Below are positions 1 to 64,000 of a stretch of 64,000 nt of DNA, one piece after another (the first letter of the stretch is position 1; the number at the start of each line of letters is the position of its first letter). The stretch lies in contig CAZWSL010000013.1 in the NCBI GenBank assembly GCA_964636495.1, positions 10,537 to 74,536 on the forward strand, written 5' to 3'. The notes under the pieces were generated by a model. The model ran no database searches, had not been told where the DNA came from, and was given only the letters and a program-made list of their open reading frames with translations. Source of the DNA: an uncultured Desulfobacula sp. (GTDB taxonomy: Bacteria; Desulfobacterota; Desulfobacteria; Desulfobacterales; Desulfobacteraceae). A program made the translations under genes and the position numbers.

Positions 1-34
1 TAAAAAAAGATGTTTATGGGTAATGATATTCTGA

Positions 35-71
35 AATGATCCGGAAAAATATTACATTTCCCCGGATCATT
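35..71 (-). terminator. Possible stem-loop immediately downstream of rplI
   Basis: Perfect 10-bp inverted repeat aatgatccgg (35-44) / ccggatcatt (62-71) with a 17-nt loop, a few nt after the rplI stop (76-78). There is no clean U-run, so the terminator function is uncertain. Confidence 0.3.
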
Positions 72-75
72 GATA

Positions 76-534
76 TTATTTATTATCTTTTTTCTCAGCA
101 ATTACATTTACCGTAATTTCAGGCTCAACATCTTTATAAAGGCGTATGGGCACTTTATACTCGCCAATTGTTTTAATAGGCTCGGCAAGCAGTATGGAAC
201 GCCTTTCCAGTTGAATATCCTGGCTGTTTAAAGAACTTTTTATATCATGGGTTGTGACTGATCCGTAAAGATGTTCTTCTTCATGCACTTTTGCCTTAAT
301 TGTGCATACAACATCCTTAATTTTTTCAGCCATCTCTTCAGCAAGTTTTCGCTCTTTGGCAATCTGAAGTTCAAGTTTTGCCTTTGCCTGTTCCATGACT
401 TTTCTGTTCTGTGGTGTTGCAAGGATGGCTTTGCCCTGGGGTAGAAGATAATTGCGGCCATATCCTGGTGCCACTTTACATTCTGCTCCTGCAATACCAA
501 GTGTGTCAATGGTTTCTTTTAATATAACTTTCAT
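76..534 (-). CDS. rplI: 50S ribosomal protein L9
   Basis: MKVILKETIDTLGIAG...GYGRNYLLPQGKA is a typical L9 N-terminus. I prefer the ATG at 534, which follows a GGAGG RBS, over the TTG at 546 used by the ORF track. Confidence 0.95.
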   Translation of the reverse strand: MKVILKETIDTLGIAGAECKVAPGYGRNYLLPQGKAILATPQNRKVMEQAKAKLELQIAKERKLAEEMAEKIKDVVCTIKAKVHEEEHLYGSVTTHDIKSSLNSQDIQLERRSILLAEPIKTIGEYKVPIRLYKDVEPEITVNVIAEKKDNK

Positions 535-605
535 TTTAACCTCCAAAAAGATTCAGTCTTATTTTAAAAGACTCACTTTTCAATTTATTTTTTTGCAAAT
601 TTGTA

Positions 606-1550
606 TCAAATTTTTCTGAAATTAAACCATGTATCAAATAATCCAATCCCTATCACAATGAGCATGAAAAGAGGTTGAATTGCAATTAGAAAATAAAAAA
701 ACAGTCTCAATGCAAAATGGACCCTCTTTTTGTTGAAAAGATATGATACAACTGCAATTCCCTGGAAAAAATATACAAATAGTAAAATGATTAAACTGTT
801 TTGAGCAATGCTGGTTAGTATACCCAGATTGAAAAAGCTTATGAGAGATACGCCAATCAACCCAAAAACCATATAATCTCTGGCTTTCCACTGATTCAGG
901 TTTTCAATGCTTTTTACAACGATTCCCTTTTGTTTCAGCACTCTTTTGATTAATAAAATATTAATCCACAGCATGGTAAGATATGAAGTGGTAACTATTG
1001 AGGGAAAAATGGACATCAGCAGTCTGGCTGCTTTTTCAAGCATCTGCTGGTCAAACTGAATTTCCGGGTAAAGCTCTGCTGTCCGTGAAAAAAGCTGTGC
1101 TGACAGCATCTGATATCTTGATACATAAGTTGAAATCAACTGGTCAAGTCCCTGGCTTAAAGTCAGTGAGTAGAAAAATATAAGTACAACACAGGCTGAA
1201 AATACAGAAAGAGATGTATAAATAATGATTTTTTCAACACTTAAATGTTTTTCTATGAACTCACCAAGGAAAAAACCTGTCATCAACAGTGAACCAAAAT
1301 AGAGTGTATTCAATGCAAAGTTACCAGTGGCAATAATTAATACTGTCATACTTGCAACCATTATAGCTGCACTTGGATTTCTCCCTGTTTTAAGTCTGTA
1401 GAACAGAACGGGCAATGGAAGGATCATCCAGGCAAATACACCAATAAGTGGCATGATATATATAATGGAAATAATAAGTATGCAAAGGAGAACACCCGTT
1501 AAAATATCCTTCATTGCAGCAGGCTGTATGAATATGCCGGTCATTTGCAT
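606..1550 (-). CDS. Polytopic membrane protein (DUF2232/YybS-like), conserved between rpsR and rplI
   Basis: Highly hydrophobic multi-TM ORF sitting between rpsR and rplI, as yybS does in other bacteria. I moved the start to the internal ATG (MQMTGIF) at 1550 so it no longer overlaps the rpsR 3' end. Confidence 0.7.
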   Translation of the reverse strand: MQMTGIFIQPAAMKDILTGVLLCILIISIIYIMPLIGVFAWMILPLPVLFYRLKTGRNPSAAIMVASMTVLIIATGNFALNTLYFGSLLMTGFFLGEFIEKHLSVEKIIIYTSLSVFSACVVLIFFYSLTLSQGLDQLISTYVSRYQMLSAQLFSRTAELYPEIQFDQQMLEKAARLLMSIFPSIVTTSYLTMLWINILLIKRVLKQKGIVVKSIENLNQWKARDYMVFGLIGVSLISFFNLGILTSIAQNSLIILLFVYFFQGIAVVSYLFNKKRVHFALRLFFYFLIAIQPLFMLIVIGIGLFDTWFNFRKI

Positions 1551-1566
1551 TGCTCTGATATTTTTT

Positions 1567-1830
1567 TTAATACATGGGTCTGCCAACAAAAGGCAGTAAG
1601 GCAATCTGACGGGATTGTTTGATTGCAATGGTTAATTCACGCTGGTGTTTTGCACAGGTACCTGTAATTCTTCTTGGAATTATTTTTCCGCGCTCTGTGA
1701 TGAATTGCCTGAGGGCTTTTGGAACTTTATAGTTAATTTCAAGATCATTGTCCACACAGAATCTGCATATTTTACGGCGCTGGTAAAATCTGTTTTTACC
1801 ACCACTTTTTTGACTATTACGATTATACAT
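1567..1830 (-). CDS. rpsR: 30S ribosomal protein S18
   Basis: RRKICRFC...[33 protein letters not shown] is the S18 signature. Confidence 0.95.
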
Positions 1831-1852
1831 TATTGTTTTTCTCCACTCTTAA

Positions 1853-2293
1853 TTAATCAGTTTCTTCTTTTGCCTTTTCAACCTGCTCATCATTTTCAGG
1901 AGTGCTTTCCTCAACTATCTCTTCCTCAACAGCCTCTTCATCTGTCTCTTCTGATAATTGCTCCTGATTATCTTTAGCTTCCTGTTCAAGTTGTTCAACA
2001 GTAACTTCATCAGAAAGAAGGAGTGTCATGAATTTTAATACATCATCACTGAGGCGCAGGTTCCTTTCAAGCTCTTTTACAAGACTGCCGTCTCCACCGT
2101 AAGTGGCGCAGAGATAAAATCCGCGTGATTTTTTCTTGATCTCATAGGCAAGTTTTTTATTGCCCCACTCATCAAAATCTAAAAGAATTCCATTTTCTCT
2201 TGAAATGATATTTTTGACCCTTTCATAAAAATTTGTACGAGACTGATCTTTAAGATCAGGGTCTAAAATAAATACTGTTTCATACTTACTCAT
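1853..2293 (-). CDS. rpsF: 30S ribosomal protein S6 with an acidic C-terminal tail
   Basis: MSKYETVFILDPDL...WGNKKLAYEI is an S6 core, followed by a Glu/Asp-rich tail. It lies directly upstream of rpsR. Confidence 0.95.
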   Translation of the reverse strand: MSKYETVFILDPDLKDQSRTNFYERVKNIISRENGILLDFDEWGNKKLAYEIKKKSRGFYLCATYGGDGSLVKELERNLRLSDDVLKFMTLLLSDEVTVEQLEQEAKDNQEQLSEETDEEAVEEEIVEESTPENDEQVEKAKEETD

Positions 2294-2354
2294 TTTTTCT
2301 CCTTACGGATATAAAGCCCTGATACCGAGATCAGAGCAAGGATTAATAAAATAT

Positions 2355-2377
2355 CAACACTTTACTGTAAAGTGTTG
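2355..2377. promoter_or_regulatory. Perfect 10-bp inverted repeat in the rpsF leader / divergent promoter region
   Basis: caacacttta-ctg-taaagtgttg lies 62-84 nt upstream of the rpsF start. It could be an RNA hairpin in the rpsF 5' leader or a DNA operator. Confidence 0.3.
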
Positions 2378-2441
2378 TATGCAAACTTTTACTGATATCA
2401 TAATATTGAATTCAGGTCAATGTTTTTATCGATATCTCAGT

Positions 2442-2458
2442 GAGATATTTGGATTTTA
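2442..2458. promoter_or_regulatory. Candidate operator palindrome upstream of the GntR-family gene
   Basis: atatctca-g-tgagatat has perfect 8-bp arms and ends about 40 nt upstream of the ATG at 2500. GntR/FadR regulators typically autoregulate through short palindromes. Confidence 0.3.
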
Positions 2459-2499
2459 GCTGTTGATTTTCTCAGATCCTTGATATATCTATTTACATC

Positions 2500-3192
2500 A
2501 TGACAAAAGAAAACAGAGGAAAAAGTAAAGATGATTTTACCCATGAGGCTTATATGGGTATTCGCAGGATGTTCTTTTTAAATGAAATTATACCGGGACA
2601 GAAAATTTCCTATGGTGATCTTGCAAAACGTCTTCAAATGAGTACAACTCCAGTTATCCAGGCACTGAAAAGGCTTGAGTATCAGGGGCTTGTACGCCAT
2701 GAACCCAATCGCGGATATTATACAGAAAAGATAAGTTTAAAAGAGATTACAGAAATTTATGAATTCAGGGAGCTGATAGAGACATCACTTTTACCTGTAT
2801 CCATATCCAAAATAGATAAACAGGGCCTGAAAGTGTTGAAATCTGCTCTTGACAACCACCTTGATGCAGTAAGGGATATCTATTTAAAAGACAGACTTTT
2901 AAAGGATATGAAATTTCATCTTACACTTGCAGAACTTTCGGGATGTACCTTACAGATCAATACACTCAATTCACTTTTTGATCTTTTATATCTTAAGTAC
3001 CGTGGTAATATTCTTTTTGTCACACCCATGGATACAGTTGATTCAGAACATATAAAATTATATGATTATGTTGCTGCTTCTGATATTAAGCGTGCAGTTA
3101 AAATTTTGAAACAACACATTTCCAATGTAAAAGAGCATGCTATTCTCAGTGTTAAACGATTGAATGAAGAGAAGAGCATTAAAATAATTTAA
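2500..3192 (+). CDS. GntR-family transcriptional regulator (FadR/FCD-type C-terminal domain)
   Basis: N-terminal winged HTH (ISYGDLAKRLQMSTTPVIQALKRLEYQGLV) followed by an all-helical C-terminal domain of about 150 aa. Confidence 0.85.
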   Translation: MTKENRGKSKDDFTHEAYMGIRRMFFLNEIIPGQKISYGDLAKRLQMSTTPVIQALKRLEYQGLVRHEPNRGYYTEKISLKEITEIYEFRELIETSLLPVSISKIDKQGLKVLKSALDNHLDAVRDIYLKDRLLKDMKFHLTLAELSGCTLQINTLNSLFDLLYLKYRGNILFVTPMDTVDSEHIKLYDYVAASDIKRAVKILKQHISNVKEHAILSVKRLNEEKSIKII

Positions 3193-3221
3193 TAATATTT
3201 TTGATTTAATGGAAAATAGTT

Positions 3222-4073
3222 ATGGAGTTTGAATTTCTTAAAGTGCATGGCCTGGGTAATGATTTTATCATAATGGATGATAGAAAAGGTAAGATTAAAG
3301 CACGCAGTGATTATCCCCGGCTGGCAGAAAAATTGTGTTCAAGAAACTTTGGTATAGGCGCTGATGGTTTAGTTTTTATTCTTGATTCTGTGGATCATGA
3401 TATAAAATTCAAGGTATTTAATTCTGATGGATCCGAGGCGCAGATGTGTGGAAATGCCATAAGGTGTTTTGCAAAATATCTTTATGAGAACAAGATTGTG
3501 GATAAACGGAAAATCAGAGTGGAAACAATGGCTGGAACCATTGTTCCTGAAGTGATTACAGACAGTAAAGATATGGTACACTCCACACGGGTGGATATGG
3601 GGGAACCTGTCCTTTTGTGCAGTGACGTACCTTTTATTAGTGAGAATAAGCACTCTGTAGAAGAGTCACTGCAGGTTAATGGCAGGGCGTACAAAATTAC
3701 TGCCGTTGGCATGGGTAATCCCCATGGAGTCATTTTTGTAGATGATATCAGCAGTGTGGATGTAAACAATATTGGCCCCGCTATTGAAAACCATGAGAGA
3801 TTTCCAGAAAAAACCAATGTGGAGTTTGTTCAGGTTCTTAGCTCAAAAAAGTTAAGAATGAGGGTGTGGGAGAGAGGGGCCGGAATCACTCTGGCATGCG
3901 GTACTGGAGCGTGTGCATCTCTTGTTGCTGCAAATCTTGCCGGAAAAACAGGTGAAAAGGTTGTTGTTCAATTAGATGGTGGTGATCTTGAAATTGAGTG
4001 GGATAAATCTTCAAATCACATTTTTAAAACCGGCCCTGCCACTGAGGTTTTTAAAGGTCAGATAAAAATATAG
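3222..4073 (+). CDS. dapF: Diaminopimelate epimerase
   Basis: FLKVHGLGNDFII, FNSDGSEAQMCGNAIRC and ERGAGITLACGTGACA show both catalytic Cys motifs of DapF. Confidence 0.93.
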   Translation: MEFEFLKVHGLGNDFIIMDDRKGKIKARSDYPRLAEKLCSRNFGIGADGLVFILDSVDHDIKFKVFNSDGSEAQMCGNAIRCFAKYLYENKIVDKRKIRVETMAGTIVPEVITDSKDMVHSTRVDMGEPVLLCSDVPFISENKHSVEESLQVNGRAYKITAVGMGNPHGVIFVDDISSVDVNNIGPAIENHERFPEKTNVEFVQVLSSKKLRMRVWERGAGITLACGTGACASLVAANLAGKTGEKVVVQLDGGDLEIEWDKSSNHIFKTGPATEVFKGQIKI

Positions 4074-4108
4074 AGAAAATTTTCTGTAATATTTTTATCC
4101 GGTCAGTT

Positions 4109-5746
4109 TCAGGCATATTTGGAAATTGACATCTTTTGTGAGCTTACCCTGGTTTTTTCTAACAGTTTAAAAATATGCTTTGGCATACCATACGGAAGAT
4201 CCACAAAGGAAAAATTCTGATTAATGTCAATATTTCCGATATATTTGCTCTCAAGTCCGGATTCATTGGAAATAGCGCCTACGATATTTTTCGGCCTTAC
4301 ACCGTGACAGAGACCAACTTCTATGCGATACCGTTCCATACCTTTTTCAAGAGGAACAATATTGGATTTTTGAGGCAATACTTTTTTTTTGCATCTGAGT
4401 TTGTCTCTGTCAGCTTTCTGCTCGGGCAGTAAGAAAGGCGCTTTGCCATGTGTCAGTTTTGCAAGGGCAGCTGCAATTTTTGTCACAGGCGTATTCTTAT
4501 CAAGAGAATAGGTTTCAATTAATAGTTCGAAAAAATTTAAATCTTCTGATTCAATGGTCCGGCTAATGGCTTTGTTAAAATCTGTTATCCGTTTTTTATT
4601 AATGGTTTTATTGGAAGGGAGGGTGTACTCTCTAATTTTTTGTCTGGTGGCTTTTTCAATCACTTTAAGCATCCAGCGTTCATTCCTGTTTAAAAACAGG
4701 ATGGCTTCTCCTTTTCGGCCGGCCCTGCCTGTTCTTCCTATTCTGTGTATATAGGGTTCAACCTTTGAGGGCATGTCATAGTTGATTACATGTGATATTC
4801 TGTCTACATCTAATCCTCTTGCAGCTATATCTGTTGCAACCACGATATCAATATATCCATTTTTCAACCGGCTTATAATCTTTTCTCTTGCACTCTGGGC
4901 AAGATCACCATTCAGGGCTTCAGCTTTAAACCCTTTACTTTCAAGGGCTTTAGCAATATCAAATGTGGACGCCCTGGTTTTGCTGAATACAATTACCCCG
5001 TCAAAGGAGGTGGCTTCCATTATCCGAACCAGGGCATTGATTTTTTTGACACTTTTTATAAGCCAGTACTGCTGTTTTATTGTTTCAAGTTCTGTTCTGT
5101 CTGATTTGACAATAATTTTTTTTGGGGTGTTTAGATATTTTTGAGCAATTTTAAGTATGGGGGGCGGCATTGTTGCTGAAAACAATGCTGTTTGTGAGTG
5201 TTCAGGAGTTTTGTCAAGAATCCATTTTACGTCGTCAATAAAACCCATGTGAAGCATTTCATCTGCTTCATCAAGTATTACACAGGAAAGATCAGATAAA
5301 AAGAGTGTTTTTCTTCTCATGTGATCCATGAGTCTTCCCGGAGTTCCAACGATGACATGCACCCCTTTTTTTAACTGGTTAAGCTGGATTCCATAACTCT
5401 GTCCTCCATATATGGATAGAACACTGAGTCCCTTAAGACCAGTTCCATAGGTCTTGAAAGAGTCAGCTACCTGTATGGCAAGTTCTCTTGTGGGCGTTAA
5501 TACCAGCACCTGGGGTTTTCTTTTTTTTATATCAATCCGGGATAAAAGCGGCAGTGCGAATGCGGCAGTTTTACCTGTACCGGTTCTTGCCTGGCCTACC
5601 ATATCCCTGCCATCAATTAAACAGGGTATTGCAATGGCCTGAATCTGTGTTGGAATTTTATAGCCCACACTCTCTAATGTGTTTAATACAACAGGGCTGA
5701 GGTTCATTTTATCAAATCCCGGCAGGGAAAAAGTATTCTGGGACAT
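4109..5746 (-). CDS. deaD: DEAD-box ATP-dependent RNA helicase with a DbpA/DeaD-type C-terminal RNA-binding domain
   Basis: Q-motif PTQIQ, Walker A ARTGTGKT, DEAD box (LDEADEM), SAT, HRIGRTGRAG, and a C-terminal RYRIEVG...VGAI segment. The start is set at the ATG at 5746 (MSQNTF). Confidence 0.9.
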   Translation of the reverse strand: MSQNTFSLPGFDKMNLSPVVLNTLESVGYKIPTQIQAIAIPCLIDGRDMVGQARTGTGKTAAFALPLLSRIDIKKRKPQVLVLTPTRELAIQVADSFKTYGTGLKGLSVLSIYGGQSYGIQLNQLKKGVHVIVGTPGRLMDHMRRKTLFLSDLSCVILDEADEMLHMGFIDDVKWILDKTPEHSQTALFSATMPPPILKIAQKYLNTPKKIIVKSDRTELETIKQQYWLIKSVKKINALVRIMEATSFDGVIVFSKTRASTFDIAKALESKGFKAEALNGDLAQSAREKIISRLKNGYIDIVVATDIAARGLDVDRISHVINYDMPSKVEPYIHRIGRTGRAGRKGEAILFLNRNERWMLKVIEKATRQKIREYTLPSNKTINKKRITDFNKAISRTIESEDLNFFELLIETYSLDKNTPVTKIAAALAKLTHGKAPFLLPEQKADRDKLRCKKKVLPQKSNIVPLEKGMERYRIEVGLCHGVRPKNIVGAISNESGLESKYIGNIDINQNFSFVDLPYGMPKHIFKLLEKTRVSSQKMSISKYA

Positions 5747-5880
5747 ATAGGGGTTCCTTATAAATAAAAAAGCCGGGATCTCTGTGAGACCTCCGACCTG
5801 ACAAATCAATAATATTAATGGTTATATATATATTGATTCAGTAATTTATGCAAGGAAAAATTTTAATATATTGAAATTAT

Positions 5881-6522
5881 TTATGATTTTATTTGAGTTT
5901 CTATTTTGTGAATGTTGTGGGTGAAGAAGAGAAATGATTTTTTCCTGTATTCTCTTATTTTGCCTCTTATACTGCTATTGTCGGTATCTTCCGGTGTATC
6001 ACTCACATATTTGAATAAAAAACAGGGAGTTTGAAATTTTCTGCAGGTCTGAATGATTGATGCTCCTTCCATATCAACAAGTTCTCCACCATACTGTGAA
6101 ACTTTTTCTCTCTCTTCAGGGCTGACAGCTGCTTTATCTGATGTTGAGAGGATAGCGGTTTCAGCTTTTATACTGTCAATGGTTGGAATATTGTGGATAA
6201 ATGGTTTAGCAGTTCTGAAATCAGGTCTGTCGTGTTCAATGACTCTGTTTATCCGATATATCTCGCCTCTGGGTTTTGACAGGGTAAGGGCACCGGCAGC
6301 TCCAATATTGAAAACAGCATCAGGCTTGAATTTTATACAGCAGTAGGCAGTAGCCATTGCAGCATTTGCTTTTCCTATACCACACACAACAAGTACATAT
6401 TTCTGGTTTTTAAAAACCAGAAACGGTTTTTTTTCTGCCGGTTCAAGAAGCAGCCCTTCAACAAATGGCTTGGCCTCAATCATTGTGGCCATAACGATGG
6501 CTTTTAAAGAATTTTTTTCCAT
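5881..6522 (-). CDS. mqnB: Futalosine hydrolase / nucleoside phosphorylase-family nucleosidase
   Basis: PNP_UDP-fold motifs (CGIGKANAA, GAAGAL, DMEGASI). It overlaps the mqnD 3' end by 19 nt inside an mqn cluster. Confidence 0.7.
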   Translation of the reverse strand: MEKNSLKAIVMATMIEAKPFVEGLLLEPAEKKPFLVFKNQKYVLVVCGIGKANAAMATAYCCIKFKPDAVFNIGAAGALTLSKPRGEIYRINRVIEHDRPDFRTAKPFIHNIPTIDSIKAETAILSTSDKAAVSPEEREKVSQYGGELVDMEGASIIQTCRKFQTPCFLFKYVSDTPEDTDNSSIRGKIREYRKKSFLFFTHNIHKIETQIKS

Positions 6523-7310
6523 TTTGCCATCTGCTCAAGGGTTTTAACTGCCTGATTTCCCTCTTCTCCCAATGATAGAGAAAAACTGTTCACATAGAGG
6601 TTTATATGATCCTGAATCACTTTATCGTCAAGTTCCTGGGCATGGTTTTTAATAAATTCGGCAGACGCACGCTTATTGTCAAAAGCAAACTGAATCGAAT
6701 TTTTTATAATGGACTCAATCATATGTTTTTTCTCCATCAGAAATCTGTCTTTTCTCAGAGCAATGCATCCAAGTGGAATGGGATGGCCGGTCTCCTGCTC
6801 CCACCAGAGACCCAGATCAATGATTTTTTTCAGACCAAAGTCTTTATAGACAAACCGGCTTTCATGGATGATAAGGCCTGCATCAAACTCTCCTGACTCT
6901 ACACCTGCAAGAATGTTGTCAAATCTTGTAATGACCCTGTTTTTTATTTTTGGATTCCATAGGCTTAACAGAAGATTTGCAGTGGTTAATTCACCTGGAA
7001 TTGCTATTTTTGCTGTTTCCAGGGATAAATCAGGGTCTTTGCTTATTAAAAGAGGGCCGCATCCAAACCCGAGAGCTGCTCCTGCATCAAGGATTTCATA
7101 ATATTTTTTTAGCTTTAAATATGCAAAAAAGGAGAGTTTTGTCATATGAAAATTTTTTAGCAGGGCTTTTTTATTCAAAGCTTCAATATCATCCATCAGA
7201 GGCTGAAAATTTAAATTGCCAGTATCAACCAGTCCATGGATCATTGCATGAAAAATAAAAGTATCATTGGGGCATGGTGAAAATGCTGTATGAATCGTTT
7301 TTTCTGTCAT
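6504..7310 (-). CDS. mqnD: 1,4-dihydroxy-6-naphthoate synthase
   Basis: The N-terminal FSPCPNDTFIFHA motif is typical of MqnD, the fold is periplasmic-binding-protein-like, and the gene sits in the mqn cluster. Confidence 0.85.
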   Translation of the reverse strand: MTEKTIHTAFSPCPNDTFIFHAMIHGLVDTGNLNFQPLMDDIEALNKKALLKNFHMTKLSFFAYLKLKKYYEILDAGAALGFGCGPLLISKDPDLSLETAKIAIPGELTTANLLLSLWNPKIKNRVITRFDNILAGVESGEFDAGLIIHESRFVYKDFGLKKIIDLGLWWEQETGHPIPLGCIALRKDRFLMEKKHMIESIIKNSIQFAFDNKRASAEFIKNHAQELDDKVIQDHINLYVNSFSLSLGEEGNQAVKTLEQMAKWKKIL

Positions 7311-7388
7311 TTTCTGTCTAACCTCTGGCTATTGTGTTCATGCTTCATTCTGTTCAATCGCATATCTGTTCCAACCGGATTTTATCAA

Positions 7389-8453
7389 TCAACTATTTTC
7401 AATGATTTTCTGATAGAGTGAATTGCGTTTAAAAGGAATTTTACCGGCATTTTCAATCAGTTTACAAAGTTCTTTCCCGCTGGTGGTGGTTTTTACTCCT
7501 GTGGCTTTAACAACAACCTCTTCAGTGAGTGTTCCCCCCATATCATTTGCTCCCATTGCAAGTGCAATCTGCGCCAGTTTCAATCCTTCAGTGAGCCATC
7601 CGGCCTGGAAAAAGATAATATTATCAAGAAAAATTCTTGAGATTGCAAGGATCTTAAGATAATCAAACCCGGTGGCAGGCAGTATATGGTCCATTTGTGT
7701 ACCAGAGGGAGAAAAAGACCATGGAATAAATGCCTGTATATTGCCGGCAATATCCTGCACATCACGTATCGTCTTAAGGTGACTTATTTTTTCTTCATCA
7801 CTCTCTCCCATACCATAGGTCATGGTTGCAGAAGATTTTATATTGTGTTCTGCAAGGCAGAACATCACCTTGCTCCACTGCTTTACTCCTGCTTTTTTGG
7901 GACTGATTTTTTTCCTGATCCTCTCAACAAGAATATCTGATGCACCTGGCATGGAATCTAAACCTGCTGATATTAACTCCTTTATGACCTTGTCTATTGA
8001 TAGAGACTCTTTTCTGGCAATATGGACTATTTCTGATGGTGAAAATGAGTGAAGCCAGATTTCAGGAAAATGTGTTTTTACAGATGATACCATATTGAGA
8101 TAATCTTTTAACCTGTAATCAGGGTGGAGCCCTCCCTGGAGCATAACCTGAGTTCCACCTGCATGAACCAGTTCACCTGTTTTTCTTAAGATCTGTTCAA
8201 CAGGCATTTCATATGGTTCAATCAGGTTGGCTCTTGCATGGAAAGCACAAAAAGAGCAGCAGGCTTCACATATGTTGGTAAAATTTATAATTCTATCTAC
8301 TATAAATCCCACCTCCCGGGTCGGGTTGACTGCCTGTCTGCGCATGTCAGCAGCCCGGCCGAGTTCAATAATATCCCAGGAAAAAAGCGCTAAAGCCTCT
8401 TTTTCATCTATTCGTTCATTATTGTAGATTTTATCTAACAGTTCGTCTTTCAT
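7389..8453 (-). CDS. mqnC: Radical SAM enzyme of the MqnC/MqnE/CofH family, tentatively cyclic dehypoxanthine futalosine synthase
   Basis: CX3CX2C cluster motif (NICEACCSFCAF), AFIPWSF and GANDMGGT motifs. The MqnC versus MqnE assignment rests on remembered motif differences only. Confidence 0.6.
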   Translation of the reverse strand: MKDELLDKIYNNERIDEKEALALFSWDIIELGRAADMRRQAVNPTREVGFIVDRIINFTNICEACCSFCAFHARANLIEPYEMPVEQILRKTGELVHAGGTQVMLQGGLHPDYRLKDYLNMVSSVKTHFPEIWLHSFSPSEIVHIARKESLSIDKVIKELISAGLDSMPGASDILVERIRKKISPKKAGVKQWSKVMFCLAEHNIKSSATMTYGMGESDEEKISHLKTIRDVQDIAGNIQAFIPWSFSPSGTQMDHILPATGFDYLKILAISRIFLDNIIFFQAGWLTEGLKLAQIALAMGANDMGGTLTEEVVVKATGVKTTTSGKELCKLIENAGKIPFKRNSLYQKIIENS

Positions 8454-8500
8454 GGTTTTTTAAATGTAGGCATGGAGTTATTCAACTCGATCTTACTCTG

Positions 8501-9304
8501 TTAAAAAAAAGTCAGTTCTCTGGTCTCTCTGATTAAATTCAGATTTGCACCTTCTTGATAATAAAACAGTAAAGCCTTTTTTAACTCTTCTGTAAATTCA
8601 AATTTGAGAAGCGTGTAGTATTTATCAATATCATATATGATATCAGGGTATTTTTCCGATGCTTTTTCAATTACTGTTTTCTTGTCTTTTTTAAGACATT
8701 CAAGGGATTTTTTATAGGATGATATGATGGCGTTTAGTTCTGAATAATATTTGTCAACAGCTGTTTTTCTGATTGCAAAAACTGCAAATACAACAGGATG
8801 ACCTGTTTTTCTGAGCCATAAATCACCCAGATCATATGTATAGCTTGGAGGTGTTTTTGCCAGTATCATTGCATCATTGCCAATTAAAAGGGCAGCATCA
8901 AAATCTTTAAGAGGCGGTCTGGGGCCTGTTGTGGTATAAACAGGCTCAGCATTATAATATTTTTTAAGCAGAATTTTTAAAAGGACTGCAGATGTATGTG
9001 ATGCATTTGTTACACCGACTCTTTTATTGTCAAGTTCTTCTATGGGGATACGGGAAGCGAGCGTTACAGAACCTACATATCCGATCGAGCTTAGACAGAA
9101 CTGCGGCAGTATGACAATATCTCTATTTATATCAGCACTGGTTGCTGAAGATATGGGGCTCATGTCAAGTTCTCTGTCTGAAAGTTTCTGGTTTAAAAAT
9201 CCAGGATAGCCTGGAACAATTTCAATCTCTTCCAGCTGATTTCTTTCAAACATGTGATAATAAAATGGATAACAGTTTAAAAAGTCAATATATCCGAGTT
9301 TCAT
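8501..9304 (-). CDS. mqnA: Chorismate dehydratase
   Basis: MKLGYIDFLNCYPFYY is an MqnA-type N-terminus (ISYLN-like motif) on a PBP-like fold, within the mqn cluster. Confidence 0.85.
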   Translation of the reverse strand: MKLGYIDFLNCYPFYYHMFERNQLEEIEIVPGYPGFLNQKLSDRELDMSPISSATSADINRDIVILPQFCLSSIGYVGSVTLASRIPIEELDNKRVGVTNASHTSAVLLKILLKKYYNAEPVYTTTGPRPPLKDFDAALLIGNDAMILAKTPPSYTYDLGDLWLRKTGHPVVFAVFAIRKTAVDKYYSELNAIISSYKKSLECLKKDKKTVIEKASEKYPDIIYDIDKYYTLLKFEFTEELKKALLFYYQEGANLNLIRETRELTFF

Positions 9305-9394
9305 GTGTACTACCTTCTGTTTTTAATTCTTCTGCATTTTTCAGCTGATAAGCAGGTTTAATATTTTTACACGTATTGACGTTGTCTGCAGAAA

Positions 9395-10501
9395 TCAAGA
9401 TTGATGATTTCCATCATATGATGCAGTGGTTCGTACAGGAGTGAATCCAGCTGTTGTTATCAGTCTCTTGAGAAATGTTTCCGTTCCAAAATCAGGAGTT
9501 GCAGCTCCTGCTGCATGTACAACTCTTTCATTATGATATGTGGCACCAATATCATCAACTCCAAACTTCTGCAGTACCTGTGCCATTTTGTCCCCTACAT
9601 ACATCCAGAGTGCTTTTATGTGTGGTATGTTGTGAAGAAAAATTCTTGCTGCAGAATAAATTCTGATATCATCAAATCCGGTAACAGATTTGTTTGTACT
9701 GATTTCTGTATTTTTACTGTGGAACAGCAACGGAACAAATGTTTTAAATCCATCTGTTTTATCCTGCAGATTTCTCAGTTTTTGAAAATGATCTGCAATA
9801 TCCTCGATTGATTCTCTATGGTTATAAAGCATTGTAGCATTGGTTTTAAGGCCGATATGATGAGCAGTCTCCATAATGTCGAGCCATGTGTCTCCTGATA
9901 TTTTTTTAGGGGCTATAATTTTCCGTACATCAGGAGCAAAAATTTCCGCGCCTCCTCCTGGAAGCGTATCTACACCGGCTTTGATAAGTCTTTTGAAGAC
10001 CTCCTCTACAGAGATACCATTTTTTTCGGCAAAATAGTGGTATTCAACAGCAGAAAACGCAACAATATTGATATCAGGTTTTATTTTTTTTACAGCCTTC
10101 AGCATATTCTCAAAATAAAGTAAATCCAGGTCTGGATGAAGACCTCCCACTATGTGAATTTCATCAATCCCGAAATCAACCGCTTTTTTGACCCTCTCTT
10201 TAATCTCGTCCAGGGAGAAAAGATAAGCATTTTCATCATTTTTATCACATGAAAAAGCGCATAATGGGCATCGCAGTTCACATATATTGGTGTAATTCAG
10301 ATTCATGTTCACACCATAAAATGTCTTATTCTGGTGATATTTTGTCCGTATAAAATCAGCAATGGTACCCAGTTCCAGGATATTATTGGTGCTGAGCATA
10401 TAAACTGCGTCATCAAAGCTTACCTTGTCGTTTGAATAAACTTTGCGTGCAATTTTGTTAAGACCTTTATCTGTAATATTATATGGAAATTGTGTCTTCA
10501 T
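9395..10501 (-). CDS. mqnE: Radical SAM enzyme of the MqnC/MqnE family, tentatively aminofutalosine synthase
   Basis: NYTNICELRCPLCAF (CX3CX2C), FVPLLFHSKNT and GVDDIGAT motifs. It is a paralog of the 7389-8453 gene, and the subfamily call is tentative. Confidence 0.6.
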   Translation of the reverse strand: MKTQFPYNITDKGLNKIARKVYSNDKVSFDDAVYMLSTNNILELGTIADFIRTKYHQNKTFYGVNMNLNYTNICELRCPLCAFSCDKNDENAYLFSLDEIKERVKKAVDFGIDEIHIVGGLHPDLDLLYFENMLKAVKKIKPDINIVAFSAVEYHYFAEKNGISVEEVFKRLIKAGVDTLPGGGAEIFAPDVRKIIAPKKISGDTWLDIMETAHHIGLKTNATMLYNHRESIEDIADHFQKLRNLQDKTDGFKTFVPLLFHSKNTEISTNKSVTGFDDIRIYSAARIFLHNIPHIKALWMYVGDKMAQVLQKFGVDDIGATYHNERVVHAAGAATPDFGTETFLKRLITTAGFTPVRTTASYDGNHQS

Positions 10502-10767
10502 TTTAATCGTTTTTATTAACTCCGATAATAATGCTTTCCTGATTTGCGGAAAGCCTCATTCTATTTTTCATGTTTTGCAGAAGCCCTTTGATCAACACTG
10601 CAGTTCTCTTATTTTCTGATCTTCTTCTGGAGTTTTTCACAGGTTTGTTTTTCAGCCATACCTGAATTCAAGATAGTTGATTGATGTTGTTCAGGGCAGA
10701 ATCAGGTATTCCAGTCAGTCCAGGAACAGCCGTGCTGCCCTGCAGTGTGACAGAATAAAAAAAGTGG

Positions 10768-11313
10768 TCAGGAAGCAAAGGGTTTGCCCATTTCCATGCC
10801 TATATTTAACGCCTTTTTATTCATATCCATAAAATCTTCCGGTATGGTTGTTTCAAGAACATTGAGTATAGACTCAGGTCCTATCAGCCTGGAAATACCT
10901 ATCAGAGTGCCCAGCATGCAGATGTTGAATACAATGGGTTTGCCTATCTCTTTTATAACGGTATCATACATTGGCAGGGCAATATGTTTTGCATCTACTT
11001 TCTTCTGAATGGCAACATATTTACTGTCCACCAGGAGCAGGCCGCCTGGTCTTATGATGGTTGAAAATTTGTTATAACTCTCCTGGGTGAGGCTTACCAG
11101 GATATTGGGCTGGATAACCTTGGGAAAGTTTATTTCAGAATCAGAAATAATGATATCAGTCCTGGTAGCACCGCCCCGTGCTGCAGCACCATAACTTTGA
11201 GACTGGATGGCTTTTTTATTTTCAAAAAGTGCTGCGGCTTTTGCAAGGATAATAGCGGCTGTTATAACACCTTGACCTCCTGAACCTGAAAAAACTATTC
11301 TTGAACGCTCCAT
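10768..11313 (-). CDS. 2-oxoacid:ferredoxin oxidoreductase, gamma subunit
   Basis: FSGSGGQGVITAAIILAKAA is the typical gamma-subunit N-terminus. It is the last gene of a delta-alpha-beta-gamma operon. Confidence 0.85.
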   Translation of the reverse strand: MERSRIVFSGSGGQGVITAAIILAKAAALFENKKAIQSQSYGAAARGGATRTDIIISDSEINFPKVIQPNILVSLTQESYNKFSTIIRPGGLLLVDSKYVAIQKKVDAKHIALPMYDTVIKEIGKPIVFNICMLGTLIGISRLIGPESILNVLETTIPEDFMDMNKKALNIGMEMGKPFAS

Positions 11314-12137
11314 TATGCTCTTCCTTTCATTGCAGTCTCAATGATTTTATCATATGCCTCGCAATATTCAGGGATATCTTTATTTTCAACAAAAATTCCT
11401 CTCTGAATTAAATCACTGTTTTCCCTCGCTTTTTTTGATGCTAATTTTGCAGTATTGTGTTTATAGCTTTCTATCATCTGTACTGCATCCCCCTCTTTGT
11501 TCTTTCTCCCATAATATGTAGGGCACTGTGTCAGGATTTCCACAACAGAAAAACCTTTATGGCTGATTCCTTTTTTGATTAAATTTTTACACTCATTAAC
11601 ATGGTAGACAGTTGATCTTGCAACAAAGGTTGCCCCTGCACTTTTTGCAAGTTCAACCACATCAAATTCTCTGTCAATGGTAGAGTAGGGAGCTGTTGTT
11701 GCTTTCTTACCACTGCCGGAGAGCGGAGAGAACTGTCCTCCGGTCATTCCGTAAATCTTATTGTTCATGACAATAGCCGTAATATCGATATTCCGTCTGG
11801 CTGCATGTATGAAGTGATTGCCGCCAATGGCAAGGGCATCTCCGTCACCCATCGGGACAATTGCTTTTAAATCAGGTTTTGACAGTTTAACACCCGTTGC
11901 AAAAGAGAGTGCCCTTCCATGGATAGAGTGAAGAGAGTGGAAATCAACATAACCGGAAATCCGTGAAGAACACCCTATGCCTGAAGTTATTACAATCTCA
12001 TTTTTATCAAGGCCCAGTTCATGAACTGCCCTGAGAAGGGAACCCAGTATTATTCCGTGACCACAGCCGGGGCACCAGATATGGGGGAAAAAACGCTGCC
12101 TTATATAGTGTTTAAAATCAAATTTGTTTTTTGGCAT
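11313..12137 (-). CDS. 2-oxoacid:ferredoxin oxidoreductase, beta (TPP-binding) subunit
   Basis: WCPGCGHG motif and GDGDALAIGGNH TPP-binding motif. Confidence 0.9.
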   Translation of the reverse strand: MPKNKFDFKHYIRQRFFPHIWCPGCGHGIILGSLLRAVHELGLDKNEIVITSGIGCSSRISGYVDFHSLHSIHGRALSFATGVKLSKPDLKAIVPMGDGDALAIGGNHFIHAARRNIDITAIVMNNKIYGMTGGQFSPLSGSGKKATTAPYSTIDREFDVVELAKSAGATFVARSTVYHVNECKNLIKKGISHKGFSVVEILTQCPTYYGRKNKEGDAVQMIESYKHNTAKLASKKARENSDLIQRGIFVENKDIPEYCEAYDKIIETAMKGRA

Positions 12138-12141
12138 TCTC

Positions 12142-13290
12142 CTATACCCCCTTTCCCTGAATCATTCTTAAAATTGACTTAATATCAGTGGGTGAGATCA
12201 ACTCCCCTGTGATTTTGTTTGCAAGGAACACACTGTTGGGATTATCTACCGCATTTCTTACCTGGGTGACCACCTGACCCATATTCATTTCCACCACGAT
12301 TATTGATTTTGCACCTGCACATTTTTCTCTTATCATATCTGAAGGAAAAGGCCACAGGGTCTGGAGTTCAAGCACGCCTATCTTTACACCACGTGCTCTT
12401 CGGTTTTTTGCAAGGTGAATGGCAGACCTGGCTGAAGACCCATAGGATATCAAGATATAATCTGCATCTTCCAGCCAGTACTCCTTGTACATATTAATCT
12501 CATTAACATTGTTTTCTATTTTATCTACAAGGTGGCGCAAAAGCTCCCCGACAACCTTTGGATTATTGTTGGGAAAACCCCACATGTCATGGAAAAGACC
12601 TGTAACATTGTACCTGTGTTCACCACCAAAATCAGACATGGGAAGTCTTCCATCCTCTCTTGGAAGATAGGGGTGATAGTCAACTCCGCCTTTTACAGAA
12701 GTTCTCAACCGTTCCACCACTGGTATTTCCCCCGGCTTTGGAATAACAATTTTTTCACGCATATGTCCGATTACTTCATCCATAAGGATAACTACAGGGG
12801 TTCGATATGTTTCTGCCATGTTAAACGCATCAACCGTTATCTTGAACACATCCTGATGATTGGATGCAGTCAGGGTAATAATGGCATGATCACCATGGGT
12901 ACCCCATCTTGCCTGGTTCACATCTCCCTGGCTTACATGGGTAGGATTTCCAGTTGAAGGGCCTCCTCTCTGTACATTGGCTATTACACACGGGATTTCT
13001 GCCATACATGCATAGCCAAGGGCTTCCTGCTTGAGAGAAAAACCAGGCCCGGAAGTTGCCGTCATCACTTTTTTACCAGTCAGTGAAGCACCGATGATTG
13101 CACCCATGGATGCAATCTCATCTTCCATCTGAATAAATTTTCCACCTGTCATGGGCAATCTTTCAGAAAGATGTTCAAGTATCTCAGTGGAAGGTGTAAT
13201 GGGATATCCTGCAAAAAAATCTACCCCGGCATATACAGCACCCTCTACGCAGGCTTCATTTCCCTGGATAAATCTTACATTAGTCTCCAT
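12142..13290 (-). CDS. 2-oxoacid:ferredoxin oxidoreductase, alpha subunit
   Basis: FIQGNEACVEGAVYAGVDFFAGYPITPSTEI is the typical alpha N-terminus. The start is set at the ATG at 13290, preceded by GGAGGAAAAG. Confidence 0.9.
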   Translation of the reverse strand: METNVRFIQGNEACVEGAVYAGVDFFAGYPITPSTEILEHLSERLPMTGGKFIQMEDEIASMGAIIGASLTGKKVMTATSGPGFSLKQEALGYACMAEIPCVIANVQRGGPSTGNPTHVSQGDVNQARWGTHGDHAIITLTASNHQDVFKITVDAFNMAETYRTPVVILMDEVIGHMREKIVIPKPGEIPVVERLRTSVKGGVDYHPYLPREDGRLPMSDFGGEHRYNVTGLFHDMWGFPNNNPKVVGELLRHLVDKIENNVNEINMYKEYWLEDADYILISYGSSARSAIHLAKNRRARGVKIGVLELQTLWPFPSDMIREKCAGAKSIIVVEMNMGQVVTQVRNAVDNPNSVFLANKITGELISPTDIKSILRMIQGKGV

Positions 13291-13504
13291 CTTTTCCTCC
13301 ATGGTTTTCTATAATCTGTATTGCCAGATCAGGACATCTTAATTCACAGAGCTTACACGCTATACAATCATCTGGCCGTACAGCTTCCGCCTTTCCGATT
13401 CTGTCAAATTCAAGCACCTTTTTGGGGCAGAAATGGATACATATGCCACAACCCTTGCACCACTCTTTATCAATCAGATGTCTGATTGTTTTTTCTTTTA
13501 TCAT
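13280..13504 (-). CDS. 2-oxoacid:ferredoxin oxidoreductase, delta subunit (2x[4Fe-4S] ferredoxin)
   Basis: Two CxxCxxCxxxCP motifs (CKGCGICIHFCP, CIACKLCELRCP). The start is set at MIKEK (13504). The delta-alpha-beta-gamma order resembles Kor-type 2-oxoglutarate enzymes, but substrate specificity cannot be read from the sequence. Confidence 0.85.
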   Translation of the reverse strand: MIKEKTIRHLIDKEWCKGCGICIHFCPKKVLEFDRIGKAEAVRPDDCIACKLCELRCPDLAIQIIENHGGKDGD

Positions 13505-13674
13505 AACGTCTCCGCTATCTTGGAATGATAGATAATAAATATTCTCCATTAAATTGTGCTGTAATTAAACAATTTAGATAAACATGTCAAGAATATTGGG
13601 CATATATGTCGAAAATAATTGAAAATATTCAAACATGATTGCACCTGGACATATAAGGTGTTATAGAGTGAAAT

Positions 13675-14505
13675 ATGAGTCATAAAACTGAAAAACTGGT
13701 AAGTGTTATTCTGCCTACCTATAATCGTGCATGGACATTGAAAACAGCTGTTGATTCTGTTTTTGATCAAGATTATTCCAATATTGAACTCCTTGTAGTA
13801 GACGATGGTTCAGGTGATAATACCCGGGAATTGCTGAAAAGTTATCATGACAGGTTAACGGTATTATATCAGAAAAATAGAGGAGTAAGTGCTGCAAGAA
13901 ATCTTGGAATAAAAAAAAGTAAAGGAGAGTTTATAGCGCTTCTGGACTCTGATGATGCCTGGGATAAGAGAAAAATTTCCTGCCAGATGGCATTTTTCAA
14001 GGCAAATCCTGAAGCATTAATCTGCCAGACCCAGGAAATCTGGGTAAGGAATAATAAGAGGGTAAACCCCAGAATCAAGCATAAAAAGCCATCTGGATAC
14101 ATTTTTGAACACTCTTTGAACCTTTGTCTTGTAAGTCCTTCAGCAGTTATGATGAAAAGAGAACTGTTTGACCAGACAGGATATTTTGATGAAGCGTTCA
14201 CCGTGTGTGAAGATTATGATTTATGGCTCAGAGTCAGTGCAGATATTCCTGTTTTTCTGATTGACAAACCATATACTATAAAAAACGGGGGACATGCTGA
14301 TCAACTTTCAAGTCTGCACTCCCAGGATAAATTCAGGGTAAAATCATTAATAAAACTGCTCAAGAGCGGTAACCTGAACCGGGATCAGATTATAAAGGTT
14401 AAAAAGGTGTTAAAAAAGAAATCTGTTATTTATGGTAACGGGTGTATAAAAAGAGACAGGAAAGAGGAGGGCGAATACTATCTGAACCTTGCACTGGATC
14501 TATAA
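13675..14505 (+). CDS. Family 2 glycosyltransferase
   Basis: SVILPTYNR...VVDDGSGDNT...LDSDD are GT-A/GT2 motifs. Confidence 0.85.
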   Translation: MSHKTEKLVSVILPTYNRAWTLKTAVDSVFDQDYSNIELLVVDDGSGDNTRELLKSYHDRLTVLYQKNRGVSAARNLGIKKSKGEFIALLDSDDAWDKRKISCQMAFFKANPEALICQTQEIWVRNNKRVNPRIKHKKPSGYIFEHSLNLCLVSPSAVMMKRELFDQTGYFDEAFTVCEDYDLWLRVSADIPVFLIDKPYTIKNGGHADQLSSLHSQDKFRVKSLIKLLKSGNLNRDQIIKVKKVLKKKSVIYGNGCIKRDRKEEGEYYLNLALDL

Positions 14506-14778
14506 CACTGCATGAGATGAATAAGTCAGTCCCCGCTTTTTCCTTCTGCAATATTCAGGAAAAAATCATAAAACCTTTTCTGGTATAGTGGGTTTTTAAA
14601 TTGTGATTTTCTATAAGGTACAGTTATTTTACCGCAATATTGACAAAACCTGACAGATATGAGATTTGAGATATGGGATTTTAATCAATAAAGATAAAAC
14701 AGACTGTAATGAGCAGGGTGTATCATTGAAAAACAGCTGTTCAACTATTTAATTTAAATAATCAGGGAAAATGAGTTT

Positions 14779-15522
14779 ATGACAGATAATAATCAGTTTG
14801 ATATCTCCAGTGCGGACAGGTCGCTGAAGTCGAAAATGCTTGTTGATATGTTCAAAAGAGTTGTAGTCCATTACGGGCTGTGGTTCACTGAAATCAGGCA
14901 TCAGATGGGCATGGACAAAGCATTGGAAGTGCTTGAGAAAGCAACAGATAAAAGCCTTGCAATCGGGATGCAGAAAATTGCAGCTTCCTTGAATGTTGAG
15001 TTGGAAAACAATATCCCTAAAGCATTGATTGAAATGGAAGAAGAAAAACTTGATAACCTTATGGAAGCTGTGGCAAAAAGCTGGCTCGTCAATGATGGTG
15101 TGTGGTTCCAGTCTGTTGAATTTGACAATGGAATGAACGATGCCAAAAGATGCAATGATTCATGCTGGGCCCAATTTTCTCCCTATGAAGCGTTTGCCAT
15201 TAAAAATCTTTTAAAATTAGATGACAACTGCGGCCTTGAAGGGTTGAAAAAAGCGTTAAACTTCAGGATGTATTCAATGATTAATAAACAGTCCATTACT
15301 GAAGAGACAGAAAACAGCTTTGTCTTTCAAATGAATGACTGCAGAGTACAGTCTGCAAGAAAGAGAAAAAACCTGGATGACTATCCCTGTAAATCAGCAG
15401 GATTAGTTGAATATGAGTATTTTGCAAGATCCATTGACAAAAGAATTAAAACTCAATGTATTGGATGTCCGCCGGATGACCATCCTGAGGAGTGGTTCTG
15501 CGCATGGAAATTTGAAATTTAG
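14779..15522 (+). CDS. Uncharacterised cytosolic protein with a conserved Cys / PPD-x-HP C-terminal motif (paralog of 55489-55995)
   Basis: No TM segment or signal peptide. The C-terminal half aligns by eye with the ORF at 55489-55995, including ...C-x3-Q...YxCK...C-x2-PPDxHPxxxFCxWxF at the C-terminus. Confidence 0.6.
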   Translation: MTDNNQFDISSADRSLKSKMLVDMFKRVVVHYGLWFTEIRHQMGMDKALEVLEKATDKSLAIGMQKIAASLNVELENNIPKALIEMEEEKLDNLMEAVAKSWLVNDGVWFQSVEFDNGMNDAKRCNDSCWAQFSPYEAFAIKNLLKLDDNCGLEGLKKALNFRMYSMINKQSITEETENSFVFQMNDCRVQSARKRKNLDDYPCKSAGLVEYEYFARSIDKRIKTQCIGCPPDDHPEEWFCAWKFEI

Positions 15523-15596
15523 CATGTTTTGAGCTGCAACAGATATAGGTATGAATAAAATAACCAAAATAAAGAAATATAAGAAAGGTTGTAAAT

Positions 15597-17150
15597 ATGG
15601 GAGCTACATCAGATAATATTCAGGAATTTTTGGAAAAGGAGAAACAGATCAAGGGCATGGGCGGTGAGAAAGCCCTTGCAAAAAGAAGAGAGCAGGGCAA
15701 GCTCAATGCCAGGGAAAGGCTTGATATTCTGTTTGACAAAGGCACATTTCGAGAGCTGGATATGTTTGTTACACACAGGTGCAGTAACTTTGGCATGGAA
15801 AATATCGAGATTCCGGCAGACGGAGTTGTGACAGGCCACGGCAGAGTTGATGGCCGGGTTGTTTTTGCATATGCACAGGATTTTACTGCAAGGGCGGGCT
15901 CCCTTGGAGAGATGCAGGCAAAAAAAATCTGTAAGATAATGGATATGGCCTTAAAATCAGGAGCTCCCATTATTGGCATGAATGATTCAGGTGGAGCGCG
16001 GATACAGGAAGGTATTGATGCTCTTTCAGGATATGGTGAAATCTTTTTTAGAAATTCAGCAGCATCTGGTGTTATTCCGCAGATCTCAGCAATTATGGGT
16101 CCAACAGCAGGCGGCGCTGTTTACTCTCCTGCCATGACTGATTTTGTTTTCATGGTTAAAGAAAAAAGTTATATGTTTATTACAGGGCCAAACGTCATCA
16201 AAGCGGTTACCGGTGAAGAAATCACCTTTGAAGACCTTGGCGGAGCCATGGTACATAACGAGAAGTCAGGAGTTGCACAGTTTGCATGTGACTCTGATGA
16301 AGATGCAATATTACAGATTAAAAAACTGCTCTCCTATGTTCCATCCAACAACATGGAAGATCCGCCATTTATACCTCCTGAAGATGATCCAGGCCGGGTT
16401 GATGAATCATTGAATTCTATTATACCGGACAATCCAAACAGGGCTTATGATATGAAAACCGTTATTAAATCCATTGTGGACGACGGTACTTTTTTTGAGC
16501 CCCATGAATATTTTGCAAAAAATATTGTGATCTGCTTTGCAAGGCTGAACGGCCGGTCAATAGGAATCATTGCAAATCAGCCCAATTTCCTTGCAGGATG
16601 TCTTGATATTGATGCATCTGACAAAGCGACAAGATTCATCAGATTCTGTGATGCTTTTAATATTCCGATGCTTACCATTGCTGATGTCCCAGGCTACCTG
16701 CCGGGAAGTAATCAGGAGTGGGGAGGCATTATCCGTCACGGAGCAAAACTTTTATGGTGTTATTCAGAGGCAACCGTACCTAAACTCCTGCTTGTGACAA
16801 GAAAGAATTATGGCGGTTCATATCTTGCCATGTGTTCAAAACACCTTGGTGCAGATATGGCCTTTGCATGGCCAAGTGCTGAAATTGCAGTAATGGGTGC
16901 AGCCGGTGCTGCTAATATTATTCATGCCAGGGAGATAAATAATTCAGAAGATCCTGCACAAAAACGAAAAGAGAAAATAGATGAGTATAATGAAAAATTT
17001 TCCAACCCGTACTGTGCAGCTGCAAGGGGATATGTGGATGCTGTCATTGTACCGTCCGAGACAAGGCCGAGGCTTATTGACGCCCTTGAGGCAATTTCAA
17101 CAAAAAGAGAGTTAAGACCTGCTAAAAAACATGGGAATATACCGGTATAA
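15597..17150 (+). CDS. Methylmalonyl-CoA carboxyltransferase (12S subunit) / propionyl-CoA carboxylase beta-type
   Basis: Carboxyl_trans family: KLNARERLDILFDKGTFRE, GMNDSGGARIQEG, IMGPTAGGAVYSPA and RKNYGGSYLAM. Confidence 0.9.
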   Translation: MGATSDNIQEFLEKEKQIKGMGGEKALAKRREQGKLNARERLDILFDKGTFRELDMFVTHRCSNFGMENIEIPADGVVTGHGRVDGRVVFAYAQDFTARAGSLGEMQAKKICKIMDMALKSGAPIIGMNDSGGARIQEGIDALSGYGEIFFRNSAASGVIPQISAIMGPTAGGAVYSPAMTDFVFMVKEKSYMFITGPNVIKAVTGEEITFEDLGGAMVHNEKSGVAQFACDSDEDAILQIKKLLSYVPSNNMEDPPFIPPEDDPGRVDESLNSIIPDNPNRAYDMKTVIKSIVDDGTFFEPHEYFAKNIVICFARLNGRSIGIIANQPNFLAGCLDIDASDKATRFIRFCDAFNIPMLTIADVPGYLPGSNQEWGGIIRHGAKLLWCYSEATVPKLLLVTRKNYGGSYLAMCSKHLGADMAFAWPSAEIAVMGAAGAANIIHAREINNSEDPAQKRKEKIDEYNEKFSNPYCAAARGYVDAVIVPSETRPRLIDALEAISTKRELRPAKKHGNIPV

Positions 17151-17160
17151 AGGAAGAAAA

Positions 17161-17382
17161 ATGGATAAAAAAAAACTTTCGGCAGCAATGTCTGCAGTAT
17201 TTGCTTATATCAAAACATCTGAAGAGGCTGCAGCTTTTAACGCTGCTCAATCTTTGGAGCCTGTGGAAGAAGTTGAATCTCATATGCATAGAATCATGCA
17301 GCCAGGTAATATATGGGGGATTTCAGGACGTCAGGCGCATATGCAGAGCAATACAATGATGCAGATGAGAGTGTTTAAATAA
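17161..17382 (+). CDS. Small hypothetical protein encoded between the carboxyltransferase and the 5S/BCCP gene
   Basis: 73-aa ORF (MDKKKLSAAMSAVFAYIK...) with an AGGAAG-like RBS, lying tightly between two transcarboxylase genes. It has no TM segment, so it is not an OadG-type membrane anchor. Confidence 0.5.
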   Translation: MDKKKLSAAMSAVFAYIKTSEEAAAFNAAQSLEPVEEVESHMHRIMQPGNIWGISGRQAHMQSNTMMQMRVFK

Positions 17383-17418
17383 AAAGCTGTTAATAATAAA
17401 ATAATCAGGAGAAAATCA

Positions 17419-19440
17419 ATGAGTGAACATAATCAGGTAAAAAAAGTTGAAATGAATTATGCCAAAGACAGACCTAAAGCAGAAAATCCGCTGCTGGTTG
17501 AAGATATTTCACTTCGGGACGGGCACCAGTCTCTTTTTGCAACAAGGGGAAGAACAGAAGATATGATTCCGGTTGCAGAAAAAATGGATGAGATCGGTTT
17601 CTGGGCTGCAGAGGTGTGGGGTGGTGCAACTTTTGATGCCATGCACAGATTTCTTGGTGAAGATCCATGGGAAAGGCTTAGAACCCTTAAAAGATATTTC
17701 AAGAAGACAAAACTGTCTATGCTGCTGCGTGGACAGAATCTTGTAGGATATAGAAACTATGCAGATGATGTGGCAAAACTGTTTGTCAAAAAAACCGTTG
17801 ATAATGGAATGGATATCTTCAGAACATTTGATGCTTTAAACGATTATCGCAATTTTGAAACTGTTGTACCTGTTATTAAAGAGTGCGGTGCCCATTTCCA
17901 GGGCTGCATCTGCTATACTCTGACCGAACCCAGACTTGGCGGTGATGTTTATAATATTGACTACTATATCCAAAAGGCAAAAGATCTTGAAGATATGGGA
18001 GCTGACAGCATCTGTGTGAAGGATATGGCAGGACTCTTGGCACCGTATGATGCCTATGAACTTGTAAAAGCCTTGAAGGAGAATGTCAAACCATTGATTC
18101 ATCTCCACAGTCATTTTACTTCTGGCATGTCTTCTCTGACCCATTTAAAAGCCATTGAAGCAGGTGTTGATATTATTGATACCTGTATGACTCCCTATGC
18201 ATACAGGACCTCCCATGCAGCACTGGAACCCTTTGTAATGACACTTCTTGGAACAAACAGGGATACGGGTTTTGATATACATGCCCTTGCTGAAATTAAT
18301 GAGATTTTTGAAAAAGATGTTATGCCCAAGTACAAACACCTGCTTGATGACAGCAAAATTTCTATTATTGATATCAATGTTCTTTTACACCAGACACCGG
18401 GCGGCATGCTGTCAAATCTGGTCAATCAGCTGAAAGAGATGGATGCTCTTGACAAAATTGATGAAGTTTACAAACAGCTTCCAAAGGTGAGAAAAGAGCT
18501 TGGTCAGATTCCACTGGTCACTCCGACAAGCCAGATTGTTGGGACACAGACTGTTAATAATGTCCTTTTTGATACACCTGATGATCGATACAAAATGATA
18601 ACAGCCCAGGTAAAAGATCTCTGTTACGGATTATATGGAAAAACAAGCGTACCCATAGACAGTGATGTACAGAAAAAAGCGCTCAAAGGATATGACAGAG
18701 GTGAAGAGCCAATTACATGCCGGCCTGCCGCAGTTCTGCAGCCGGAACTTGAAAAAGCTGCTCAAGAGATTGGAGATCTTGCCATCGATGATGAAGATCT
18801 TATTGTTTATGCTCTATTTCCTGTTACTGGTAAAAAATATCTGATGCAGAAATATGGTAAGGAGCAGGTGCCGGAAAGCTTAAGACCCATTACCCTTGAT
18901 GATGTTGAAAAACAGGATCAGATGATTGAAAAAGCCAGAAAAGGTGAACTGGTAGAAAAAACCAGTCTGGAAACTGCCCCTGAAAAAAGTGAGAATTCAA
19001 GAACATTTAACGTTTTTGTCGATGGTGAATATTTTGAAGTCGGTGTTGATGAGGTGGGGGGCAGTCCTGTTATTACTTATGCAGCACCCCAGGCTGCACC
19101 GCCGGCACCGGCACAGGCTCCTGTCCAGCCAGCACCGGCAGCAGCTTCTCCAGCCCCTGCACCGGAAAAACCAGAGAAAGAGCCGGAACCTGCTCCAGAA
19201 CCGGTACCAGAGCCTGTTTCTTCATCTGGAACTTCTGTTTCAGCTCCCATGCCAGGCATGGTCATAAAATATGAAAAAAATGTTGGTGATCCGATTAATG
19301 AGGGTGAAACCATTGTTGTCATAGAAGCGATGAAAATGGAAAATGCGCTTCCTTCACCGGCAAGCGGTGTTGTAAAAGCTATAAATTTCAAGAGCGGAGA
19401 TTCAGTTGCTAAAGGAGAAACACTTGCTGTAATCGAATAG
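17419..19440 (+). CDS. Transcarboxylase 5S subunit (oxaloacetate decarboxylase alpha / PycB-like) fused to a biotin carboxyl carrier domain
   Basis: HMGL-like TIM barrel (LRDGHQS, FRTFDALND, HLHSHFTSG), a Pro/Ala-rich linker (about 19080-19230) and a C-terminal biotinyl domain with the EAMKMEN motif. Confidence 0.9.
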   Translation: MSEHNQVKKVEMNYAKDRPKAENPLLVEDISLRDGHQSLFATRGRTEDMIPVAEKMDEIGFWAAEVWGGATFDAMHRFLGEDPWERLRTLKRYFKKTKLSMLLRGQNLVGYRNYADDVAKLFVKKTVDNGMDIFRTFDALNDYRNFETVVPVIKECGAHFQGCICYTLTEPRLGGDVYNIDYYIQKAKDLEDMGADSICVKDMAGLLAPYDAYELVKALKENVKPLIHLHSHFTSGMSSLTHLKAIEAGVDIIDTCMTPYAYRTSHAALEPFVMTLLGTNRDTGFDIHALAEINEIFEKDVMPKYKHLLDDSKISIIDINVLLHQTPGGMLSNLVNQLKEMDALDKIDEVYKQLPKVRKELGQIPLVTPTSQIVGTQTVNNVLFDTPDDRYKMITAQVKDLCYGLYGKTSVPIDSDVQKKALKGYDRGEEPITCRPAAVLQPELEKAAQEIGDLAIDDEDLIVYALFPVTGKKYLMQKYGKEQVPESLRPITLDDVEKQDQMIEKARKGELVEKTSLETAPEKSENSRTFNVFVDGEYFEVGVDEVGGSPVITYAAPQAAPPAPAQAPVQPAPAAASPAPAPEKPEKEPEPAPEPVPEPVSSSGTSVSAPMPGMVIKYEKNVGDPINEGETIVVIEAMKMENALPSPASGVVKAINFKSGDSVAKGETLAVIE

Positions 19441-19634
19441 TTAAAAGCGCTCAATGGCAGTTCAATATCTGCTGTATGAAATTTCAGGAAACCTGTTTTC
19501 CAGGGAGTACCTTTAATAAATATATGGCAGATATTAAAAATTAAAGTTTGAAATGTGAATCTGTATCCTGGAATGGATATAGTCCTTATATGAGTTTGGT
19601 GGTTTTAAGTAAAAACTGCAGATGGAGATTAAGA

Positions 19635-20312
19635 ATGACCTTTGAAACAAGAGAAGAACTTCTTGAAAAATATGTAAAAATGGATAAGCCGGAATGCCCT
19701 GACTGCGGCTGTAAAATGTCATTGTGGGAGGTCCCGCCTATTAACTTCAGTGATGGATTGGGGTGGGGATCCCCATTTTTGTTTGTATGTTTTAATGATG
19801 ACTGTTCAAGTTATAAAAAAGGGTGGGAGCATCTTGATGACACTATGTCGACAACTGCATCCTACAGGTGCTATGTTGAACCCGGACAGAATAATTTTGA
19901 GTATATGCCTGTGTTCAGCCCGATGGGAGCCCAGGGCGGAAAACTGGACGATGAGGTTCTTATCCGTGAGGAGGCAAAAAGGGAACTGCTGAAAAAGACA
20001 TTTTCAATTTTAACAGATTACTATATCTCAAAGGACTGGGATGAAATTTTAAAGATTTGTCTTGATCCCAGTATACCTCCAAAAGCACGTCTGAAAGCAG
20101 TTCAGATGATAGGAGAAATCGGCGGTATTGAGGCAATAGAGCATTTGCTGAACCACAAATTTCCAACTCCGGTTCTGCAGGAGAATGTTAATAATGCTGT
20201 AAACCAGCTTCATGAAAGGCATTTTACCCGTGAATGCCCTTTTTGTGCAGAGATTATTAAAAAACGGGCTACGCTTTGCATGCACTGCAATAAAAAGGTG
20301 TCAAAAGCATAG
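19635..20312 (+). CDS. Hypothetical protein: N-terminal Cys4 zinc-ribbon-like, central HEAT-like repeat, C-terminal zinc ribbon
   Basis: CPDCGC...C-x5-C near the N-terminus, KARLKAVQMIGEIGGIEAIEHL as a HEAT/PBS-lyase-like repeat, and CPFCAEII...CMHCNKK at the C-terminus. The start is set at the ATG at 19635 after GGAGAT. Confidence 0.6.
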   Translation: MTFETREELLEKYVKMDKPECPDCGCKMSLWEVPPINFSDGLGWGSPFLFVCFNDDCSSYKKGWEHLDDTMSTTASYRCYVEPGQNNFEYMPVFSPMGAQGGKLDDEVLIREEAKRELLKKTFSILTDYYISKDWDEILKICLDPSIPPKARLKAVQMIGEIGGIEAIEHLLNHKFPTPVLQENVNNAVNQLHERHFTRECPFCAEIIKKRATLCMHCNKKVSKA

Positions 20313-20421
20313 ACTGAAATATTATAATCCATTGTAAAATGCCTTGAATATTTGCTTTAGTTTATAAATTTCCATATAATATTCAAATGAGATTTTATCG
20401 GATTAACAATAAGGAGAAGCA

Positions 20422-20922
20422 ATGACACAACCTGATAATTTTTTAAGGGACAAACATATACTTGCTGTTGATGATGAGAAAGATATCATTGAAACCATAC
20501 AGGAAATTCTGATTGATACCAAGGTGGATTCTGCCCTTGATTATGAAACAGCCTCAGCAAAAATTTCCAGGACTCAATATGACCTTGCCATCCTTGATAT
20601 AATGGGTGTAAATGGAATTAAACTTCTTGAAGAGTGTGTGTCAAGAAATATTCCTGCAATAATGCTTACCGCTAATTCAATGAACCCAGATTCCCTTGTG
20701 GAATCCATAAAAAAAGGCGCTATCTCCTATCTTTCCAAAGAGCATTTAAGTGAGCTTGATTCATTGATCAATGAGTTGCTGGGTGCCAAGGAAGAAGGCA
20801 GACAGACCTGGAAACTGCTGTTTGATAAATTAGGCAGCTATTTTGACAAACGCTTTGGTAGAAACTGGAAAGATGATGACAGGGAATTCTGGGAAAAGTT
20901 TAATAAAACGCATTATATGTGA
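20422..20922 (+). CDS. Stand-alone response regulator receiver protein with a short Trp-rich C-terminal extension
   Basis: ILAVDDEKD (acidic pair), DLAILDIMG (phospho-Asp), MLTA and SYLSK are receiver motifs. There is no DNA-binding domain and no kinase gene in the window. Confidence 0.85.
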   Translation: MTQPDNFLRDKHILAVDDEKDIIETIQEILIDTKVDSALDYETASAKISRTQYDLAILDIMGVNGIKLLEECVSRNIPAIMLTANSMNPDSLVESIKKGAISYLSKEHLSELDSLINELLGAKEEGRQTWKLLFDKLGSYFDKRFGRNWKDDDREFWEKFNKTHYM

Positions 20923-20928
20923 TATTGG

Positions 20929-22102
<1,174 letters not shown>

Positions 22103-22113
<11 letters not shown>

Positions 22114-22771
22114 GGATCATCCCGTCCTCCATTCTGACATAGCCTTTGCACAGCCTTGCAATGGTCATATCATGGGTGATGACAAAAATGGTAGTTCCAT
22201 CTTCATGGTTCAGGCGAATAAATAGTTCCATGATCTCCTGTCCTACCTGGTTATCCAGGGCTCCTGTGGGTTCGTCTGCCAGAATGATGGATGGCTGTCC
22301 CACAAGTGCCCGGGCAATGGCCACTCTCTGCTGTTGACCACCGGACAATTCCGTTGGCCTGTGGTCTGACCGATCCAGCATTCCAACTTTGTCAAGAACA
22401 TTTTGTGCTGCCTTTTGGCGATCCATTTTTGGAATGCCCCTGTACACCAGGGGGAGAGCTACATTTTGCAAGGCTGTCAGCCTGGAGAGAAGGTTGAACT
22501 GCTGAAAGACAAATCCGATTTTTTTGTTCCGGATTTCAGAAAGGGTATTGTCGCTCAGGTCGGCCACCCGTTTGCTGTCCAGGTAGTAGGAACCTGCAGT
22601 GGGAGTATCCAGAAGGCCGATGATATTCATGAGGGTGGATTTCCCACAACCCGACTGACCGACAATGGATAAAAGATCTCCGCTGTTAATGGTCAGGGTG
22701 GCCCCTTTAAGTACTTCCACTTTCACCGGGCCCATGTGGTAAGATTTATATATTTTGTTCAGTTCAATCAT
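22103..22771 (-). CDS. ABC transporter ATP-binding protein, MacB/DevA/LolD type
   Basis: Walker A GQSGCGKST, signature LSGGQQQRVAIARAL, Walker B ILADEPTGALD. Confidence 0.93.
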
Positions 22772-22801
22772 TATTTTTTTGATTTTTTTTATTTCAATGC
22801 C

Positions 22802-24565
22802 TTACTCATCGGTTCCCGGCATGAAATATACCCGGTCTCCTCGCTCCAGTCCTTTCAGGATTTCCACTGCATTCAATGTGGTTATACCAGTGGTAACCTC
22901 GACTTGTCTTATTTTGATGCCCTCCATGATCTTTACCCATTTTTTATTGTCCCTTATCTCCACGGCTGCCAGGGGAATCATTAATGCTTTTGGGTTGTCA
23001 TAGACAACAATTTCAAGATTTGTGGACATGCCCAGGCGGATCTTTTTCTGCTGCTCCTGGGTCAGACGGTCAATGGCTACCCCCACGGCGAACATGGGCC
23101 TTTCCCCGTCCTTGGATACAGCATTGGAGGCTATATGGCGGACATTACCGGTCAGGGAAAGATCTGCAAAGGCATCCCCTGACACATTGACCTTCTGGCC
23201 AAACCGGATTTTGCCAATATCGATCTCATCCACCCTGGCTTTGATTGAAAAACCGTCCAGATTACCGATACTTATGAGAACATCTCCCTGTGAGACTGAC
23301 ATTCCAGGTTCCACATCTTTAAATTCTTTGTCTCCATCCCGGCCTTTGGATCGTTTTATGATGATGCCGGATACCGGAGCATGAATCGTGGACAGATCCA
23401 GTTTTTTCTGGAGATCTTCAAGATTTGTTCTGGCATTGGCAAGTTCCATCCTGGCAATATCCAGATTCTCCTTGCTTGCCTGATAGAGTATCGAGTCCAA
23501 TGCCTCCTTTGATGCGATTAAATCGAGCTGCTGATTGGTGTACTCAGATTGAGCGGATTGAAACTCAGACCTGGAAACAATCCCCTTTTCAAACAGAATC
23601 CGGCTCTCTTCAAGTTTTCTTTTGGAGGAATCCAGGCTGTTGCCTGCTTTTGTAAAGGAGCGCTTTGCAGTTGAAACTTCTGAACTTTTTTCCCAATCCA
23701 TGAGCTGTTTGAAATTCTGTTCAGCCTTGATGTATGAAGCCTTAGCCTCTCTGAAACTTACCATAAGTTTGTCCGTATCCATGGCAATCAGCCGATCTCC
23801 CTTATCTGCCTTTTCATCATAAACAAAAAATATTTCCCTGATTTTGCCGTCAAAAGGAGCCATAATATAAATTTCTTCCAATGGAGCTACAAAACCGGAA
23901 AGGGAAACAGAGGATGTTAGAGGCTTAACCATGACCTCGGCAGCTCTCATGCCGGCTCTCTGTTCTTCTTGTTTCTCCCTTAAAAACATTGTGCCGGATA
24001 AGACATCCTGGTTCCATAGATAATAACCTGTTCCTGAAAATCCCAGAATCACAATAAAGGTAATAAAGAGTTTGATCCATTGCACTTTTTTCAAAGCTGA
24101 TTCCAGTTGTTTATTTGTTTCTTCTGCCTTGATAAAAGCCTTTCTGAGCTGGAGATTCAGGGCTTTTTCCTTTTCACGGCTTTTGGTGATTTCCGTAATG
24201 TCATTGAATACAACCACCACCCCTGCATCCCTGCCAGCATCATCAGCACCTGCCTTTAAATAGGAAGTTGCCACGGATAATACCCTTGAACTGCCATCTT
24301 TCAGGATATAATCTACTGTAGAGGTCTTGCCTACCCCGGCATCATAGACTGCATCCAGGATAGTCTGGCAAAAAAGATCGTTGCCTTCCATCTCCACCAT
24401 AAAAACCTGGCCAAAGGGCTTGTCCCTGACCGTATCCGCTTTCATTCCCAATATCTGTGCAGCCGGATTGTTGAATAAGGTGACAATGCCCTGGGGATCC
24501 AGTGCCATCACCCCTTCATTCATACTTTCTATGATACGCTGGTTAAAGGCTATTGTTCCGGCCAT
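22802..24565 (-). CDS. Membrane-fusion (HlyD/MacA/DevB-family) periplasmic adaptor with an N-terminal cytoplasmic PAS domain
   Basis: Residues about 1-125 look like a PAS fold (IIESMNEGVMALDPQGIVTLFNNPAAQILG ... VVVFNDITE). A coiled segment follows, then one TM (WIKLFITFIVILGFSGTGYYLW, residues about 163-184), then lipoyl / alpha-hairpin / beta-barrel MFP domains. It overlaps the TolC gene by 16 nt. Confidence 0.85.
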   Translation of the reverse strand: MAGTIAFNQRIIESMNEGVMALDPQGIVTLFNNPAAQILGMKADTVRDKPFGQVFMVEMEGNDLFCQTILDAVYDAGVGKTSTVDYILKDGSSRVLSVATSYLKAGADDAGRDAGVVVVFNDITEITKSREKEKALNLQLRKAFIKAEETNKQLESALKKVQWIKLFITFIVILGFSGTGYYLWNQDVLSGTMFLREKQEEQRAGMRAAEVMVKPLTSSVSLSGFVAPLEEIYIMAPFDGKIREIFFVYDEKADKGDRLIAMDTDKLMVSFREAKASYIKAEQNFKQLMDWEKSSEVSTAKRSFTKAGNSLDSSKRKLEESRILFEKGIVSRSEFQSAQSEYTNQQLDLIASKEALDSILYQASKENLDIARMELANARTNLEDLQKKLDLSTIHAPVSGIIIKRSKGRDGDKEFKDVEPGMSVSQGDVLISIGNLDGFSIKARVDEIDIGKIRFGQKVNVSGDAFADLSLTGNVRHIASNAVSKDGERPMFAVGVAIDRLTQEQQKKIRLGMSTNLEIVVYDNPKALMIPLAAVEIRDNKKWVKIMEGIKIRQVEVTTGITTLNAVEILKGLERGDRVYFMPGTDE

Positions 24566-26088
24566 TTGTCGTATTCCTTATTATAGTCTATTTTCCAGGT
24601 ATCAAGGGTGGTACCTATAATCGTATCCAGGGAAGTCAGTGCGTTGAGATAGGCAATTTTTGCGTTAAGTTCATTATTCAGGATGTCAACCAATTCATTT
24701 TGAAAAGAGAGAACTTGAAAATTGGTTGTTCGCCCAACTGTCAGTTTTTCTTTTTCTACAGCCAGTTTTTTTTTTGACAGGATCCTGGAGCGTTCAGCCA
24801 TGCGAACCTGCTTAAGCCGGGTTTCCACTTCACGAACCGCATCGCTGACCTCCAGTTCAATGTTCTGTTCAATCTCTTCTTTGGAAATTTTAGCCTGCTT
24901 CAAGGCTGTTGTTGCTGCAATCAAGCTTTGTTCCCGTGTCAAATCTCCGTACAGTGGAATACGAAGATTAAGTCCCACCTGCCAGGATTCGGAATTTGTA
25001 TTATTTTCAAACCGCTGATTTTTGTCTGCAGCTGAATATCTGCCCACAAAATCAAGATTCCATTTCATATTATCCCGGGCCAGGATCACTGATATTTCAG
25101 CCTTTTTCAGGTCCATAACTGCATTGAGGTAGTCAGCTCTGTTTTTGAATGCCATTTTCAGACAATTTTCCAGATCTGGATGCACCGCAGAGAGATCAGT
25201 TTCTTCAATGGGACGTATCCGGGTATTTCTATCAAGATCCAGAATCTTAAGCAGTTGGATCCTGGCATTATCTAGGCCGTTGAGCGCAGTTTCATAGGAA
25301 AATTCCTGATTAGCCAGATCTGATTCATTCTGGATGATTTCGTTGGCCGGCATACGCCCCATGGAAATGAGAAGTTTGTTAACCTCCATGTTAGCTTTTG
25401 ACTGCTCTACGGACATCCTTATGATATCAAGCTGACGAACGGTCTGTGCATAATTCCTAAAGGCCTGAATTGTCTCATTTACCACTGAAATTATTGTGTC
25501 GCGCATACTCAGCAGACTGGATTGTTCCCTCATCCGGGCCAGGGTTACGGATGCAGTATTCACATTAATGCCAAAACCTTTGAGCAGGGGCTGGGTGAAA
25601 TCTATTTGCCAGGTATTGTCTCTGGTCCACTCTTCAAAGGTGGTATTGGTATCTGAAAACTGATCAGATCTGTTCCAGGAAAAGGTGAACGCTCCGCCGG
25701 TTTTGACAGGTTTTACCACTTCTATACTTGAGTTAATACTCCTGTCCGTAGTTGTGGTTCTGTCTTCCCCGCCTTTGGTCCGGGTCTTTGAACCTGACAT
25801 GGCCGGACTTGAGTTTAAGGTTATATCAGTATTGAATTTATCTTCAGCCACATTGAGATCAAATTTCTCAACTACCCGGTTCAGGTAGGCACTCTTTACT
25901 GTCCTGTTTGAACGAAGCGCAACAGTGATAGCCTCTGGCAGGGTAAGTTCCATGGAAGGTGTCTGGGTTCCAGGGAAGTAAGCGGTATTGGCAGTGACAG
26001 CCAAAATTGGGAGAGGCCTGGCTGACTGTATCAGCACGGTTAAAAACAGTAAGCCACAATAAAGCAAATACGATCTTGCGTTCTGCAT
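24550..26088 (-). CDS. TolC-family outer membrane efflux protein
   Basis: Signal peptide followed by two OEP repeats with long coiled regions. It is the first gene of the TolC-MFP-ATPase-permease operon. Confidence 0.9.
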   Translation of the reverse strand: MQNARSYLLYCGLLFLTVLIQSARPLPILAVTANTAYFPGTQTPSMELTLPEAITVALRSNRTVKSAYLNRVVEKFDLNVAEDKFNTDITLNSSPAMSGSKTRTKGGEDRTTTTDRSINSSIEVVKPVKTGGAFTFSWNRSDQFSDTNTTFEEWTRDNTWQIDFTQPLLKGFGINVNTASVTLARMREQSSLLSMRDTIISVVNETIQAFRNYAQTVRQLDIIRMSVEQSKANMEVNKLLISMGRMPANEIIQNESDLANQEFSYETALNGLDNARIQLLKILDLDRNTRIRPIEETDLSAVHPDLENCLKMAFKNRADYLNAVMDLKKAEISVILARDNMKWNLDFVGRYSAADKNQRFENNTNSESWQVGLNLRIPLYGDLTREQSLIAATTALKQAKISKEEIEQNIELEVSDAVREVETRLKQVRMAERSRILSKKKLAVEKEKLTVGRTTNFQVLSFQNELVDILNNELNAKIAYLNALTSLDTIIGTTLDTWKIDYNKEYDKWPEQ

Positions 26089-26279
26089 ATAAAAAATTTC
26101 TCTGAGACGTTATGACAACCTTGGCTATAAGATCAATCAACTGCTATGTGACAGATTTGGGACGACTTTATTGATAATATACAGCATCAATGTTCAGCCG
26201 GTTTATATCTTTTTATCATGTTTTATAAAGATTACACTATTATCTACCACCCGGGCAGACAATCATAATGTTTACAACC

Positions 26280-26669
26280 TCAGCCGCCGCCGCTGTTTTC
26301 ATCTTTTGTCCGGTCAAACATGTCATAGCATTTGACATGCTTCCACTTGTTACCTTGTTTTTCTTCGCACTTGTGAATAGTCAGGCGTGGTTTGTAGTCA
26401 GCCTTTTTTTGTCTTTTGCTGCTAAAATATTTTCTTACATTGGTTCCATCATTGCTATTCACTAATACCCGGATCTTGTGATTTTTCAGATTCTTCAGTC
26501 CGATACATCCTGTTGACATCCCTCCCCAACTAGATTTACACTCCAAAAACCAGCCATTGTCTTTCCATTCACATCCTCTGCCCGCATTGCACTGGGCAGT
26601 CAACAAAAAGAAACATGCAGAAAATGCAAAAACAGAAACAATTTTTTTGTAAAACCTTTTTATTTTCAT
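26280..26669 (-). CDS. Small secreted (or lipo-) Cys-rich, Lys-rich protein of unknown function
   Basis: N-terminal signal sequence MKIKRFYKKIVSVFAFSACFFLLTAQCNA, read either as a possible lipobox FSAC or as SPase I cleavage after CNA. The mature part has 5 Cys, is very basic and ends in GGG. I recognise no family. Confidence 0.6.
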   Translation of the reverse strand: MKIKRFYKKIVSVFAFSACFFLLTAQCNAGRGCEWKDNGWFLECKSSWGGMSTGCIGLKNLKNHKIRVLVNSNDGTNVRKYFSSKRQKKADYKPRLTIHKCEEKQGNKWKHVKCYDMFDRTKDENSGGG

Positions 26670-26824
26670 AATATTACCTCATCATAATAGGCATAAATGC
26701 TTTTCTGCCTTTTGTCAATAAATAGAAAAGAGTTTTTTATAGTTGTTTGAGCTTTTTCTTACAAAGAGTGAATCGTTGATGAAGAGCCTGCCGGTAACAC
26801 CGGCCTGCCGCGGGTTGCAGATAT

Positions 26825-26852
26825 AAACCCACCGGTTGATGCCGGTGGGTTT
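26825..26852 (-). terminator. Hairpin terminator downstream of dctM
   Basis: aaacccaccgg-ttgatg-ccggtgggttt is an 11-bp perfect GC-rich stem starting 10 nt after the dctM stop, followed on the minus strand by TTTAT. Confidence 0.55.
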
Positions 26853-26861
26853 ATGGTCTTT

Positions 26862-28154
26862 TTAAACCATCATATTTGCTAAGAACAGAGAAATCGGCGG
26901 GAATGTTACAATAAGAGTTAACCGCACAATATCCGCTATCCAGAAGGGTGTTACACCCTTAAAGATAGTACTGACTTTTACATCGGGTAAAACCGCTTTC
27001 AGTACAAAAACATTTAATCCTACCGGCGGCGTGATCAAACTGATTTCAGTCACGACAACCACTACGATTCCAAACCAGATAAGATCAAACCCAAGAGCCT
27101 GTATCATGGGATAAAAGACAGGAACCGTTAAGACAATCATTGACATGCTTTCCAGAATACATCCCAGAATAACATAAATAAACATGAGAATGAGAATGAC
27201 AACAAAAGGTGAAACATTCCAGCTCAGTACGAAGTCAGCCAGTGCATCCGGCATTCCAACCACATTTACAAAGTTGGCAAAAATCATTGAACCAATCAGC
27301 AGAAAAAAGATCATGGCTGTTGTGCTGGCAGAATCAACCAGTACTTTTTTTAATACTTCCAGAGTCAGTTTTTTACGAAACAGAGTAAAGAAAAATGCGC
27401 CGATTGATCCAATGCCTGCAGCTTCAGTGGGTGTAAAAATTCCTGCATAAATTCCGCCCATTACAATAAAAAACAGCAATAATACACCCCAGACGCCTTT
27501 AAGACTTCTTAATCGCTCAGGCCAGGAAACTTTTTCCCCTCTGGGGCCAATTTTCGGGTTAATGCTCGTTGCCGCAGCAACGGCGCATAAGTAGCAGAAA
27601 ACCCCGAGAAGGCCGGGTAAAACACCTGCAGCAAACAGCTGTCCAATATCAGTTTCAGTCATAAGTCCGTAAATGACCAGAATAACACTTGGAGGGATAA
27701 GAATACCAAGTGTTCCACCTGCAGCAATAGAACCGGTTGCCAGACTGTCAGCATAGCCGAATTTGCGCATGGAAGGCATGGCAACCTTGCTCATGGTGGC
27801 TGCCGTAGCCAGAGAACTGCCACATACTGCGGAAAAACCACCGCAGGCAACAATTGTTGCCATGGCCAAGCCCCCCTTCCTGTGCCCTAAAAAAGCATAG
27901 GAAGATCTATAAAGCTCATGGGAAAGACCGGATTGAGTGACGAAATTACCCATTAAAATAAAAAGTGGTACGACGGATAACCCGTAATTCATTCCCTCTT
28001 CAGAGGCGACCTGGGCAACCATGGCTAAAGAAGCATGGTAGTTAATAGCCTCTCCGAATCCTATAAATCCAACAACTGCCATGGCCATGGGAATGGGCAC
28101 TTTTGCAAGAATTAAAATGAGAAGAAATGCAAATCCAATAAGCGATGCTTCCAT
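26862..28154 (-). CDS. dctM: TRAP transporter large permease
   Basis: 430-aa polytopic membrane protein of typical DctM length and composition, directly after dctQ. Confidence 0.93.
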   Translation of the reverse strand: MEASLIGFAFLLILILAKVPIPMAMAVVGFIGFGEAINYHASLAMVAQVASEEGMNYGLSVVPLFILMGNFVTQSGLSHELYRSSYAFLGHRKGGLAMATIVACGGFSAVCGSSLATAATMSKVAMPSMRKFGYADSLATGSIAAGGTLGILIPPSVILVIYGLMTETDIGQLFAAGVLPGLLGVFCYLCAVAAATSINPKIGPRGEKVSWPERLRSLKGVWGVLLLFFIVMGGIYAGIFTPTEAAGIGSIGAFFFTLFRKKLTLEVLKKVLVDSASTTAMIFFLLIGSMIFANFVNVVGMPDALADFVLSWNVSPFVVILILMFIYVILGCILESMSMIVLTVPVFYPMIQALGFDLIWFGIVVVVVTEISLITPPVGLNVFVLKAVLPDVKVSTIFKGVTPFWIADIVRLTLIVTFPPISLFLANMMV

Positions 28155-28158
28155 TAAT

Positions 28159-28671
28159 TTATTTTTCCATTTTTAGCGAATTTATCATAATAAAAAATAA
28201 AATCAGGCCTGAAATACCCACCATGATTGACATGAAATGAATCAATGGTGCAAGCGGTATAAACAAATACTCAGTCCTGTCCCCATATTCTGCAGCATCT
28301 TTGGCTTTTATCCACAACTGCCAGCTGATAACAACCATGACAGACAGATTAATCAGATTAATGATAATTTTTTGAATCTGTTTAATCTTATCAGGTATAA
28401 AGTTATCAAGCAGATCAACTGTTACATGGCCTTCCTGGGAGGTCAGAAGAACCAGGCCCAGAAAAATTACAATTGCCATTGAAAACTCTGTCAGTTCAAG
28501 TGCGCCAACAATGGGGGAATTAAAGACATAGCGCATGATAACATCGGCAAATGTTAACGCCATCATAAAAAACAGTGCAATTGATACACAAGGTTGGAAA
28601 AGCCGGTGCAGGAAATTTAAAAACAGATTCCAGGCACCGACTTGAGTGTCATTTTTTTCAGATTCAACCAT
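28159..28671 (-). CDS. dctQ: TRAP transporter small permease
   Basis: 170-aa protein with 4 TM segments lying between dctP and dctM. Confidence 0.85.
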   Translation of the reverse strand: MVESEKNDTQVGAWNLFLNFLHRLFQPCVSIALFFMMALTFADVIMRYVFNSPIVGALELTEFSMAIVIFLGLVLLTSQEGHVTVDLLDNFIPDKIKQIQKIIINLINLSVMVVISWQLWIKAKDAAEYGDRTEYLFIPLAPLIHFMSIMVGISGLILFFIMINSLKMEK

Positions 28672-28673
28672 TT

Positions 28674-29696
28674 TTATTTATATGCTTTTACTGTAGCTCT
28701 AAAGAATTTCAATGCCTCTGCACCGTCTACACCTTTGGCATTTGCTCTTTTTACCCAGTCTGCCTCCAAGTGCTGAGTGGCTTTCTTAATCTCTGCGATG
28801 AACTCAGGAGTGGCAGTTTCAATTTTATTGCCGTTTTCTTTTATGGCTGCCAGCCCTACCTTATCTGCTTCATCCCATGCTTTACCTGCAAGCTTTGCAA
28901 ATGCTTCACCAGATACATTCATAACTGCTTTCTGGTCTTTGGTTGAGAAGCCGTTAAAAGTCTTTTTATTCATGACCAGATAAAAAGAGACATTATAAAG
29001 TCCGTCGGGTATTGTTGTTGTATATGGAACCACCTTGGTAATTTTAAATGATTTAATTGATTCTAAGGGAAGAACAACACCATCTGCCACCCCGCGGGAT
29101 AGAAGCTCATAAATTTGACTGGCCGGTTTTTGAATTCCAACGATGCCAAGGCTTTTAGCAACCTGTGCTGCAATTCCGCCAGGAACCCTGAATTTCATTC
29201 CTTTAAGGTCAGCAATAGACTGGGCAACCTTTTTTGAATTATGAAGTGCTCCCGGTCCATGGGTCATAACACCCATCAATTTAGTACCTTTATACTCGTC
29301 AGCTTTGGCAAAATATTTCTGATAGGTTCTCCAATAAGCAACACTGGTTGCTTCTGCGCTGTTTCCCAAGAAGGGGAGTTCCACACCTTCAGAGAGTGTA
29401 AACCTACCTGGTGAATAAGCGTTACATGTATAGCCTACATCAGCCATACCGTTTTTTACTATATCAAAGTATGCTTTAGGATGGCCCAGCCCTTTTGCCA
29501 GAAGCTTGATATCGACCCTTCCCTCTGTTGCTTCTTTAACATTTTCCATCCAGGGGACCATCATATTTGCGACAATGGGATGCCCCGGTGGCAGCCAGGA
29601 AGAGAAGTTTAACTGTTTTGCCATTACATTTGTTGACATGATTGACATTAGCAAAAACACACTTGCGATAATAAATGCTACTCTCAATTTTTTCAT
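28674..29696 (-). CDS. dctP: TRAP transporter substrate-binding protein (DctP family)
   Basis: Signal peptide MKKLRVAFIIASVFLLMSIMSTNVMA and a DctP-type periplasmic domain. The start is set at the ATG at 29696 after GGAGG. Confidence 0.9.
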   Translation of the reverse strand: MKKLRVAFIIASVFLLMSIMSTNVMAKQLNFSSWLPPGHPIVANMMVPWMENVKEATEGRVDIKLLAKGLGHPKAYFDIVKNGMADVGYTCNAYSPGRFTLSEGVELPFLGNSAEATSVAYWRTYQKYFAKADEYKGTKLMGVMTHGPGALHNSKKVAQSIADLKGMKFRVPGGIAAQVAKSLGIVGIQKPASQIYELLSRGVADGVVLPLESIKSFKITKVVPYTTTIPDGLYNVSFYLVMNKKTFNGFSTKDQKAVMNVSGEAFAKLAGKAWDEADKVGLAAIKENGNKIETATPEFIAEIKKATQHLEADWVKRANAKGVDGAEALKFFRATVKAYK

Positions 29697-29866
29697 GGAA
29701 CATCCTCCTAAATTAATAATTATAAAATACATGAGACACTTTTTATAAGCTGTCTTCATCAACAACCTTTATAGATCAATGTTCTATAGCTTACCTTATA
29801 GTAAATTAAATTACCATATAAAAATATAAGCTACATTACAGCCATAATATAAGTCAAGACAAAAAA

Positions 29867-31447
29867 TCAATCTAATTTTATAAATGCTTCCTTCCGCCCG
29901 GTAAATTTTTCCCTGAGCTGTGGTTTCATCAGTTTTCCTGTTGGATTTCTCGGCACCTGATCAAAAATAACTTTACGAGGTACCTTATACATTGACAGTT
30001 TTGATTTGGCAAATTCAATCACTTCTTCTTCAGTTAACTGTTTTCCATCTTTCATCTGTACAATTGCAAGAACAATTTCAACCAGTCTATCATCAGGATA
30101 TCCAATACAGGCAACATCATCAATATCAGGATGATCCATTAAAGCATCCTCAATCTCAACAGGGAAAATATTTTCTCCACCACTTGTAACCATATCTTTC
30201 ATCCGGTCAACAATATAAAAATATCCCTCTTTGTCCTTTTTTAATAAATCACCCGTATAAAGCCAACCATTTTTTACTGTTTCTTCAGTTTTTTCCGGAT
30301 TTGAATAGTATTCACGCATCATTCTATTTGTCTTGAATATCAGTTCACCAACAGCTTCTTCTGCCAGCTCTCTGCCAGTTGGATCAATAATTTTTGCTTC
30401 AACTCCAAAGGTTGGCTTACCAATGGATCCTGGTTTTGAAAGCACATCTTCAGGATAGAGGTTAAACAGCCCGCCGCCGCCGCCTTCTGTAATGCCGTAA
30501 ATGTTGGATACCTTGCATGGCAGTTTTTCCACAAGAAGTTTCATGATGTCAAACGGTACCGGCTGTGCTCCGATTTCCATATATTTCCAGGAAGAGAGAT
30601 CATAGTCATCAAGATTAATTTCTCCTTTGTCCAGGGCATTGAGAAGTGCGATTCCAATGGGAACGACAAAGAGCACATCTGTACATTTTTCTTCTGCAAC
30701 GGCCTCAATAATCCATTTGGGATCCCTGAAATCTCTGATAATAGTCCCCTGTGCACCTGTTGCATAGAAAGGTGCCCATAAAAACATTGTTCCACTATGA
30801 TATAAAGGCAGAAAAAAGAGATAGTTGTCATCTTTTTGAACAAAATAAGTCATGCCATTCCCAACTGCGGTGTTGTTAATGGAAAAGTGGGTGTGAAGTA
30901 CGGGTTTGGGTTTTCCTGTAGTCCCTGAAGTGAACATCATTGCAAGGGCATGATCCCTTTCAACTTCCACAAGTGCATCAGTTATATCCTGATATTGACG
31001 TACAGAGTTGAAATCGATCATATCTTCAGGTACATTATCCCCAATGCAGATATATTTTTTAACAGAAGTCATCTCCTGTTGAGCCGGTTGAACAACACCC
31101 AGAAATTCAGAACCTAAAATAAAGACATCTGGATTTGAAACCTCTGCAGCATAAAGGATATCAGAACTTTCAAATCTGAAATTAAGCGGTACAACAACCG
31201 CACCGATCCGTATGATTGCAAAGTATGTTACAAGCCACTCCAAAGAGTCTTTTTGAAGGTGCATGACAAAATCTCCATGCTTTACCCCCATCTCCTTTAC
31301 CAGAAAATTAGCTGTTCTGTTTATTTCGTCATTAAACTCCTCCCAGGTAAATGTCCTTCTTCCCCCTGTTGCAGGAGTTCTTTCTATCAGGCAGATCTTG
31401 TCAGGAATATGTCTTGCATGAATTGATGCATAACCGGAATAATTCAA
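29867..31447 (-). CDS. AMP-forming acyl-CoA synthetase/ligase (substrate unknown)
   Basis: FTSGTTGKPKPV, YGITEGGG and GWLYTGDL...DRMKDMVTSGGENIFPVEIE are ANL-superfamily motifs. I propose a TTG start at 31447, 6 nt after AAAGGAGG, because the ATG at 31513 has no RBS. Confidence 0.9.
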   Translation of the reverse strand: MNYSGYASIHARHIPDKICLIERTPATGGRRTFTWEEFNDEINRTANFLVKEMGVKHGDFVMHLQKDSLEWLVTYFAIIRIGAVVVPLNFRFESSDILYAAEVSNPDVFILGSEFLGVVQPAQQEMTSVKKYICIGDNVPEDMIDFNSVRQYQDITDALVEVERDHALAMMFTSGTTGKPKPVLHTHFSINNTAVGNGMTYFVQKDDNYLFFLPLYHSGTMFLWAPFYATGAQGTIIRDFRDPKWIIEAVAEEKCTDVLFVVPIGIALLNALDKGEINLDDYDLSSWKYMEIGAQPVPFDIMKLLVEKLPCKVSNIYGITEGGGGGLFNLYPEDVLSKPGSIGKPTFGVEAKIIDPTGRELAEEAVGELIFKTNRMMREYYSNPEKTEETVKNGWLYTGDLLKKDKEGYFYIVDRMKDMVTSGGENIFPVEIEDALMDHPDIDDVACIGYPDDRLVEIVLAIVQMKDGKQLTEEEVIEFAKSKLSMYKVPRKVIFDQVPRNPTGKLMKPQLREKFTGRKEAFIKLD

Positions 31448-31517
31448 TGATGCCTCCTTTGCTTTTAAAGATTTATTTTTTGATAAAGAGTAATATATAT
31501 ACAGACACCTCAAAAAA

Positions 31518-32453
31518 TTAAAAATTCACTTTGTCGAGTCCTTTCAGCCTGAGAATCTTTCTTGCTTCATCAGATGTCGCTGGTTCAAGACTCATCTCCT
31601 TTGCAACTCTTTTTACCATATTTACCTGATCAGCACTTGCTTTTGCCATGATTCCCTTACCTGCATAAACTGAATCTTCCAGTCCCACTCTTACATTCTG
31701 GGCACCCATTGCCATTGCAGTTGTTGTGATCGGAATTTGAAAACGTCCTCCAGCTGCAACTGACCAGGTGAAATTATCCTCTCCAAGAACCTCTTTTGCC
31801 TCATCATGAATTAAAACAAGGTGTTTTACAGAAGGTGTCATCCATCCCACCATGGGACCGAATACAAACTGAAGATGTACAGGGGTTTTTAAAAGGTTTT
31901 CCTCCAGCAGCCATTTCACATATGAGACATGGCCAAGTTCGTATATTTCTATTTCTGGTTTTGTATCTATTTCAAGAAAGGTTTCAGCGTAAATTTCATC
32001 ATCCCTGAAAGTGGGTCTGAAAGTCACATTTTTACACAGTTCGAGGTATTCGGGCTCCCAGTCATATTTAAACTCCTTGAACCTTCCTGCAATCTGGAAA
32101 ATGCCGAAATTAAAGGGAGCAGGATCAAAAGAACACATTTCCGGTTCAAGTTTTTTTATGGGAATGAGTTTTTCTGCTGTTGTCTGGTTCATACCTCCAC
32201 CTGTTGTGGGAAGCAGAATCATATTGCATCTTGCTTTTATTTTTGAATGAACTTCCATGAAAAGATCCGGGTCTGCTGAAGGAAAACCATTTTCCGGATT
32301 TCTTACATGGATATGCGCAATGGCAGCACCGGCTTCGTGTGCTTTTACCGCATCTTCAACAATTTCATCAGGTGTTATGGGAAGCGCATCACTCATTGTG
32401 GGAATATGAACAGAACCGGTAATCGCTGCCGTAATGATTATTTTGTTATCCAT
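31518..32453 (-). CDS. Beta-keto acid cleavage enzyme (BKACE / DUF849, 3-keto-5-aminohexanoate cleavage enzyme family)
   Basis: IIITAAITGS, the ITPDEI...AGAAIAHIHVRNP HxH metal motif and LPTTGGG match a Kce-like TIM barrel. Length is 311 aa. Confidence 0.88.
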   Translation of the reverse strand: MDNKIIITAAITGSVHIPTMSDALPITPDEIVEDAVKAHEAGAAIAHIHVRNPENGFPSADPDLFMEVHSKIKARCNMILLPTTGGGMNQTTAEKLIPIKKLEPEMCSFDPAPFNFGIFQIAGRFKEFKYDWEPEYLELCKNVTFRPTFRDDEIYAETFLEIDTKPEIEIYELGHVSYVKWLLEENLLKTPVHLQFVFGPMVGWMTPSVKHLVLIHDEAKEVLGEDNFTWSVAAGGRFQIPITTTAMAMGAQNVRVGLEDSVYAGKGIMAKASADQVNMVKRVAKEMSLEPATSDEARKILRLKGLDKVNF

Positions 32454-32479
32454 TTTATCTCTCCTTGTTTTAATTCAAA

Positions 32480-32962
32480 TTATATTTTGTATTCTTCATC
32501 CAGGTTAAAGGTAAAAATTCTTTTTTCTTTGACAGTGTCAATGACAAAGGAAGATTTAATTACCTGGATTCCTTTTATCTGTGTCAGTTTTGTATTCATG
32601 AACTCTCCATAGGTTTTAATATTCTTTGCAATTACTTTTAAAATAAAATCATTGGCACCTGCAATCTGATAACATTCAACCACTTCATCAAGGTTGAAGA
32701 ATTTTTTTTTCATATCACCCACAGAGGAGAGAGAACTCAAATTCACACTGATATTAACTATGGCGGTTATTAAAAAGCCAATACTTTGAGGATCAAGTAC
32801 AGCAGTGAAATGAGAGATAATTCCTGCATTTTCCAACCGTTTAACCCTCTCAAGGGTTGCAGGTGCTGAAATACCGACAATTTTAGAGAGTTTTGAATTG
32901 GTCGTTCTTCCATTCTCCTGCAGTGTGTTTAAAATCTGCTTGTCAATTTTATCAAGAACCAT
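32480..32962 (-). CDS. Lrp/AsnC-family transcriptional regulator
   Basis: LDKIDKQILNTLQENGRTTNSKLSKIVGISAPATLERVKRLENAGII is the HTH, followed by a C-terminal RAM/ACT-like domain. Confidence 0.92.
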   Translation of the reverse strand: MVLDKIDKQILNTLQENGRTTNSKLSKIVGISAPATLERVKRLENAGIISHFTAVLDPQSIGFLITAIVNISVNLSSLSSVGDMKKKFFNLDEVVECYQIAGANDFILKVIAKNIKTYGEFMNTKLTQIKGIQVIKSSFVIDTVKEKRIFTFNLDEEYKI

Positions 32963-33000
32963 ATTCTTCCCTTAAAAATAATTGAGACTCTATTTTTCTA

Positions 33001-34356
33001 TCATAAGAGTAGATGTTTATATTGCTCTTTAATTAAAGGCAACAGCTCTTTTAACGTATCATCAATTTTTTCAATTAAAAAGTCTATATCACTCTTTTTC
33101 ATTGCACAGGAGAGAATAAAAAGTCCTCTTGGTATGCTGAAAACATCTCTGTTCAACAATGAGAGGTGCATCAAAGCATGAAGTTTTTCCTCTGACTTAA
33201 GAACCTGCTCTGCAGTCGTGATCGGTTCATTGAAAAAATGCAGATTTATAAGAGAACCAATATGGTTGGATTGAAGTTTTAATCCATTGTCCTTAAAACT
33301 TTTCAACAGACCTTTCTGCAGTTGATCTCCGAGTGAGTTAATAAATTCTATGGCATTTTCATCGTATTTTGACAGGGCTGCATAACCAGCCTGCATCAAT
33401 GTTTCATACCCGTTAAAAGTTCCTGAATGATATAAAGGCGTATCTGTCTGTTCATGACAGAAAATATCCATGATCTCTTTTTTACCGCCAAACACCCCAA
33501 TGGGGAGGCCTCCTCCTATAACCTTGCCAACTGTTGTCAGATCAGGTGTAACACTGAAATATTTCTGGCACCCGCCAATATTTACCCGGTAAGAGAAGAT
33601 CTCATCAAAAATCAGGAGAACACCATTCTCATCAGTTACTTTTCTCACATGCTCCAGATATCCTTTTGCAGGTAAAACAACGCCTCCGGCTCCAAGAAAC
33701 GGTTCCATGATTACTGCTGCAAGTTCTGAAGCATTCTCTTTTACACTTTTCTCAAGTGCCTCAAAATCATTAAAAGGTACTTCAAGCATATCTTCTGTCA
33801 TCCCTTTAGGGATTCCTGCAGTAATTACATTTTTTTTTGTGGATGCAGCAACACAGTCATGGGTGCCATGGAAGCCTCCTGACATTTTCAGGATCTTATC
33901 TTTACCTGTATACGTTCTGGCTGTCCTCAACGCAAACATCGTGGCTTCAGTGCCTGAATTTACAAACCTGATTTTCTCAAATCCCGGTATTCTCTGGCAG
34001 AGTAATTTTGCAAGTTTGAACTGGCCGTCCGTGGGGGTGGAATACTGGGAACCCTTTTCTATGCCTTCCTGCACAGCCTTGACAATATCGGCATCACCAT
34101 GTCCGTGAACAATGGCGCCATAGGCATTTGTCACATCAAGAAGTCTGTGTCCCTCATGGGTTTTGACAAATGCTCCACTGCCGGATTCAATGTGAATGGG
34201 ATAGGGTTTAAAATAACTTAAACTCCTTGTTGCACCACCCGGAATATAGTTTATAAGTTTTTCATGATGTACTTTTGAAACATGGTATTTCTCCATGTAA
34301 GTATCTGTAATCTGTTTTTCAATCTGCTCTTCTATTCCTGTCTGTTTTTCAGTCAT
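33001..34356 (-). CDS. Class III (fold type I) PLP aminotransferase, glutamate-1-semialdehyde-aminomutase-like; candidate beta-amino acid transaminase
   Basis: FVNSGTEATMFALRTAR, DEIFSYR and GKVIGGGLPIGVFGG (PLP Lys) are present. The N-terminal IPGGATRS and SGGFHG differ from the HemL motifs PGGVNSPVRAF and EGCYHG. Confidence 0.85.
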   Translation of the reverse strand: MTEKQTGIEEQIEKQITDTYMEKYHVSKVHHEKLINYIPGGATRSLSYFKPYPIHIESGSGAFVKTHEGHRLLDVTNAYGAIVHGHGDADIVKAVQEGIEKGSQYSTPTDGQFKLAKLLCQRIPGFEKIRFVNSGTEATMFALRTARTYTGKDKILKMSGGFHGTHDCVAASTKKNVITAGIPKGMTEDMLEVPFNDFEALEKSVKENASELAAVIMEPFLGAGGVVLPAKGYLEHVRKVTDENGVLLIFDEIFSYRVNIGGCQKYFSVTPDLTTVGKVIGGGLPIGVFGGKKEIMDIFCHEQTDTPLYHSGTFNGYETLMQAGYAALSKYDENAIEFINSLGDQLQKGLLKSFKDNGLKLQSNHIGSLINLHFFNEPITTAEQVLKSEEKLHALMHLSLLNRDVFSIPRGLFILSCAMKKSDIDFLIEKIDDTLKELLPLIKEQYKHLLL

Positions 34357-34451
34357 GATTTTTTCCTGATATATAAAAATTATTTTTTTAACAAAGTAAT
34401 ATCTGTTCTTTAACAGTCTTTAAAAAAACATGATCTTCGAAATTTACTCCT

Positions 34452-34481
34452 GGCAGATCCGGTTCAAGGACCAGATCTGCC
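34452..34481 (-). other. Intercistronic hairpin directly after the MIO-enzyme gene
   Basis: ggcagatccgg / ccagatctgcc is an 11-bp stem with one mismatch and an 8-nt loop, 9 nt downstream of the stop at 34490. With no adjacent U-run it is more likely an mRNA processing or stability element or a weak attenuator. Confidence 0.3.
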
Positions 34482-34489
34482 CATGTCTG

Positions 34490-36115
34490 CTATTTCTCTT
34501 TTTCATGAACAATCAAAAGTTCTCCAACTTCTTCTTCTATTTTTTCAACAAATTCACCAGACTCAATTCTTGTTTTTAAATCTTCCAGATCATCAATATA
34601 TACTTTGTCCTTGTTCATGTAATCAAGGGTTTCACGAACTGCTTTGTGCATGATCTTGCCTGCTGGACTGAGTCTTTCAATACCTCTCTGATCTGCTGCC
34701 TGGGCAGCACATAGCAGTTCAAAAGCAAGGATGTGATTTGTATTCTCAACAATTTTTCTTGTTTTTCTGCCGGCAATTAAACCAAAACTGACAATATCCT
34801 GGAAATCAGCAGTTGATGTTATGGACTGTATAGAGGCTGGGACTGCAAGAGTCCGGTTTTCAGCAACCAGTGATGTTGTCATGAACTGGCCTCCCATAAG
34901 CCCCATCCTGACACCTGTATCTTCCTTGCAGAGGAATGGCGGCAGTCCGGTGCTGTGGTGTTCATCCATGAATCTGTCAATTCTTCTGTCACTAACAACG
35001 CCTATGTTGACCATGGATATTCCAAGGCAGTCCATTGCAAAAGAGATCGGCTGGCCATGGAAATGACCGTTATGGAAGAACGTATCCAGTTCAGTAAAAA
35101 TCAAAGGGTTGTCATTACTTGAGTTTAGTTCCCGCAAAAGGACATCCTGAGCATTTTTCAGGGAGTCTTTTGTGGGGCCTACAAACTGGGGTGTGCAGCG
35201 GATCGAGTAAGCATCTTCCACTGGAATATGCGCAACAGATACACCTTTGTGCTGCTGCAGGGTTGACTGAAGTTTGGTTGAAAGCTCGAGTTCATCAATG
35301 GCTAAATTGCTGCCCTTGAGAAGTTTTGTAAGGTTCATGGCAGTTGCAAATTGTCCTGGATGGTATTTCTGTTCGTGGACTATCGGGTCAAAGGGATTAA
35401 ATCTTCCCATAAGGGTTTCAATAGCAAATGCAGCAATTATATCTGAGTTTTTCAAAGTGTTTTCTGCCTCTGAAATAACGGTGCAGGCAAGGCCCACCAT
35501 TCCTGAAGTTCCATTAATCAGTGAGAGCCCCTCTTTTGCATTCAGATGCATCAGTTTGATTCCAGCAGCCTCCATAGCTTCTTTTCCTGGTAACACTTTT
35601 CCTTCAAATCTTGCTTTCCACTCTCCAAAGGCAACACTTGCAATGCAGCCGAGCGGTCCAAGGTCTCCGCTTGTACCAAGTGAGCCCTTTCTCGGCACAA
35701 CGGGAAACACTTTTTTATTAATCATTTCAAGATAGATTTTCAGGTTTTCCTCTTTAATCCCTGAGAAGCCACGGCAGAGAGAATTGGCCCTTGCAATCAT
35801 GAATGTTCTTACAAGTGTATCTTCAAATGGTTTGCCAACCTGGGTTGTAATGCTTCTTACCAGATTTTTCTGAAAATCATTATCCCTCTCTTTTGGCAAG
35901 AGATAATCAACAAGACCTCCGCAACTTGTGTTCACACCATAGATACAACGCTCTTCATTTGCCCACTTATCCACAAGTTCTCTGCACTCACGAATTTTAG
36001 GCCAGTTTTTTTCGTCTATTTCGACTTGGATGGATGTATCTTGACCCGCTTTTATCAGCTCTTCAATTGTTAATGAAAATCCATCAATAGTTAATGTATT
36101 GTCTTTTATCGGCAT
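34490..36115 (-). CDS. MIO-dependent aromatic amino acid ammonia-lyase / 2,3-aminomutase family enzyme (HAL/PAL/TAL/PAM/TAM superfamily)
   Basis: GSLGTSGDLGPLG carries a TSG triad where the MIO-forming ASG normally sits. LINGTS, DAYSIRCTPQ, SNDNPL, GHFHGQP and a strong AAGGAGG RBS are also present. Canonical TGFG is replaced by TSCGG, and the HAL SH pair by SI. Confidence 0.88.
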   Translation of the reverse strand: MPIKDNTLTIDGFSLTIEELIKAGQDTSIQVEIDEKNWPKIRECRELVDKWANEERCIYGVNTSCGGLVDYLLPKERDNDFQKNLVRSITTQVGKPFEDTLVRTFMIARANSLCRGFSGIKEENLKIYLEMINKKVFPVVPRKGSLGTSGDLGPLGCIASVAFGEWKARFEGKVLPGKEAMEAAGIKLMHLNAKEGLSLINGTSGMVGLACTVISEAENTLKNSDIIAAFAIETLMGRFNPFDPIVHEQKYHPGQFATAMNLTKLLKGSNLAIDELELSTKLQSTLQQHKGVSVAHIPVEDAYSIRCTPQFVGPTKDSLKNAQDVLLRELNSSNDNPLIFTELDTFFHNGHFHGQPISFAMDCLGISMVNIGVVSDRRIDRFMDEHHSTGLPPFLCKEDTGVRMGLMGGQFMTTSLVAENRTLAVPASIQSITSTADFQDIVSFGLIAGRKTRKIVENTNHILAFELLCAAQAADQRGIERLSPAGKIMHKAVRETLDYMNKDKVYIDDLEDLKTRIESGEFVEKIEEEVGELLIVHEKEK

Positions 36116-36341
36116 GACTCCTCCTTAAAAATAGCAGTTTAATAAATATCTCTCCTGACTTATCAATTGAGGATAGGCAAATGATCTGGTTTTTGTCAAG
36201 AAATAATTTTTATTTTATAAGGATTATCGTGAAAATATCATATTAATCGAAGTTGAATCTTTTGATTTTGGCTTATTTTATAAGCTTTTTTGTTATGTTT
36301 GCCTTAATTTTATAATATTTATCAAAAAGTGGTCTGTTTTT

Positions 36342-36974
36342 TTAAAAAGGGATTTCAAAAAAATAGTTTTTTAAATAGAGCTCTATTACATTTTCAAGAT
36401 TATCAAGAGATGCAGAATAAAAGTGATCGCAGTTTTTCAGTACTTCATATTGAGGTGTGATCTTCCATCTTTTTATATGATCCTGAATAAGAGAGGGAGG
36501 GGCAATCTCATCGCTGTCACCTGAAACAATAAGGCCTGTGTGAGGCATTGCTTTTATATCTTCAAAGCTTATAAATCCCACAGGTGGAGATATCATGATA
36601 TGATCGTCAATTTCATATCCCCCTTCAATGATCTTTGCATTTACCCTTGCACCAAAAGAGTAGCCGGCAAGACAGACTCTTTCATAACCCAGTCTGCTTT
36701 TTAAGAAAGAGAGTACTGCAAGAACATCATCCTGCTCTCCAACACCGTTATCAAACACACCGGTACTTTTCCCTGTTCCCCTGAAATTAAATTTCAGTGT
36801 GGTAAATCCTTTATTGAAAAATGCCCTTTCAATACTCATCACCACAGCGTTATTCATATCTCCTCCATAAAGGGGATGAGGATGGGTAATGGCTACAGCT
36901 TTTATCAATGAATTTTGGTTTAAGACTGCTTCAATCGTATTACTGCTGCAGTCAATTGTTATGTTGGAGTCCAT
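36342..36974 (-). CDS. Alpha/beta-fold hydrolase (small, 210 aa)
   Basis: ITHPHPLYGGDMNN, the nucleophile elbow GYSFGA and a C-terminal DH motif. Confidence 0.75.
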   Translation of the reverse strand: MDSNITIDCSSNTIEAVLNQNSLIKAVAITHPHPLYGGDMNNAVVMSIERAFFNKGFTTLKFNFRGTGKSTGVFDNGVGEQDDVLAVLSFLKSRLGYERVCLAGYSFGARVNAKIIEGGYEIDDHIMISPPVGFISFEDIKAMPHTGLIVSGDSDEIAPPSLIQDHIKRWKITPQYEVLKNCDHFYSASLDNLENVIELYLKNYFFEIPF

Positions 36975-37142
36975 TTTTTACCTTTATTGTTATTATATTT
37001 ACAAACCTGATTTTAACACTATTGAGAAATCTGTTGAAAAAAAACAATAAAAATTACAGAGCCCGGGTCTGGAATCAGGAGAAGAGTTATCATGTTCTGA
37101 TCAGATTCAGCTTATTCAAAGAAAGCTTCTGCTATTTCAAGG

Positions 37143-38801
37143 TCAGGTGCATTCAGTTTGCTTTTTTTTTGCATTTTTTAATGATGCCTTGATAAAATCC
37201 CTGAACAGCGGATGGGGTGTTCCGGGTTTTGATTTGAATTCAGGATGAAACTGACAGCCAAGATACCATGGATGATCTTTCAGTTCAACGATTTCAACAA
37301 GTTCATGATCAGGAGATGTGCCGCTTATTACAAGGCCTGCTTCTATCAGTTTATCCTTATATTCATTGTTAAATTCGAAACGATGCCTGTGCCGTTCAGA
37401 TATTGTCTCTTTCTTATATGCCTTCATTGCAAAAGTATCAGGAGCAAGCTTGCAGGGATAAGCACCAAGGCGCATGGTACCTCCCTTATCTGATTTTTCA
37501 TTTCTCTTTTCAATCTGCTTGGTCTGTTCATCATACCACTCTTTCATCAGATAAATAACAGGATATGGCGTATATGGATCAAACTCCTGGCCATTGGCAT
37601 CTTCAAAATTAAGCAGGTTTCTGGCAATTTCAATAACCGCCATGTGCATTCCCAGGCAGATACCAAAGTAGGGCACCTTCTGTTCTCTGGCATATTTTGC
37701 AGCTATAATTTTTCCTTCAATTCCCCTTGAGCCAAACCCGCCGGGAACAAGAATGCCGTCACTTGTAGAGAGAATTTCAGCTACATTCTCTTCTGTCAGT
37801 CTGGTTGAATCAATATATTGAAGATTAACCTTGGCATCATTGGCTATTCCACCATGGGTCAACGCCTCATTCAAGCTTTTATAACTCTCTGTCAAATCGA
37901 CATATTTTCCAACGATCGCTATATTTACTGACAGTCTCGGGTTTTTAAGCCGGTCTACCATTTCCCTCCAGTCATCAAGTTTAGGTGATCTTGCCCATAT
38001 ATTAAGTTTTTTTAATATCTTATCTCCTAAGCCTTCCTTGTTGTAAACCAGTGGTACTTCATAAATGCAATCCACATCTTTTGCTGTGAAGACATCATCC
38101 GTGCCCACATTACAGAAAAGAGCAATTTTTGCCTTAATGTCCTTATCCAGATAACTTTCTGTTCTGCAAAGCAGGATATCCGGTTGAATTCCAATACTTC
38201 TGAGTTCTTTTACACTGTGCTGGGTTGGTTTTGTCTTTACTTCACATGCTGTTTTTATATATGGAACAAGGGTGAGGTGGATATATATGACATTTGAAGC
38301 GCCTGCATCATTCTTGAACTGGCGGATAGCTTCCAGAAATGGCAGCGATTCAATATCTCCAATTGTTCCACCAATCTCAACAATAACAACGTCAACATCT
38401 TTTGAAACCAGAAAAATGCTCTGTTTGATTTCATCGGTAATATGGGGTATAACCTGGACTGTACCGCCAAGATACTCTCCTTTACGCTCCTTGGTTATTA
38501 CCTGGTCATAAATTTTACCGGTTGTAAAATTATTATTTTTGCCAAGCTGAGCATGGGTGAATCTCTCATAATGACCCAGATCAAGATCTGTTTCAGCACC
38601 GTCATCAGTTACAAAAACCTCTCCATGCTGAAATGGATTCATGGTTCCGGGATCGACATTTATATATGGATCAAGCTTCTGTATCGTAACTGTTAGTCCC
38701 CGGCTCTCAAGAAGCATTCCAATTGCTGCAGAGGCAAGTCCTTTGCCAAGAGATGAAAGAACACCTCCTGTAACGAAAATATATTTTGTAGATTCAGCCA
38801 T
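37143..38801 (-). CDS. pyrG: CTP synthase
   Basis: [16 protein letters not shown], the GICLGMH glutaminase Cys motif and FHPEF. Confidence 0.96.
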
Positions 38802-38821
38802 TATTCCTCTCTTGTTGAAAA

Positions 38822-39658
38822 TTATTCATGTAATTGTCTGGTTTCCGGGAGTGAATTTTCATACTCTCCCGTTATTGATCTATCTTTGATTTTATGATTG
38901 TCAACTGTGTCATCTGCTGGATATGTTTTTAACAAATTATCAATATTAAATAAACCAGAAGGTGCATTTGAGTGTAAATTGATATGTTCCACATTAATCA
39001 TGGCAAACAGTCTGCTGTTTAAAAAAATATGAATCTGCATTGGGTAAAATGTTTTACTGACCTGTTTCCAGTTTTTATAAACAAACTCCACCTGCTGACT
39101 GTTTTTCTCTACCACATATCTTAATGGAAGAAATGTATTTTTTTCTATCCACAGACCGGGAACCTCACTGTTTTTTTTTCTCGGTTTTCCAATCACATAA
39201 CAGATCGTGTCATTATATCTTTGGAAGGATACTTCTTCAGTATCTGTCCCCCACAGATCAAGTTGTTTCAAATAGTTTTCATTATCCCTGTAAAGAAGGA
39301 TATCTGTATAGAGGTCAGTAAGGGATTTTTCACGGGAGATTCCTTCTCTTTCTGATATTTTAAAGAAATTAAAATCAGACTCCACACTGAAATTAGCCAG
39401 GATATCGGGGAAAGTGTTAATGCGCAGACGGCCTGGAAATGAAAAGATCAGGTTTTCCTTTATTTTCACATAGGGCTGATCTGAGTCCTGATAATCTAAA
39501 ATCACCTTATTCTGCCACACTTCAATACCGGCAGGTTCTTTGATCTTGTTTTGAACAAGATGCATCAGATGTGTCGCCTCTGGAACAAATGTCCAGCCTG
39601 TGGAGGGCATCACAAAAGATAAAAGTATAGACAGGGATAGAAAAAGATATTTTTTCAT
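38822..39658 (-). CDS. Secreted hypothetical protein (possibly a LolA-like fold)
   Basis: Signal peptide [21 protein letters not shown], then a beta-rich sequence with no motif I recognise. The start is set at 39658. It is wedged between eno and pyrG with 35-nt and 20-nt gaps. Confidence 0.6.
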
Positions 39659-39693
39659 AATTTTTTCAGGTCGCACATCTGTTAAACAGCAGA

Positions 39694-40965
39694 TCAAACA
39701 AAGATGTCCCTTGGAAATGCAGCAGAATCCCCAAGTTTTTCTTCAATTCTGATCAGCTGGTTATACTTTGCTACTCTGTCGCTCCTTGACATTGATCCGG
39801 TTTTAATCTGTCCTGAGTTTACACCCACGGCAAGGTCGGCAATAAATGAATCTTCTGTTTCACCTGATCTATGTGAAATAACGGTGGTATATCCGGACTC
39901 CTTTGCCATCTGAATGGTATCTAATGTCTCTGTTACGGTTCCAATCTGGTTGAGTTTGATTAAAATCGAATTGCCGATACTTCTGCTTATCCCTTTCTGG
40001 AAAATATCCGGATTTGTGACAAAAATATCATCACCAACAATCTGAGTTGAGTTGCCAAGGCGCTGAGTCATTAATTCCCATGAGTCCCAGTCGCTTTCAG
40101 CAAGACCGTCCTCTATGGAGTACAGAGGATATTTTTCGATTAATCTTTCATAATAGTCAATCAGATCTTTTGATGAGAGTTCTTTTCCTTCAGAAGCAAA
40201 GATATATTTCCCGTTTTTGTAAAATTCAGAAGCAGCTGCATCAAGGGCTATTCCGATATCTTTTCCCGGTCTGTATCCAGCTGCTTCTATGGCATTAATT
40301 ATATATTCAACAGCCTCTTCATTGGATTTAAGATCAGGAGCAAACCCGCCTTCATCTCCCACAGCTGTGGAAAGGCCCTCACTTTTCAGTATTTTTGCAA
40401 GGTGATGAAATGTTTCAGCACCCATCTGGACTGCCTGGGATATGGAATCAGCACCAAATGGAAGAATCATGAATTCCTGAATATCAAGATTATTTGCAGC
40501 GTGAGCCCCTCCGTTGATTACATTCATCATGGGCAGAGGAAGCACCCTTGCATTAATGCCGCCAATATGCTGATACAGAGGTATTTCACAAGCATTTGCC
40601 GCAGCCCTTGCTGCTGCCATGGATACGCCAAGAATGGCATTGGCTCCAAGTCTTGATTTGTTTTCTGTGCCATCTATATCCTGCATTGTCCGGTCAAGGC
40701 CTGCCTGGTCCATGGCATCGTATCCAATAATTTCAGGTGCAATCACCTCATTAACGTTAACTACAGCATTTAAAACACCTTTACCCATGAACCGGTTTTT
40801 CTGGTTGTCCCTGAGTTCAAGAGCCTCTCTTGATCCGGTTGAAGCTCCAGAGGGAACAGCTGCTCTTCCTGATGCTCCGCAAGCCAGTGTTACATCCACC
40901 TCAATTGTTGGATTTCCCCTTGAGTCTATAATCTCCCTTGCCATAATATCAATTAATTCAGTCAT
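39694..40965 (-). CDS. eno: Enolase
   Basis: [26 protein letters not shown] and other enolase signatures over the full length. Confidence 0.97.
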
Positions 40966-41348
40966 ATCACCTCCGTGCCGGATAAGTTCTAATTTATCTG
41001 CTGGTTTTGTTGAGCATCAATCTCAATAGTGGTGGTTATCTTTTATTTGTTGACACTATTATTAACTGCACCTGAACTACAAAATAAGTCAGAAAAATAA
41101 GTTAAGAATATTTTTCGATAGTAATAACAATATCCATTTATACATTCAAGGAATATTGTAAAATTTTTAAATTTACCCGGGCAAAACCATACTAAATCTT
41201 GACAAATAAATTTTGCTTTTATACTTAAAAAAAGCAGCTTGGAATATATGCAAAGGTTGTGAACCATAAACGGTGTGTTGTTGTTAATCAGAAGAGTATT
41301 TTGAATAAAACAAAAGTGTAATCCTAAAACCCTCAAAAGGAGTTGTAA

Positions 41349-42023
41349 ATGAACATTTTATTTTTTGGACCAAACGGAAGTGGTAAAGGAACCCAGGGAT
41401 CTATCCTGAAAGACAGGTATAATATTGCTCATATTGAATCAGGTGCTATTTTCCGTGAAAATATAAAGGGTGGAACTGAACTTGGAAAAAAAGCAAAAGA
41501 GTTTATTGATAAAGGGGACCTGGTTCCAGATGATATCACCATTCCAATGGTGCTTGACAGAATAAAACAGGATGACTGTAAAAATGGATGGCTTCTTGAT
41601 GGTTTTCCAAGAAACAAAGTTCAGGCTGAAAAACTGCATGCTTCTTTAGAGGAAGCTGGCATACAACTTAGCATAGTGATTGAGATGATTCTCGATCGAC
41701 AGATTGCAAAAAATAGAATCATGGGACGCCGCCTGTGTGCTGAAGATAACAATCACCCCAATAATATTTTTATTGATGCAATTAAACCTGACGGAGATAA
41801 ATGCCGTGTCTGTGGCGGTGAACTGAGTGCAAGGGATGATGATCAGGATGAGGCAGCAATTGATAAACGTCATTCAATATATTATGACACAGAAACCGGA
41901 ACGCTTGCCTCTTCATACTACTTTAGAGATCTGGCTGAAAAAGATGATTCCATAAAGTATTTTACACTTGCTGGAGAAAATGATCTTAAGTCTGTGACAG
42001 AAGAGTTGATCTCTAAACTGTAA
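41349..42023 (+). CDS. adk: Adenylate kinase (long lid with a Cys-containing insertion)
   Basis: MNILFFGPNGSGKGTQ P-loop, GWLLDGFPR, and a lid of C-x21-CRVCGG. Confidence 0.95.
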   Translation: MNILFFGPNGSGKGTQGSILKDRYNIAHIESGAIFRENIKGGTELGKKAKEFIDKGDLVPDDITIPMVLDRIKQDDCKNGWLLDGFPRNKVQAEKLHASLEEAGIQLSIVIEMILDRQIAKNRIMGRRLCAEDNNHPNNIFIDAIKPDGDKCRVCGGELSARDDDQDEAAIDKRHSIYYDTETGTLASSYYFRDLAEKDDSIKYFTLAGENDLKSVTEELISKL

Positions 42024-42141
42024 AGGTAATTTTATCATACTGCTGTTTTTTATTTTCCTTGATTTTATACTCTTTTTTTGTTAAGTAGATCGGTCATAAA
42101 TAGTAAAGTATTTAAATACACAATGAAAGGGGCGATGTTTT

Positions 42142-42351
42142 TTGAAGGAAATTACAGTTACAGTGATTGATAATGATGTTGAAAGAGCTTTGAGGATTTT
42201 AAAGAAAAAAATCCAGAATGACGGCCTTTTCAAACGTCTTAAAGTGAAGAAGCATTTTGAGAAACCATGTCAGTACAGACGACGTAAGATGAGAGAAGCA
42301 ATTAGAAGAGAACGAATTGCTGCCTCGCGGTCACGTAGAAGACAGAAATAG
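42142..42351 (+). CDS. rpsU: 30S ribosomal protein S21
   Basis: VERALRILKKKIQNDGLFKRLKVKKHFEKP...RRRK is an S21 signature. The start is apparently TTG. Confidence 0.9.
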   Translation: MKEITVTVIDNDVERALRILKKKIQNDGLFKRLKVKKHFEKPCQYRRRKMREAIRRERIAASRSRRRQK

Positions 42352-42368
42352 ATTTTTTTAGTGTTTAT

Positions 42369-42411
42369 CCCCGGTATGATTTCTTCCAAGTGAATTATAC
42401 CGGGGTTTTTT
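42369..42411 (+). terminator. Rho-independent terminator after rpsU
   Basis: ccccggtat (42369-42377) pairs with ataccgggg (42397-42405), followed by TTTTTT. Confidence 0.7.
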
Positions 42412-42482
42412 ATTTGTTTTTTGATAATATTTAATCTGGTCGGAGTCTGGTTTAAAATTATGAACAGCCTTGGTTATTCAAT

Positions 42483-43781
42483 ATGAAAAAAAAAGCGTAT
42501 AAGCAGTGTCTTGATAAAATTTATACACTTGGACGTTTTGGCATCAAGCTCGAGCTTGACACCATATCTGATATACTCGGTATACTGGGTAATCCTGAAA
42601 AACAGTATAAAATAGTGCATGTTGCAGGGACGAATGGTAAAGGCTCTACTGCAACATATATAGCATCAATTCTGCAGATGGCAGGGTTTAAAACAGCACT
42701 TTATACTTCTCCCCATCTTGTCAGTTTTAATGAACGTATAAAAGTTAATGGCAGACAAATTTCAGATAAAGGTGTTGTCGAAGCATACCAGGCAGTCAAT
42801 AAAGCAGATATAGGTGAAAGAAAAGCGACTTTCTTCGAGATTGCCACTACAATGGGATTTTACCATTTTGCAAAAAAAAATGTAGAGTGGGCTGTAATAG
42901 AAACCGGTATGGGCGGGAGATTTGATGCCACCAATATTGTCAAACCTGAAGTAAGCGTTATTACAAATCTTTCCATTGAGCACACAGATTACCTTGGAAA
43001 TACAATCAAAGCTCTTGCAGGGGAAAAAGGCGGTATTATAAAAAAAGGTGTTCCAGTAGTAACAGGAGTATCACAACCTTCAGGCCTTAAAGTCATAAAA
43101 AAAATTGCCAGTGAAAAAACATCCAGACTATATATTTATAAAAAAGATTTTTCAGCGAGAAAAAATCCAGGACAGAACAGTATCTCTTATAAAGGGTTGA
43201 AAAACAGTTTTAAATATTTACAGAAACCTCTGCCAGGGGATCATCAAAAAGAGAATGTAAGCCTGGCTCTGGCAGCATGTGAATTGATTTTTGAAGATCT
43301 CAAATTAAACCACGGAGAATATAATCTGGATAATGACCTCATTGAAAAAGGATTTGCCATAACAAAATGGCCTGGCCGTCTTGAACATATACAGCAGAAC
43401 CCTCTTGTAATTCTTGATGGGGCTCACAACCTGAAGGCAGCAAAAGTACTTAAGAAATATCTCTCTTCACATCTTAAAAATAAAAAATTGACTCTGGTCC
43501 TTGGTATCCTTGATGACAAGCCATATGAAAAAATGATTGAAAGTCTTGTACCGTGTGCTGAAAATATCATTTTAACAAAGGCGAAAATTGATAGAAGTCT
43601 TGAACCGGATGTTCTGAAAAAAGCAGTAGAGAAAATTACAGCAAAGCCTGCTGTAATTATTGAAGATGTAAAAAAGGCTGTCTCACATGCCATTGCCATA
43701 TCAAAGGGTGAAGATGCGGTCTGTATTGCAGGATCTCTATATGTCGCAGGAGAAGTAAAAGAGCAGTTTCACAGCAGATGA
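42483..43781 (+). CDS. folC: Bifunctional folylpolyglutamate synthase / dihydrofolate synthase
   Basis: Mur-ligase motifs HVAGTNGKGST, ETGMGGRFDATN and DGAHN. Confidence 0.9.
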   Translation: MKKKAYKQCLDKIYTLGRFGIKLELDTISDILGILGNPEKQYKIVHVAGTNGKGSTATYIASILQMAGFKTALYTSPHLVSFNERIKVNGRQISDKGVVEAYQAVNKADIGERKATFFEIATTMGFYHFAKKNVEWAVIETGMGGRFDATNIVKPEVSVITNLSIEHTDYLGNTIKALAGEKGGIIKKGVPVVTGVSQPSGLKVIKKIASEKTSRLYIYKKDFSARKNPGQNSISYKGLKNSFKYLQKPLPGDHQKENVSLALAACELIFEDLKLNHGEYNLDNDLIEKGFAITKWPGRLEHIQQNPLVILDGAHNLKAAKVLKKYLSSHLKNKKLTLVLGILDDKPYEKMIESLVPCAENIILTKAKIDRSLEPDVLKKAVEKITAKPAVIIEDVKKAVSHAIAISKGEDAVCIAGSLYVAGEVKEQFHSR

Positions 43782-43789
43782 TTAATAAT

Positions 43790-43865
43790 GCGCCCGTAGC
43801 CCAGTGGATAAGGCGTCAGCCTCCGAAGCTGAAGATCGCTGGTTCGATTCCAGCCGGGCGTACCA
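43790..43865 (+). tRNA. tRNA-Arg (anticodon CCG), CCA encoded
   Basis: Hand-folded cloverleaf: acceptor GCGCCCG/CGGGCGT (terminal G-U), anticodon stem TCAGC/GCTGA with loop CT-CCG-AA, T arm GCTGG-TTCGATT-CCAGC, then ACCA. Confidence 0.9.
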
Positions 43866-43927
43866 CTCCATGAACAAAAATAAAGTATGAAATTATTGAC
43901 AGGATATCTGGAAATAGGGCGTAATCT

Positions 43928-45163
43928 ATGAGTACTTCACTTAAAATAGGCCTTGTAAGCTATCGAAGTAATCCCCACTGTGGCGGACAGGGTGTTTATA
44001 TAAGACATTTGAGCCATGCCTTGAGCGATCTTGGACATGAGGTTGAAGTGATTGCAGGACCGCCTGACCCCCTTTTAAATAACAGCGTAAAGCTGACCAT
44101 GCTGGAAACACTGGATCTTTATAATCCTGAAGATCTTTTCAGAACACCCACTCTGGAAGAGTTGAAAAATCCAATCAATCTGCTTGAGTGGATTGATATA
44201 TCAACTCTGGGATTTCCTGAACCCTTAACATTTGGTATGAGGGTAAAACAGCATCTTAAAAAAACCAATAAAGAGTATGATATCATCCACGACAACCAGA
44301 GTCTTTCCTACAGTATTTTATCAATAGCACGGACCATACCGGTAACGGCAACGATTCACCATCCCATAACAGTGGATAGAAGGATTGCGGTAAAAAGTAC
44401 AAAATCTTTTTTTAAAAAAGTTAAAGCATTACGATGGTATTCATTTATTACTGTCCAAAAATATGTTGCCCGGAAGCTGTCAAGTATTATAACGGTTTCC
44501 GAGGCCTCTAAAAAAGATATTGCAAGGGAATTTCATATTCCTGAAAAAAGATTTAAAGCGATTCCCATAGGTATTGATACGGAAAGCTTCCATCCTGTGG
44601 AAACCATTAAAAGGCGGGTTAATCGAATTATTGTCACCAATAGTGCTGACACTCCTTTAAAAGGGTTATATCATCTTTTGCATGCAGTAAAAAAAGTATT
44701 AAAAATACGTCGGGTCAAGCTTGTTGTTATCGGCAGTCCAAAGAAAAAAGGTGGCATTGAAAAACTGATTGAAAAACTTAACCTGGGACAATATATTAAA
44801 TTTACAGGCCGTATTGATCATGAACAGTTTGTAAAAGAGTATGCAAAGGCAAGTATTGCAGTCATACCTTCACTGTATGAAGGTTTTGGTCTGCCGGTGG
44901 GAGAAGCCATGGCATGCAGAATACCGGTAATATGCACGACAGGCGGTGCGCTGCCAGAGGTTGCAGGAGATGCCACAAAGCTTGTGCCTCCGGGCGATGC
45001 AAAGGCGCTTGCTGATGCAATACTTGAATTAATGGATAATCCCGCTCTTCGGGAAAATCTTGCAGAAAAGGGTTATAAGCGGGTCATGGAAGAGTTTACG
45101 TGGGAAAAAACGGCTGTTAGAACGGTTGAGGCTTACAGAGAAACAATCAATGATTACCATTGA
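43928..45163 (+). CDS. Family 4 (GT-B) glycosyltransferase
   Basis: GGQGVYIRHL N-terminal motif and the C-terminal EGFGLPVGEAMACRIPV (E-x7-E region). Confidence 0.88.
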   Translation: MSTSLKIGLVSYRSNPHCGGQGVYIRHLSHALSDLGHEVEVIAGPPDPLLNNSVKLTMLETLDLYNPEDLFRTPTLEELKNPINLLEWIDISTLGFPEPLTFGMRVKQHLKKTNKEYDIIHDNQSLSYSILSIARTIPVTATIHHPITVDRRIAVKSTKSFFKKVKALRWYSFITVQKYVARKLSSIITVSEASKKDIAREFHIPEKRFKAIPIGIDTESFHPVETIKRRVNRIIVTNSADTPLKGLYHLLHAVKKVLKIRRVKLVVIGSPKKKGGIEKLIEKLNLGQYIKFTGRIDHEQFVKEYAKASIAVIPSLYEGFGLPVGEAMACRIPVICTTGGALPEVAGDATKLVPPGDAKALADAILELMDNPALRENLAEKGYKRVMEEFTWEKTAVRTVEAYRETINDYH

Positions 45164-45860
45164 TCTTAAAAAACTGGGTATAGCACCCAATGATAAAATT
45201 CTTGATATCGGGTGTGGTGAGGGCCGTCATACTGTTATGGCCTGCCAGCAGAATCAGACCATGTGTGTTGGCGGAGATTATGAGTATGAAAACCTTGTTA
45301 AAACCAAGGAAAAATTGAGGTATCATCAGAGTATGAATGATATCTGCTGCAGGAGCTTTAATCTCTCCTGCATGGATATTTCTGATATGCCCTTTTGTAA
45401 TAAAAGCTTTGATATTGTGATCTGCTCTGAGGTGCTGGAGCATATTCACGATGATAAAAAAGCGATGTCTGAGCTTGTAAGGATTTTAAAGCCGGGAAAA
45501 ATTCTTGCTGTGAGTGTACCCAGATTCTGGCCTGAAAAAATATGCTGGCTTCTGTCTGATGAATATTTTGATAATAATATGGGGCATGTCAGAATATATA
45601 AAAAAGATTCTCTGGTAAAAGAGATAGAGTCTTTTGGGCTGAAAAATTTTCACACCCATTATGCCCACAGCATTCACTCTCCGTTCTGGTGGCTTAAATG
45701 TTTAGTCGGACCAGGAAAGAGCGATTCAAAACTTGTAAATCTTTATCACAGACTGCTTGTATGGGATTTAATGGAAAAACCCAGAATAACCGCTTTTATT
45801 GACAGACTGCTGAATCCTCTTTTGGGGAAAAGTGTTGTATTGTACTTCAGGAAAAAATGA
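45150..45860 (+). CDS. Class I SAM-dependent methyltransferase
   Basis: ILDIGCGEGRH is SAM motif I, followed by FDIVICSEVLEHI. The start is set at the ATG at 45150, overlapping the GT4 gene by 14 nt. Confidence 0.85.
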   Translation: MITIDLKKLGIAPNDKILDIGCGEGRHTVMACQQNQTMCVGGDYEYENLVKTKEKLRYHQSMNDICCRSFNLSCMDISDMPFCNKSFDIVICSEVLEHIHDDKKAMSELVRILKPGKILAVSVPRFWPEKICWLLSDEYFDNNMGHVRIYKKDSLVKEIESFGLKNFHTHYAHSIHSPFWWLKCLVGPGKSDSKLVNLYHRLLVWDLMEKPRITAFIDRLLNPLLGKSVVLYFRKK

Positions 45861-45948
45861 ACTGGATTTTATACATGTCAAGGTGTCAAGATTTCGTGTT
45901 AAGATGTTGTCCAATAAAGTCAATTTTCGGAAATAGGAGATACCTTTA

Positions 45949-46980
45949 ATGAATCGAATGTTATGGTTACTGATAACAGTGTTAACAGCTGTCATGATCC
46001 AATCATGTGCTACAAAAGAGAGAAGTGTTATGAGACAGGATCCTTTGATAAATAAAATTATAAGCACCCGAACAGTCGAGAGTGTCAGTTTTAATACGCT
46101 TATCAAAGATATAGGCAATTATGATGTTATTTATCTTTCTGAAAAACATAATAACCCGGAACATCATAAGATCCAGCAGAGAATCATTCAAAATCTTATA
46201 AACAGTGGTAAAAATCCAAGCATTGGCTTTGAGTTTTTTTCCATGGAGCATACACCTGACCTGTTGAACTTTACAGATTCAGGCAAGGTTGAGCACGCTA
46301 AAAAAACAGAAGAAATAATAGAGGCTGATTTAAGAAAAAAACTGGGCTGGGACACCCAGTCAGATGAGATGTGGAAATACTATTTTGATATTTTAGCCAT
46401 TGCAAAAAAAGAGCGCCTGAAAATAGCAGGTATTGATATAGCACCGAGTTTAAAAAAAAGAATCACACGTAAAGGGATAGATAACCTTTCCCCGATTGAA
46501 AAAGAGATGATTTTTGCAACTGAGCCTCCTGATGAATCATATAAAGATTATATGTATTCAATACTGAAAGCGGTTCATTGCGGCATGGGCAGTGAAAAAA
46601 TGCAGTCCAAACTGTATGATACCTGGGTTGCAAGAAATGATAAAATGGCACTCTCCATAACCCAGCTCGTCAAGCATGGCAGCGGCCCTGTTGTGATTAT
46701 TATCGGAAGAGGGCATACCGAGTACGGGCTTGGAGTGATCAACAGGGTTGAAAACATTGATAACAATATTACACAGGTGAACATTGATCTGCAGGAGATC
46801 AGTGTGAACCCGTCAGAGCTGTCACAATATATTCAGCCACTTGAGCTGCAGGGTTATAAGCCTGTACCTCCGGCAGATTATTTATGGTTTACCCAGAGAG
46901 TCTCTTATAAAGATCCCTGCAGAGAGTTTGAAAAAACATTAAAAAAGATGAAAAAACAGAAAATGTCTTTAAAGCAGTAA
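45949..46980 (+). CDS. ChaN-family (Tiki/haem-binding-like) lipoprotein
   Basis: Lipobox MIQSC. YDVIYLSEKHNNPEHHKIQ resembles the ChaN GExHxNxxHH motif. Confidence 0.7.
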   Translation: MNRMLWLLITVLTAVMIQSCATKERSVMRQDPLINKIISTRTVESVSFNTLIKDIGNYDVIYLSEKHNNPEHHKIQQRIIQNLINSGKNPSIGFEFFSMEHTPDLLNFTDSGKVEHAKKTEEIIEADLRKKLGWDTQSDEMWKYYFDILAIAKKERLKIAGIDIAPSLKKRITRKGIDNLSPIEKEMIFATEPPDESYKDYMYSILKAVHCGMGSEKMQSKLYDTWVARNDKMALSITQLVKHGSGPVVIIIGRGHTEYGLGVINRVENIDNNITQVNIDLQEISVNPSELSQYIQPLELQGYKPVPPADYLWFTQRVSYKDPCREFEKTLKKMKKQKMSLKQ

Positions 46981-46982
46981 TC

Positions 46983-48794
46983 ATGAGTTCTATTCTCAGT
47001 TTTAATAACATTTCAAAAACATATGGAGATGATACCCTTTTCGCGGATCTCAGCATTGATTTCAAATTGAATGAACAGCTCGGGCTTATCGGTATGAATG
47101 GTTCAGGCAAATCAACTCTTCTTCAGCTTATTGCGGGAATAACTGAACCCGATGAAGGCCAGATAGTCAATAAAACCGGATTAAGATCAGTCTATCTTCC
47201 CCAGGAAGACAACCTTGACCCATCAAGAACAGTGGAAGAAATTTTATATGACTCTATTAATGACGAATTTTCAGATGAGAAACAGCGTCATAAAATCGTC
47301 CAGAAAGCATTGGGCAAAGGCGGCTTTAGGGATCCTGAGATCGTATCAGAAAAATTGTCAGGAGGGTGGAAAAAGAGACTTGCCATTACCAGGGCACTCT
47401 GCTGCAAACCTGATATTCTATTGCTGGATGAGCCTACCAACCACCTTGATATTGACGGGATTCTATGGCTGGAAGAGAGATTAAAAACTGCCAGATTCTC
47501 ATTCATTGTTGTGAGCCATGATAGAGCTTTTTTAGAAAATATCTGTCTGAATGTTATGGAAATCGGAAAGTTTTATCCTTCAGGTTTTTTTAAAATCAAA
47601 GGTAAATACAGTAAATTTGATAAAGAGAAAAAAAAGCTTCTAAGGGCACAGCAGAAACAGCAGGTGGCTCTGTCAAGCAAAGTGCGGCGGGAAGAGGAGT
47701 GGCTGCGCCAGGGACCAAAAGCAAGAACCACTAAAGCCAGATACAGAGTTGAGCAGGCATATAATTTAAAAGTTCAACTGAATATCCTGAGGCAGAAAAA
47801 TTCTGAAACTGCTGCTGTGGACATTGACTTCCATGCCACTGGCCGGCAGACAAAAAAACTGTTAAAAGCGTTTCATATTAAAAAAATATCAGGTGGTAAA
47901 ACCCTGTTTTCTGATATCAGCTTTGAACTGGGTCCAAAATTCTGTCTTGGTGTGGCAGGAGGGAATGGCAGTGGCAAATCAACCTTTCTGTCGATTCTGG
48001 AGAAAAAGGTAAAACCGGATGAAGGCAGAATTCAGTGGGCGGAAAATTTAAAGATAGCTGTATTTGACCAGAACCGTTCAAGATTAAACCCTGAAGCAAC
48101 ATTGAAGCAGGCTCTTAATCCTGCAGGTACAGACAGCGTAAACTACAAAGGGAGTAATGTACATGTTGTCACATGGGCGAAACGCTTTCTTTTTATGCCT
48201 GATCAGCTTGATATGCCGGTAAAAAAACTTTCAGGCGGAGAAAAAGCGAGAATCATGCTTGCCAATATCATGCTATCTCCATGTGATATACTTCTCCTTG
48301 ACGAGCCAACCAATGACCTTGACATATTATCCCTTGAAGTTCTTGAAGAGAGTATAAAACAGTTTGCCGGAGCAGTTGTTATTGTTTCCCATGACCGTTT
48401 CCTTATGGAGAGTGTCTGTCACAAAATTTTATACCTTGACCCTGAAAAAAAAGCAGAATTTTTCAGAAATTTTGATCAGATTCTGAAATATAAGAATAGA
48501 AATTTTCCTGAAAAGCAGACAAAAAACAAGAGGGTCAGAAAAGAGAAAAAAGAGACTCCCATTGCTTTTACATATAAGGAAAAATATGAGCTGGAAAATA
48601 TTGAAGAAAAAATCTTAGAACAGGAGCAGCTGGTTGAAGAGCTGACATTGAAAATTCAGGAACCGTCAATAGTAAGCAATCCTGAAAAAATGCAGTTTTT
48701 CTGCTCTGAGCTTGAGAAAGCACAAACCAGAAATGAACAGCTCTATAAGAGATGGGAATTCCTTGAAGATAAAAAACAGAGCTCTTTTCAGTAA
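46983..48794 (+). CDS. ABC-F family ATPase (Uup-like), two ABC domains plus a C-terminal coiled coil
   Basis: Two Walker A motifs (GMNGSGKST, GGNGSGKST), two LSGG signatures, and no TM domain. Confidence 0.92.
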   Translation: MSSILSFNNISKTYGDDTLFADLSIDFKLNEQLGLIGMNGSGKSTLLQLIAGITEPDEGQIVNKTGLRSVYLPQEDNLDPSRTVEEILYDSINDEFSDEKQRHKIVQKALGKGGFRDPEIVSEKLSGGWKKRLAITRALCCKPDILLLDEPTNHLDIDGILWLEERLKTARFSFIVVSHDRAFLENICLNVMEIGKFYPSGFFKIKGKYSKFDKEKKKLLRAQQKQQVALSSKVRREEEWLRQGPKARTTKARYRVEQAYNLKVQLNILRQKNSETAAVDIDFHATGRQTKKLLKAFHIKKISGGKTLFSDISFELGPKFCLGVAGGNGSGKSTFLSILEKKVKPDEGRIQWAENLKIAVFDQNRSRLNPEATLKQALNPAGTDSVNYKGSNVHVVTWAKRFLFMPDQLDMPVKKLSGGEKARIMLANIMLSPCDILLLDEPTNDLDILSLEVLEESIKQFAGAVVIVSHDRFLMESVCHKILYLDPEKKAEFFRNFDQILKYKNRNFPEKQTKNKRVRKEKKETPIAFTYKEKYELENIEEKILEQEQLVEELTLKIQEPSIVSNPEKMQFFCSELEKAQTRNEQLYKRWEFLEDKKQSSFQ

Positions 48795-48801
48795 ACCAGC
48801 T

Positions 48802-48969
48802 CTATTTTTTTATGATAAATTCATCTAACTTGCTGAACAGGGAATCAGGCCATTGCTCGGCTTCTAAAAAAAGCTCTTTCTCTTCTTCTGTCAAGCTTTC
48901 CTTAATAGCTGCCGGCAGACTTTCATAAGCCATTTTTCGTTCTTTGTCGATTTTTTTTTTATCACTCAT
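48802..48969 (-). CDS. Possible unannotated 55-aa acidic protein
   Basis: The ORF MSDKKKIDKERKMAYESLPAAIKESLTEEEKELFLEAEQWPDSLFSKLDEFIIKK falls below the ORF-track size cut-off. It fills the gap between the ABC-F and rsmE genes and has only a weak AAGAG RBS. Confidence 0.35.
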   Translation of the reverse strand: MSDKKKIDKERKMAYESLPAAIKESLTEEEKELFLEAEQWPDSLFSKLDEFIIKK

Positions 48970-49063
48970 GATATTCTCTTTTATTTTATGAAAGATAAAT
49001 CAGGTATTTTGATTTTTTTGTCTCTTTACTTGTTGGTGTCAGACAGGTGTCAGCAGATTCTGA

Positions 49064-49774
49064 TTACTGAAAAAGCCTTGAGATCAAGGCAGTCACAGCC
49101 GTCTCCACCCTTAAAATTCTTTTTCCTATATTGCAGGAAGAGAACCCTGCAGCCTCCAGGGTTGCAACCTCTTTTTCAATCAGTCCCCCTTCAGGTCCGA
49201 TGACAAGCACTGTTTTACCCTTTACATTGGATGGGCACACTCTGGCTGCTTTTGGGTGTGCTGTTATGCAAAGGCTCTCTTTTGAAATCTGAGGCAGTTC
49301 ATTTTTAACAAATTCAGTGAAAAATCTTTTCAGGTGAATCTGAGGCAGGATTGTGTCACAGCTCTGCTCCAATCCGAGTATCATCTGTTTTTCCAGATTT
49401 TCCTTTGCAAGCAGGGGACTCTGCCAGTAGCTTTTTTCCACTCTCCATGAATTTATGAGGTAAATATGTTTAACCCCCATGCTTGTAATATTTTCAATAA
49501 TCCGCTTCAGCATTTTCGGCCTGGGCAGAGATAAAACAAGGGTCAGCGGTAGAGGAAGAGGGGGATCATCTGAGAGTGAGACTCTCATCTCAAAAAAATT
49601 TTCTGATATCTTAGTTATTATCCCCCTGCCTGTTTTGCCATTTAACAGGCCGCATGTTATTTTATGGCCTCTCTGGATTCTGTTGACACTTATAAAATGT
49701 TGAAAACGCCTGTTGTAAATCTTTACAATCCTGTCATCAATAAAATCTTTCTCTTTTAAAATAACAAGGTTCAT
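49064..49774 (-). CDS. rsmE: 16S rRNA (uracil1498-N3)-methyltransferase
   Basis: An N-terminal PUA-like domain and the C-terminal SPOUT motif VLVIGPEGGL...ILRVETA. Confidence 0.88.
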   Translation of the reverse strand: MNLVILKEKDFIDDRIVKIYNRRFQHFISVNRIQRGHKITCGLLNGKTGRGIITKISENFFEMRVSLSDDPPLPLPLTLVLSLPRPKMLKRIIENITSMGVKHIYLINSWRVEKSYWQSPLLAKENLEKQMILGLEQSCDTILPQIHLKRFFTEFVKNELPQISKESLCITAHPKAARVCPSNVKGKTVLVIGPEGGLIEKEVATLEAAGFSSCNIGKRILRVETAVTALISRLFQ

Positions 49775-49845
49775 ATCTTTACAACCGGGTCTGGATAAGG
49801 AGATTTGAGAAAAATTTTTTCCTCAAATCTCTTTTCACATATTTT

Positions 49846-51426
49846 CTACAGCTCAAAGGTCTTCATGCTTACTACAAGTTCAAGATCCTCAATCTCTTTT
49901 ACCACTTCAGCAGGAACAGGTGTATCTGTTTTTAAAAATATTATATTTCTTTCTCCATCCTCTTCTCTTCCCACAGTCATGCGGCCGATATTGATATTAT
50001 GTTTTCCAAGGGTCACTCCCATTGAGCCGATGGAACCGGGTTTGTCAACATTATGGATCAATGCAAGGTGTCCTTCCGGAATAACTTCAAGTCGGAATTT
50101 ATTAATTCTGACAATTCTGGCATCATCTTTTCCAAAAATAGTACCTTCAAAAATATTTGTCTCCTCCTGGGTTTTCACAATTATCCGCAGGAGATTTAAG
50201 AAATTCCCGGCTTCCCTGGAAGTGGATTCTGAAATCTTAATTCCAATTTCATTGGCAAGGGAGATGGCGTTCACAGAGTTGACCTCATGCTTTACAAACT
50301 GGGCAAGCATCTCTTTGATACCTGATATGGTAACTGGTTTGAGGTCCAGGTCAGGGAATTTGCCTATATATTCGATATTGACTGACTGAATTCCGCCTTT
50401 TGCCATCTGTCCTGCCATTTTACCCATTTTTTCAGCAAGATAGATAAAAGGTTTCAACTGTTTTAAAACTTCACCGGTAACCGAGGGAACATTCACAGCA
50501 TTTATAACCGTATCATTTAGAAGATATTGAATGATCTGGTTGGCAGCTGCCACTGCAACATTTGTCTGAGCCTCTTTTGTTGAAGCCCCGAGATGTGGTG
50601 TTGCAATAACCTGGTCAAGGGTTAACAGAGGGTTATCTTTTGGTGGTTCAGTCACAAAGACATCAATGGCTGCTCCTGCAACTTTTCCTGATTTTATGGC
50701 ATCATACAGATCTGTTTCATTAACAATGCCCCCCCTTGCACAATTAATGATCATGACACCATCCTTCATTTTTTTAAAGGCATCAGCATTAAGAAGGTCA
50801 GTGGTTGAATCTAATTTGGGAACATGAAGGGTAATATAATCAGAGCGCTCAAAAAGTTGATCAAGTGTAGCATATTCAAATCCTTCCTTCTCAATATGTT
50901 CTGAAGATATGTAGGGATCAAATACAATCACTTTCATTTTCAGACCTTTGGCAAGGTTTGCAGCAATGGAGCCGATATTGCCGAATCCTATGACTCCGAA
51001 TGTTTTATTATAAAGCTCGCGGCCCTGGAGGAGTTTTTTCTCCCATTTGCCCTCTTTTAATGATTGCGTAGCCCTTGGGATATTCCTTGTTAAGGCCATC
51101 ATCATTGATATGGCATGTTCGGCAGTTGTGACAGTATTCCCTCCCGGAGTGTTCATAACAGCCACACCTTTTTTTGTTGCATGGTTTATATCAACATTAT
51201 CAAGGCCGATTCCTGCCCTTGCAATCACCTTCAGGTTCGTGGCGGCATCAAGAATTTCCTTTGTCACCTTTGTCGCACTCCTGATGGCAAGTGCATCATA
51301 CTGACCTATGATTTCTTTTAACTCTTCTGGAGTCAGTCCGGTATTTACATCCAGCCTAATACCCTTCTGGTTTTCAAAAATTTCAAGGCCTGCTTCACCC
51401 ATTACATCGCTGACAAGAACTTTCAT
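49846..51426 (-). CDS. serA: D-3-phosphoglycerate dehydrogenase (long form with ASB and ACT domains)
   Basis: GVIGFGNIGS NAD motif, the 2-hydroxyacid dehydrogenase catalytic region and a C-terminal ACT domain. Length is 526 aa. Confidence 0.95.
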   Translation of the reverse strand: MKVLVSDVMGEAGLEIFENQKGIRLDVNTGLTPEELKEIIGQYDALAIRSATKVTKEILDAATNLKVIARAGIGLDNVDINHATKKGVAVMNTPGGNTVTTAEHAISMMMALTRNIPRATQSLKEGKWEKKLLQGRELYNKTFGVIGFGNIGSIAANLAKGLKMKVIVFDPYISSEHIEKEGFEYATLDQLFERSDYITLHVPKLDSTTDLLNADAFKKMKDGVMIINCARGGIVNETDLYDAIKSGKVAGAAIDVFVTEPPKDNPLLTLDQVIATPHLGASTKEAQTNVAVAAANQIIQYLLNDTVINAVNVPSVTGEVLKQLKPFIYLAEKMGKMAGQMAKGGIQSVNIEYIGKFPDLDLKPVTISGIKEMLAQFVKHEVNSVNAISLANEIGIKISESTSREAGNFLNLLRIIVKTQEETNIFEGTIFGKDDARIVRINKFRLEVIPEGHLALIHNVDKPGSIGSMGVTLGKHNINIGRMTVGREEDGERNIIFLKTDTPVPAEVVKEIEDLELVVSMKTFEL

Positions 51427-52514
51427 TACTTATTCTCCTTTGCAAAAATATCCATAAACTGAATTAAAACATTGATACTTTCCAAGGTTGCAGCATTATA
51501 GATTGATGCTCTGCATCCACCTACTGATCTATGGCCTTTTAAGCCGCCAAGACCTTTTTTCACAGCCTCTGCAACAAATTGTGCCTCAAGCTCTTCTGTT
51601 GGAAGCCTGAAAGTCACATTCATCAACGATTGTGAATCTTTTTCTGCAGTTGTCCTGTAAAAGGATCCTGAGTTCATATAATCATATAAAAGGCGAGCCT
51701 TCTGCCTGTTATGTTCATCCACTTTTTCAAGACCACCCATCTCCTCTTCTATCCATTTCAGAACAAGATCAATGGTGTAGATTCCAAAGCATGGAGGGGT
51801 GTTGTACATTGAGTTTTTAGAAGCGTATGTTGAGTATTTCAGCATTGATGGCAGGTTCTCATATGCCATATCCAGCATATCATCTCTTAAAATAACCATG
51901 CATGTTCCGGACGGTCCAAGGTTCTTCTGTGCTCCGGCATATATCATGCCGAATTTTTCCATATCAAGGGGTCTTGAAAAAATATCAGAAGACATGTCGC
52001 AGATTATCGGTATATTCCCGGTATCCGGGAAGTTATGGAACTGGGTCCCTTTGATAGTATTATTAGATGTCAAGTGCACATATTTTGCATTGTCTGAAAA
52101 TGGAATGTTTTTGGGGATATAAGAAAAATTTTTATCCTCTGAAGAGGCTGCAACACAGAAGTTTTTATTTAGAACCTTGGCTTCTGTTATCGCTTTTGTT
52201 GACCATGTTCCGGTATTGACATAATCAGCTTTATCATCACCCTTAAGAAAGTTCATCGGGATCATGGCAAACTGGAGGGAAGCGCCTCCCTGAATAAAAA
52301 GAACATGAAATCTATCATCAAGGTTTAAAAGCCTTTTAGCTCTTTCAACAGCATCATTAATCACACCATCAAAATAAGATGACCTGTGGCTTATCTCAGT
52401 AATGGACATGCCGGAGTTGTTAAAATTTAAAAAAGAGGACTGTATCTCCTGTAGAACCTTCAAAGGTAGAGCAGCAGGGCCTGCATTAAAGTTAAAAATT
52501 CGTTGATCTGTCAT
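51426..52514 (-). CDS. serC: Phosphoserine aminotransferase
   Basis: IFNFNAGPAALP N-terminus and the GAQKNLGPSG PLP-Lys motif. It overlaps the serA start by 1 nt. Confidence 0.95.
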   Translation of the reverse strand: MTDQRIFNFNAGPAALPLKVLQEIQSSFLNFNNSGMSITEISHRSSYFDGVINDAVERAKRLLNLDDRFHVLFIQGGASLQFAMIPMNFLKGDDKADYVNTGTWSTKAITEAKVLNKNFCVAASSEDKNFSYIPKNIPFSDNAKYVHLTSNNTIKGTQFHNFPDTGNIPIICDMSSDIFSRPLDMEKFGMIYAGAQKNLGPSGTCMVILRDDMLDMAYENLPSMLKYSTYASKNSMYNTPPCFGIYTIDLVLKWIEEEMGGLEKVDEHNRQKARLLYDYMNSGSFYRTTAEKDSQSLMNVTFRLPTEELEAQFVAEAVKKGLGGLKGHRSVGGCRASIYNAATLESINVLIQFMDIFAKENK

Positions 52515-52574
52515 ATGTTATTTCCTTTCTATGGTCTATATGGCATAATGGATTATTATTGATTTATTTTACAG

Positions 52575-54176
52575 CTAATTGTGTTCTCTTGTTTTGTGAA
52601 ACTCTATGTCCGGCCATTCTTCCATTGTGAAACTCAATTGATATACACTTGTTGTTAAAAAAGTCAACCACCCTTCAGCATCCATGGTAAGATTTGATTC
52701 ATTTTTTCTTTTAAACGCTTCAAATATTTTTTTATCATCACATGTTACCCACCTGGCAACAGATAGATCAATTGTTTCATATCCGGCATTGACGTAATAT
52801 TCTGCTTTGAGTCTTGCCATTGTAACATCAAACTGCAGGATTCCCACGGCACCAATTATATACATGTTTCCGATTAATGGCCTGAAAACCTGTATTGTTC
52901 CTTCTTCAGAAAGCTGGATCAATCCCTTCTGCAAAGCCTTTGCTTTCATGGGATCTTTCAGCAGCACTCTTCTAAAATGTTCAGGGGCAAAACTGGGGAT
53001 ACCCAGAAATTTCAGTGGTTCTTTTGCAGTGAACGTATCTCCTATCTTGATGGTTCCATGGTTGTGTATCCCAATTATATCTCCCGGATAGGCAATCTCA
53101 ACATTACTTCTCTCCTGTGCCATGAAAATAGTTGCATTGGAGATTTTAATATCCCTTCCTATCCTGTGATGTTTTACTTTCATGCCTTTATAAAATTTGC
53201 CAGAACAGATTCTGAAAAAGGCAATTCTGTCCCTGTGCTCGGGATCCATATTTGCCTGGATTTTAAATGTAAAGCCTGAAAATGCTTTCTCTTCAGGTTT
53301 TACATCCCTGGTAGAAGTGGAGCGTCTTCCTGGTTGAGGCGCTATTTTTACAAAAGTGTCAAGCATCTCTTTTACACCAAAATTATTAATTGCTGATCCA
53401 AAAAAAACAGGTGTCTGGGTACCATTTAAAAACAGGTCAAGATCCAGGGGATCAAGGGCTCCTGAAATGAGTTCGATATCATCTCTCAGTTCATCTGCCT
53501 GGGATTGGGTAACAAGTTTATCAATACGACTGTCAGTCAGATCATCAATCAGAATTCCATCATCTTTAGGGGTGTATCCTGCAGAAAATATACCCAGCTC
53601 TTTTTTTTCAAGGTTGTAAACCCCTTTAAAGCGTTTTCCCATACCTATCGGCCATGTCAGCGGGATACACTCTATTTGAAGTTTTTCCTCTATATCCTCA
53701 AAGATATCAAGAGGTTCAATGCCCTCTCGGTCAAGTTTGTTGATAAAGGTTATGATGGGGGTATTTCTCAACCGGCAGACTTCCATTAATTTCTGGGTCT
53801 GAGGCTCCACTCCTTTTGCACAGTCAATGATCATTACAGCGCAGTCAACAGCAGTTAAAACCCTGTAGGTGTCTTCGGAAAAATCCTTATGACCTGGAGT
53901 ATCAAGAAGGTTTATTTCATAATCCTTATAGGAAAATTTCATTACAGAGGAGGATACACTGATTCCTCTTTCCTGTTCAATTGAGAGAAAATCACTTGTA
54001 GCTGCCCTTGCTGTTTTTCTTGATTTTACAGCCCCTGCCTGTTGAATTGCACCTCCAAACAGCAGCAGTTTTTCTGTTAAAGTTGTTTTTCCGGCATCAG
54101 GGTGACTGATAATGGCAAATGTTCGACGTTTTTTTATCTCTTTTAAAATGGTGTTATCTATATTTTCTTTATTCAT
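52575..54176 (-). CDS. prfC: Peptide chain release factor 3
   Basis: [30 protein letters not shown] and NKLD GTPase motifs at RF3 length. Confidence 0.96.
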
Positions 54177-54594
54177 TAAATTTGAATTTCCTGGTTAACA
54201 GCAGGGAAGGAGTGATTTCGACTCTACTTATCAATATCCTGTTTTAGGCAATATCCTGTTTTTGGTTTTTTTACATAATGTTATTCAATTTCAGCTTAAT
54301 TATAACCATTTATTTGATTAATCGAACAGTATAACATCTGTATGGCAATGTATCAATATTTTTTCCAGTCAGATATCAATCCAGAGATGAAAGATTCAAA
54401 TAATTTACCGATTCAGGTGTAATCCGGATTTTCAGGCTTTTAATTTAGGGGAATATACTCTATTTTATCATGGAATTGTGGGGAATAAATGAAAATATCG
54501 GAATAGATATAATTGATATCTGTAATGCCTGTTCAGTATGAATCAAAGGCAGAATAAAATTTATAGATAAAACAGGGCTGGCAAGGAGTGATAA

Positions 54595-55392
54595 ATGGAA
54601 TTGATAGGAGATAATCTTAGAATTACAAAAACAGATATTTATGAAGCAGTTGAAAAGCGGGATCCAGGATCGATTAAAAATCTTGTAAAATCGTGTATAT
54701 CAAAAGGAGCCTGTGCAATTGATGTAAACACAGGGCCCCTTGGTAAAATGGCTGAAGAGAAGATGACGTTTTTTATTGAAGCGGTGGAGAGTATTACAGA
54801 CAGGCCTTTACTGATTGACACCTCTAATCCTGTAGCAATGAAGGCAGGGCTGGAGGCTGCCAGTAACCAAACCGTCATTAACGGGTTTTCCCTTGAACCT
54901 GTGAAAATTGAAAAAATCCTGCCTCTGGCCAGAGAATATGATGCTGATATAATTGGTTTCCTTCTGTATCCAGACAGCAGAGTGCCAAAGGATGAAGCAC
55001 AGCGGTTTGAGATTGCTCTTGAGCTGATGGAAAAGGTGGAGGCAGCCGGCGTCTCAAAGGAGAGGGTTATTATTGATCCAGTTATTCCGCCCCTTGTGTG
55101 GGAAGATGGAATTAAGCAGGCAAGGGCGGTTCTGAATGTTATAAGGATTCTTCCTGAGTTGCTGGGGTTTGCCGTTCGAACAATTGGCGGCATTTCCAAT
55201 CTGACAACCGGGGCAGGGGAAAAAAAGAAGAAAAACAGGGTTGAGCAGAGCTATATTGCCATGCTGGCAGCTGCAGGACTTGATTATGCTCTTCTGGATA
55301 TATTAAACAAAGATGTGACCGCAGCTGCCAGGACTGCACATATTCTTTCAGAAGAAGAAATTTTTTCCTGGGAAATGGTTCCCGGGAAGTAG
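54595..55392 (+). CDS. Pterin-binding domain protein (methyltetrahydrofolate:corrinoid methyltransferase, AcsE/MtrH-like)
   Basis: MELIGDNL...AIDVNTGP, LIDTSNP and GISNLTTG are DHPS-like pterin-binding barrel motifs, after an AAGGAG RBS. Confidence 0.8.
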   Translation: MELIGDNLRITKTDIYEAVEKRDPGSIKNLVKSCISKGACAIDVNTGPLGKMAEEKMTFFIEAVESITDRPLLIDTSNPVAMKAGLEAASNQTVINGFSLEPVKIEKILPLAREYDADIIGFLLYPDSRVPKDEAQRFEIALELMEKVEAAGVSKERVIIDPVIPPLVWEDGIKQARAVLNVIRILPELLGFAVRTIGGISNLTTGAGEKKKKNRVEQSYIAMLAAAGLDYALLDILNKDVTAAARTAHILSEEEIFSWEMVPGK

Positions 55393-55488
55393 TCAATCTG
55401 TTTTGCAACAGCCTTTTCCATCAGGATAAGAAAAATTGTATATCTGCTGCTATAAAGTTCCCTTACCGGGCAGATAACAGTGTATAAT

Positions 55489-55995
55489 TTATAAAGTAAA
55501 CTGCCACTTGCAGAACATATCCGAAGGATGGGGATCAGGCGGTGCAAATACACACTTTACCTGAATGCGGTCATCAATGACTTTTGCAAAGCTTTCAAAC
55601 TCTTTTTTGTGCATATGCTTGCAGACATACTCTTTTTGTCCCCTTTTAAGACGGGCGATCTGAGTGGGGCATGAAGGGACTGTAATGGTAACCAGATCTT
55701 TTTTTACATGAAAATCATATCCCACGAGAATACACCATGGAAAAAGTTTCAGCGCGTTTACAAATCCGGTTAATCCTTTTTCTGTAATATTAAATTTTTC
55801 CTTGAGGTCTCTGGCTGCATATCCTGCAACTTTATTCCAAACCTCTTCATTTATTTTCTCTGCAGTGGGCTGATCAAAATTTTCAGTGATTCTGATGAAC
55901 CAGAAAGCATCCATGACTCTGTAGTTCCAGAGAAGAAATTTGATATAAGCCTGAAGCTCTTTTTTATCCATACTTTCAAAGATTTCAAAATTCAT
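55489..55995 (-). CDS. Uncharacterised cytosolic Cys-motif protein, paralog of 14779-15522
   Basis: ...[21 protein letters not shown]...[23 protein letters not shown] aligns with the C-terminal half of the 14779-15522 product. The start is set at MNFEIF (55995) after GAGGG. Confidence 0.6.
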
Positions 55996-56403
55996 GACAC
56001 CCTCTTTCATATGTTAATTGGTTGTAAAATAATCACTGCCATTATGATGATTTGTGTCTGTCATTATACTATTAATGGAGCAGCAGGCAAGTGCAAAGTT
56101 AATAGAAAACTGACCACGATATGGATACATCTGTATGATTTCATATCAGATTTAATACTCAGATAAATTTTATTAACAGCTTAAAAATCACATCAGCATC
56201 AAGCAGGTGAATCTTTAAACAGGAATATTGATACCCGTATAAAAATATTGACGATGAAGGCGTAAAATTATATGTTTTACTCTGTTTCAGCCGGGCAGAT
56301 ACCAGCTGCCGGGTTATGCCGGGTTGTTGAGAAAAAACAGTCTTGATTTCCTTTGTGACAGAAAAAAACAGATAACACATATGGAAAAGAGGTTAATCCT
56401 GTT

Positions 56404-57177
56404 ATGGACAATAGAAATATAAAGATATATGAGTTTGACCATTTTAAAAGTCATGCTGATATTGTTCACGCTGTATTTGCAAGACCCCAATTACAAGGTT
56501 CAGGGGGAAACACCTTTCTGGACAGAGAGAGTGATATGGGTGATACCTTTTCTCCTGTTGTGTACAACAGAGAACGCATTAAAGACAAGCTGGGTATGAA
56601 ATCTCAACTGTTTTTAAATCAGGTCCACGGCACGCAGATCAAGGTGTTGAAAAAAGCTGACAATGATCTCCATGACAGCTGTTCCGCCAGAAAAGATGCT
56701 TATACAGCAGATGCTGTTATTACAGATATTAAAGATCTTCTGCTTGTGATCCTGGTTGCTGACTGCCAGGCAGTTCTGCTGTATGACCCTGAAAATAAAG
56801 TCATTGCCAATATTCATTCAGGGTGGCGGGGCAGTACAGGCAATATTATAGGAGCGTGTGTCGCCAGGATGACAGAGGAGTTTTCCTGCAGGCCTGGCAA
56901 CATCAGTGCAGGGATTTCTCCAAGTTTAGGCCCATGCTGTGCTGAGTTTGTAAATTATAGAAAAGAGATTCCAGAAAGGTTATGGAAATATAAAGTAGAG
57001 AATAAAGATTATTTTGATTTCTGGAAAATGAGTTGTGATCAGCTTTTGGAGAGAGGTGTTAGAAAAGAGAATATCGAGAATATGGGAATCTGTACGAAAT
57101 GCAATATGAATGAATTCTACTCTTTCAGGGGGGAGAAAACTGGGGGCAGGTTTGCCTGTTTAATCTCCATGATTTAG
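56404..57177 (+). CDS. pgeF: Peptidoglycan editing factor PgeF / YfiH (DUF152, laccase-domain) family
   Basis: NQVHGT, DAVIT, VADCQAVLL, HSGWRG and C-terminal CTxC...FYSFR motifs. Confidence 0.85.
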   Translation: MDNRNIKIYEFDHFKSHADIVHAVFARPQLQGSGGNTFLDRESDMGDTFSPVVYNRERIKDKLGMKSQLFLNQVHGTQIKVLKKADNDLHDSCSARKDAYTADAVITDIKDLLLVILVADCQAVLLYDPENKVIANIHSGWRGSTGNIIGACVARMTEEFSCRPGNISAGISPSLGPCCAEFVNYRKEIPERLWKYKVENKDYFDFWKMSCDQLLERGVRKENIENMGICTKCNMNEFYSFRGEKTGGRFACLISMI

Positions 57178-57361
57178 TTACGGGAGTGTTACAGACTGTC
57201 TGTCCTGTTTTTTGTATTTGATTTGGCAATGAGGTTTACAGATATGGATTTCCAATCCGGTGAAAATATTATTAACAGGCATGAATGATGGAAAAGAATC
57301 ACCTGATTTATGCAGATTTATATCATCACATACACGTATAAAATTAATTTTGAGAGGATAA

Positions 57362-58441
57362 ATGGAGATATTAAATATGGGAGGTTTCAAGCCTCCAGAG
57401 GCAGGTGAGGTTTTTTTAACACAGAAAGTAAAGGCTGCAGGCTGAGCTGCTAAACTTGATCCAGAGTCTCTGGATAGAATTGTTGGGGGACTTGAAATCA
57501 AATCCCACCCCAATCTGATTGTTGGCCTTGATTCACCTGACGATGCCGGGGTTTATAAACTTGATTCCAAAACAGCACTTATTCAAACCCTTGATTTTTT
57601 AACACCTGTTACAGACTCTCCATATGAATTTGGCCAGATTGCTGCTGCCAACTCATTGAGTGATGTGTATGCAATGGGAGGAACACCTCTTACTGTGATG
57701 AATATCGTCTGCTTTCCAGGCAGGGACATGGGTGAGAGTATTCTGGCTGAGACCCTGAAGGGCGGGCTGGAAAAAATAGATGAATCAGGTGCAACACTTG
57801 TGGGGGGACATACGGTTGATGATCCTGAATTTAAATATGGGCTCAGTGTTACAGGTGTTGTTCATCCTGATAAGGTTTTAACCAATTCTGCAGCTCAGAC
57901 TGGAGATGCAATTGTTTTGACAAAACCTGTGGGAACAGGAATTATGTCAACTGCTGTAAAGGCAAAAAGTGCAGGCGAGGCAAATATAAAAGAAGCTGTG
58001 AAGATCATGTCCAGGCTTAACAATACAGCTGCCGATGCAATGTCTCAATTTGAGGTTCATGCCTGTACAGATGTCACAGGATTCGGACTTGCAGGCCATT
58101 TGCTGGAAATGGCAAAAGGGTCAGGGAAGCGTATCAGACTGGAGACAGAAAAGGTGCCCCGGTTAAACGATGTGCTCAGGTTTGCCAGTATGGGTATGGT
58201 ACCGGGGGGGGCTCATAAAAACCGTAAATTTTTTGAAAAAATTATAGCGGTTGACAGCTGTGTTGAAAGGCCCATGCTTGATTTAATGTTTGATCCCCAG
58301 ACATCGGGAGGGCTGCTGATCAGCATGAAGAAAAACAGTGCAGAGCAATTCATTGAAAGCATGGCAGACATGGGTCAGAAAGCCTGGTTAATTGGCAAAA
58401 TAACAGAGGATTCCACTCATGGATTTTTAAATATAATTTAA
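57362..58441 (+). CDS. selD: Selenide, water dikinase (selenophosphate synthetase) with an in-frame UGA (selenocysteine) at 57443-57445
   Basis: The ORF track reports only the C-terminal 261 aa. Reading through the TGA at 57443 in the same frame gives MEILNMGGFKPPEAGEVFLTQKVKAAG-U-AAKLDPESLDRIV...DDAGVY, which matches the SelD N-terminal catalytic loop where Cys or Sec sits. GAGAGG precedes the ATG at 57362. Confidence 0.9.
57459..57475 (+). promoter_or_regulatory. Candidate bacterial SECIS hairpin downstream of the selD UGA
   Basis: atccaga-gtc-tctggat has a 7-bp perfect stem starting 14 nt after the UGA, with a G-U-containing apical loop. Confidence 0.5.
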
Positions 58442-58536
58442 TGTTATTTCATGTTGACTTGCGATTGATCTCGTGATATTTGCTTCTAATAGAATTTAGC
58501 CTGTATGGTTAATATGGAAAGGTTTAACGGCGGATA

Positions 58537-58755
58537 ATGAAAAAAGAGACAGGCAGAACCCTCAGGGAACTTGGCTATTTTGCCAGCCTTGGAATATCAG
58601 TGGCACTCTCTGTTTTCATTGGCCTTTTCATAGGAATCTGGTTGGATAGTAAATTTGGAACTGACCCTGTTATCATGTTTGTGGGGCTGGCAGTGGGAAT
58701 TGCCGGAGGATTCAATAATATTATCAAAGCAGGTAAAAAAGGAAAAAAATTTTAA
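58537..58755 (+). CDS. AtpZ/AtpI-family small membrane protein (F0F1 ATPase-associated)
   Basis: 72 aa with two TM helices and Gly-rich motifs, lying immediately upstream of atpI-atpB-atpE. Confidence 0.7.
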   Translation: MKKETGRTLRELGYFASLGISVALSVFIGLFIGIWLDSKFGTDPVIMFVGLAVGIAGGFNNIIKAGKKGKKF

Positions 58756-59156
58756 TGCGCGATATTAACAAAGTTGTAGATTTTGTTACAATTACGAACT
58801 GGCTGCTGTTGTTATCCGGAGGGATAATCGGTACAATGATTGCCCCTGTAAAGTTCACACTGGGAATCATTCTGGGCGGTTTGATTGTAGCAGTGAATTT
58901 CCAATTTTTGAAAAAAACGTTAAAAAAAGTGTTAAGCCCTGGATTGGTAACTAATCAGGGCCGTTTTATTATGTTCAACATTATTGTTAAATACTATATT
59001 CGATTTGCCGTAAGCGGATTGATCATATATCTGCTTCTATCAAAACAGATTGTCAGCCCATTCGGGCTCATTACAGGTCTGTCAGTGGTGGTGGCCAGCA
59101 TATTGATTGCTACGGTGTTTGAATTAACAAGATCATTATTTAAGGAGGCGGTATAA
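58755..59156 (+). CDS. atpI: ATP synthase protein I
   Basis: 133-aa hydrophobic protein directly preceding atpB. Its ATG overlaps the previous stop (TAATG). Confidence 0.7.
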   Translation: MRDINKVVDFVTITNWLLLLSGGIIGTMIAPVKFTLGIILGGLIVAVNFQFLKKTLKKVLSPGLVTNQGRFIMFNIIVKYYIRFAVSGLIIYLLLSKQIVSPFGLITGLSVVVASILIATVFELTRSLFKEAV

Positions 59157-59157
59157 G

Positions 59158-59847
59158 GTGGAACATCCATATTTGATTCTAACTTCGTTGTTTTCAGCAA
59201 TAGGTCTGGGCGATTGGGCAGCATCCTTTCCCCATGTTACATATATGTGGCTTTGTATGATCGTTTTAATAATTGTAGGATGGATTGCGGGTAAAAGTGT
59301 TTCAATGGTACCGGATACAGCACAGAATGTGTTTGAGACTGTGATTTCAGGGCTTGAAGAGTTTGTTGTTTCCATTACCGGCGAGGAAGGCAGAAAATCT
59401 TTCCCGTTTGTAATGACCTTTTTTCTGTTTGTTCTGCTTGGTAATCTTGTTGGACTGATACCAGGGTTCTATCCTCCCACAGCAAGTTTAAATACAACAC
59501 TGGGACTTGCATTGCTTGCAGTTGGATGGAGTCATGTTATCGGTATTCAGAAGCACGGTTTTAAATATGTTAAGCATTTTTTAGGCCCTATACCCATTAT
59601 GATTCCCCTTTTTCTGCCCATTGAAATTGTAAGTCACCTTGCAAGAGTTCTCTCTCTCTCTTTCCGTCTTTTTGGAAATATGGCCGGACATGAGCTTGTT
59701 GTACTCATACTTTTAATGCTGGCTGGAATGTTTCTGGTACCTCTGCCGGTTATGGCTCTTGGTGTATTTGTAGCCTTTATCCAGGCTTTTGTCTTTTTTC
59801 TGCTTGCTACAATGTATATTGCAGGAGCAATAGAAGAAGCTCATTAA
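59158..59847 (+). CDS. atpB: F0F1 ATP synthase subunit a
   Basis: The LSLSFRLFGNM motif carries the essential Arg. GTG start 9 nt after AGGAGG. Confidence 0.93.
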   Translation: MEHPYLILTSLFSAIGLGDWAASFPHVTYMWLCMIVLIIVGWIAGKSVSMVPDTAQNVFETVISGLEEFVVSITGEEGRKSFPFVMTFFLFVLLGNLVGLIPGFYPPTASLNTTLGLALLAVGWSHVIGIQKHGFKYVKHFLGPIPIMIPLFLPIEIVSHLARVLSLSFRLFGNMAGHELVVLILLMLAGMFLVPLPVMALGVFVAFIQAFVFFLLATMYIAGAIEEAH

Positions 59848-59920
59848 ACTTAAGTTTTACGGGAAACGGAAGAAGCCCGTTATTTATATTATTTAATTTA
59901 TCATTACTATAAAGGAGTAA

Positions 59921-60193
<273 letters not shown>

Positions 60194-60225
60194 ACCTTAA
60201 AAGCAGAAGATAGTAAATGAAAAAA

Positions 60226-60258
60226 GGGTGTAAACATGGAGTTTTACACCCTTTTTTT
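60226..60258 (+). terminator. Rho-independent terminator after atpE (potentially bidirectional)
   Basis: gggtgtaaa (60226-60234) pairs with tttacaccc (60243-60251) and is followed by TTTTTTT. An A-run precedes the stem. Confidence 0.75.
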
Positions 60259-60445
60259 ATTTTATCTGTTCCCTGCTGTTTGTTCTATGCTTTATTCATA
60301 AACGTTCTGTTCCAGTCTGCAGATATGCAGACACATGCATCCGCTCATCATCACAACAACCGGTTCAATAGTTTACCAAGAGTTAATCATCTGTATCAAG
60401 GCAGTTATGTGTTACAATCAGCAGAATAGCATGAAAAATCAGGCT

Positions 60446-60883
60446 TTATACATCATAGTCATAGATTTCCCTGGCAGATATAATTCTAATGTTTTTTTGT
60501 TTTAATATTTTGAGTGCTTTTTCATAATCATGAAACCTGAAAACCATTACAGCGTTGTCACATTTTGGATTTGCAAATGCATACATATACTCCACATTGA
60601 CTTCATTTTCCCAGAGAGGATCCAGAACCTTGTTCAATCCACCAGGCCTGTCATCTACTTCAACAGCCATAACCTTGGTACGTCCAACCTTGAATCCCTC
60701 TTTTTTAAGGGCTTGTTCTGCTCTGTCATTGTCACTGACAATCAGGCGTAAAACTCCGAAATCAGTTGTATCTGCAAGAGATAATGCCCTTATATTGACA
60801 TCGGCATCTCTTAAAATGGCAGTGACTTCTGCAAGCCTGCCTTCCTGGTTTTCAACAAATATGGATATCTGTTCAATAAACAT
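60446..60883 (-). CDS. Tandem ACT-domain protein
   Basis: ISIFVENQEGRLAEVTAIL and a second ACT-like repeat (AVEVDDRPGGLNKVL). Length is 145 aa. Confidence 0.85.
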   Translation of the reverse strand: MFIEQISIFVENQEGRLAEVTAILRDADVNIRALSLADTTDFGVLRLIVSDNDRAEQALKKEGFKVGRTKVMAVEVDDRPGGLNKVLDPLWENEVNVEYMYAFANPKCDNAVMVFRFHDYEKALKILKQKNIRIISAREIYDYDV

Positions 60884-60935
60884 GGAATTCCCTCCTTTAA
60901 GTTTATCATAAGATATATATCAAATAGGGTAAAAT

Positions 60936-61724
60936 CTAATAGAGGTCAGCTTTGAATAGAGGTTTTCTCTTTTCAAGAAATGCAGTTGTTCCCTCTTTGG
61001 CATCTTCACTTGCCATATTCAGGCCAAATACATCATTTTCAATTTTACACCCGGTTTCAATATCTGTATTAAGACCGTTTTGAATAACCTCTTTTGCTGA
61101 TCTTAGTGCTACTTTCCCTTTTGAAGCAATAAGATTTGCTGTTTTTAAAACATCTTCCATTAATTTTTCAGGGTCACATATCTTGTTGATAATACCGTAT
61201 TCATAAGCTGTTTCTGCATTCAAGTTTTTACCGGTAAAAACAAGTTCCTTGGTTCGGTTAATTCCTATACGCCTTGCAAGTCTCTGGGTTCCGCCAAATC
61301 CTGGAATGAGACCGAGGTTAATCTCCGGAAGGCCAAAAAGCGCCCTGCTTGAAGCATAGATAAAATCACAACCCATTGCAGCTTCCAGGCCTCCGCCAAG
61401 GGCAAAACCATTTACAGCAGCAATGGTGGGAATCGGCAGGTCTTCCAGTTTTGAAAAAACTTTCTGTCCTTTTCTGGAGAAGTATTTGCCTTGTAAAGGA
61501 TTCATTTTTACGAGTTCAGAAATATCTGCACCTGCAACAAAAGCCTTATCTCCCTTACCTGTCAGAATAAGAACTTTGATACTGTTGTTGTCATTAACCT
61601 GGTCTAAAGCGATATCCAGTTCATCAAACAGTGCATTGTTCAGAGCGTTCAAAGCTTTGGGCCTGTTGAAAAAAATGGTTGCAATATTGTTTTGTGTTTC
61701 AAGAATAATGTTTTCAAAAGACAT
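60936..61724 (-). CDS. Enoyl-CoA hydratase/isomerase (crotonase family)
   Basis: FNRPKALNAL, FVAGADI and AAVNGFALGGGLEAAMGCDF are crotonase oxyanion-hole motifs. Confidence 0.92.
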   Translation of the reverse strand: MSFENIILETQNNIATIFFNRPKALNALNNALFDELDIALDQVNDNNSIKVLILTGKGDKAFVAGADISELVKMNPLQGKYFSRKGQKVFSKLEDLPIPTIAAVNGFALGGGLEAAMGCDFIYASSRALFGLPEINLGLIPGFGGTQRLARRIGINRTKELVFTGKNLNAETAYEYGIINKICDPEKLMEDVLKTANLIASKGKVALRSAKEVIQNGLNTDIETGCKIENDVFGLNMASEDAKEGTTAFLEKRKPLFKADLY

Positions 61725-61831
61725 GATACTCTCCTTATGGCATCCTTATGGAAAAATTTAATTTATTCATATATTTTTTTAACCTTATGGTTTGTTCACG
61801 GGCATTCTCTATTAAGGGTCTGCCCATGACT

Positions 61832-63556
61832 TTACAGCTGTTTCGGGTTTGTTGCATCTATATATTTTTTTATACCATTTGTAATCGTGTTACTGATTGC
61901 GTTCTGATACGATTCACTCATAATACGCTTACACTCCAGTTTATTGCTCAGAAATGCTGTTTCAATAAGTATGGATGGCATTCTTGCACCAAGCAGAACA
62001 TAAAAAGGCGCCTGTTTTACTCCAAGGTCATTAATTTTTGAATACTCTTTTTTCATTCCTTTTACAAAAGAGGAGTGAACCGTATTGGCAAGCCGTTTTG
62101 ATTCATTGATCTTGGCATGTTTCATTAGATCACTTAATATGTATTCAAGGTCGGAAATGTTTTTTTCTGATGTTGCATTTTCCCTTGCTGCAACGGCAAT
62201 GGCCTGTTTATCAGTTGCCAGGTTCAAAAAATATGTTTCAATTCCGGCAAGTCTTTTGCTCTTTGCTGCATTACAGTGGAGTGAGATAAAAAGGTCTGCT
62301 TTTTTTGTATTTGCAATTGCGGTTCTCTCTTCAAGGGTCAGTTTTTTATCAGTTGTTCTTGTTAACAGTACGGAACAATTCAATTTTTTTCTTAATGTTT
62401 TGGCAAGTTTTTTAGCAAGTTTCAGCACAATGTCTTTTTCCCACACATTTTTATAATAACCGGGAGCTCCCGGATCGTGCCCTCCATGCCCTGGATCAAT
62501 AACTATGGTTTTAACACCCAGAGCTAACTGCCTTGCAATATCAGATGATTTTAAATTGTCAGTTGTGATCTGATGAAGTTTTTCAGATTTTTCAGAAGTA
62601 CCTGCTTTTGCTGTTTTATATGAAGCCGGAGAACCATTTGAGCCTTTTCCCCATATATCAATCACTATTCTGAAAGGATCTTTTAATGAAAATATCTTAT
62701 AATTTTTAAATGATTTAATATCCACAACAACTCTTACCGTATTCGGGCGATACTGTCCTGCCCTTGCCTGCTTTAACAGGTTATCATTGATCGGGGTGTG
62801 GTGTGACACTTTCCCCCCAAGTTTTGACTGCTCAATATCAATAAATAACCGTTGAAAATTTTTGTTGATCGCAGGATCTTTTTTTAAAAGCCTGTGCGAA
62901 AAATCTCTTTCCCTGTCAGCATTGATAACAATTCTTGTATATTCAGGGTTTGACCAGAATCTCAGTTCTGAAATTGTTGCATCTCCGGAAAGTTTCTGTT
63001 TGGGTGGTAAGGGTTTTTCTTTTTCATTTGAATAGCGCACATAATTTTTATTTTCATTCTGAAGAAATTTTCTTATCAGCACATCATTTTTTGTAAGTCT
63101 TTTTTTGGATTTTTTAGACTTGTAACTCTTTTTTTTACGTTCCTGTTTGACCTTCAGTGATTTATAAAGGGCACTGGCATGTTTTGCATAATCACTTTGA
63201 GGATACTTTTTCATCAGTTTTTCAAGGAGGTCAACCGCTTTAAATGAGTAGGAAGCCTTACCGGATAATCTTGAAAGTTTGATATAGAGTTCACTTGCCT
63301 TATACATTCCTGCAGGAGACCATGGATCTTCAGGAAAGAGTCTGTATATGATTTTATACTGATTTATACATCTGAGCCAGTCTTCAGAAGTCTGCTGTTT
63401 TACATTTTTATTTCGAAGTTTTTTATAGCATGAATCAGCAGCAAAATATTTTTGTTTTGCATCGGCTGATGCAGTTTCAGGAGATAAAACAAGAATTGAT
63501 GAAAAAATAAAAATAAAAATAGATATAACAGATAAATGTATATTAGATTTGAACAT
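61832..63556 (-). CDS. N-acetylmuramoyl-L-alanine amidase (Amidase_3) with an N-terminal TPR-like module and an AMIN domain
   Basis: Signal peptide, a YbgF/BamD-like TPR region, a Lys-rich linker, an AMIN-like segment (ISELRFWSNPEYTRIVI) and the catalytic VIDPGHGGHDPGA. Confidence 0.88.
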   Translation of the reverse strand: MFKSNIHLSVISIFIFIFSSILVLSPETASADAKQKYFAADSCYKKLRNKNVKQQTSEDWLRCINQYKIIYRLFPEDPWSPAGMYKASELYIKLSRLSGKASYSFKAVDLLEKLMKKYPQSDYAKHASALYKSLKVKQERKKKSYKSKKSKKRLTKNDVLIRKFLQNENKNYVRYSNEKEKPLPPKQKLSGDATISELRFWSNPEYTRIVINADRERDFSHRLLKKDPAINKNFQRLFIDIEQSKLGGKVSHHTPINDNLLKQARAGQYRPNTVRVVVDIKSFKNYKIFSLKDPFRIVIDIWGKGSNGSPASYKTAKAGTSEKSEKLHQITTDNLKSSDIARQLALGVKTIVIDPGHGGHDPGAPGYYKNVWEKDIVLKLAKKLAKTLRKKLNCSVLLTRTTDKKLTLEERTAIANTKKADLFISLHCNAAKSKRLAGIETYFLNLATDKQAIAVAARENATSEKNISDLEYILSDLMKHAKINESKRLANTVHSSFVKGMKKEYSKINDLGVKQAPFYVLLGARMPSILIETAFLSNKLECKRIMSESYQNAISNTITNGIKKYIDATNPKQL

Positions 63557-63564
63557 ATTCTATT

Positions 63565-64000
63565 TCATATTTTTTCTTTTAAATCGTTCAGTAAATTTAA
63601 AGCTTCAAGAGGAGTAATACTTGAAATATCAATTTTTTCCAACATTTTTTTAATGGAGTTTTCTCTGTTGTTGAATAATTCGATCTGGGTTTCTTCTGTT
63701 TTTTTCCTTTTTCTCTTTTTTCCCCTTTTTTTAGGAGGGGCATACGGCATCATGTCTGTACAGCTTTTTTTTTCAATACCAGACAGTATATGTTTTGCAT
63801 TGCTTATTACAATCTCAGGAATACCGGCAAGTCTTGCCACTTGAATTCCATAGCTTTTATTGGTTCCACCTTTGACAAGTCTTCTCAGAAAAACAATGTT
63901 ATCATTAAACTCCTTAACGGCTATATTGAAATTTTTAAACCGCGGTTTAATCTCTTCAAGTTTTGTCATTTCATGGTAGTGTGTGGCAAAAAGCGTTTTA
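63565..64000 (-). CDS. mutS: DNA mismatch repair protein MutS, C-terminal end (gene continues past the window edge)
   Basis: The reading frame stays open to position 64000 (…TLFATHYHEMTKLEE…). GTNKSYGIQVARLAGIP is the MutS domain V end, followed by a basic tail. Confidence 0.9.
   Translation of the reverse strand, partial: KTLFATHYHEMTKLEEIKPRFKNFNIAVKEFNDNIVFLRRLVKGGTNKSYGIQVARLAGIPEIVISNAKHILSGIEKKSCTDMMPYAPPKKRGKKRKRKKTEETQIELFNNRENSIKKMLEKIDISSITPLEALNLLNDLKEKI

Follow-up and report, generated by a model that had tools for sequence, protein, structure and literature searches.

A conserved gene cluster of Desulfobacteraceae that may lead phenylalanine to benzoyl-CoA by way of beta-phenylalanine

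Eight genes of a sulfate-reducing, Desulfobacula-like marine bacterium probably, on balance, form two modules, the first of which would open an entry of phenylalanine into the anaerobic benzoyl-CoA pathway. In three ATP-independent steps under the control of an Lrp-type regulator, a PaPAM-like MIO enzyme would shift the amino group of L-phenylalanine from C2 to C3 to yield (S)-beta-phenylalanine, a GSAM-like class-III transaminase would hand the amino group to a 2-oxoacid with formation of benzoylacetate (3-oxo-3-phenylpropanoate), and BKACE would condense acetyl-CoA onto the unstable benzoylacetate and cleave it to benzoyl-CoA and acetoacetate, ahead of decarboxylation of the keto acid to acetophenone. 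Acetoacetate would be activated and split to acetyl-CoA by functions encoded elsewhere, and benzoyl-CoA would proceed to a class II (Bam) reductase. The second module, a FadD-type ligase with the DctPQM transporter, would take up and activate an aromatic carboxylate, like the unit that serves phenylacetate in Desulfococcus multivorans; its TRAP component varies by genome. From gene content, family placement and the conservation of residues and of gene linkage we infer the catalytic steps, their substrate and stereochemistry, and the direction of flux.

Organization of the cluster

The window, a stretch of 64,000 nucleotides, contains the cluster as an island amid housekeeping genes, with CTP synthase and enolase upstream and an OEP/HlyD/ABC efflux set downstream. 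Its features, in the order of transcription, are as follows.

36116-36341, minus strand: AT-rich leader 5' of the MIO gene, 226 nt
34490-36115, minus strand: MIO-family enzyme of the AdmH/PaPAM type, 541 aa; PF00221 (Lyase_aromatic), 523 bits
33001-34356, minus strand: class-III PLP transaminase of the GSAM-like subgroup, 451 aa; PF00202 (Aminotran_3), 189 bits
32480-32962, minus strand: Lrp/AsnC-family transcription regulator, 160 aa; HTH_24, HTH_AsnC-type and AsnC_trans_reg domains
31518-32453, minus strand: BKACE (DUF849), 311 aa; PF05853, 292 bits
29867-31513, minus strand: FadD-type acyl/aryl-CoA ligase, 548 aa; AMP-binding and AMP-binding_C
28674-29765, minus strand: TRAP solute-binding protein DctP, 363 aa; PF03480, 137 bits
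28159-28671, minus strand: TRAP small membrane subunit DctQ, 170 aa; PF04290, 83 bits
26862-28154, minus strand: TRAP large permease DctM, 430 aa; PF06808, 317 bits; TIGR00786, 314 bits, above its cutoff
26822-26855: hairpin with a perfect 15-bp stem containing 7 GC pairs, TATAAACCCACCGGT-TGAT-GCCGGTGGGTTTATG, 7 nt past the dctM stop

The original prediction, made from the sequence, had described eight same-strand genes between 36115 and 26862 with gaps of 2-170 nt, preceded by a 226-nt AT-rich region and followed by a strong hairpin. The ORF listing gives exactly these limits for the eight co-directional genes, the gaps are 133, 38, 26, 4, 101, 2 and 4 nt in gene order (2-133 nt), both flanking elements were found, and Pfam assigns all of the families as they had been named. 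The GC content is 0.29 over 36000-36499. A sigma-70-like promoter match lies at 36199-36170 (TTGACA-18-TATCCT); it matches the consensus and nothing more, and such matches are as numerous in the region as expected from shuffling. The hairpin after dctM is likely a bidirectional terminator.

The MIO enzyme

The MIO enzyme is most similar to AdmH/PaPAM, the aminomutase of andrimid biosynthesis in Pantoea agglomerans. The top NCBIfam model is TIGR04475 (Phe_D_beta_mut) with 665 bits, under the equivalog cutoff of 800, followed by HutH (462-487), TAM (447), TAL (345) and PAL (262 bits), and among solved structures AdmH (3UNV) ranks best with 477.5 bits, ahead of SgTAM (365) and HAL (284). At 45.6% identity, the enzyme has in common with PaPAM the catalytic Tyr, the Arg for carboxylate binding and a hydrophobic aryl pocket: the equivalents of PaPAM Y78, Y320, R323, F428, F455 and Q456 are retained, and V108 is replaced by Ile89. 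The selectivity position carries Ile as opposed to the His of tyrosine enzymes. The MIO triad is T148-S149-G150, and that of PaPAM is likewise T-S-G. Unlike admH, the gene lies in an operon that looks catabolic, together with genes for a transaminase, BKACE and a transporter; neither NRPS/PKS nor hut genes occur among the flanking genes of the window. We propose that the enzyme is a phenylalanine 2,3-aminomutase converting alpha-phenylalanine to (S)-beta-phenylalanine. The AdmH/EncP clade unites a lyase (EncP) and a mutase (AdmH) that are closely related and whose activities overlap in a temperature-dependent manner, so that the choice between a mutase forming beta-phenylalanine and a lyase forming cinnamate is beyond what sequence can settle.

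The transaminase

Like VpAT (4AO9), MesAT (2YKU) and StoTA (6K8H), the transaminase belongs to the GSAM-like subgroup of class III. It differs from them in being only 34% identical and in structure-database scores tied with those of true GSAMs (GSAM 275, StoTA 271.5, MesAT/VpAT 249 bits), and overall it is about equidistant, at 33-37% identity, from GSAMs and beta-transaminases. Its N-terminal segment, PGGATRSLSYFKPYP, gives a gap-free alignment with StoTA, VpAT and MesAT and not with GSAM or Kat; common to the four is PGGxxR...P[YF]P, which includes the carboxylate-binding Arg. By its residues, the substrate-binding N-terminal segment is thus of the beta-transaminase type, as had been predicted for this enzyme. 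At the position of VpAT E75, where the published motif of aromatic beta-transaminases has Glu (PMC10589169), the window enzyme has Ala. Two other assignments were discarded: HemL, given a hemL equivalog score of 357 against a cutoff of 527, and the acyl-CoA transaminase Kat, to which the identity is only 31% and whose N-terminal insertions are absent. The proposed function is that of a beta-phenylalanine:2-oxoacid aminotransferase yielding benzoylacetate.

Free benzoylacetate arising from beta-phenylalanine by transamination decays to acetophenone (PMC6150868), which provides a rationale for a trapping enzyme. The aerobes in which beta-phenylalanine transaminases were studied leave the keto acid to this fate, unlike the window, where a BKACE is encoded as well.

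BKACE and related pathways

The best solved relative of BKACE is 3LOT (296 bits), and both the HIHVR and the VGLEDS motif are found. Its closest named model is the 3,5-dioxohexanoate:acetyl-CoA enzyme (triacetate acetoacetate-lyase) of anaerobic phloroglucinol degradation, with 343 bits against a cutoff of 430; the Kce model scores 211 bits against 382. Homologues of 70-76% identity lie in unrelated surroundings, a trans-AT PKS cluster among them, so that homology cannot give the substrate specificity. Cleavage of benzoylacetate in vitro is documented for one subgroup of BKACEs (PMC4922564, Table 7, with reference to Bastard 2014), and the reaction proposed here is benzoylacetate + acetyl-CoA to benzoyl-CoA + acetoacetate.

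Several known routes share parts of this logic. As at the end of lysine fermentation, the amino group would be brought to the beta position, a beta-keto acid formed and cleaved with acetyl-CoA to an acyl-CoA and acetoacetate (PMC3149608), and there, too, a BKACE (Kce) and, in a variant pathway, a HemL-like transaminase (Kat) operate within one route. In place of the radical-SAM and B12 mutases, lysine 2,3-aminomutase among them, the window cluster would employ an MIO mutase, and the transaminase would replace the dehydrogenase (Kdd), acting before BKACE and not after it. As in the phloroglucinol route, BKACE would close an anaerobic aromatic degradation (PMC10470551); genes for phloroglucinol reductase, cyclohydrolase or dehydrogenase were not among the Pfam assignments of the window cluster. 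With the anaerobic ethylbenzene/acetophenone route of Aromatoleum (PMC4729919, PMC5214803), the proposed pathway has the intermediate benzoylacetate and the product benzoyl-CoA in common, but Aromatoleum spends ATP on a benzoylacetate-CoA ligase followed by a thiolase, whereas BKACE would transfer CoA without ATP and release acetoacetate.

Conservation of the gene linkage

In a survey of 73 Desulfobacteraceae-type loci, counted where enough flanking sequence was available, the transaminase follows the MIO gene in all 63 loci, BKACE is present in 53 of 55 and the ligase in 48 of 50; the co-occurrence is conserved in relatives. The Lrp/AsnC regulator is found in 59/62 delta-type loci; its gene is divergently placed in gammaproteobacterial loci. 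D. toluolica Tol2 carries the same eight-gene order. The arrangement is not due to chance, as dozens of genomes at species level repeat the gene order. The seven gammaproteobacterial loci contain MIO homologues of 62-65% identity, each followed by a transaminase (7/7). In the one tested, L073, the best solved relative of the transaminase is the Variovorax beta-phenylalanine aminotransferase VpAT (4AO9, 281 bits), and the MIO and transaminase reading frames overlap. One Thermodesulfobacteriota MAG (L087) shows the order MIO, transaminase, BKACE, TetR (in place of Lrp), BamB, BamC and an HdrD-like (bamD-like) gene; its BKACE is an orthologue of the window BKACE (78%), its BamB and BamC score 1086 bits to 4Z3W_A and 252 bits to 4Z3W_E of class II benzoyl-CoA reductase, and neither ligase nor transporter is present at the locus. 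At BKACE-free loci (L067 and the gammaproteobacterial ones), benzoylacetate may take the ligase route known from Aromatoleum. The predicted sequence of phenylalanine, beta-phenylalanine, benzoylacetate and benzoyl-CoA is consistent with all comparative tests made and gains two independent supports, the VpAT-like transaminase of L073 and the bamBC linkage of L087, with the reservation made above for mutase and lyase.

The most serious competing explanation, still an unlikely one, is a plain phenylalanine ammonia-lyase whose cinnamate is activated by the cluster ligase and converted to benzoyl-CoA by beta-oxidation encoded elsewhere, as in EncP/EncH, while transaminase and BKACE serve other ends. 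The Tol2 orthologue of the MIO enzyme is named 'Pal: predicted phenylalanine ammonia lyase', and its authors reportedly proposed deamination to cinnamate. The likeness of lyases and mutases in the clade, the score under the aminomutase cutoff, the relationship of the ligase to 4CL and feruloyl-CoA synthetase, and an enoyl-CoA hydratase and an SDR in the surroundings of L073 fit this explanation as well. However, the invariable linkage of MIO gene and transaminase in both groups, with overlapping frames in L073, would be useless to a lyase route, the window cluster contains no hydratase, dehydrogenase or thiolase by Pfam assignment, and at L087 the three genes adjoin bamBC without a ligase. The ligase itself, which had been thought to use cinnamate in an alternative to the original prediction, weakens this option further, since its D. 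multivorans orthologue belongs to the phenylacetate/phenylpyruvate-induced set and not to that for cinnamate/3-phenylpropanoate, cinnamate being served there by another ligase (PMC5109826).

The ligase and TRAP module

The solved relatives of the ligase are FadD13 (256), feruloyl-CoA synthetase (214) and 4CL (203 bits), and with the ligase beside DctP4 in D. multivorans it shares 72.8% identity. In that organism, the phenylacetate/phenylpyruvate cluster consists of the ligase and DctM4Q4P4, with no MIO, transaminase or BKACE gene in the 21-kb stretch around it. The Tol2 TRAP (DctM9Q9P9) is 75-90% identical to DctM4Q4P4 (DctM 90%); it matches the system called 'supposedly phenylalanine/phenylacetate importing', whose identity to the D. 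multivorans system spans 74-90% (PMC5109826). The window TRAP is not orthologous to that of Tol2 (DctM identity 28%); its type occurs in only 8 related loci, and non-orthologous TRAPs stand in for it in most relatives. Because of this exchange and the lack of the module at the bam-linked L087, the ligase and TRAP are regarded, from these comparisons, as a separate, swappable module extrinsic to the chemistry of MIO enzyme, transaminase and BKACE; the proposed phenylalanine chemistry does not require the ligase, which would be the first gene of an aromatic-acid uptake and activation module. The predicted fit to carboxylate uptake and activation would hold for an aromatic-acid module as in D. 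multivorans and not for a part intrinsic to the pathway.

The same enzymes might be fed otherwise, by an imported beta-amino acid (beta-phenylalanine or a relative) that the MIO enzyme equilibrates with the alpha form, or by another aryl or hydrophobic alanine. MIO aminomutases are reversible, and a transporter, of one of three non-orthologous types, is always attached in related loci. The best solved relative of DctP is 4P56 (292 bits), followed by 5IGA/5I5P; these are structures of solute-binding proteins with bound aromatic carboxylates, for example mandelate and hydroxybenzoates. Such an input is improbable, as the pocket residues are those of the phenylalanine-specific PaPAM without the selectivity residue of tyrosine or histidine enzymes, beta-phenylalanine is rare in nature compared with phenylalanine, and L087 lacks a transporter.

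More doubtful still is a CoA-dependent variant in which the ligase forms beta-phenylalanyl-CoA, a Kat-like transaminase yields benzoylacetyl-CoA and a thiolase ends the route, with BKACE acting elsewhere on acetoacetate or other beta-keto acids. Unstable free benzoylacetate would be avoided, ligases of three unrelated types accompany MIO enzyme and transaminase in three lineages, and Kat, a HemL-like class-III enzyme, turns a thioester mimic of beta-phenylalanine into the 3-oxo-3-phenylpropanoate thioester (PMC3149608). Against it stand the distance of the window transaminase from Kat, its retention of the Arg by which beta-transaminases bind the free carboxylate, the kinship of the gammaproteobacterial partner to VpAT, a free-acid enzyme, and the retention of BKACE without a ligase at L087. 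Hardly credible is an anabolic direction from benzoyl-CoA and acetoacetate through benzoylacetate and beta-phenylalanine to phenylalanine, or a historical accident: the three reactions are reversible in principle, reversal of the BKACE reaction having been shown for the triacetate enzyme (PMC10470551), but the Lrp-type regulator, the transporter and the benzoyl-CoA reductase linkage indicate catabolism, and the neighborhood is conserved in about 60 species-level genomes, with the MIO-transaminase pair also in a second phylum.

Implications

Tol2 grows on phenylalanine (PMC5109826). According to the summary in the same paper, a route to phenylacetyl-CoA by way of an indolepyruvate oxidoreductase is induced as well during growth on phenylalanine, so that the cluster is perhaps not the main phenylalanine route. 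No description of a route from phenylalanine through beta-phenylalanine to benzoyl-CoA was found in the literature. The combination had been predicted to be undescribed; this applies to the reading as a pathway and not to the gene set, which is already present in Tol2 under a different label (Pal). That phenylalanine enters the benzoyl-CoA pathway through beta-phenylalanine and benzoylacetate is a well-supported pathway hypothesis, and its novelty would lie in known kinds of enzymes being newly combined.

Proposed route

Three enzymes of the cluster would lead from phenylalanine to benzoyl-CoA. The MIO aminomutase would convert L-Phe to (S)-beta-Phe, the transaminase would convert beta-Phe to benzoylacetate, and BKACE would react benzoylacetate with acetyl-CoA to yield benzoyl-CoA and acetoacetate. 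BKACE would trap the labile benzoylacetate and conserve the thioester. This mechanism, read from sequence comparisons, is considered fairly probable. Its core had been proposed in the original prediction and is favored by several independent comparative lines, but the roles of the ligase and the TRAP transporter had to be revised. The logic parallels that of lysine fermentation (PMC3149608). Aerobes that degrade beta-Phe lose this keto acid as acetophenone (PMC6150868). Aromatoleum spends ATP on acetophenone carboxylation and benzoylacetate ligation (PMC4729919, PMC5214803), whereas the BKACE route would need none.

Layout of the cluster and its surroundings

The features of the window mentioned in this part are as follows.

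6504-10501, minus strand: futalosine-pathway menaquinone genes, two VitK2_biosynth and two radical-SAM MqnC/MqnE-like proteins
14779-19440, plus strand: consecutive genes for a DUF6125 protein, a carboxyltransferase and a fused HMGL-like/PYC_OADA/biotinyl protein, a set of the decarboxylase or carboxylase type
22802-24565, minus strand: HlyD-family membrane-fusion protein with an N-terminal PAS domain, an uncommon combination, part of the downstream efflux set
26280-26669, minus strand: 129-aa ORF without a Pfam match, just past the terminator hairpin
26862-36115, minus strand: the eight-gene cluster, in the order MIO enzyme, transaminase, Lrp/AsnC, BKACE, acyl-CoA ligase, DctP, DctQ, DctM (TRAP genes, 26862-29765)
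38822-39697, minus strand: 291-aa ORF without a Pfam match, between enolase and CTP synthase; its counterpart at the same place in Desulfobacula toluolica Tol2 has 276 aa and no Pfam match

The eight co-directional genes were found as minus-strand ORFs exactly where they had been predicted, with gaps of 133, 38, 26, 4, 101, 2 and 4 nt, and the predicted families agree with Pfam (Lyase_aromatic, Aminotran_3, Lrp/AsnC, BKACE, AMP-binding ligase, DctP, DctQ, DctM). Also present are the AT-rich spacer of 226 nt 5' of the first gene (GC 0.29) and the strong hairpin after dctM, a perfect palindrome with a 15-bp stem that lies 7 nt past the dctM stop. Promoter-like matches did not exceed their frequency in shuffled sequence and are given no weight. 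The cluster is flanked by housekeeping genes, on the upstream side those for an alpha/beta hydrolase, CTP synthase, enolase and adenylate kinase; downstream follows an OEP/HlyD/ABC/FtsX efflux set, and the remainder of the 64-kb window contains futalosine-pathway, serine-biosynthesis and cell-wall genes. A natural-product cluster like that of andrimid is ruled out by the absence of NRPS and PKS genes within the window. The host is a Desulfobacula-like member of the Desulfobacteraceae, and homologues of the MIO protein that are 85-94% identical occur in Desulfobacula MAGs and in D. toluolica Tol2.

The MIO enzyme

The top NCBIfam model of the MIO enzyme is TIGR04475 (phenylalanine aminomutase, D-beta-phenylalanine forming) with 665.2 bits, below the equivalog cutoff of 800 but about 180 bits ahead of the other MIO models. 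The latter score 462-487 (HAL), 447 (tyrosine aminomutase), 345 (TAL) and 262 bits (PAL), all below their curated cutoffs. Among solved structures, AdmH (3UNV), the phenylalanine 2,3-aminomutase PaPAM of Pantoea agglomerans, comes first with 477.5 bits, followed by SgTAM (365) and HAL (284). Identity to PaPAM is 45.6% across 498 aligned positions. The MIO-forming tripeptide T148-S149-G150 is present within GSLGTSGDLGPL, and Y59, Y303 and R306 correspond to Y78, Y320 and R323 of PaPAM, which we take from the PaPAM and SgTAM structures to be the catalytic tyrosine (Y78) and, with Y320, the carboxylate-binding arginine (R323). The residues that presumably line the phenyl pocket of PaPAM are kept: Phe428 (F411), Phe455 (F438), Gln456, Leu104, Leu171 and Leu216. 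The position of PaPAM V108 is occupied by I89, where SgTAM has its phenol-binding His. The pocket contains neither a His/Tyr for a 4-OH group nor the Ser-His of HAL. Since the PaPAM pocket residues are kept and Ile stands at the SgTAM His position, the pocket looks specific for Phe.

The most serious alternative is a lyase that releases cinnamate. The Tol2 orthologue carries the name Pal, and the Tol2 genome paper by Woehlbrand and colleagues from 2013 reportedly proposed that Phe is deaminated non-oxidatively, with cinnamate as the product. EncP, a lyase, is closely related to the mutase AdmH, and the sequence of the clade does not separate the two activities. It is gene context alone, the obligate beta-type transaminase neighbor, that argues for beta-Phe formation by a mutase rather than cinnamate formation by a lyase. 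A tyrosine 2,3-aminomutase or TAL was rejected on the basis of the TIGR03832 score (447 against a cutoff of 501) and of Ile instead of His at the SgTAM phenol-binding position. HutH was dismissed with TIGR01225 at 462 against 539, NF006871 at 487 against 524; in addition, the 64-kb window lacks hutU and hutI.

The transaminase

Comparison of the transaminase with solved structures results in a near tie between the GSAMs (275 bits), the beta/gamma-amino acid transaminase StoTA (6K8H, 271.5 bits) and the beta-Phe transaminases MesAT (2YKU) and VpAT (4AO9), both with 249 bits. Identity to beta-transaminases and GSAMs alike is 33-37%, and a rough NJ tree sets the clade beside the beta-transaminases. 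The N-terminal substrate-binding segment is more informative than the structure-match scores. It reads PGGATRSLSYFKPYP and aligns without gaps to PGGNTRTTVYSAPYP of StoTA, PGANSRSVLFYAPFP of VpAT and PGGNTRSILFHRPFP of MesAT, whereas the GSAMs have PGGVNSPVRAFKSV and an insertion. The segment P-G-[GA]-x-x-R ... P-[FY]-P is present, and its Arg aligns with StoTA R36, VpAT R41 and MesAT R54; the R36 position is that of the Arg assigned to binding of the beta-amino acid carboxylate (PMC10589169). The Glu at VpAT position 75 (the E75/N70 position), part of the published aromatic beta-transaminase motif in the available description, is replaced by Ala, so that placement in this family is tentative.

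Two other identities were rejected. Kat (3-aminobutyryl-CoA aminotransferase), a HemL-like acyl-CoA beta-transaminase, is the partner of a BKACE in a variant of lysine fermentation (PMC3149608). The Kat gene was recovered from metagenome contigs via the published PCR primers, and the known homologue of CLOAM0809, 60% identical, served as the yardstick of kinship; the transaminase of the window is only 31% identical to Kat, differs in its N-terminal segment and arrangement, and was therefore rejected as an orthologue. A true HemL was dismissed because the transaminase stays below the cutoffs of the equivalog TIGR00713 (357 against 527) and the subfamily model NF000818 (355 against 398) and has a different substrate segment: PGGATRSLSYF of the transaminase compares with GGVNSPVRAF of HemL, with the Arg shifted and the GSAM insertion missing.

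The BKACE protein

BKACE matches PF05853 with 292 bits, and its HIHVR and VGLEDS motifs align with the same motifs of 3LOT, 3E02 and 3E49. H-x-H and G-x-E-D (G-L-E-D) are presumably the metal-binding and catalytic motifs described for the structure of Kce, the BKACE of lysine fermentation. Three curated BKACE equivalogs score below their cutoffs, the triacetate (3,5-dioxohexanoate) enzyme with 343 against 430, Kce with 211 against 382, and the 3-oxoadipate enzyme with 161 against 350, so that the BKACE of the window is assigned to none of these specificities. The triacetate enzyme of phloroglucinol degradation is the nearest curated model, followed by Kce, in which Glu14 binds the 5-amino group (PMC10470551). 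A BKACE subgroup is active on benzoylacetate in vitro (Table 7 of PMC4922564, summarising Bastard et al. 2014). Caution is required in transferring this function to the BKACE of the window because close homologues, 70-76% identical, occur in unrelated contexts, which include a trans-AT PKS cluster and loci with paired paralogues, with TctABC and CoA-transferase genes or of a beta-oxidation-like kind. These contexts also speak against deducing the substrate from BKACE homology.

Some of these contexts are of interest in their own right. In a contig of Logan SRR29002887 (L097:1-17490), a 76% identical BKACE lies directly 3' of giant trans-AT-type PKS genes and precedes genes for a class I/II aminotransferase, for a 2-oxoacid:ferredoxin oxidoreductase and for two acyltransferases. 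Such a place in a polyketide cluster is unusual for BKACE. In two further loci, whose close homologues are 71-74% identical, a second BKACE paralogue of about 41% identity is found, in tandem in one (L083:9001-11001) and about 5 kb apart in the other (L086:5114-11978), where thiolase, acyl-CoA dehydrogenase, 3-hydroxyacyl-CoA dehydrogenase and HpaB-like genes surround the pair.

Conservation of the gene association

One genome per GTDB species was surveyed, which yielded 80 loci that were scored by tblastn using the proteins of the window. In 73 loci of the Desulfobacteraceae type (MIO identity at least 70%), counted where enough flanking sequence was available, the association noted in the single sequence is kept in relatives.

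Genes accompanying the MIO gene in Desulfobacteraceae-type loci with enough flank
Transaminase: 63 of 63
Lrp: 59 of 62
BKACE: 53 of 55
Ligase: 48 of 50

The genera with the cluster include Desulfobacula, Desulfotignum and Desulfospira (D. joergensenii DSM 10085). Desulfospira joergensenii and D. toluolica Tol2 are cultured carriers. In Tol2, where the genes around Pal lie at about 2,119,446-2,129,186 of FO203503.1, the order of the eight genes is identical. In one Desulfobacula MAG (L026:13081-13929), MIO, transaminase, Lrp and ligase genes occur with no BKACE between Lrp and ligase, an apparent deletion.

Seven gammaproteobacterial loci (L073-L078 and L080; Acidiferrobacteraceae, Arenicellales and others) contain an MIO homologue of 62-65% identity, directly followed by a class-III transaminase gene. 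In L073 the two reading frames overlap, TIGR04475 is again the top model of the MIO protein (683 bits), and the best solved relative of the transaminase is the Variovorax beta-phenylalanine aminotransferase 4AO9 (281 bits). Pairing with a beta-Phe-type transaminase argues that the MIO enzyme supplies beta-Phe. Most of the seven loci also have a divergent Lrp gene and a PRK12582-type acyl-CoA synthetase; BKACE was absent from all seven in the tblastn survey. In the example L073:7368-12935, the neighborhood also encodes methylmalonyl-CoA mutase, an enoyl-CoA hydratase, a carboxyltransferase, an SDR and an ACS-like ligase.

The product end of the route is illuminated by a Thermodesulfobacteriota MAG (L087; GCA_042573375.1, JBHPDE010000014.1, 10001-18491), in which MIO enzyme, transaminase and BKACE are encoded together at 72, 56 and 78% identity; this locus contains no Lrp, ligase or TRAP genes. 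The trio is followed by TetR, then BamB (1086 bits to Geobacter metallireducens BamB, 4Z3W_A), BamC (252 bits to 4Z3W_E) and an HdrD-like gene. Since class II benzoyl-CoA reductase genes adjoin the trio, the locus argues for benzoyl-CoA as the product. The opposite strand upstream of them carries genes with NuoE-like, NuoF-like, Fer2_4 and Glu_synthase domains, which could encode more Bam-type electron-transfer subunits.

In a MAG binned as Halieaceae (L067:531-5393), a distant PaaK-family ligase replaces BKACE and the FadD-type ligase behind a delta-type MIO-transaminase-Lrp set (77, 71 and 64% identity), and heme d1 (nir) biosynthesis genes come next. This locus reflects either horizontal transfer or a mis-binned contig; a locus labelled Nitrospirae (L024), with an 87% identical MIO gene, may be mis-binned too. 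The BKACE-free loci, with the PaaK-family ligase in L067 and the PRK12582 ligase in the gammaproteobacteria, may use a ligase/thiolase alternative.

The ligase and the TRAP transporter

DctP, DctQ and DctM together form a TRAP transporter (PF03480, PF04290, PF06808; TIGR00786 above cutoff). The type found in the window occurs in only 8 related loci. A second type is present in 32 loci, including Tol2, and its DctM is about 28% identical to that of the window. A third is present in 5 loci: L021 and L081 have it 3' of the ligase, whereas it lies 5' of the MIO gene in the other three (L052, L062 and L082), where the Lrp gene is missing as well. The transporter has thus been swapped repeatedly across genomes, with three non-orthologous TRAPs on the same core cluster. 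Among solved structures, the DctP of the window is closest to 4P56 and 5IGA/5I5P, binding proteins whose structures reportedly include mandelate and hydroxy-aromatic acids as ligands. No close relative of the Tol2-type DctP was found among solved structures.

The Tol2-type TRAP and the TRAP of the cluster at 2.77 Mb in Desulfococcus multivorans are 90.2 (DctM), 79.7 (DctP) and 74.7% (DctQ) identical. For DctM4Q4P4 and the Tol2 transporter DctM9Q9P9, "supposedly phenylalanine/phenylacetate importing", Doerries et al. gave 74-90% (PMC5109826). Because the identities equal the published range, the TRAP of the Tol2 cluster is very probably DctPQM9. The published Tol2 system indicates, indirectly, that the operon end with the TRAP is formed on phenylalanine or phenylacetate.

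The ligase of the window is 72.8% identical to the D. multivorans ligase adjoining DctP4. The latter belongs to the set formed with phenylacetate/phenylpyruvate; cinnamate and 3-phenylpropanoate use another ligase (PMC5109826). This weakens the alternative, raised in the original prediction, of a cinnamate-CoA ligase. Candidate substrates of the ligase are phenylacetate, benzoylacetate, acetoacetate released by BKACE, or cinnamate as a by-product. Ligase and TRAP are read here as a putative uptake and activation module for aromatic carboxylates attached to the three-enzyme core. Carboxylate uptake and activation, as originally proposed, is retained as the task of this separate module, but a part in the core chemistry is not: the three TRAP types, the ligase-free trio linked to bam genes and the D. 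multivorans module speak against it.

Significance

To our knowledge, all known bacterial MIO aminomutases serve natural-product biosynthesis, and the textbook routes of anaerobic Phe degradation known to us either pass through phenylpyruvate, phenylacetate and phenylglyoxylate or are reductive and of the Stickland type. Each enzyme family, the transamination of beta-Phe, the in vitro cleavage of benzoylacetate by BKACE and the Tol2 locus are already known. In a full-text literature search, neither the combination of aminomutase, beta-transaminase and BKACE nor a beta-Phe route to benzoyl-CoA was found, in agreement with the original view that the combination is not a described pathway; aminomutases and phenylalanine are not mentioned in the NetSyn study of BKACE contexts.

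On balance, we lean slightly towards a novel Phe route in marine sulfate reducers of the group of Desulfobacula, Desulfotignum and Desulfospira, in which three soluble enzymes, a catabolic MIO aminomutase, a beta-transaminase and BKACE, lead directly to benzoyl-CoA without ATP, oxygen or decarboxylation. Such a route would bypass phenylpyruvate, phenylacetate and phenylglyoxylate, feed the benzoyl-CoA hub by a new peripheral pathway and mean that the reaction ascribed to Pal in D. toluolica Tol2 is in fact that of an aminomutase. It would be the first catabolic role of an MIO aminomutase, would assign a physiological substrate to an orphan BKACE subfamily, of which there are many, and would explain how cells avoid the loss of benzoylacetate to acetophenone. 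PAM, the (S)-beta-transaminase and the C-C-cleaving, CoA-transferring enzyme would be of biocatalytic interest for beta-amino acid chemistry. The sulfate reducers concerned are abundant in marine sediments, and many of their species-level genomes contain the cluster; the route could therefore matter for the turnover of amino-acid carbon in anoxic sediments.

Follow-up and report, generated by a model that had tools for sequence, protein, structure and literature searches.

A phenylalanine-type MIO enzyme of the AdmH/EncP lineage heads a conserved operon of marine Desulfobacteraceae that may convert phenylalanine to benzoyl-CoA

The window (the whole analysed stretch of 64,000 nucleotides from an uncultured Desulfobacula sp.) contains a gene encoding a MIO-dependent aromatic amino acid enzyme of the AdmH/EncP lineage (34490..36115, minus strand, 541 aa), which is the first gene of an operon. 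The enzyme is probably phenylalanine-specific, heading a probable catabolic operon that would feed phenylalanine through beta-phenylalanine and benzoylacetate into benzoyl-CoA. [quoted passage not shown] The operon context is the new point, and is more interesting than the motifs of the enzyme, which are normal for the AdmH lineage.

The 541-aa ORF matches the Pfam profile Lyase_aromatic (PF00221) over its full length (523 bits, positions 1-466 of 466). A strong ribosome-binding site, AAGGAGGAG (36118..36126, minus strand), ends 3 nt 5' of the ATG at 36115, and a sigma-70-like promoter, TTGACA-18-TATCCT (36170..36199, minus strand), is predicted upstream of the operon as a consensus match only. 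More than 100 homologs of the protein show 72-94% identity, therefore the ORF is a real gene and not a chance pattern. All four motifs listed in the initial annotation were recovered when the ORF was read back from the DNA, on the minus strand: the predicted MIO-forming triad Thr148-Ser149-Gly150 (35666..35674) within GSLGTSGDLGPLG, in agreement with the family pattern GS(L/V)GxSGDL, the YGVNTSCGG segment of the inner loop, in which Tyr59 is the catalytic residue (35915..35941), the substrate-selectivity position Ile89 in LVRSITTQ (35849..35851), and DFQD (34796..34807), which contains Gln439 and a Phe438 common to PaPAM. Aligning the protein by MAFFT with HAL of P. putida (1GKM), SgTAM (2RJR) and PaPAM (3UNV) bore out the by-eye placement of two substrate residues: His83 of HAL (LVLS-H-AAG) aligns with Ile89, and Glu414 (NQ-E-D) with Gln439. 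The counterpart of Ile89 is His93 in SgTAM and Val in PaPAM. In an alignment of 64 sequences, Ser149, Gly150, Tyr59 and the active-site residues Asn201, Tyr303 and Arg306 do not vary.

Of 120 close homologs, 116 have the triad TSG, three ASG and one SSG; the YGVNTSCGG motif is unchanged in 119, and the selectivity position is Ile or Val across the clade of the protein. As far as sequence comparison goes, the Thr of the TSG triad is not functionally diagnostic, because close orthologs have ASG or SSG. The motifs had been described as divergent; they are not novelties but inherited traits of the AdmH/EncP lineage. The plasmid-encoded AdmH ortholog of Vibrio coralliilyticus, 87% identical to PaPAM and located inside an NRPS/PKS cluster, shows GSLGTSGDLGPLA (triad GTSGD), YGVNTSMGG, LIHAVATN and TGDFQD; thus, the statement in the initial annotation that AdmH-type enzymes can have a TSG triad was correct. 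TSG is competent for MIO formation in the AdmH lineage, because 3UNV has a modified triad residue and the ortholog has TSG.

The top family of the MIO protein is TIGR04475 (D-beta-phenylalanine-forming aminomutase), with 665 bits; this is under the equivalog cutoff of 800 bits, so that the protein is not an equivalog by the NCBI threshold. The best PDB sequence match is 3UNV (PaPAM; E value 4e-142), and SgTAM is the second-best neighbor by both sequence and structure. An AlphaFold model generated from the 64-sequence alignment reached a pLDDT of 96.4 (94-95 across residues 51-80, which include the inner-loop segment), while a run with a nine-sequence alignment (pLDDT 48) was discarded. In Foldseek, the best match of the predicted model is 3UNV (TM 0.91/0.96, rmsd 1.5 Å). 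The two top fold matches of this predicted model are the two bacterial aminomutases (rmsd 1.5-1.8 Å), compared with about 1.8-3.7 Å for lyases and 2.7-3.7 Å for P. putida HAL. A neighbor-joining tree places the clade of the protein as sister to PaPAM and the relative P0121, and the pocket segments GLMGGQFMT, HNGHFHGQ and DFQD match PaPAM. The signature set of the AdmH lineage is present (TSG, TS(M/C)GG, a non-His selectivity residue, GLMGGQFMT and DFQD), with a hydrophobic Ile/Val in place of the His found in Tyr- and His-specific enzymes. The AdmH/PaPAM-like reading of the initial annotation is thereby supported by family, fold and tree; considered by itself, the enzyme is a new but recognizable member of the AdmH/EncP lineage, and its assignment to the phenylalanine substrate class is well supported.

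AdmH/PaPAM of Pantoea agglomerans (3UNV, TIGR04475, EC 5.4.3.11) has the MIO fold, TSG, DFQD, GLMGGQFMT and HNGHFHGQ in common with the query, at an identity of about 46% (45.6%). Both have a TS(M/C)GG loop and a hydrophobic selectivity residue, although the loop Met of PaPAM (YGVNTSMGG) is replaced by Cys and the selectivity Val by Ile in the query. AdmH feeds (S)-beta-phenylalanine into the andrimid NRPS/PKS antibiotic line, whereas the query heads an operon with transporter, regulator, transaminase and BKACE genes. P0121, which is 46% identical to the query and 60% to PaPAM, also has the TSG triad and lies within a type II PKS cluster, which we take to resemble the enterocin cluster. To our knowledge, known MIO aminomutases supply beta-amino acids for natural products. 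Other TSG-type relatives are found in PKS/NRPS clusters, therefore the operon context of the query is lineage-specific. EncP (Streptomyces maritimus, enterocin pathway) is a phenylalanine-specific lyase of the same lineage as AdmH (PMC3903478); it has a biosynthetic context, in which cinnamate becomes a PKS starter unit, and neither a transaminase nor a BKACE partner. The closely related AdmH and EncP are both bifunctional, depending on the temperature (PMC3903478). Aminomutases and lyases are not separable by sequence within this lineage, and it is the gene context of the query that points to mutase over lyase activity.

Downstream of the MIO gene, tightly spaced on the minus strand, follow a class-III (GSAM-fold) aminotransferase proposed to be a beta-phenylalanine transaminase (33001..34356; Pfam, NCBIfam and PDB matches, synteny), an Lrp/AsnC-family regulator (32480..32962; Pfam, synteny), a BKACE (DUF849) proposed to catalyze benzoylacetate:acetyl-CoA acyl transfer (31518..32453; Pfam, PDB), a FadD/4CL-like AMP-forming acyl-CoA ligase (29867..31513; profile and PDB matches, synteny) and a TRAP transporter of the type that we call A (26862..29765), with DctP at 28674-29765, DctQ at 28159-28671 and DctM at 26862-28154. 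A palindrome with a 15-bp stem (26822..26855), directly after the dctM stop, is the likely operon terminator. Synteny was studied in 75 related loci. In all 63 of those with room for it, the transaminase gene comes directly after the MIO gene; the regulator is present in 53 of 56 loci, BKACE in 54 of 56, the ligase in 50 of 52, and gene order and strand are identical throughout; the operon is conserved in Desulfobacula, Desulfotignum and Desulfospira. A variant locus (L065) keeps the MIO, transaminase and Lrp genes, while BKACE and the ligase are replaced by a PaaK-like ligase, which is compatible with a beta-keto acid intermediate that can be processed further in different ways. The Pfam scan covered 46 of the 57 window ORFs of at least 110 aa, including all those of at least 340 aa, and no benzoyl-CoA-pathway, thiolase or atoAD genes were found among these 46 ORFs. 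The remaining scanned ORFs of the window are housekeeping, efflux and menaquinone genes.

By its score (357 bits, cutoff 527) the transaminase is not a HemL, and it matches the beta-phenylalanine transaminases MesAT (2YKU) and VpAT (4AO9) with about 249 bits, its similarity to true GSAMs being equal to that to beta-transaminases. Its carboxylate-Arg motif is GG(N/A)TR-x-(L/I/V), as in MesAT (MPGGNTRSILF), and not the GGVNSPVRAF of HemL. The beta-phenylalanine transaminase motif of Crismaru et al. comprises Arg41 for the carboxylate, Val43 and Tyr76 for the ring, and Glu75 (PMC9850050). In an alignment with MesAT, Arg44, Leu46 and Tyr79 are present and the position of the VpAT-motif Glu is Ala78; a counterpart of Tyr79 is also found in one true GSAM. 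VpAT and MesAT (Variovorax and Mesorhizobium, aerobic beta-phenylalanine degradation) are GSAM-fold class-III enzymes which share the N-terminal GGxTR-x-hydrophobic motif with the query's transaminase, and their product would be benzoylacetate (PMC9850050), as gene context suggests for the query's transaminase. In Variovorax and Mesorhizobium the beta-keto acid simply decarboxylates to acetophenone, whereas the transaminase gene of the query operon has a BKACE gene beside it.

BKACE matches PF05853 over the full length (292 bits, profile positions 1-274 of 274) and PDB 3LOT with 296 bits. Its best NCBIfam is NF053538 (343 bits, cutoff 430), and it also scores below the equivalog cutoffs for Kce (211/382) and 3-oxoadipate (161/350), which places it outside the characterized isofunctional subfamilies. 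3LOT and 3E02 share its HIH (residues 47-49) and VRVGLEDS; by analogy with Kce, HIH and GLED are presumably Zn ligands. Homologs of BKACE with 70-74% identity are found in unrelated contexts, and BKACE similarity was rejected as a sole predictor of the operon. We know of no BKACE with an aromatic beta-keto acid as substrate; benzoylacetate is suggested here by the genes alongside. The generic reaction is R-CO-CH2-COO- + acetyl-CoA -> R-CO-SCoA + acetoacetate, after which acetoacetate is removed via a ligase or a CoA-transferase plus thiolase (PMC11961710). The NetSyn BKACE preprint contains no mention of aminomutases or phenylalanine. The ligase probably starts some 22 codons past the TTG at 31513, the D. 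toluolica Tol2 ortholog having 526 aa. The ligase is FadD/4CL-like and not acetoacetyl-CoA-synthetase-like, and resembles feruloyl-CoA synthetase and 4-coumarate-CoA ligases (200-214 bits). It was also considered as a conserved MIO partner, which was rejected because it is only 22-24% identical to the ligases beside the MIO relatives P0121, P0122 and P0125. Most related loci have a TRAP transporter of a second type in the position taken by type A in the window.

In the proposed pathway, L-phenylalanine or a close aromatic acid would enter through the TRAP system, and the Lrp/AsnC protein would make the operon responsive to an amino acid. The MIO enzyme would act as a 2,3-aminomutase converting L-phenylalanine to (S)-beta-phenylalanine, the class-III transaminase would convert this to 3-oxo-3-phenylpropanoate (benzoylacetate), and BKACE would convert benzoylacetate and acetyl-CoA to benzoyl-CoA and acetoacetate, a direction of flux that we infer from the context. 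Acetoacetate would be re-activated by a CoA-transferase (e.g. AtoAD) or a ligase and thiolysed to acetyl-CoA. The operon ligase may salvage cinnamate released by the mutase, or activate benzoylacetate or acetoacetate. Lysine fermentation is known to run through an aminomutase, a beta-keto acid and BKACE. The strategy is the same, the alpha-amino group being moved to the beta carbon (lysine 2,3-aminomutase) and the resulting beta-keto acid reacting by BKACE with acetyl-CoA to give an acyl-CoA and acetoacetate; however, its aminomutase is a radical-SAM/B12 enzyme and not a MIO enzyme, the keto group arises by a dehydrogenase and not a transaminase, and the substrate is aliphatic. Anaerobic ethylbenzene/acetophenone degradation in Aromatoleum aromaticum by benzoylacetate-CoA ligase (Bal) and a thiolase has the same benzoylacetate intermediate and benzoyl-CoA end product (PMC4729919, PMC5214803). 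There ATP is spent on ligation, followed by thiolysis, whereas the proposed BKACE route would be a direct benzoyl transfer to CoA.

The operon is linked to phenylalanine in D. toluolica Tol2, where the orthologs of the MIO and transaminase genes are named 'Pal' (CCK79979, 85% identity) and 'Pat' (CCK79980, 79% identity), and other operon genes DUF849 (BKACE, CCK79982) and DctP9/Q9/M9. The authors of the Tol2 study named the genes as a lyase and a phenylalanine aminotransferase, proposed a route from phenylalanine through phenylpyruvate to phenylacetyl-CoA, and regarded DctM9Q9P9 as the supposed phenylalanine/phenylacetate importer (PMC5109826). The TRAP transporter of the window was compared with DctPQM9 and rejected as its ortholog (27-28% identity). 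AtoAD of Tol2 is increased on phenylalanine and phenylacetate, and was tentatively assigned by the authors to the unresolved step from phenylglyoxylate to benzoyl-CoA (PMC5109826). Benzoyl-CoA is the main aromatic thioester in phenylalanine-grown Tol2 cells. Phenylacetyl-CoA amounts to 85 ng on phenylalanine versus 19 on toluene and 1 on fumarate, so that the phenylpyruvate route runs at least in parallel.

Identity as histidine ammonia-lyase, HutH, is effectively refuted. Several automatic annotations, from JGI and some MAGs, use this name, and there is general homology to hutH (TIGR01225), but the score of 462.5 bits is under the cutoff of 539.15, the equivalents of His83 and Glu414 are Ile and Gln, HAL structures are farther from the predicted model than aminomutases, and no urocanase (hutU) or imidazolonepropionase (hutI) family match was obtained in the scanned ORFs. 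The initial annotation had already noted the two residues and the lack of hutU and hutI nearby, and considered HutH unlikely. Its expectation that automated annotation would call the gene HutH was right for some homologs, while others are named 'aromatic amino acid lyase', 'phenylalanine aminomutase (D-beta-phenylalanine forming)' or 'Pal'. It is also very unlikely that the enzyme is a 2,3-aminomutase of tyrosine (or another aromatic amino acid), whose beta-keto acid BKACE would convert to 4-hydroxybenzoyl-CoA. SgTAM is a close neighbor, and Desulfobacula reportedly breaks down 4-hydroxylated aromatics; however, where SgTAM has its phenol-binding His93, the query clade has Ile or Val, and the GAQYPA segment of SgTAM, with Tyr415, is GGQFMT in the query, identical to PaPAM.

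Unlikely, although with more in its favor, is a phenylalanine ammonia-lyase that would release trans-cinnamate and ammonia, the operon ligase forming cinnamoyl-CoA and beta-oxidation enzymes from elsewhere yielding benzoyl-CoA and acetyl-CoA. The Tol2 name 'Pal', the presence of the lyase EncP in the AdmH lineage and the lyase activity shown by that lineage (PMC3903478), the feruloyl/4-coumarate-type ligase, and the MIO-ligase pairs at P0122, P0121 and P0125 are consistent with it, and D. multivorans degrades cinnamate by such a route. Nevertheless, it leaves the most tightly linked partners, transaminase and BKACE, with no role; the low identity among the ligases means that there is no conserved MIO-ligase pair; hydratase, dehydrogenase and thiolase were not found in the operon by the Pfam scan; and L065 lacks the FadD-like ligase yet keeps the transaminase. 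The locus could instead, in line with what the Tol2 authors implied, be a mixed one for phenylalanine entry, in which Pat deaminates alpha-phenylalanine to phenylpyruvate for the Ior/phenylacetyl-CoA route, MIO activity is parallel or minor, and BKACE and the ligase serve another substrate. We consider this improbable: it agrees with the names Pat and DctPQM9, the route proposed for Tol2 and the elevated phenylacetyl-CoA, and the PDB matches of the transaminase include D-phenylglycine aminotransferase, a class-III enzyme with an alpha-amino acid as substrate. However, the transaminase falls in the GSAM/beta-transaminase group and has an N-terminal Arg motif of the MesAT type, transaminases for aromatic alpha-amino acids normally belong to class I/II, and an order of five genes kept strictly in three genera speaks for a single pathway.

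The reading that we prefer, an aminomutase feeding a transaminase and BKACE, describes a MIO enzyme recruited into a conserved, catabolic-looking operon of abundant marine sulfate reducers. If this reading is correct, MIO aminomutases would gain their first catabolic role and the BKACE family its first aromatic substrate; the reading would explain the so far unassigned DUF849 gene of Tol2, give a role to the phenylalanine-induced AtoAD of D. toluolica, whose proposed step is tentative, and, for phenylalanine, bypass the unclear step from phenylglyoxylate to benzoyl-CoA. It would also assign functions to three genes named 'HutH'/'Pal', 'GSA aminomutase'/'Pat' and 'DUF849'/'3-keto-5-aminohexanoate cleavage protein', names which we judge to be wrong or uninformative in more than 100 genomes and MAGs. 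An (S)-beta-phenylalanine-forming mutase, a beta-transaminase and BKACE make a candidate mesophilic set for biocatalysis, and the model is directly testable in D. toluolica Tol2, which is cultivated and has been studied by proteomics. A catabolic aminomutase plus BKACE would be a new peripheral pathway in anaerobic aromatic metabolism; it would need no ATP where a CoA-transferase re-activates acetoacetate, and would be cheaper in ATP than the route through phenylacetate, an advantage for sulfate reducers short of energy.

The open reading frame 34490-36115 (minus strand) encodes an MIO enzyme of 541 amino acid residues, with a strong Shine-Dalgarno sequence (AAGGAGGAG) immediately 5' of its ATG and a match to the whole Pfam Lyase_aromatic profile (523 bits). 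Translation of the exact coordinates, all on the minus strand, recovered the MIO triad TSG (35666-35674), the loop YGVNTSCGG (35915-35941) and DFQD (34796-34807) described in the initial annotation, as well as the selectivity residue Ile89 (35849-35851). Sequences of P. putida HAL, SgTAM and the phenylalanine aminomutase PaPAM (AdmH, PDB: 3UNV) were rebuilt from PDB alignments and aligned with the query, which placed Ile89 at HAL His83 and Gln439 at HAL Glu414, the same equivalences previously drawn by eye. Neither hutU nor hutI had been seen nearby, and a Pfam scan of 46 of the 57 window ORFs of at least 110 residues, including all those of at least 340, found no match to the urocanase or imidazolonepropionase families.

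The top NCBIfam model for the enzyme was TIGR04475 (D-beta-phenylalanine-forming aminomutase, AdmH) with 665 bits, compared to 462 bits for hutH and 447 bits for tyrosine 2,3-aminomutase, the score being under the equivalog cutoff of all three. The best PDB match by sequence was AdmH/PaPAM (E 4e-142), with SgTAM next and HAL far lower; sequence identities in the alignment were 45.6, 38.5, and 34.5%, respectively. The AlphaFold model was of high confidence (pLDDT 96.4) and had its best fold match in 3UNV (TM 0.91/0.96, rmsd 1.5 A), with rmsd values of 1.7-1.8 A to SgTAM, about 1.8-3.7 A to lyases and 2.7-3.7 A to P. putida HAL. Among 1.84 billion cluster representatives, searched exhaustively, none exceeded 46% identity to the query over the full length; the closest were P0121 (46%, and itself 60% identical to PaPAM), P0122 (45%) and P0125 (38%). 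In a neighbor-joining tree the query clade is sister to PaPAM and P0121, followed by P0122 and then P0125, and the enzyme adds a new member to the AdmH/EncP lineage. Homologs of 72-94% identity are found in genomes and MAGs of Desulfobacula, Desulfotignum, Desulfospira and other Desulfobacteraceae, with 85% in D. toluolica Tol2. The expectation that such enzymes would be annotated as HutH was borne out in part: some sources use "histidine ammonia-lyase HutH", and others "aromatic amino acid lyase", "phenylalanine aminomutase (D-beta-phenylalanine forming)" or "Pal: predicted phenylalanine ammonia-lyase".

The motifs initially regarded as divergent are present, but they are ordinary traits of the AdmH lineage. 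PaPAM reads YGVNTSMGG in the loop, LINAVATN in the selectivity segment and TGDFQD, where the query reads YGVNTSCGG, LVRSITTQ and TADFQD, and both share GLMGGQFMT and HNGHFHGQ. Since the PDB sequence masks the PaPAM triad, a natural AdmH ortholog encoded on a Vibrio coralliilyticus plasmid, with 87% identity to PaPAM and located within an NRPS/PKS cluster, was used instead; it reads GSLGTSGDLGPLA, which confirms the TSG noted earlier for the P. agglomerans type of aminomutase. TSG is likewise found in P0121, P0122 and P0125. In a set of 120 homologs close to the query, 119 have the same loop, and the selectivity position is occupied by Ile or Val; 116 carry the triad TSG, three ASG and one SSG, so the Thr has no functional diagnostic value. 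This first residue is thus polymorphic inside one orthologous clade, the non-TSG members being P0119, P0120 and two other homologs; P0120 carries SSG and probably shares one 26,041-bp contig with the BKACE homolog P0360. The selectivity position has an established role in TAL, TAM and HAL, and by analogy the hydrophobic residue and a pocket identical to that of PaPAM argue for phenylalanine over Tyr and His as substrate.

The MIO gene is followed on the same strand, with short intergenic gaps, by genes encoding a class-III aminotransferase (33001-34356), an Lrp/AsnC regulator (32480-32962), a BKACE/DUF849 enzyme (31518-32453), a FadD/4CL-like acyl-CoA ligase (29867-31513) and a TRAP transporter DctPQM (26862-29765). 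A promoter-like site is found 5' of the MIO gene and a palindrome with a 15-bp stem 3' of dctM. Comparison of 75 related loci showed the transaminase after the MIO gene in 63/63 of those with room, BKACE in 54/56, Lrp in 53/56 and the ligase in 50/52, with constant gene order and strand; Tol2 carries this operon too. At the end of the operon, the TRAP position holds one of two systems that are not orthologous, their DctM subunits having 27-30% identity (26862-29765 of the window compared with 16631-19741 of locus L081 and 16719-19675 of L052): type A in the window and 8 of 46 loci, and type B, the DctPQM9 of Tol2 (27-28% identical to type A), in most loci. In L024 (13560-13929), the sole Desulfobacula-type locus without BKACE, only about 370 bp remain between Lrp and ligase, which suggests a deletion. 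A small alpha/beta-hydrolase of 210 residues (36342-36974), upstream on the operon strand, is probably outside the operon; it and pyrG are near the operon in most loci at a variable distance (0.3-3 kb). Other TSG-type relatives lie in secondary-metabolite clusters: P0121 in a type II PKS cluster, P0125 beside genes for ATP-grasp, carrier and thioesterase proteins, and AdmH in the andrimid NRPS/PKS cluster. None of the characterised MIO aminomutases found has such an operon context.

Elsewhere in the window, an HlyD-type membrane-fusion protein (22802-24565) has an N-terminal PAS domain, a combination that looked unusual, and adjoins MacB-like ABC efflux genes (20929-22771) and an outer-membrane factor (24550-26088). 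Between these and the likely operon terminator, a 129-residue ORF (26280-26669) shows a signal-peptide-like N-terminus, several Cys and no Pfam family. A cluster at 5881-10501 resembles futalosine-route menaquinone biosynthesis (two VitK2_biosynth, two radical-SAM CofH/MqnC-type proteins and one PNP_UDP_1 nucleosidase). The segment 14779-19440 holds what appears to be a transcarboxylase, made up of a carboxyltransferase and a PYC_OADA/biotinyl subunit, with the gene of a DUF6125 protein immediately 5' of them.

At 357 bits, the transaminase misses the HemL cutoff of 527 and is not HemL; its scores against GSAMs (~275 bits) and against MesAT and VpAT, two beta-phenylalanine transaminases (~249 bits), are about equal. 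Its N-terminal substrate motif, IPGGATRSLSY, is of the transaminase type, as in MPGGNTRSILF of MesAT and PGGNTR/PGGNSR of 6K8H/ForI, and unlike PGGVNSPVRAF of HemL. The motif Arg binds the beta-amino acid carboxylate in VpAT (PMC9850050); the VpAT Glu is replaced by Ala, which leaves the placement of the enzyme in that group tentative. The BKACE enzyme matches Pfam over its full length and keeps the HxH and GLED motifs, with scores under the cutoff of every characterised subfamily, the nearest being 3,5-dioxohexanoate:acetyl-CoA acetone transferase (343/430 bits). BKACE enzymes convert R-CO-CH2-COO- and acetyl-CoA to R-CO-SCoA and acetoacetate; disposal of the acetoacetate then requires a ligase or CoA-transferase plus thiolase (PMC11961710). 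The ligase resembles FadD13, feruloyl-CoA and 4CL enzymes and has no equivalog. Its listed ORF starts at a TTG (31513; 548 residues); since the 526-residue Tol2 ortholog aligns from about residue 23, the true start is probably downstream.

Exact-sequence look-up gave the Tol2 authors' own names: Pal (CCK79979), "Pat: predicted phenylalanine aminotransferase" (CCK79980), an AsnC regulator (CCK79981), DUF849 (CCK79982) and DctP9/Q9/M9 (CCK79984-86). According to the D. multivorans paper, DctM9Q9P9 is the supposed phenylalanine/phenylacetate importer of Tol2, and IorA2B2 and AtoAD, the latter with a tentative role, rise specifically with phenylalanine and phenylacetate; the step from phenylglyoxylate to benzoyl-CoA is left open there (PMC5109826). 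In Tol2 cells grown on phenylalanine, benzoyl-CoA is abundant (424 ng) and phenylacetyl-CoA is present as well (85 ng) (PMC10107677).

In the mechanism that we propose, the MIO enzyme would convert phenylalanine to (S)-beta-phenylalanine, the transaminase would form benzoylacetate, and BKACE with acetyl-CoA would yield benzoyl-CoA and acetoacetate, giving AtoAD a substrate. Every enzyme gene of the conserved core, except the ligase, would have a role. The data show the family placement, the pocket shared with PaPAM, the synteny and, for Tol2, the naming and the transport link. Mutase activity is presumed here, as AdmH/EncP-lineage sequences do not separate mutases from lyases, and the transaminase and BKACE substrates and the direction of flux are likewise putative. 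Locus L065 retains the MIO gene (77%), transaminase and Lrp, with a PaaK-like ligase replacing BKACE and the FadD-like ligase; this swap fits a beta-keto acid intermediate with an alternative downstream route, as in Aromatoleum with its benzoylacetate-CoA ligase (PMC4729919, PMC5214803). The L065 ligase (4050-5393, 447 residues) is PaaK/F390-synthetase-like, and the genes after it are similar to those of heme d1 biosynthesis; L065 is a MAG binned as Halieaceae, a gammaproteobacterial assignment that may be wrong.

Against this mechanism, BKACE homologs of 70-74% identity are found in unrelated contexts, the ligase is unlike an acetoacetate ligase, and the Tol2 authors favour a phenylpyruvate/phenylacetyl-CoA route (PMC5109826), phenylacetyl-CoA being indeed elevated on phenylalanine. 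A phenylalanine ammonia-lyase acting with a cinnamate-CoA ligase, to which the name Pal and a 4CL-like ligase would correspond, is unlikely, as the transaminase and BKACE, the two partners with the tightest linkage, would then have no role. The other readings are weaker: a mixed phenylalanine-entry locus with an alpha-transaminase, as the name Pat would have it, is improbable; a tyrosine-type substrate, despite the kinship to SgTAM, is still more so given the hydrophobic selectivity residue; and HutH, although used as a name, has a negligible probability.

The proposed route shares the logic of lysine fermentation, in which an aminomutase leads to a beta-keto acid and then Kce. No description of a route from phenylalanine through beta-phenylalanine and benzoylacetate to BKACE was found in the literature searched, and we give a little under an even chance to the strong reading, that this operon would encode a new anaerobic pathway from phenylalanine to benzoyl-CoA.
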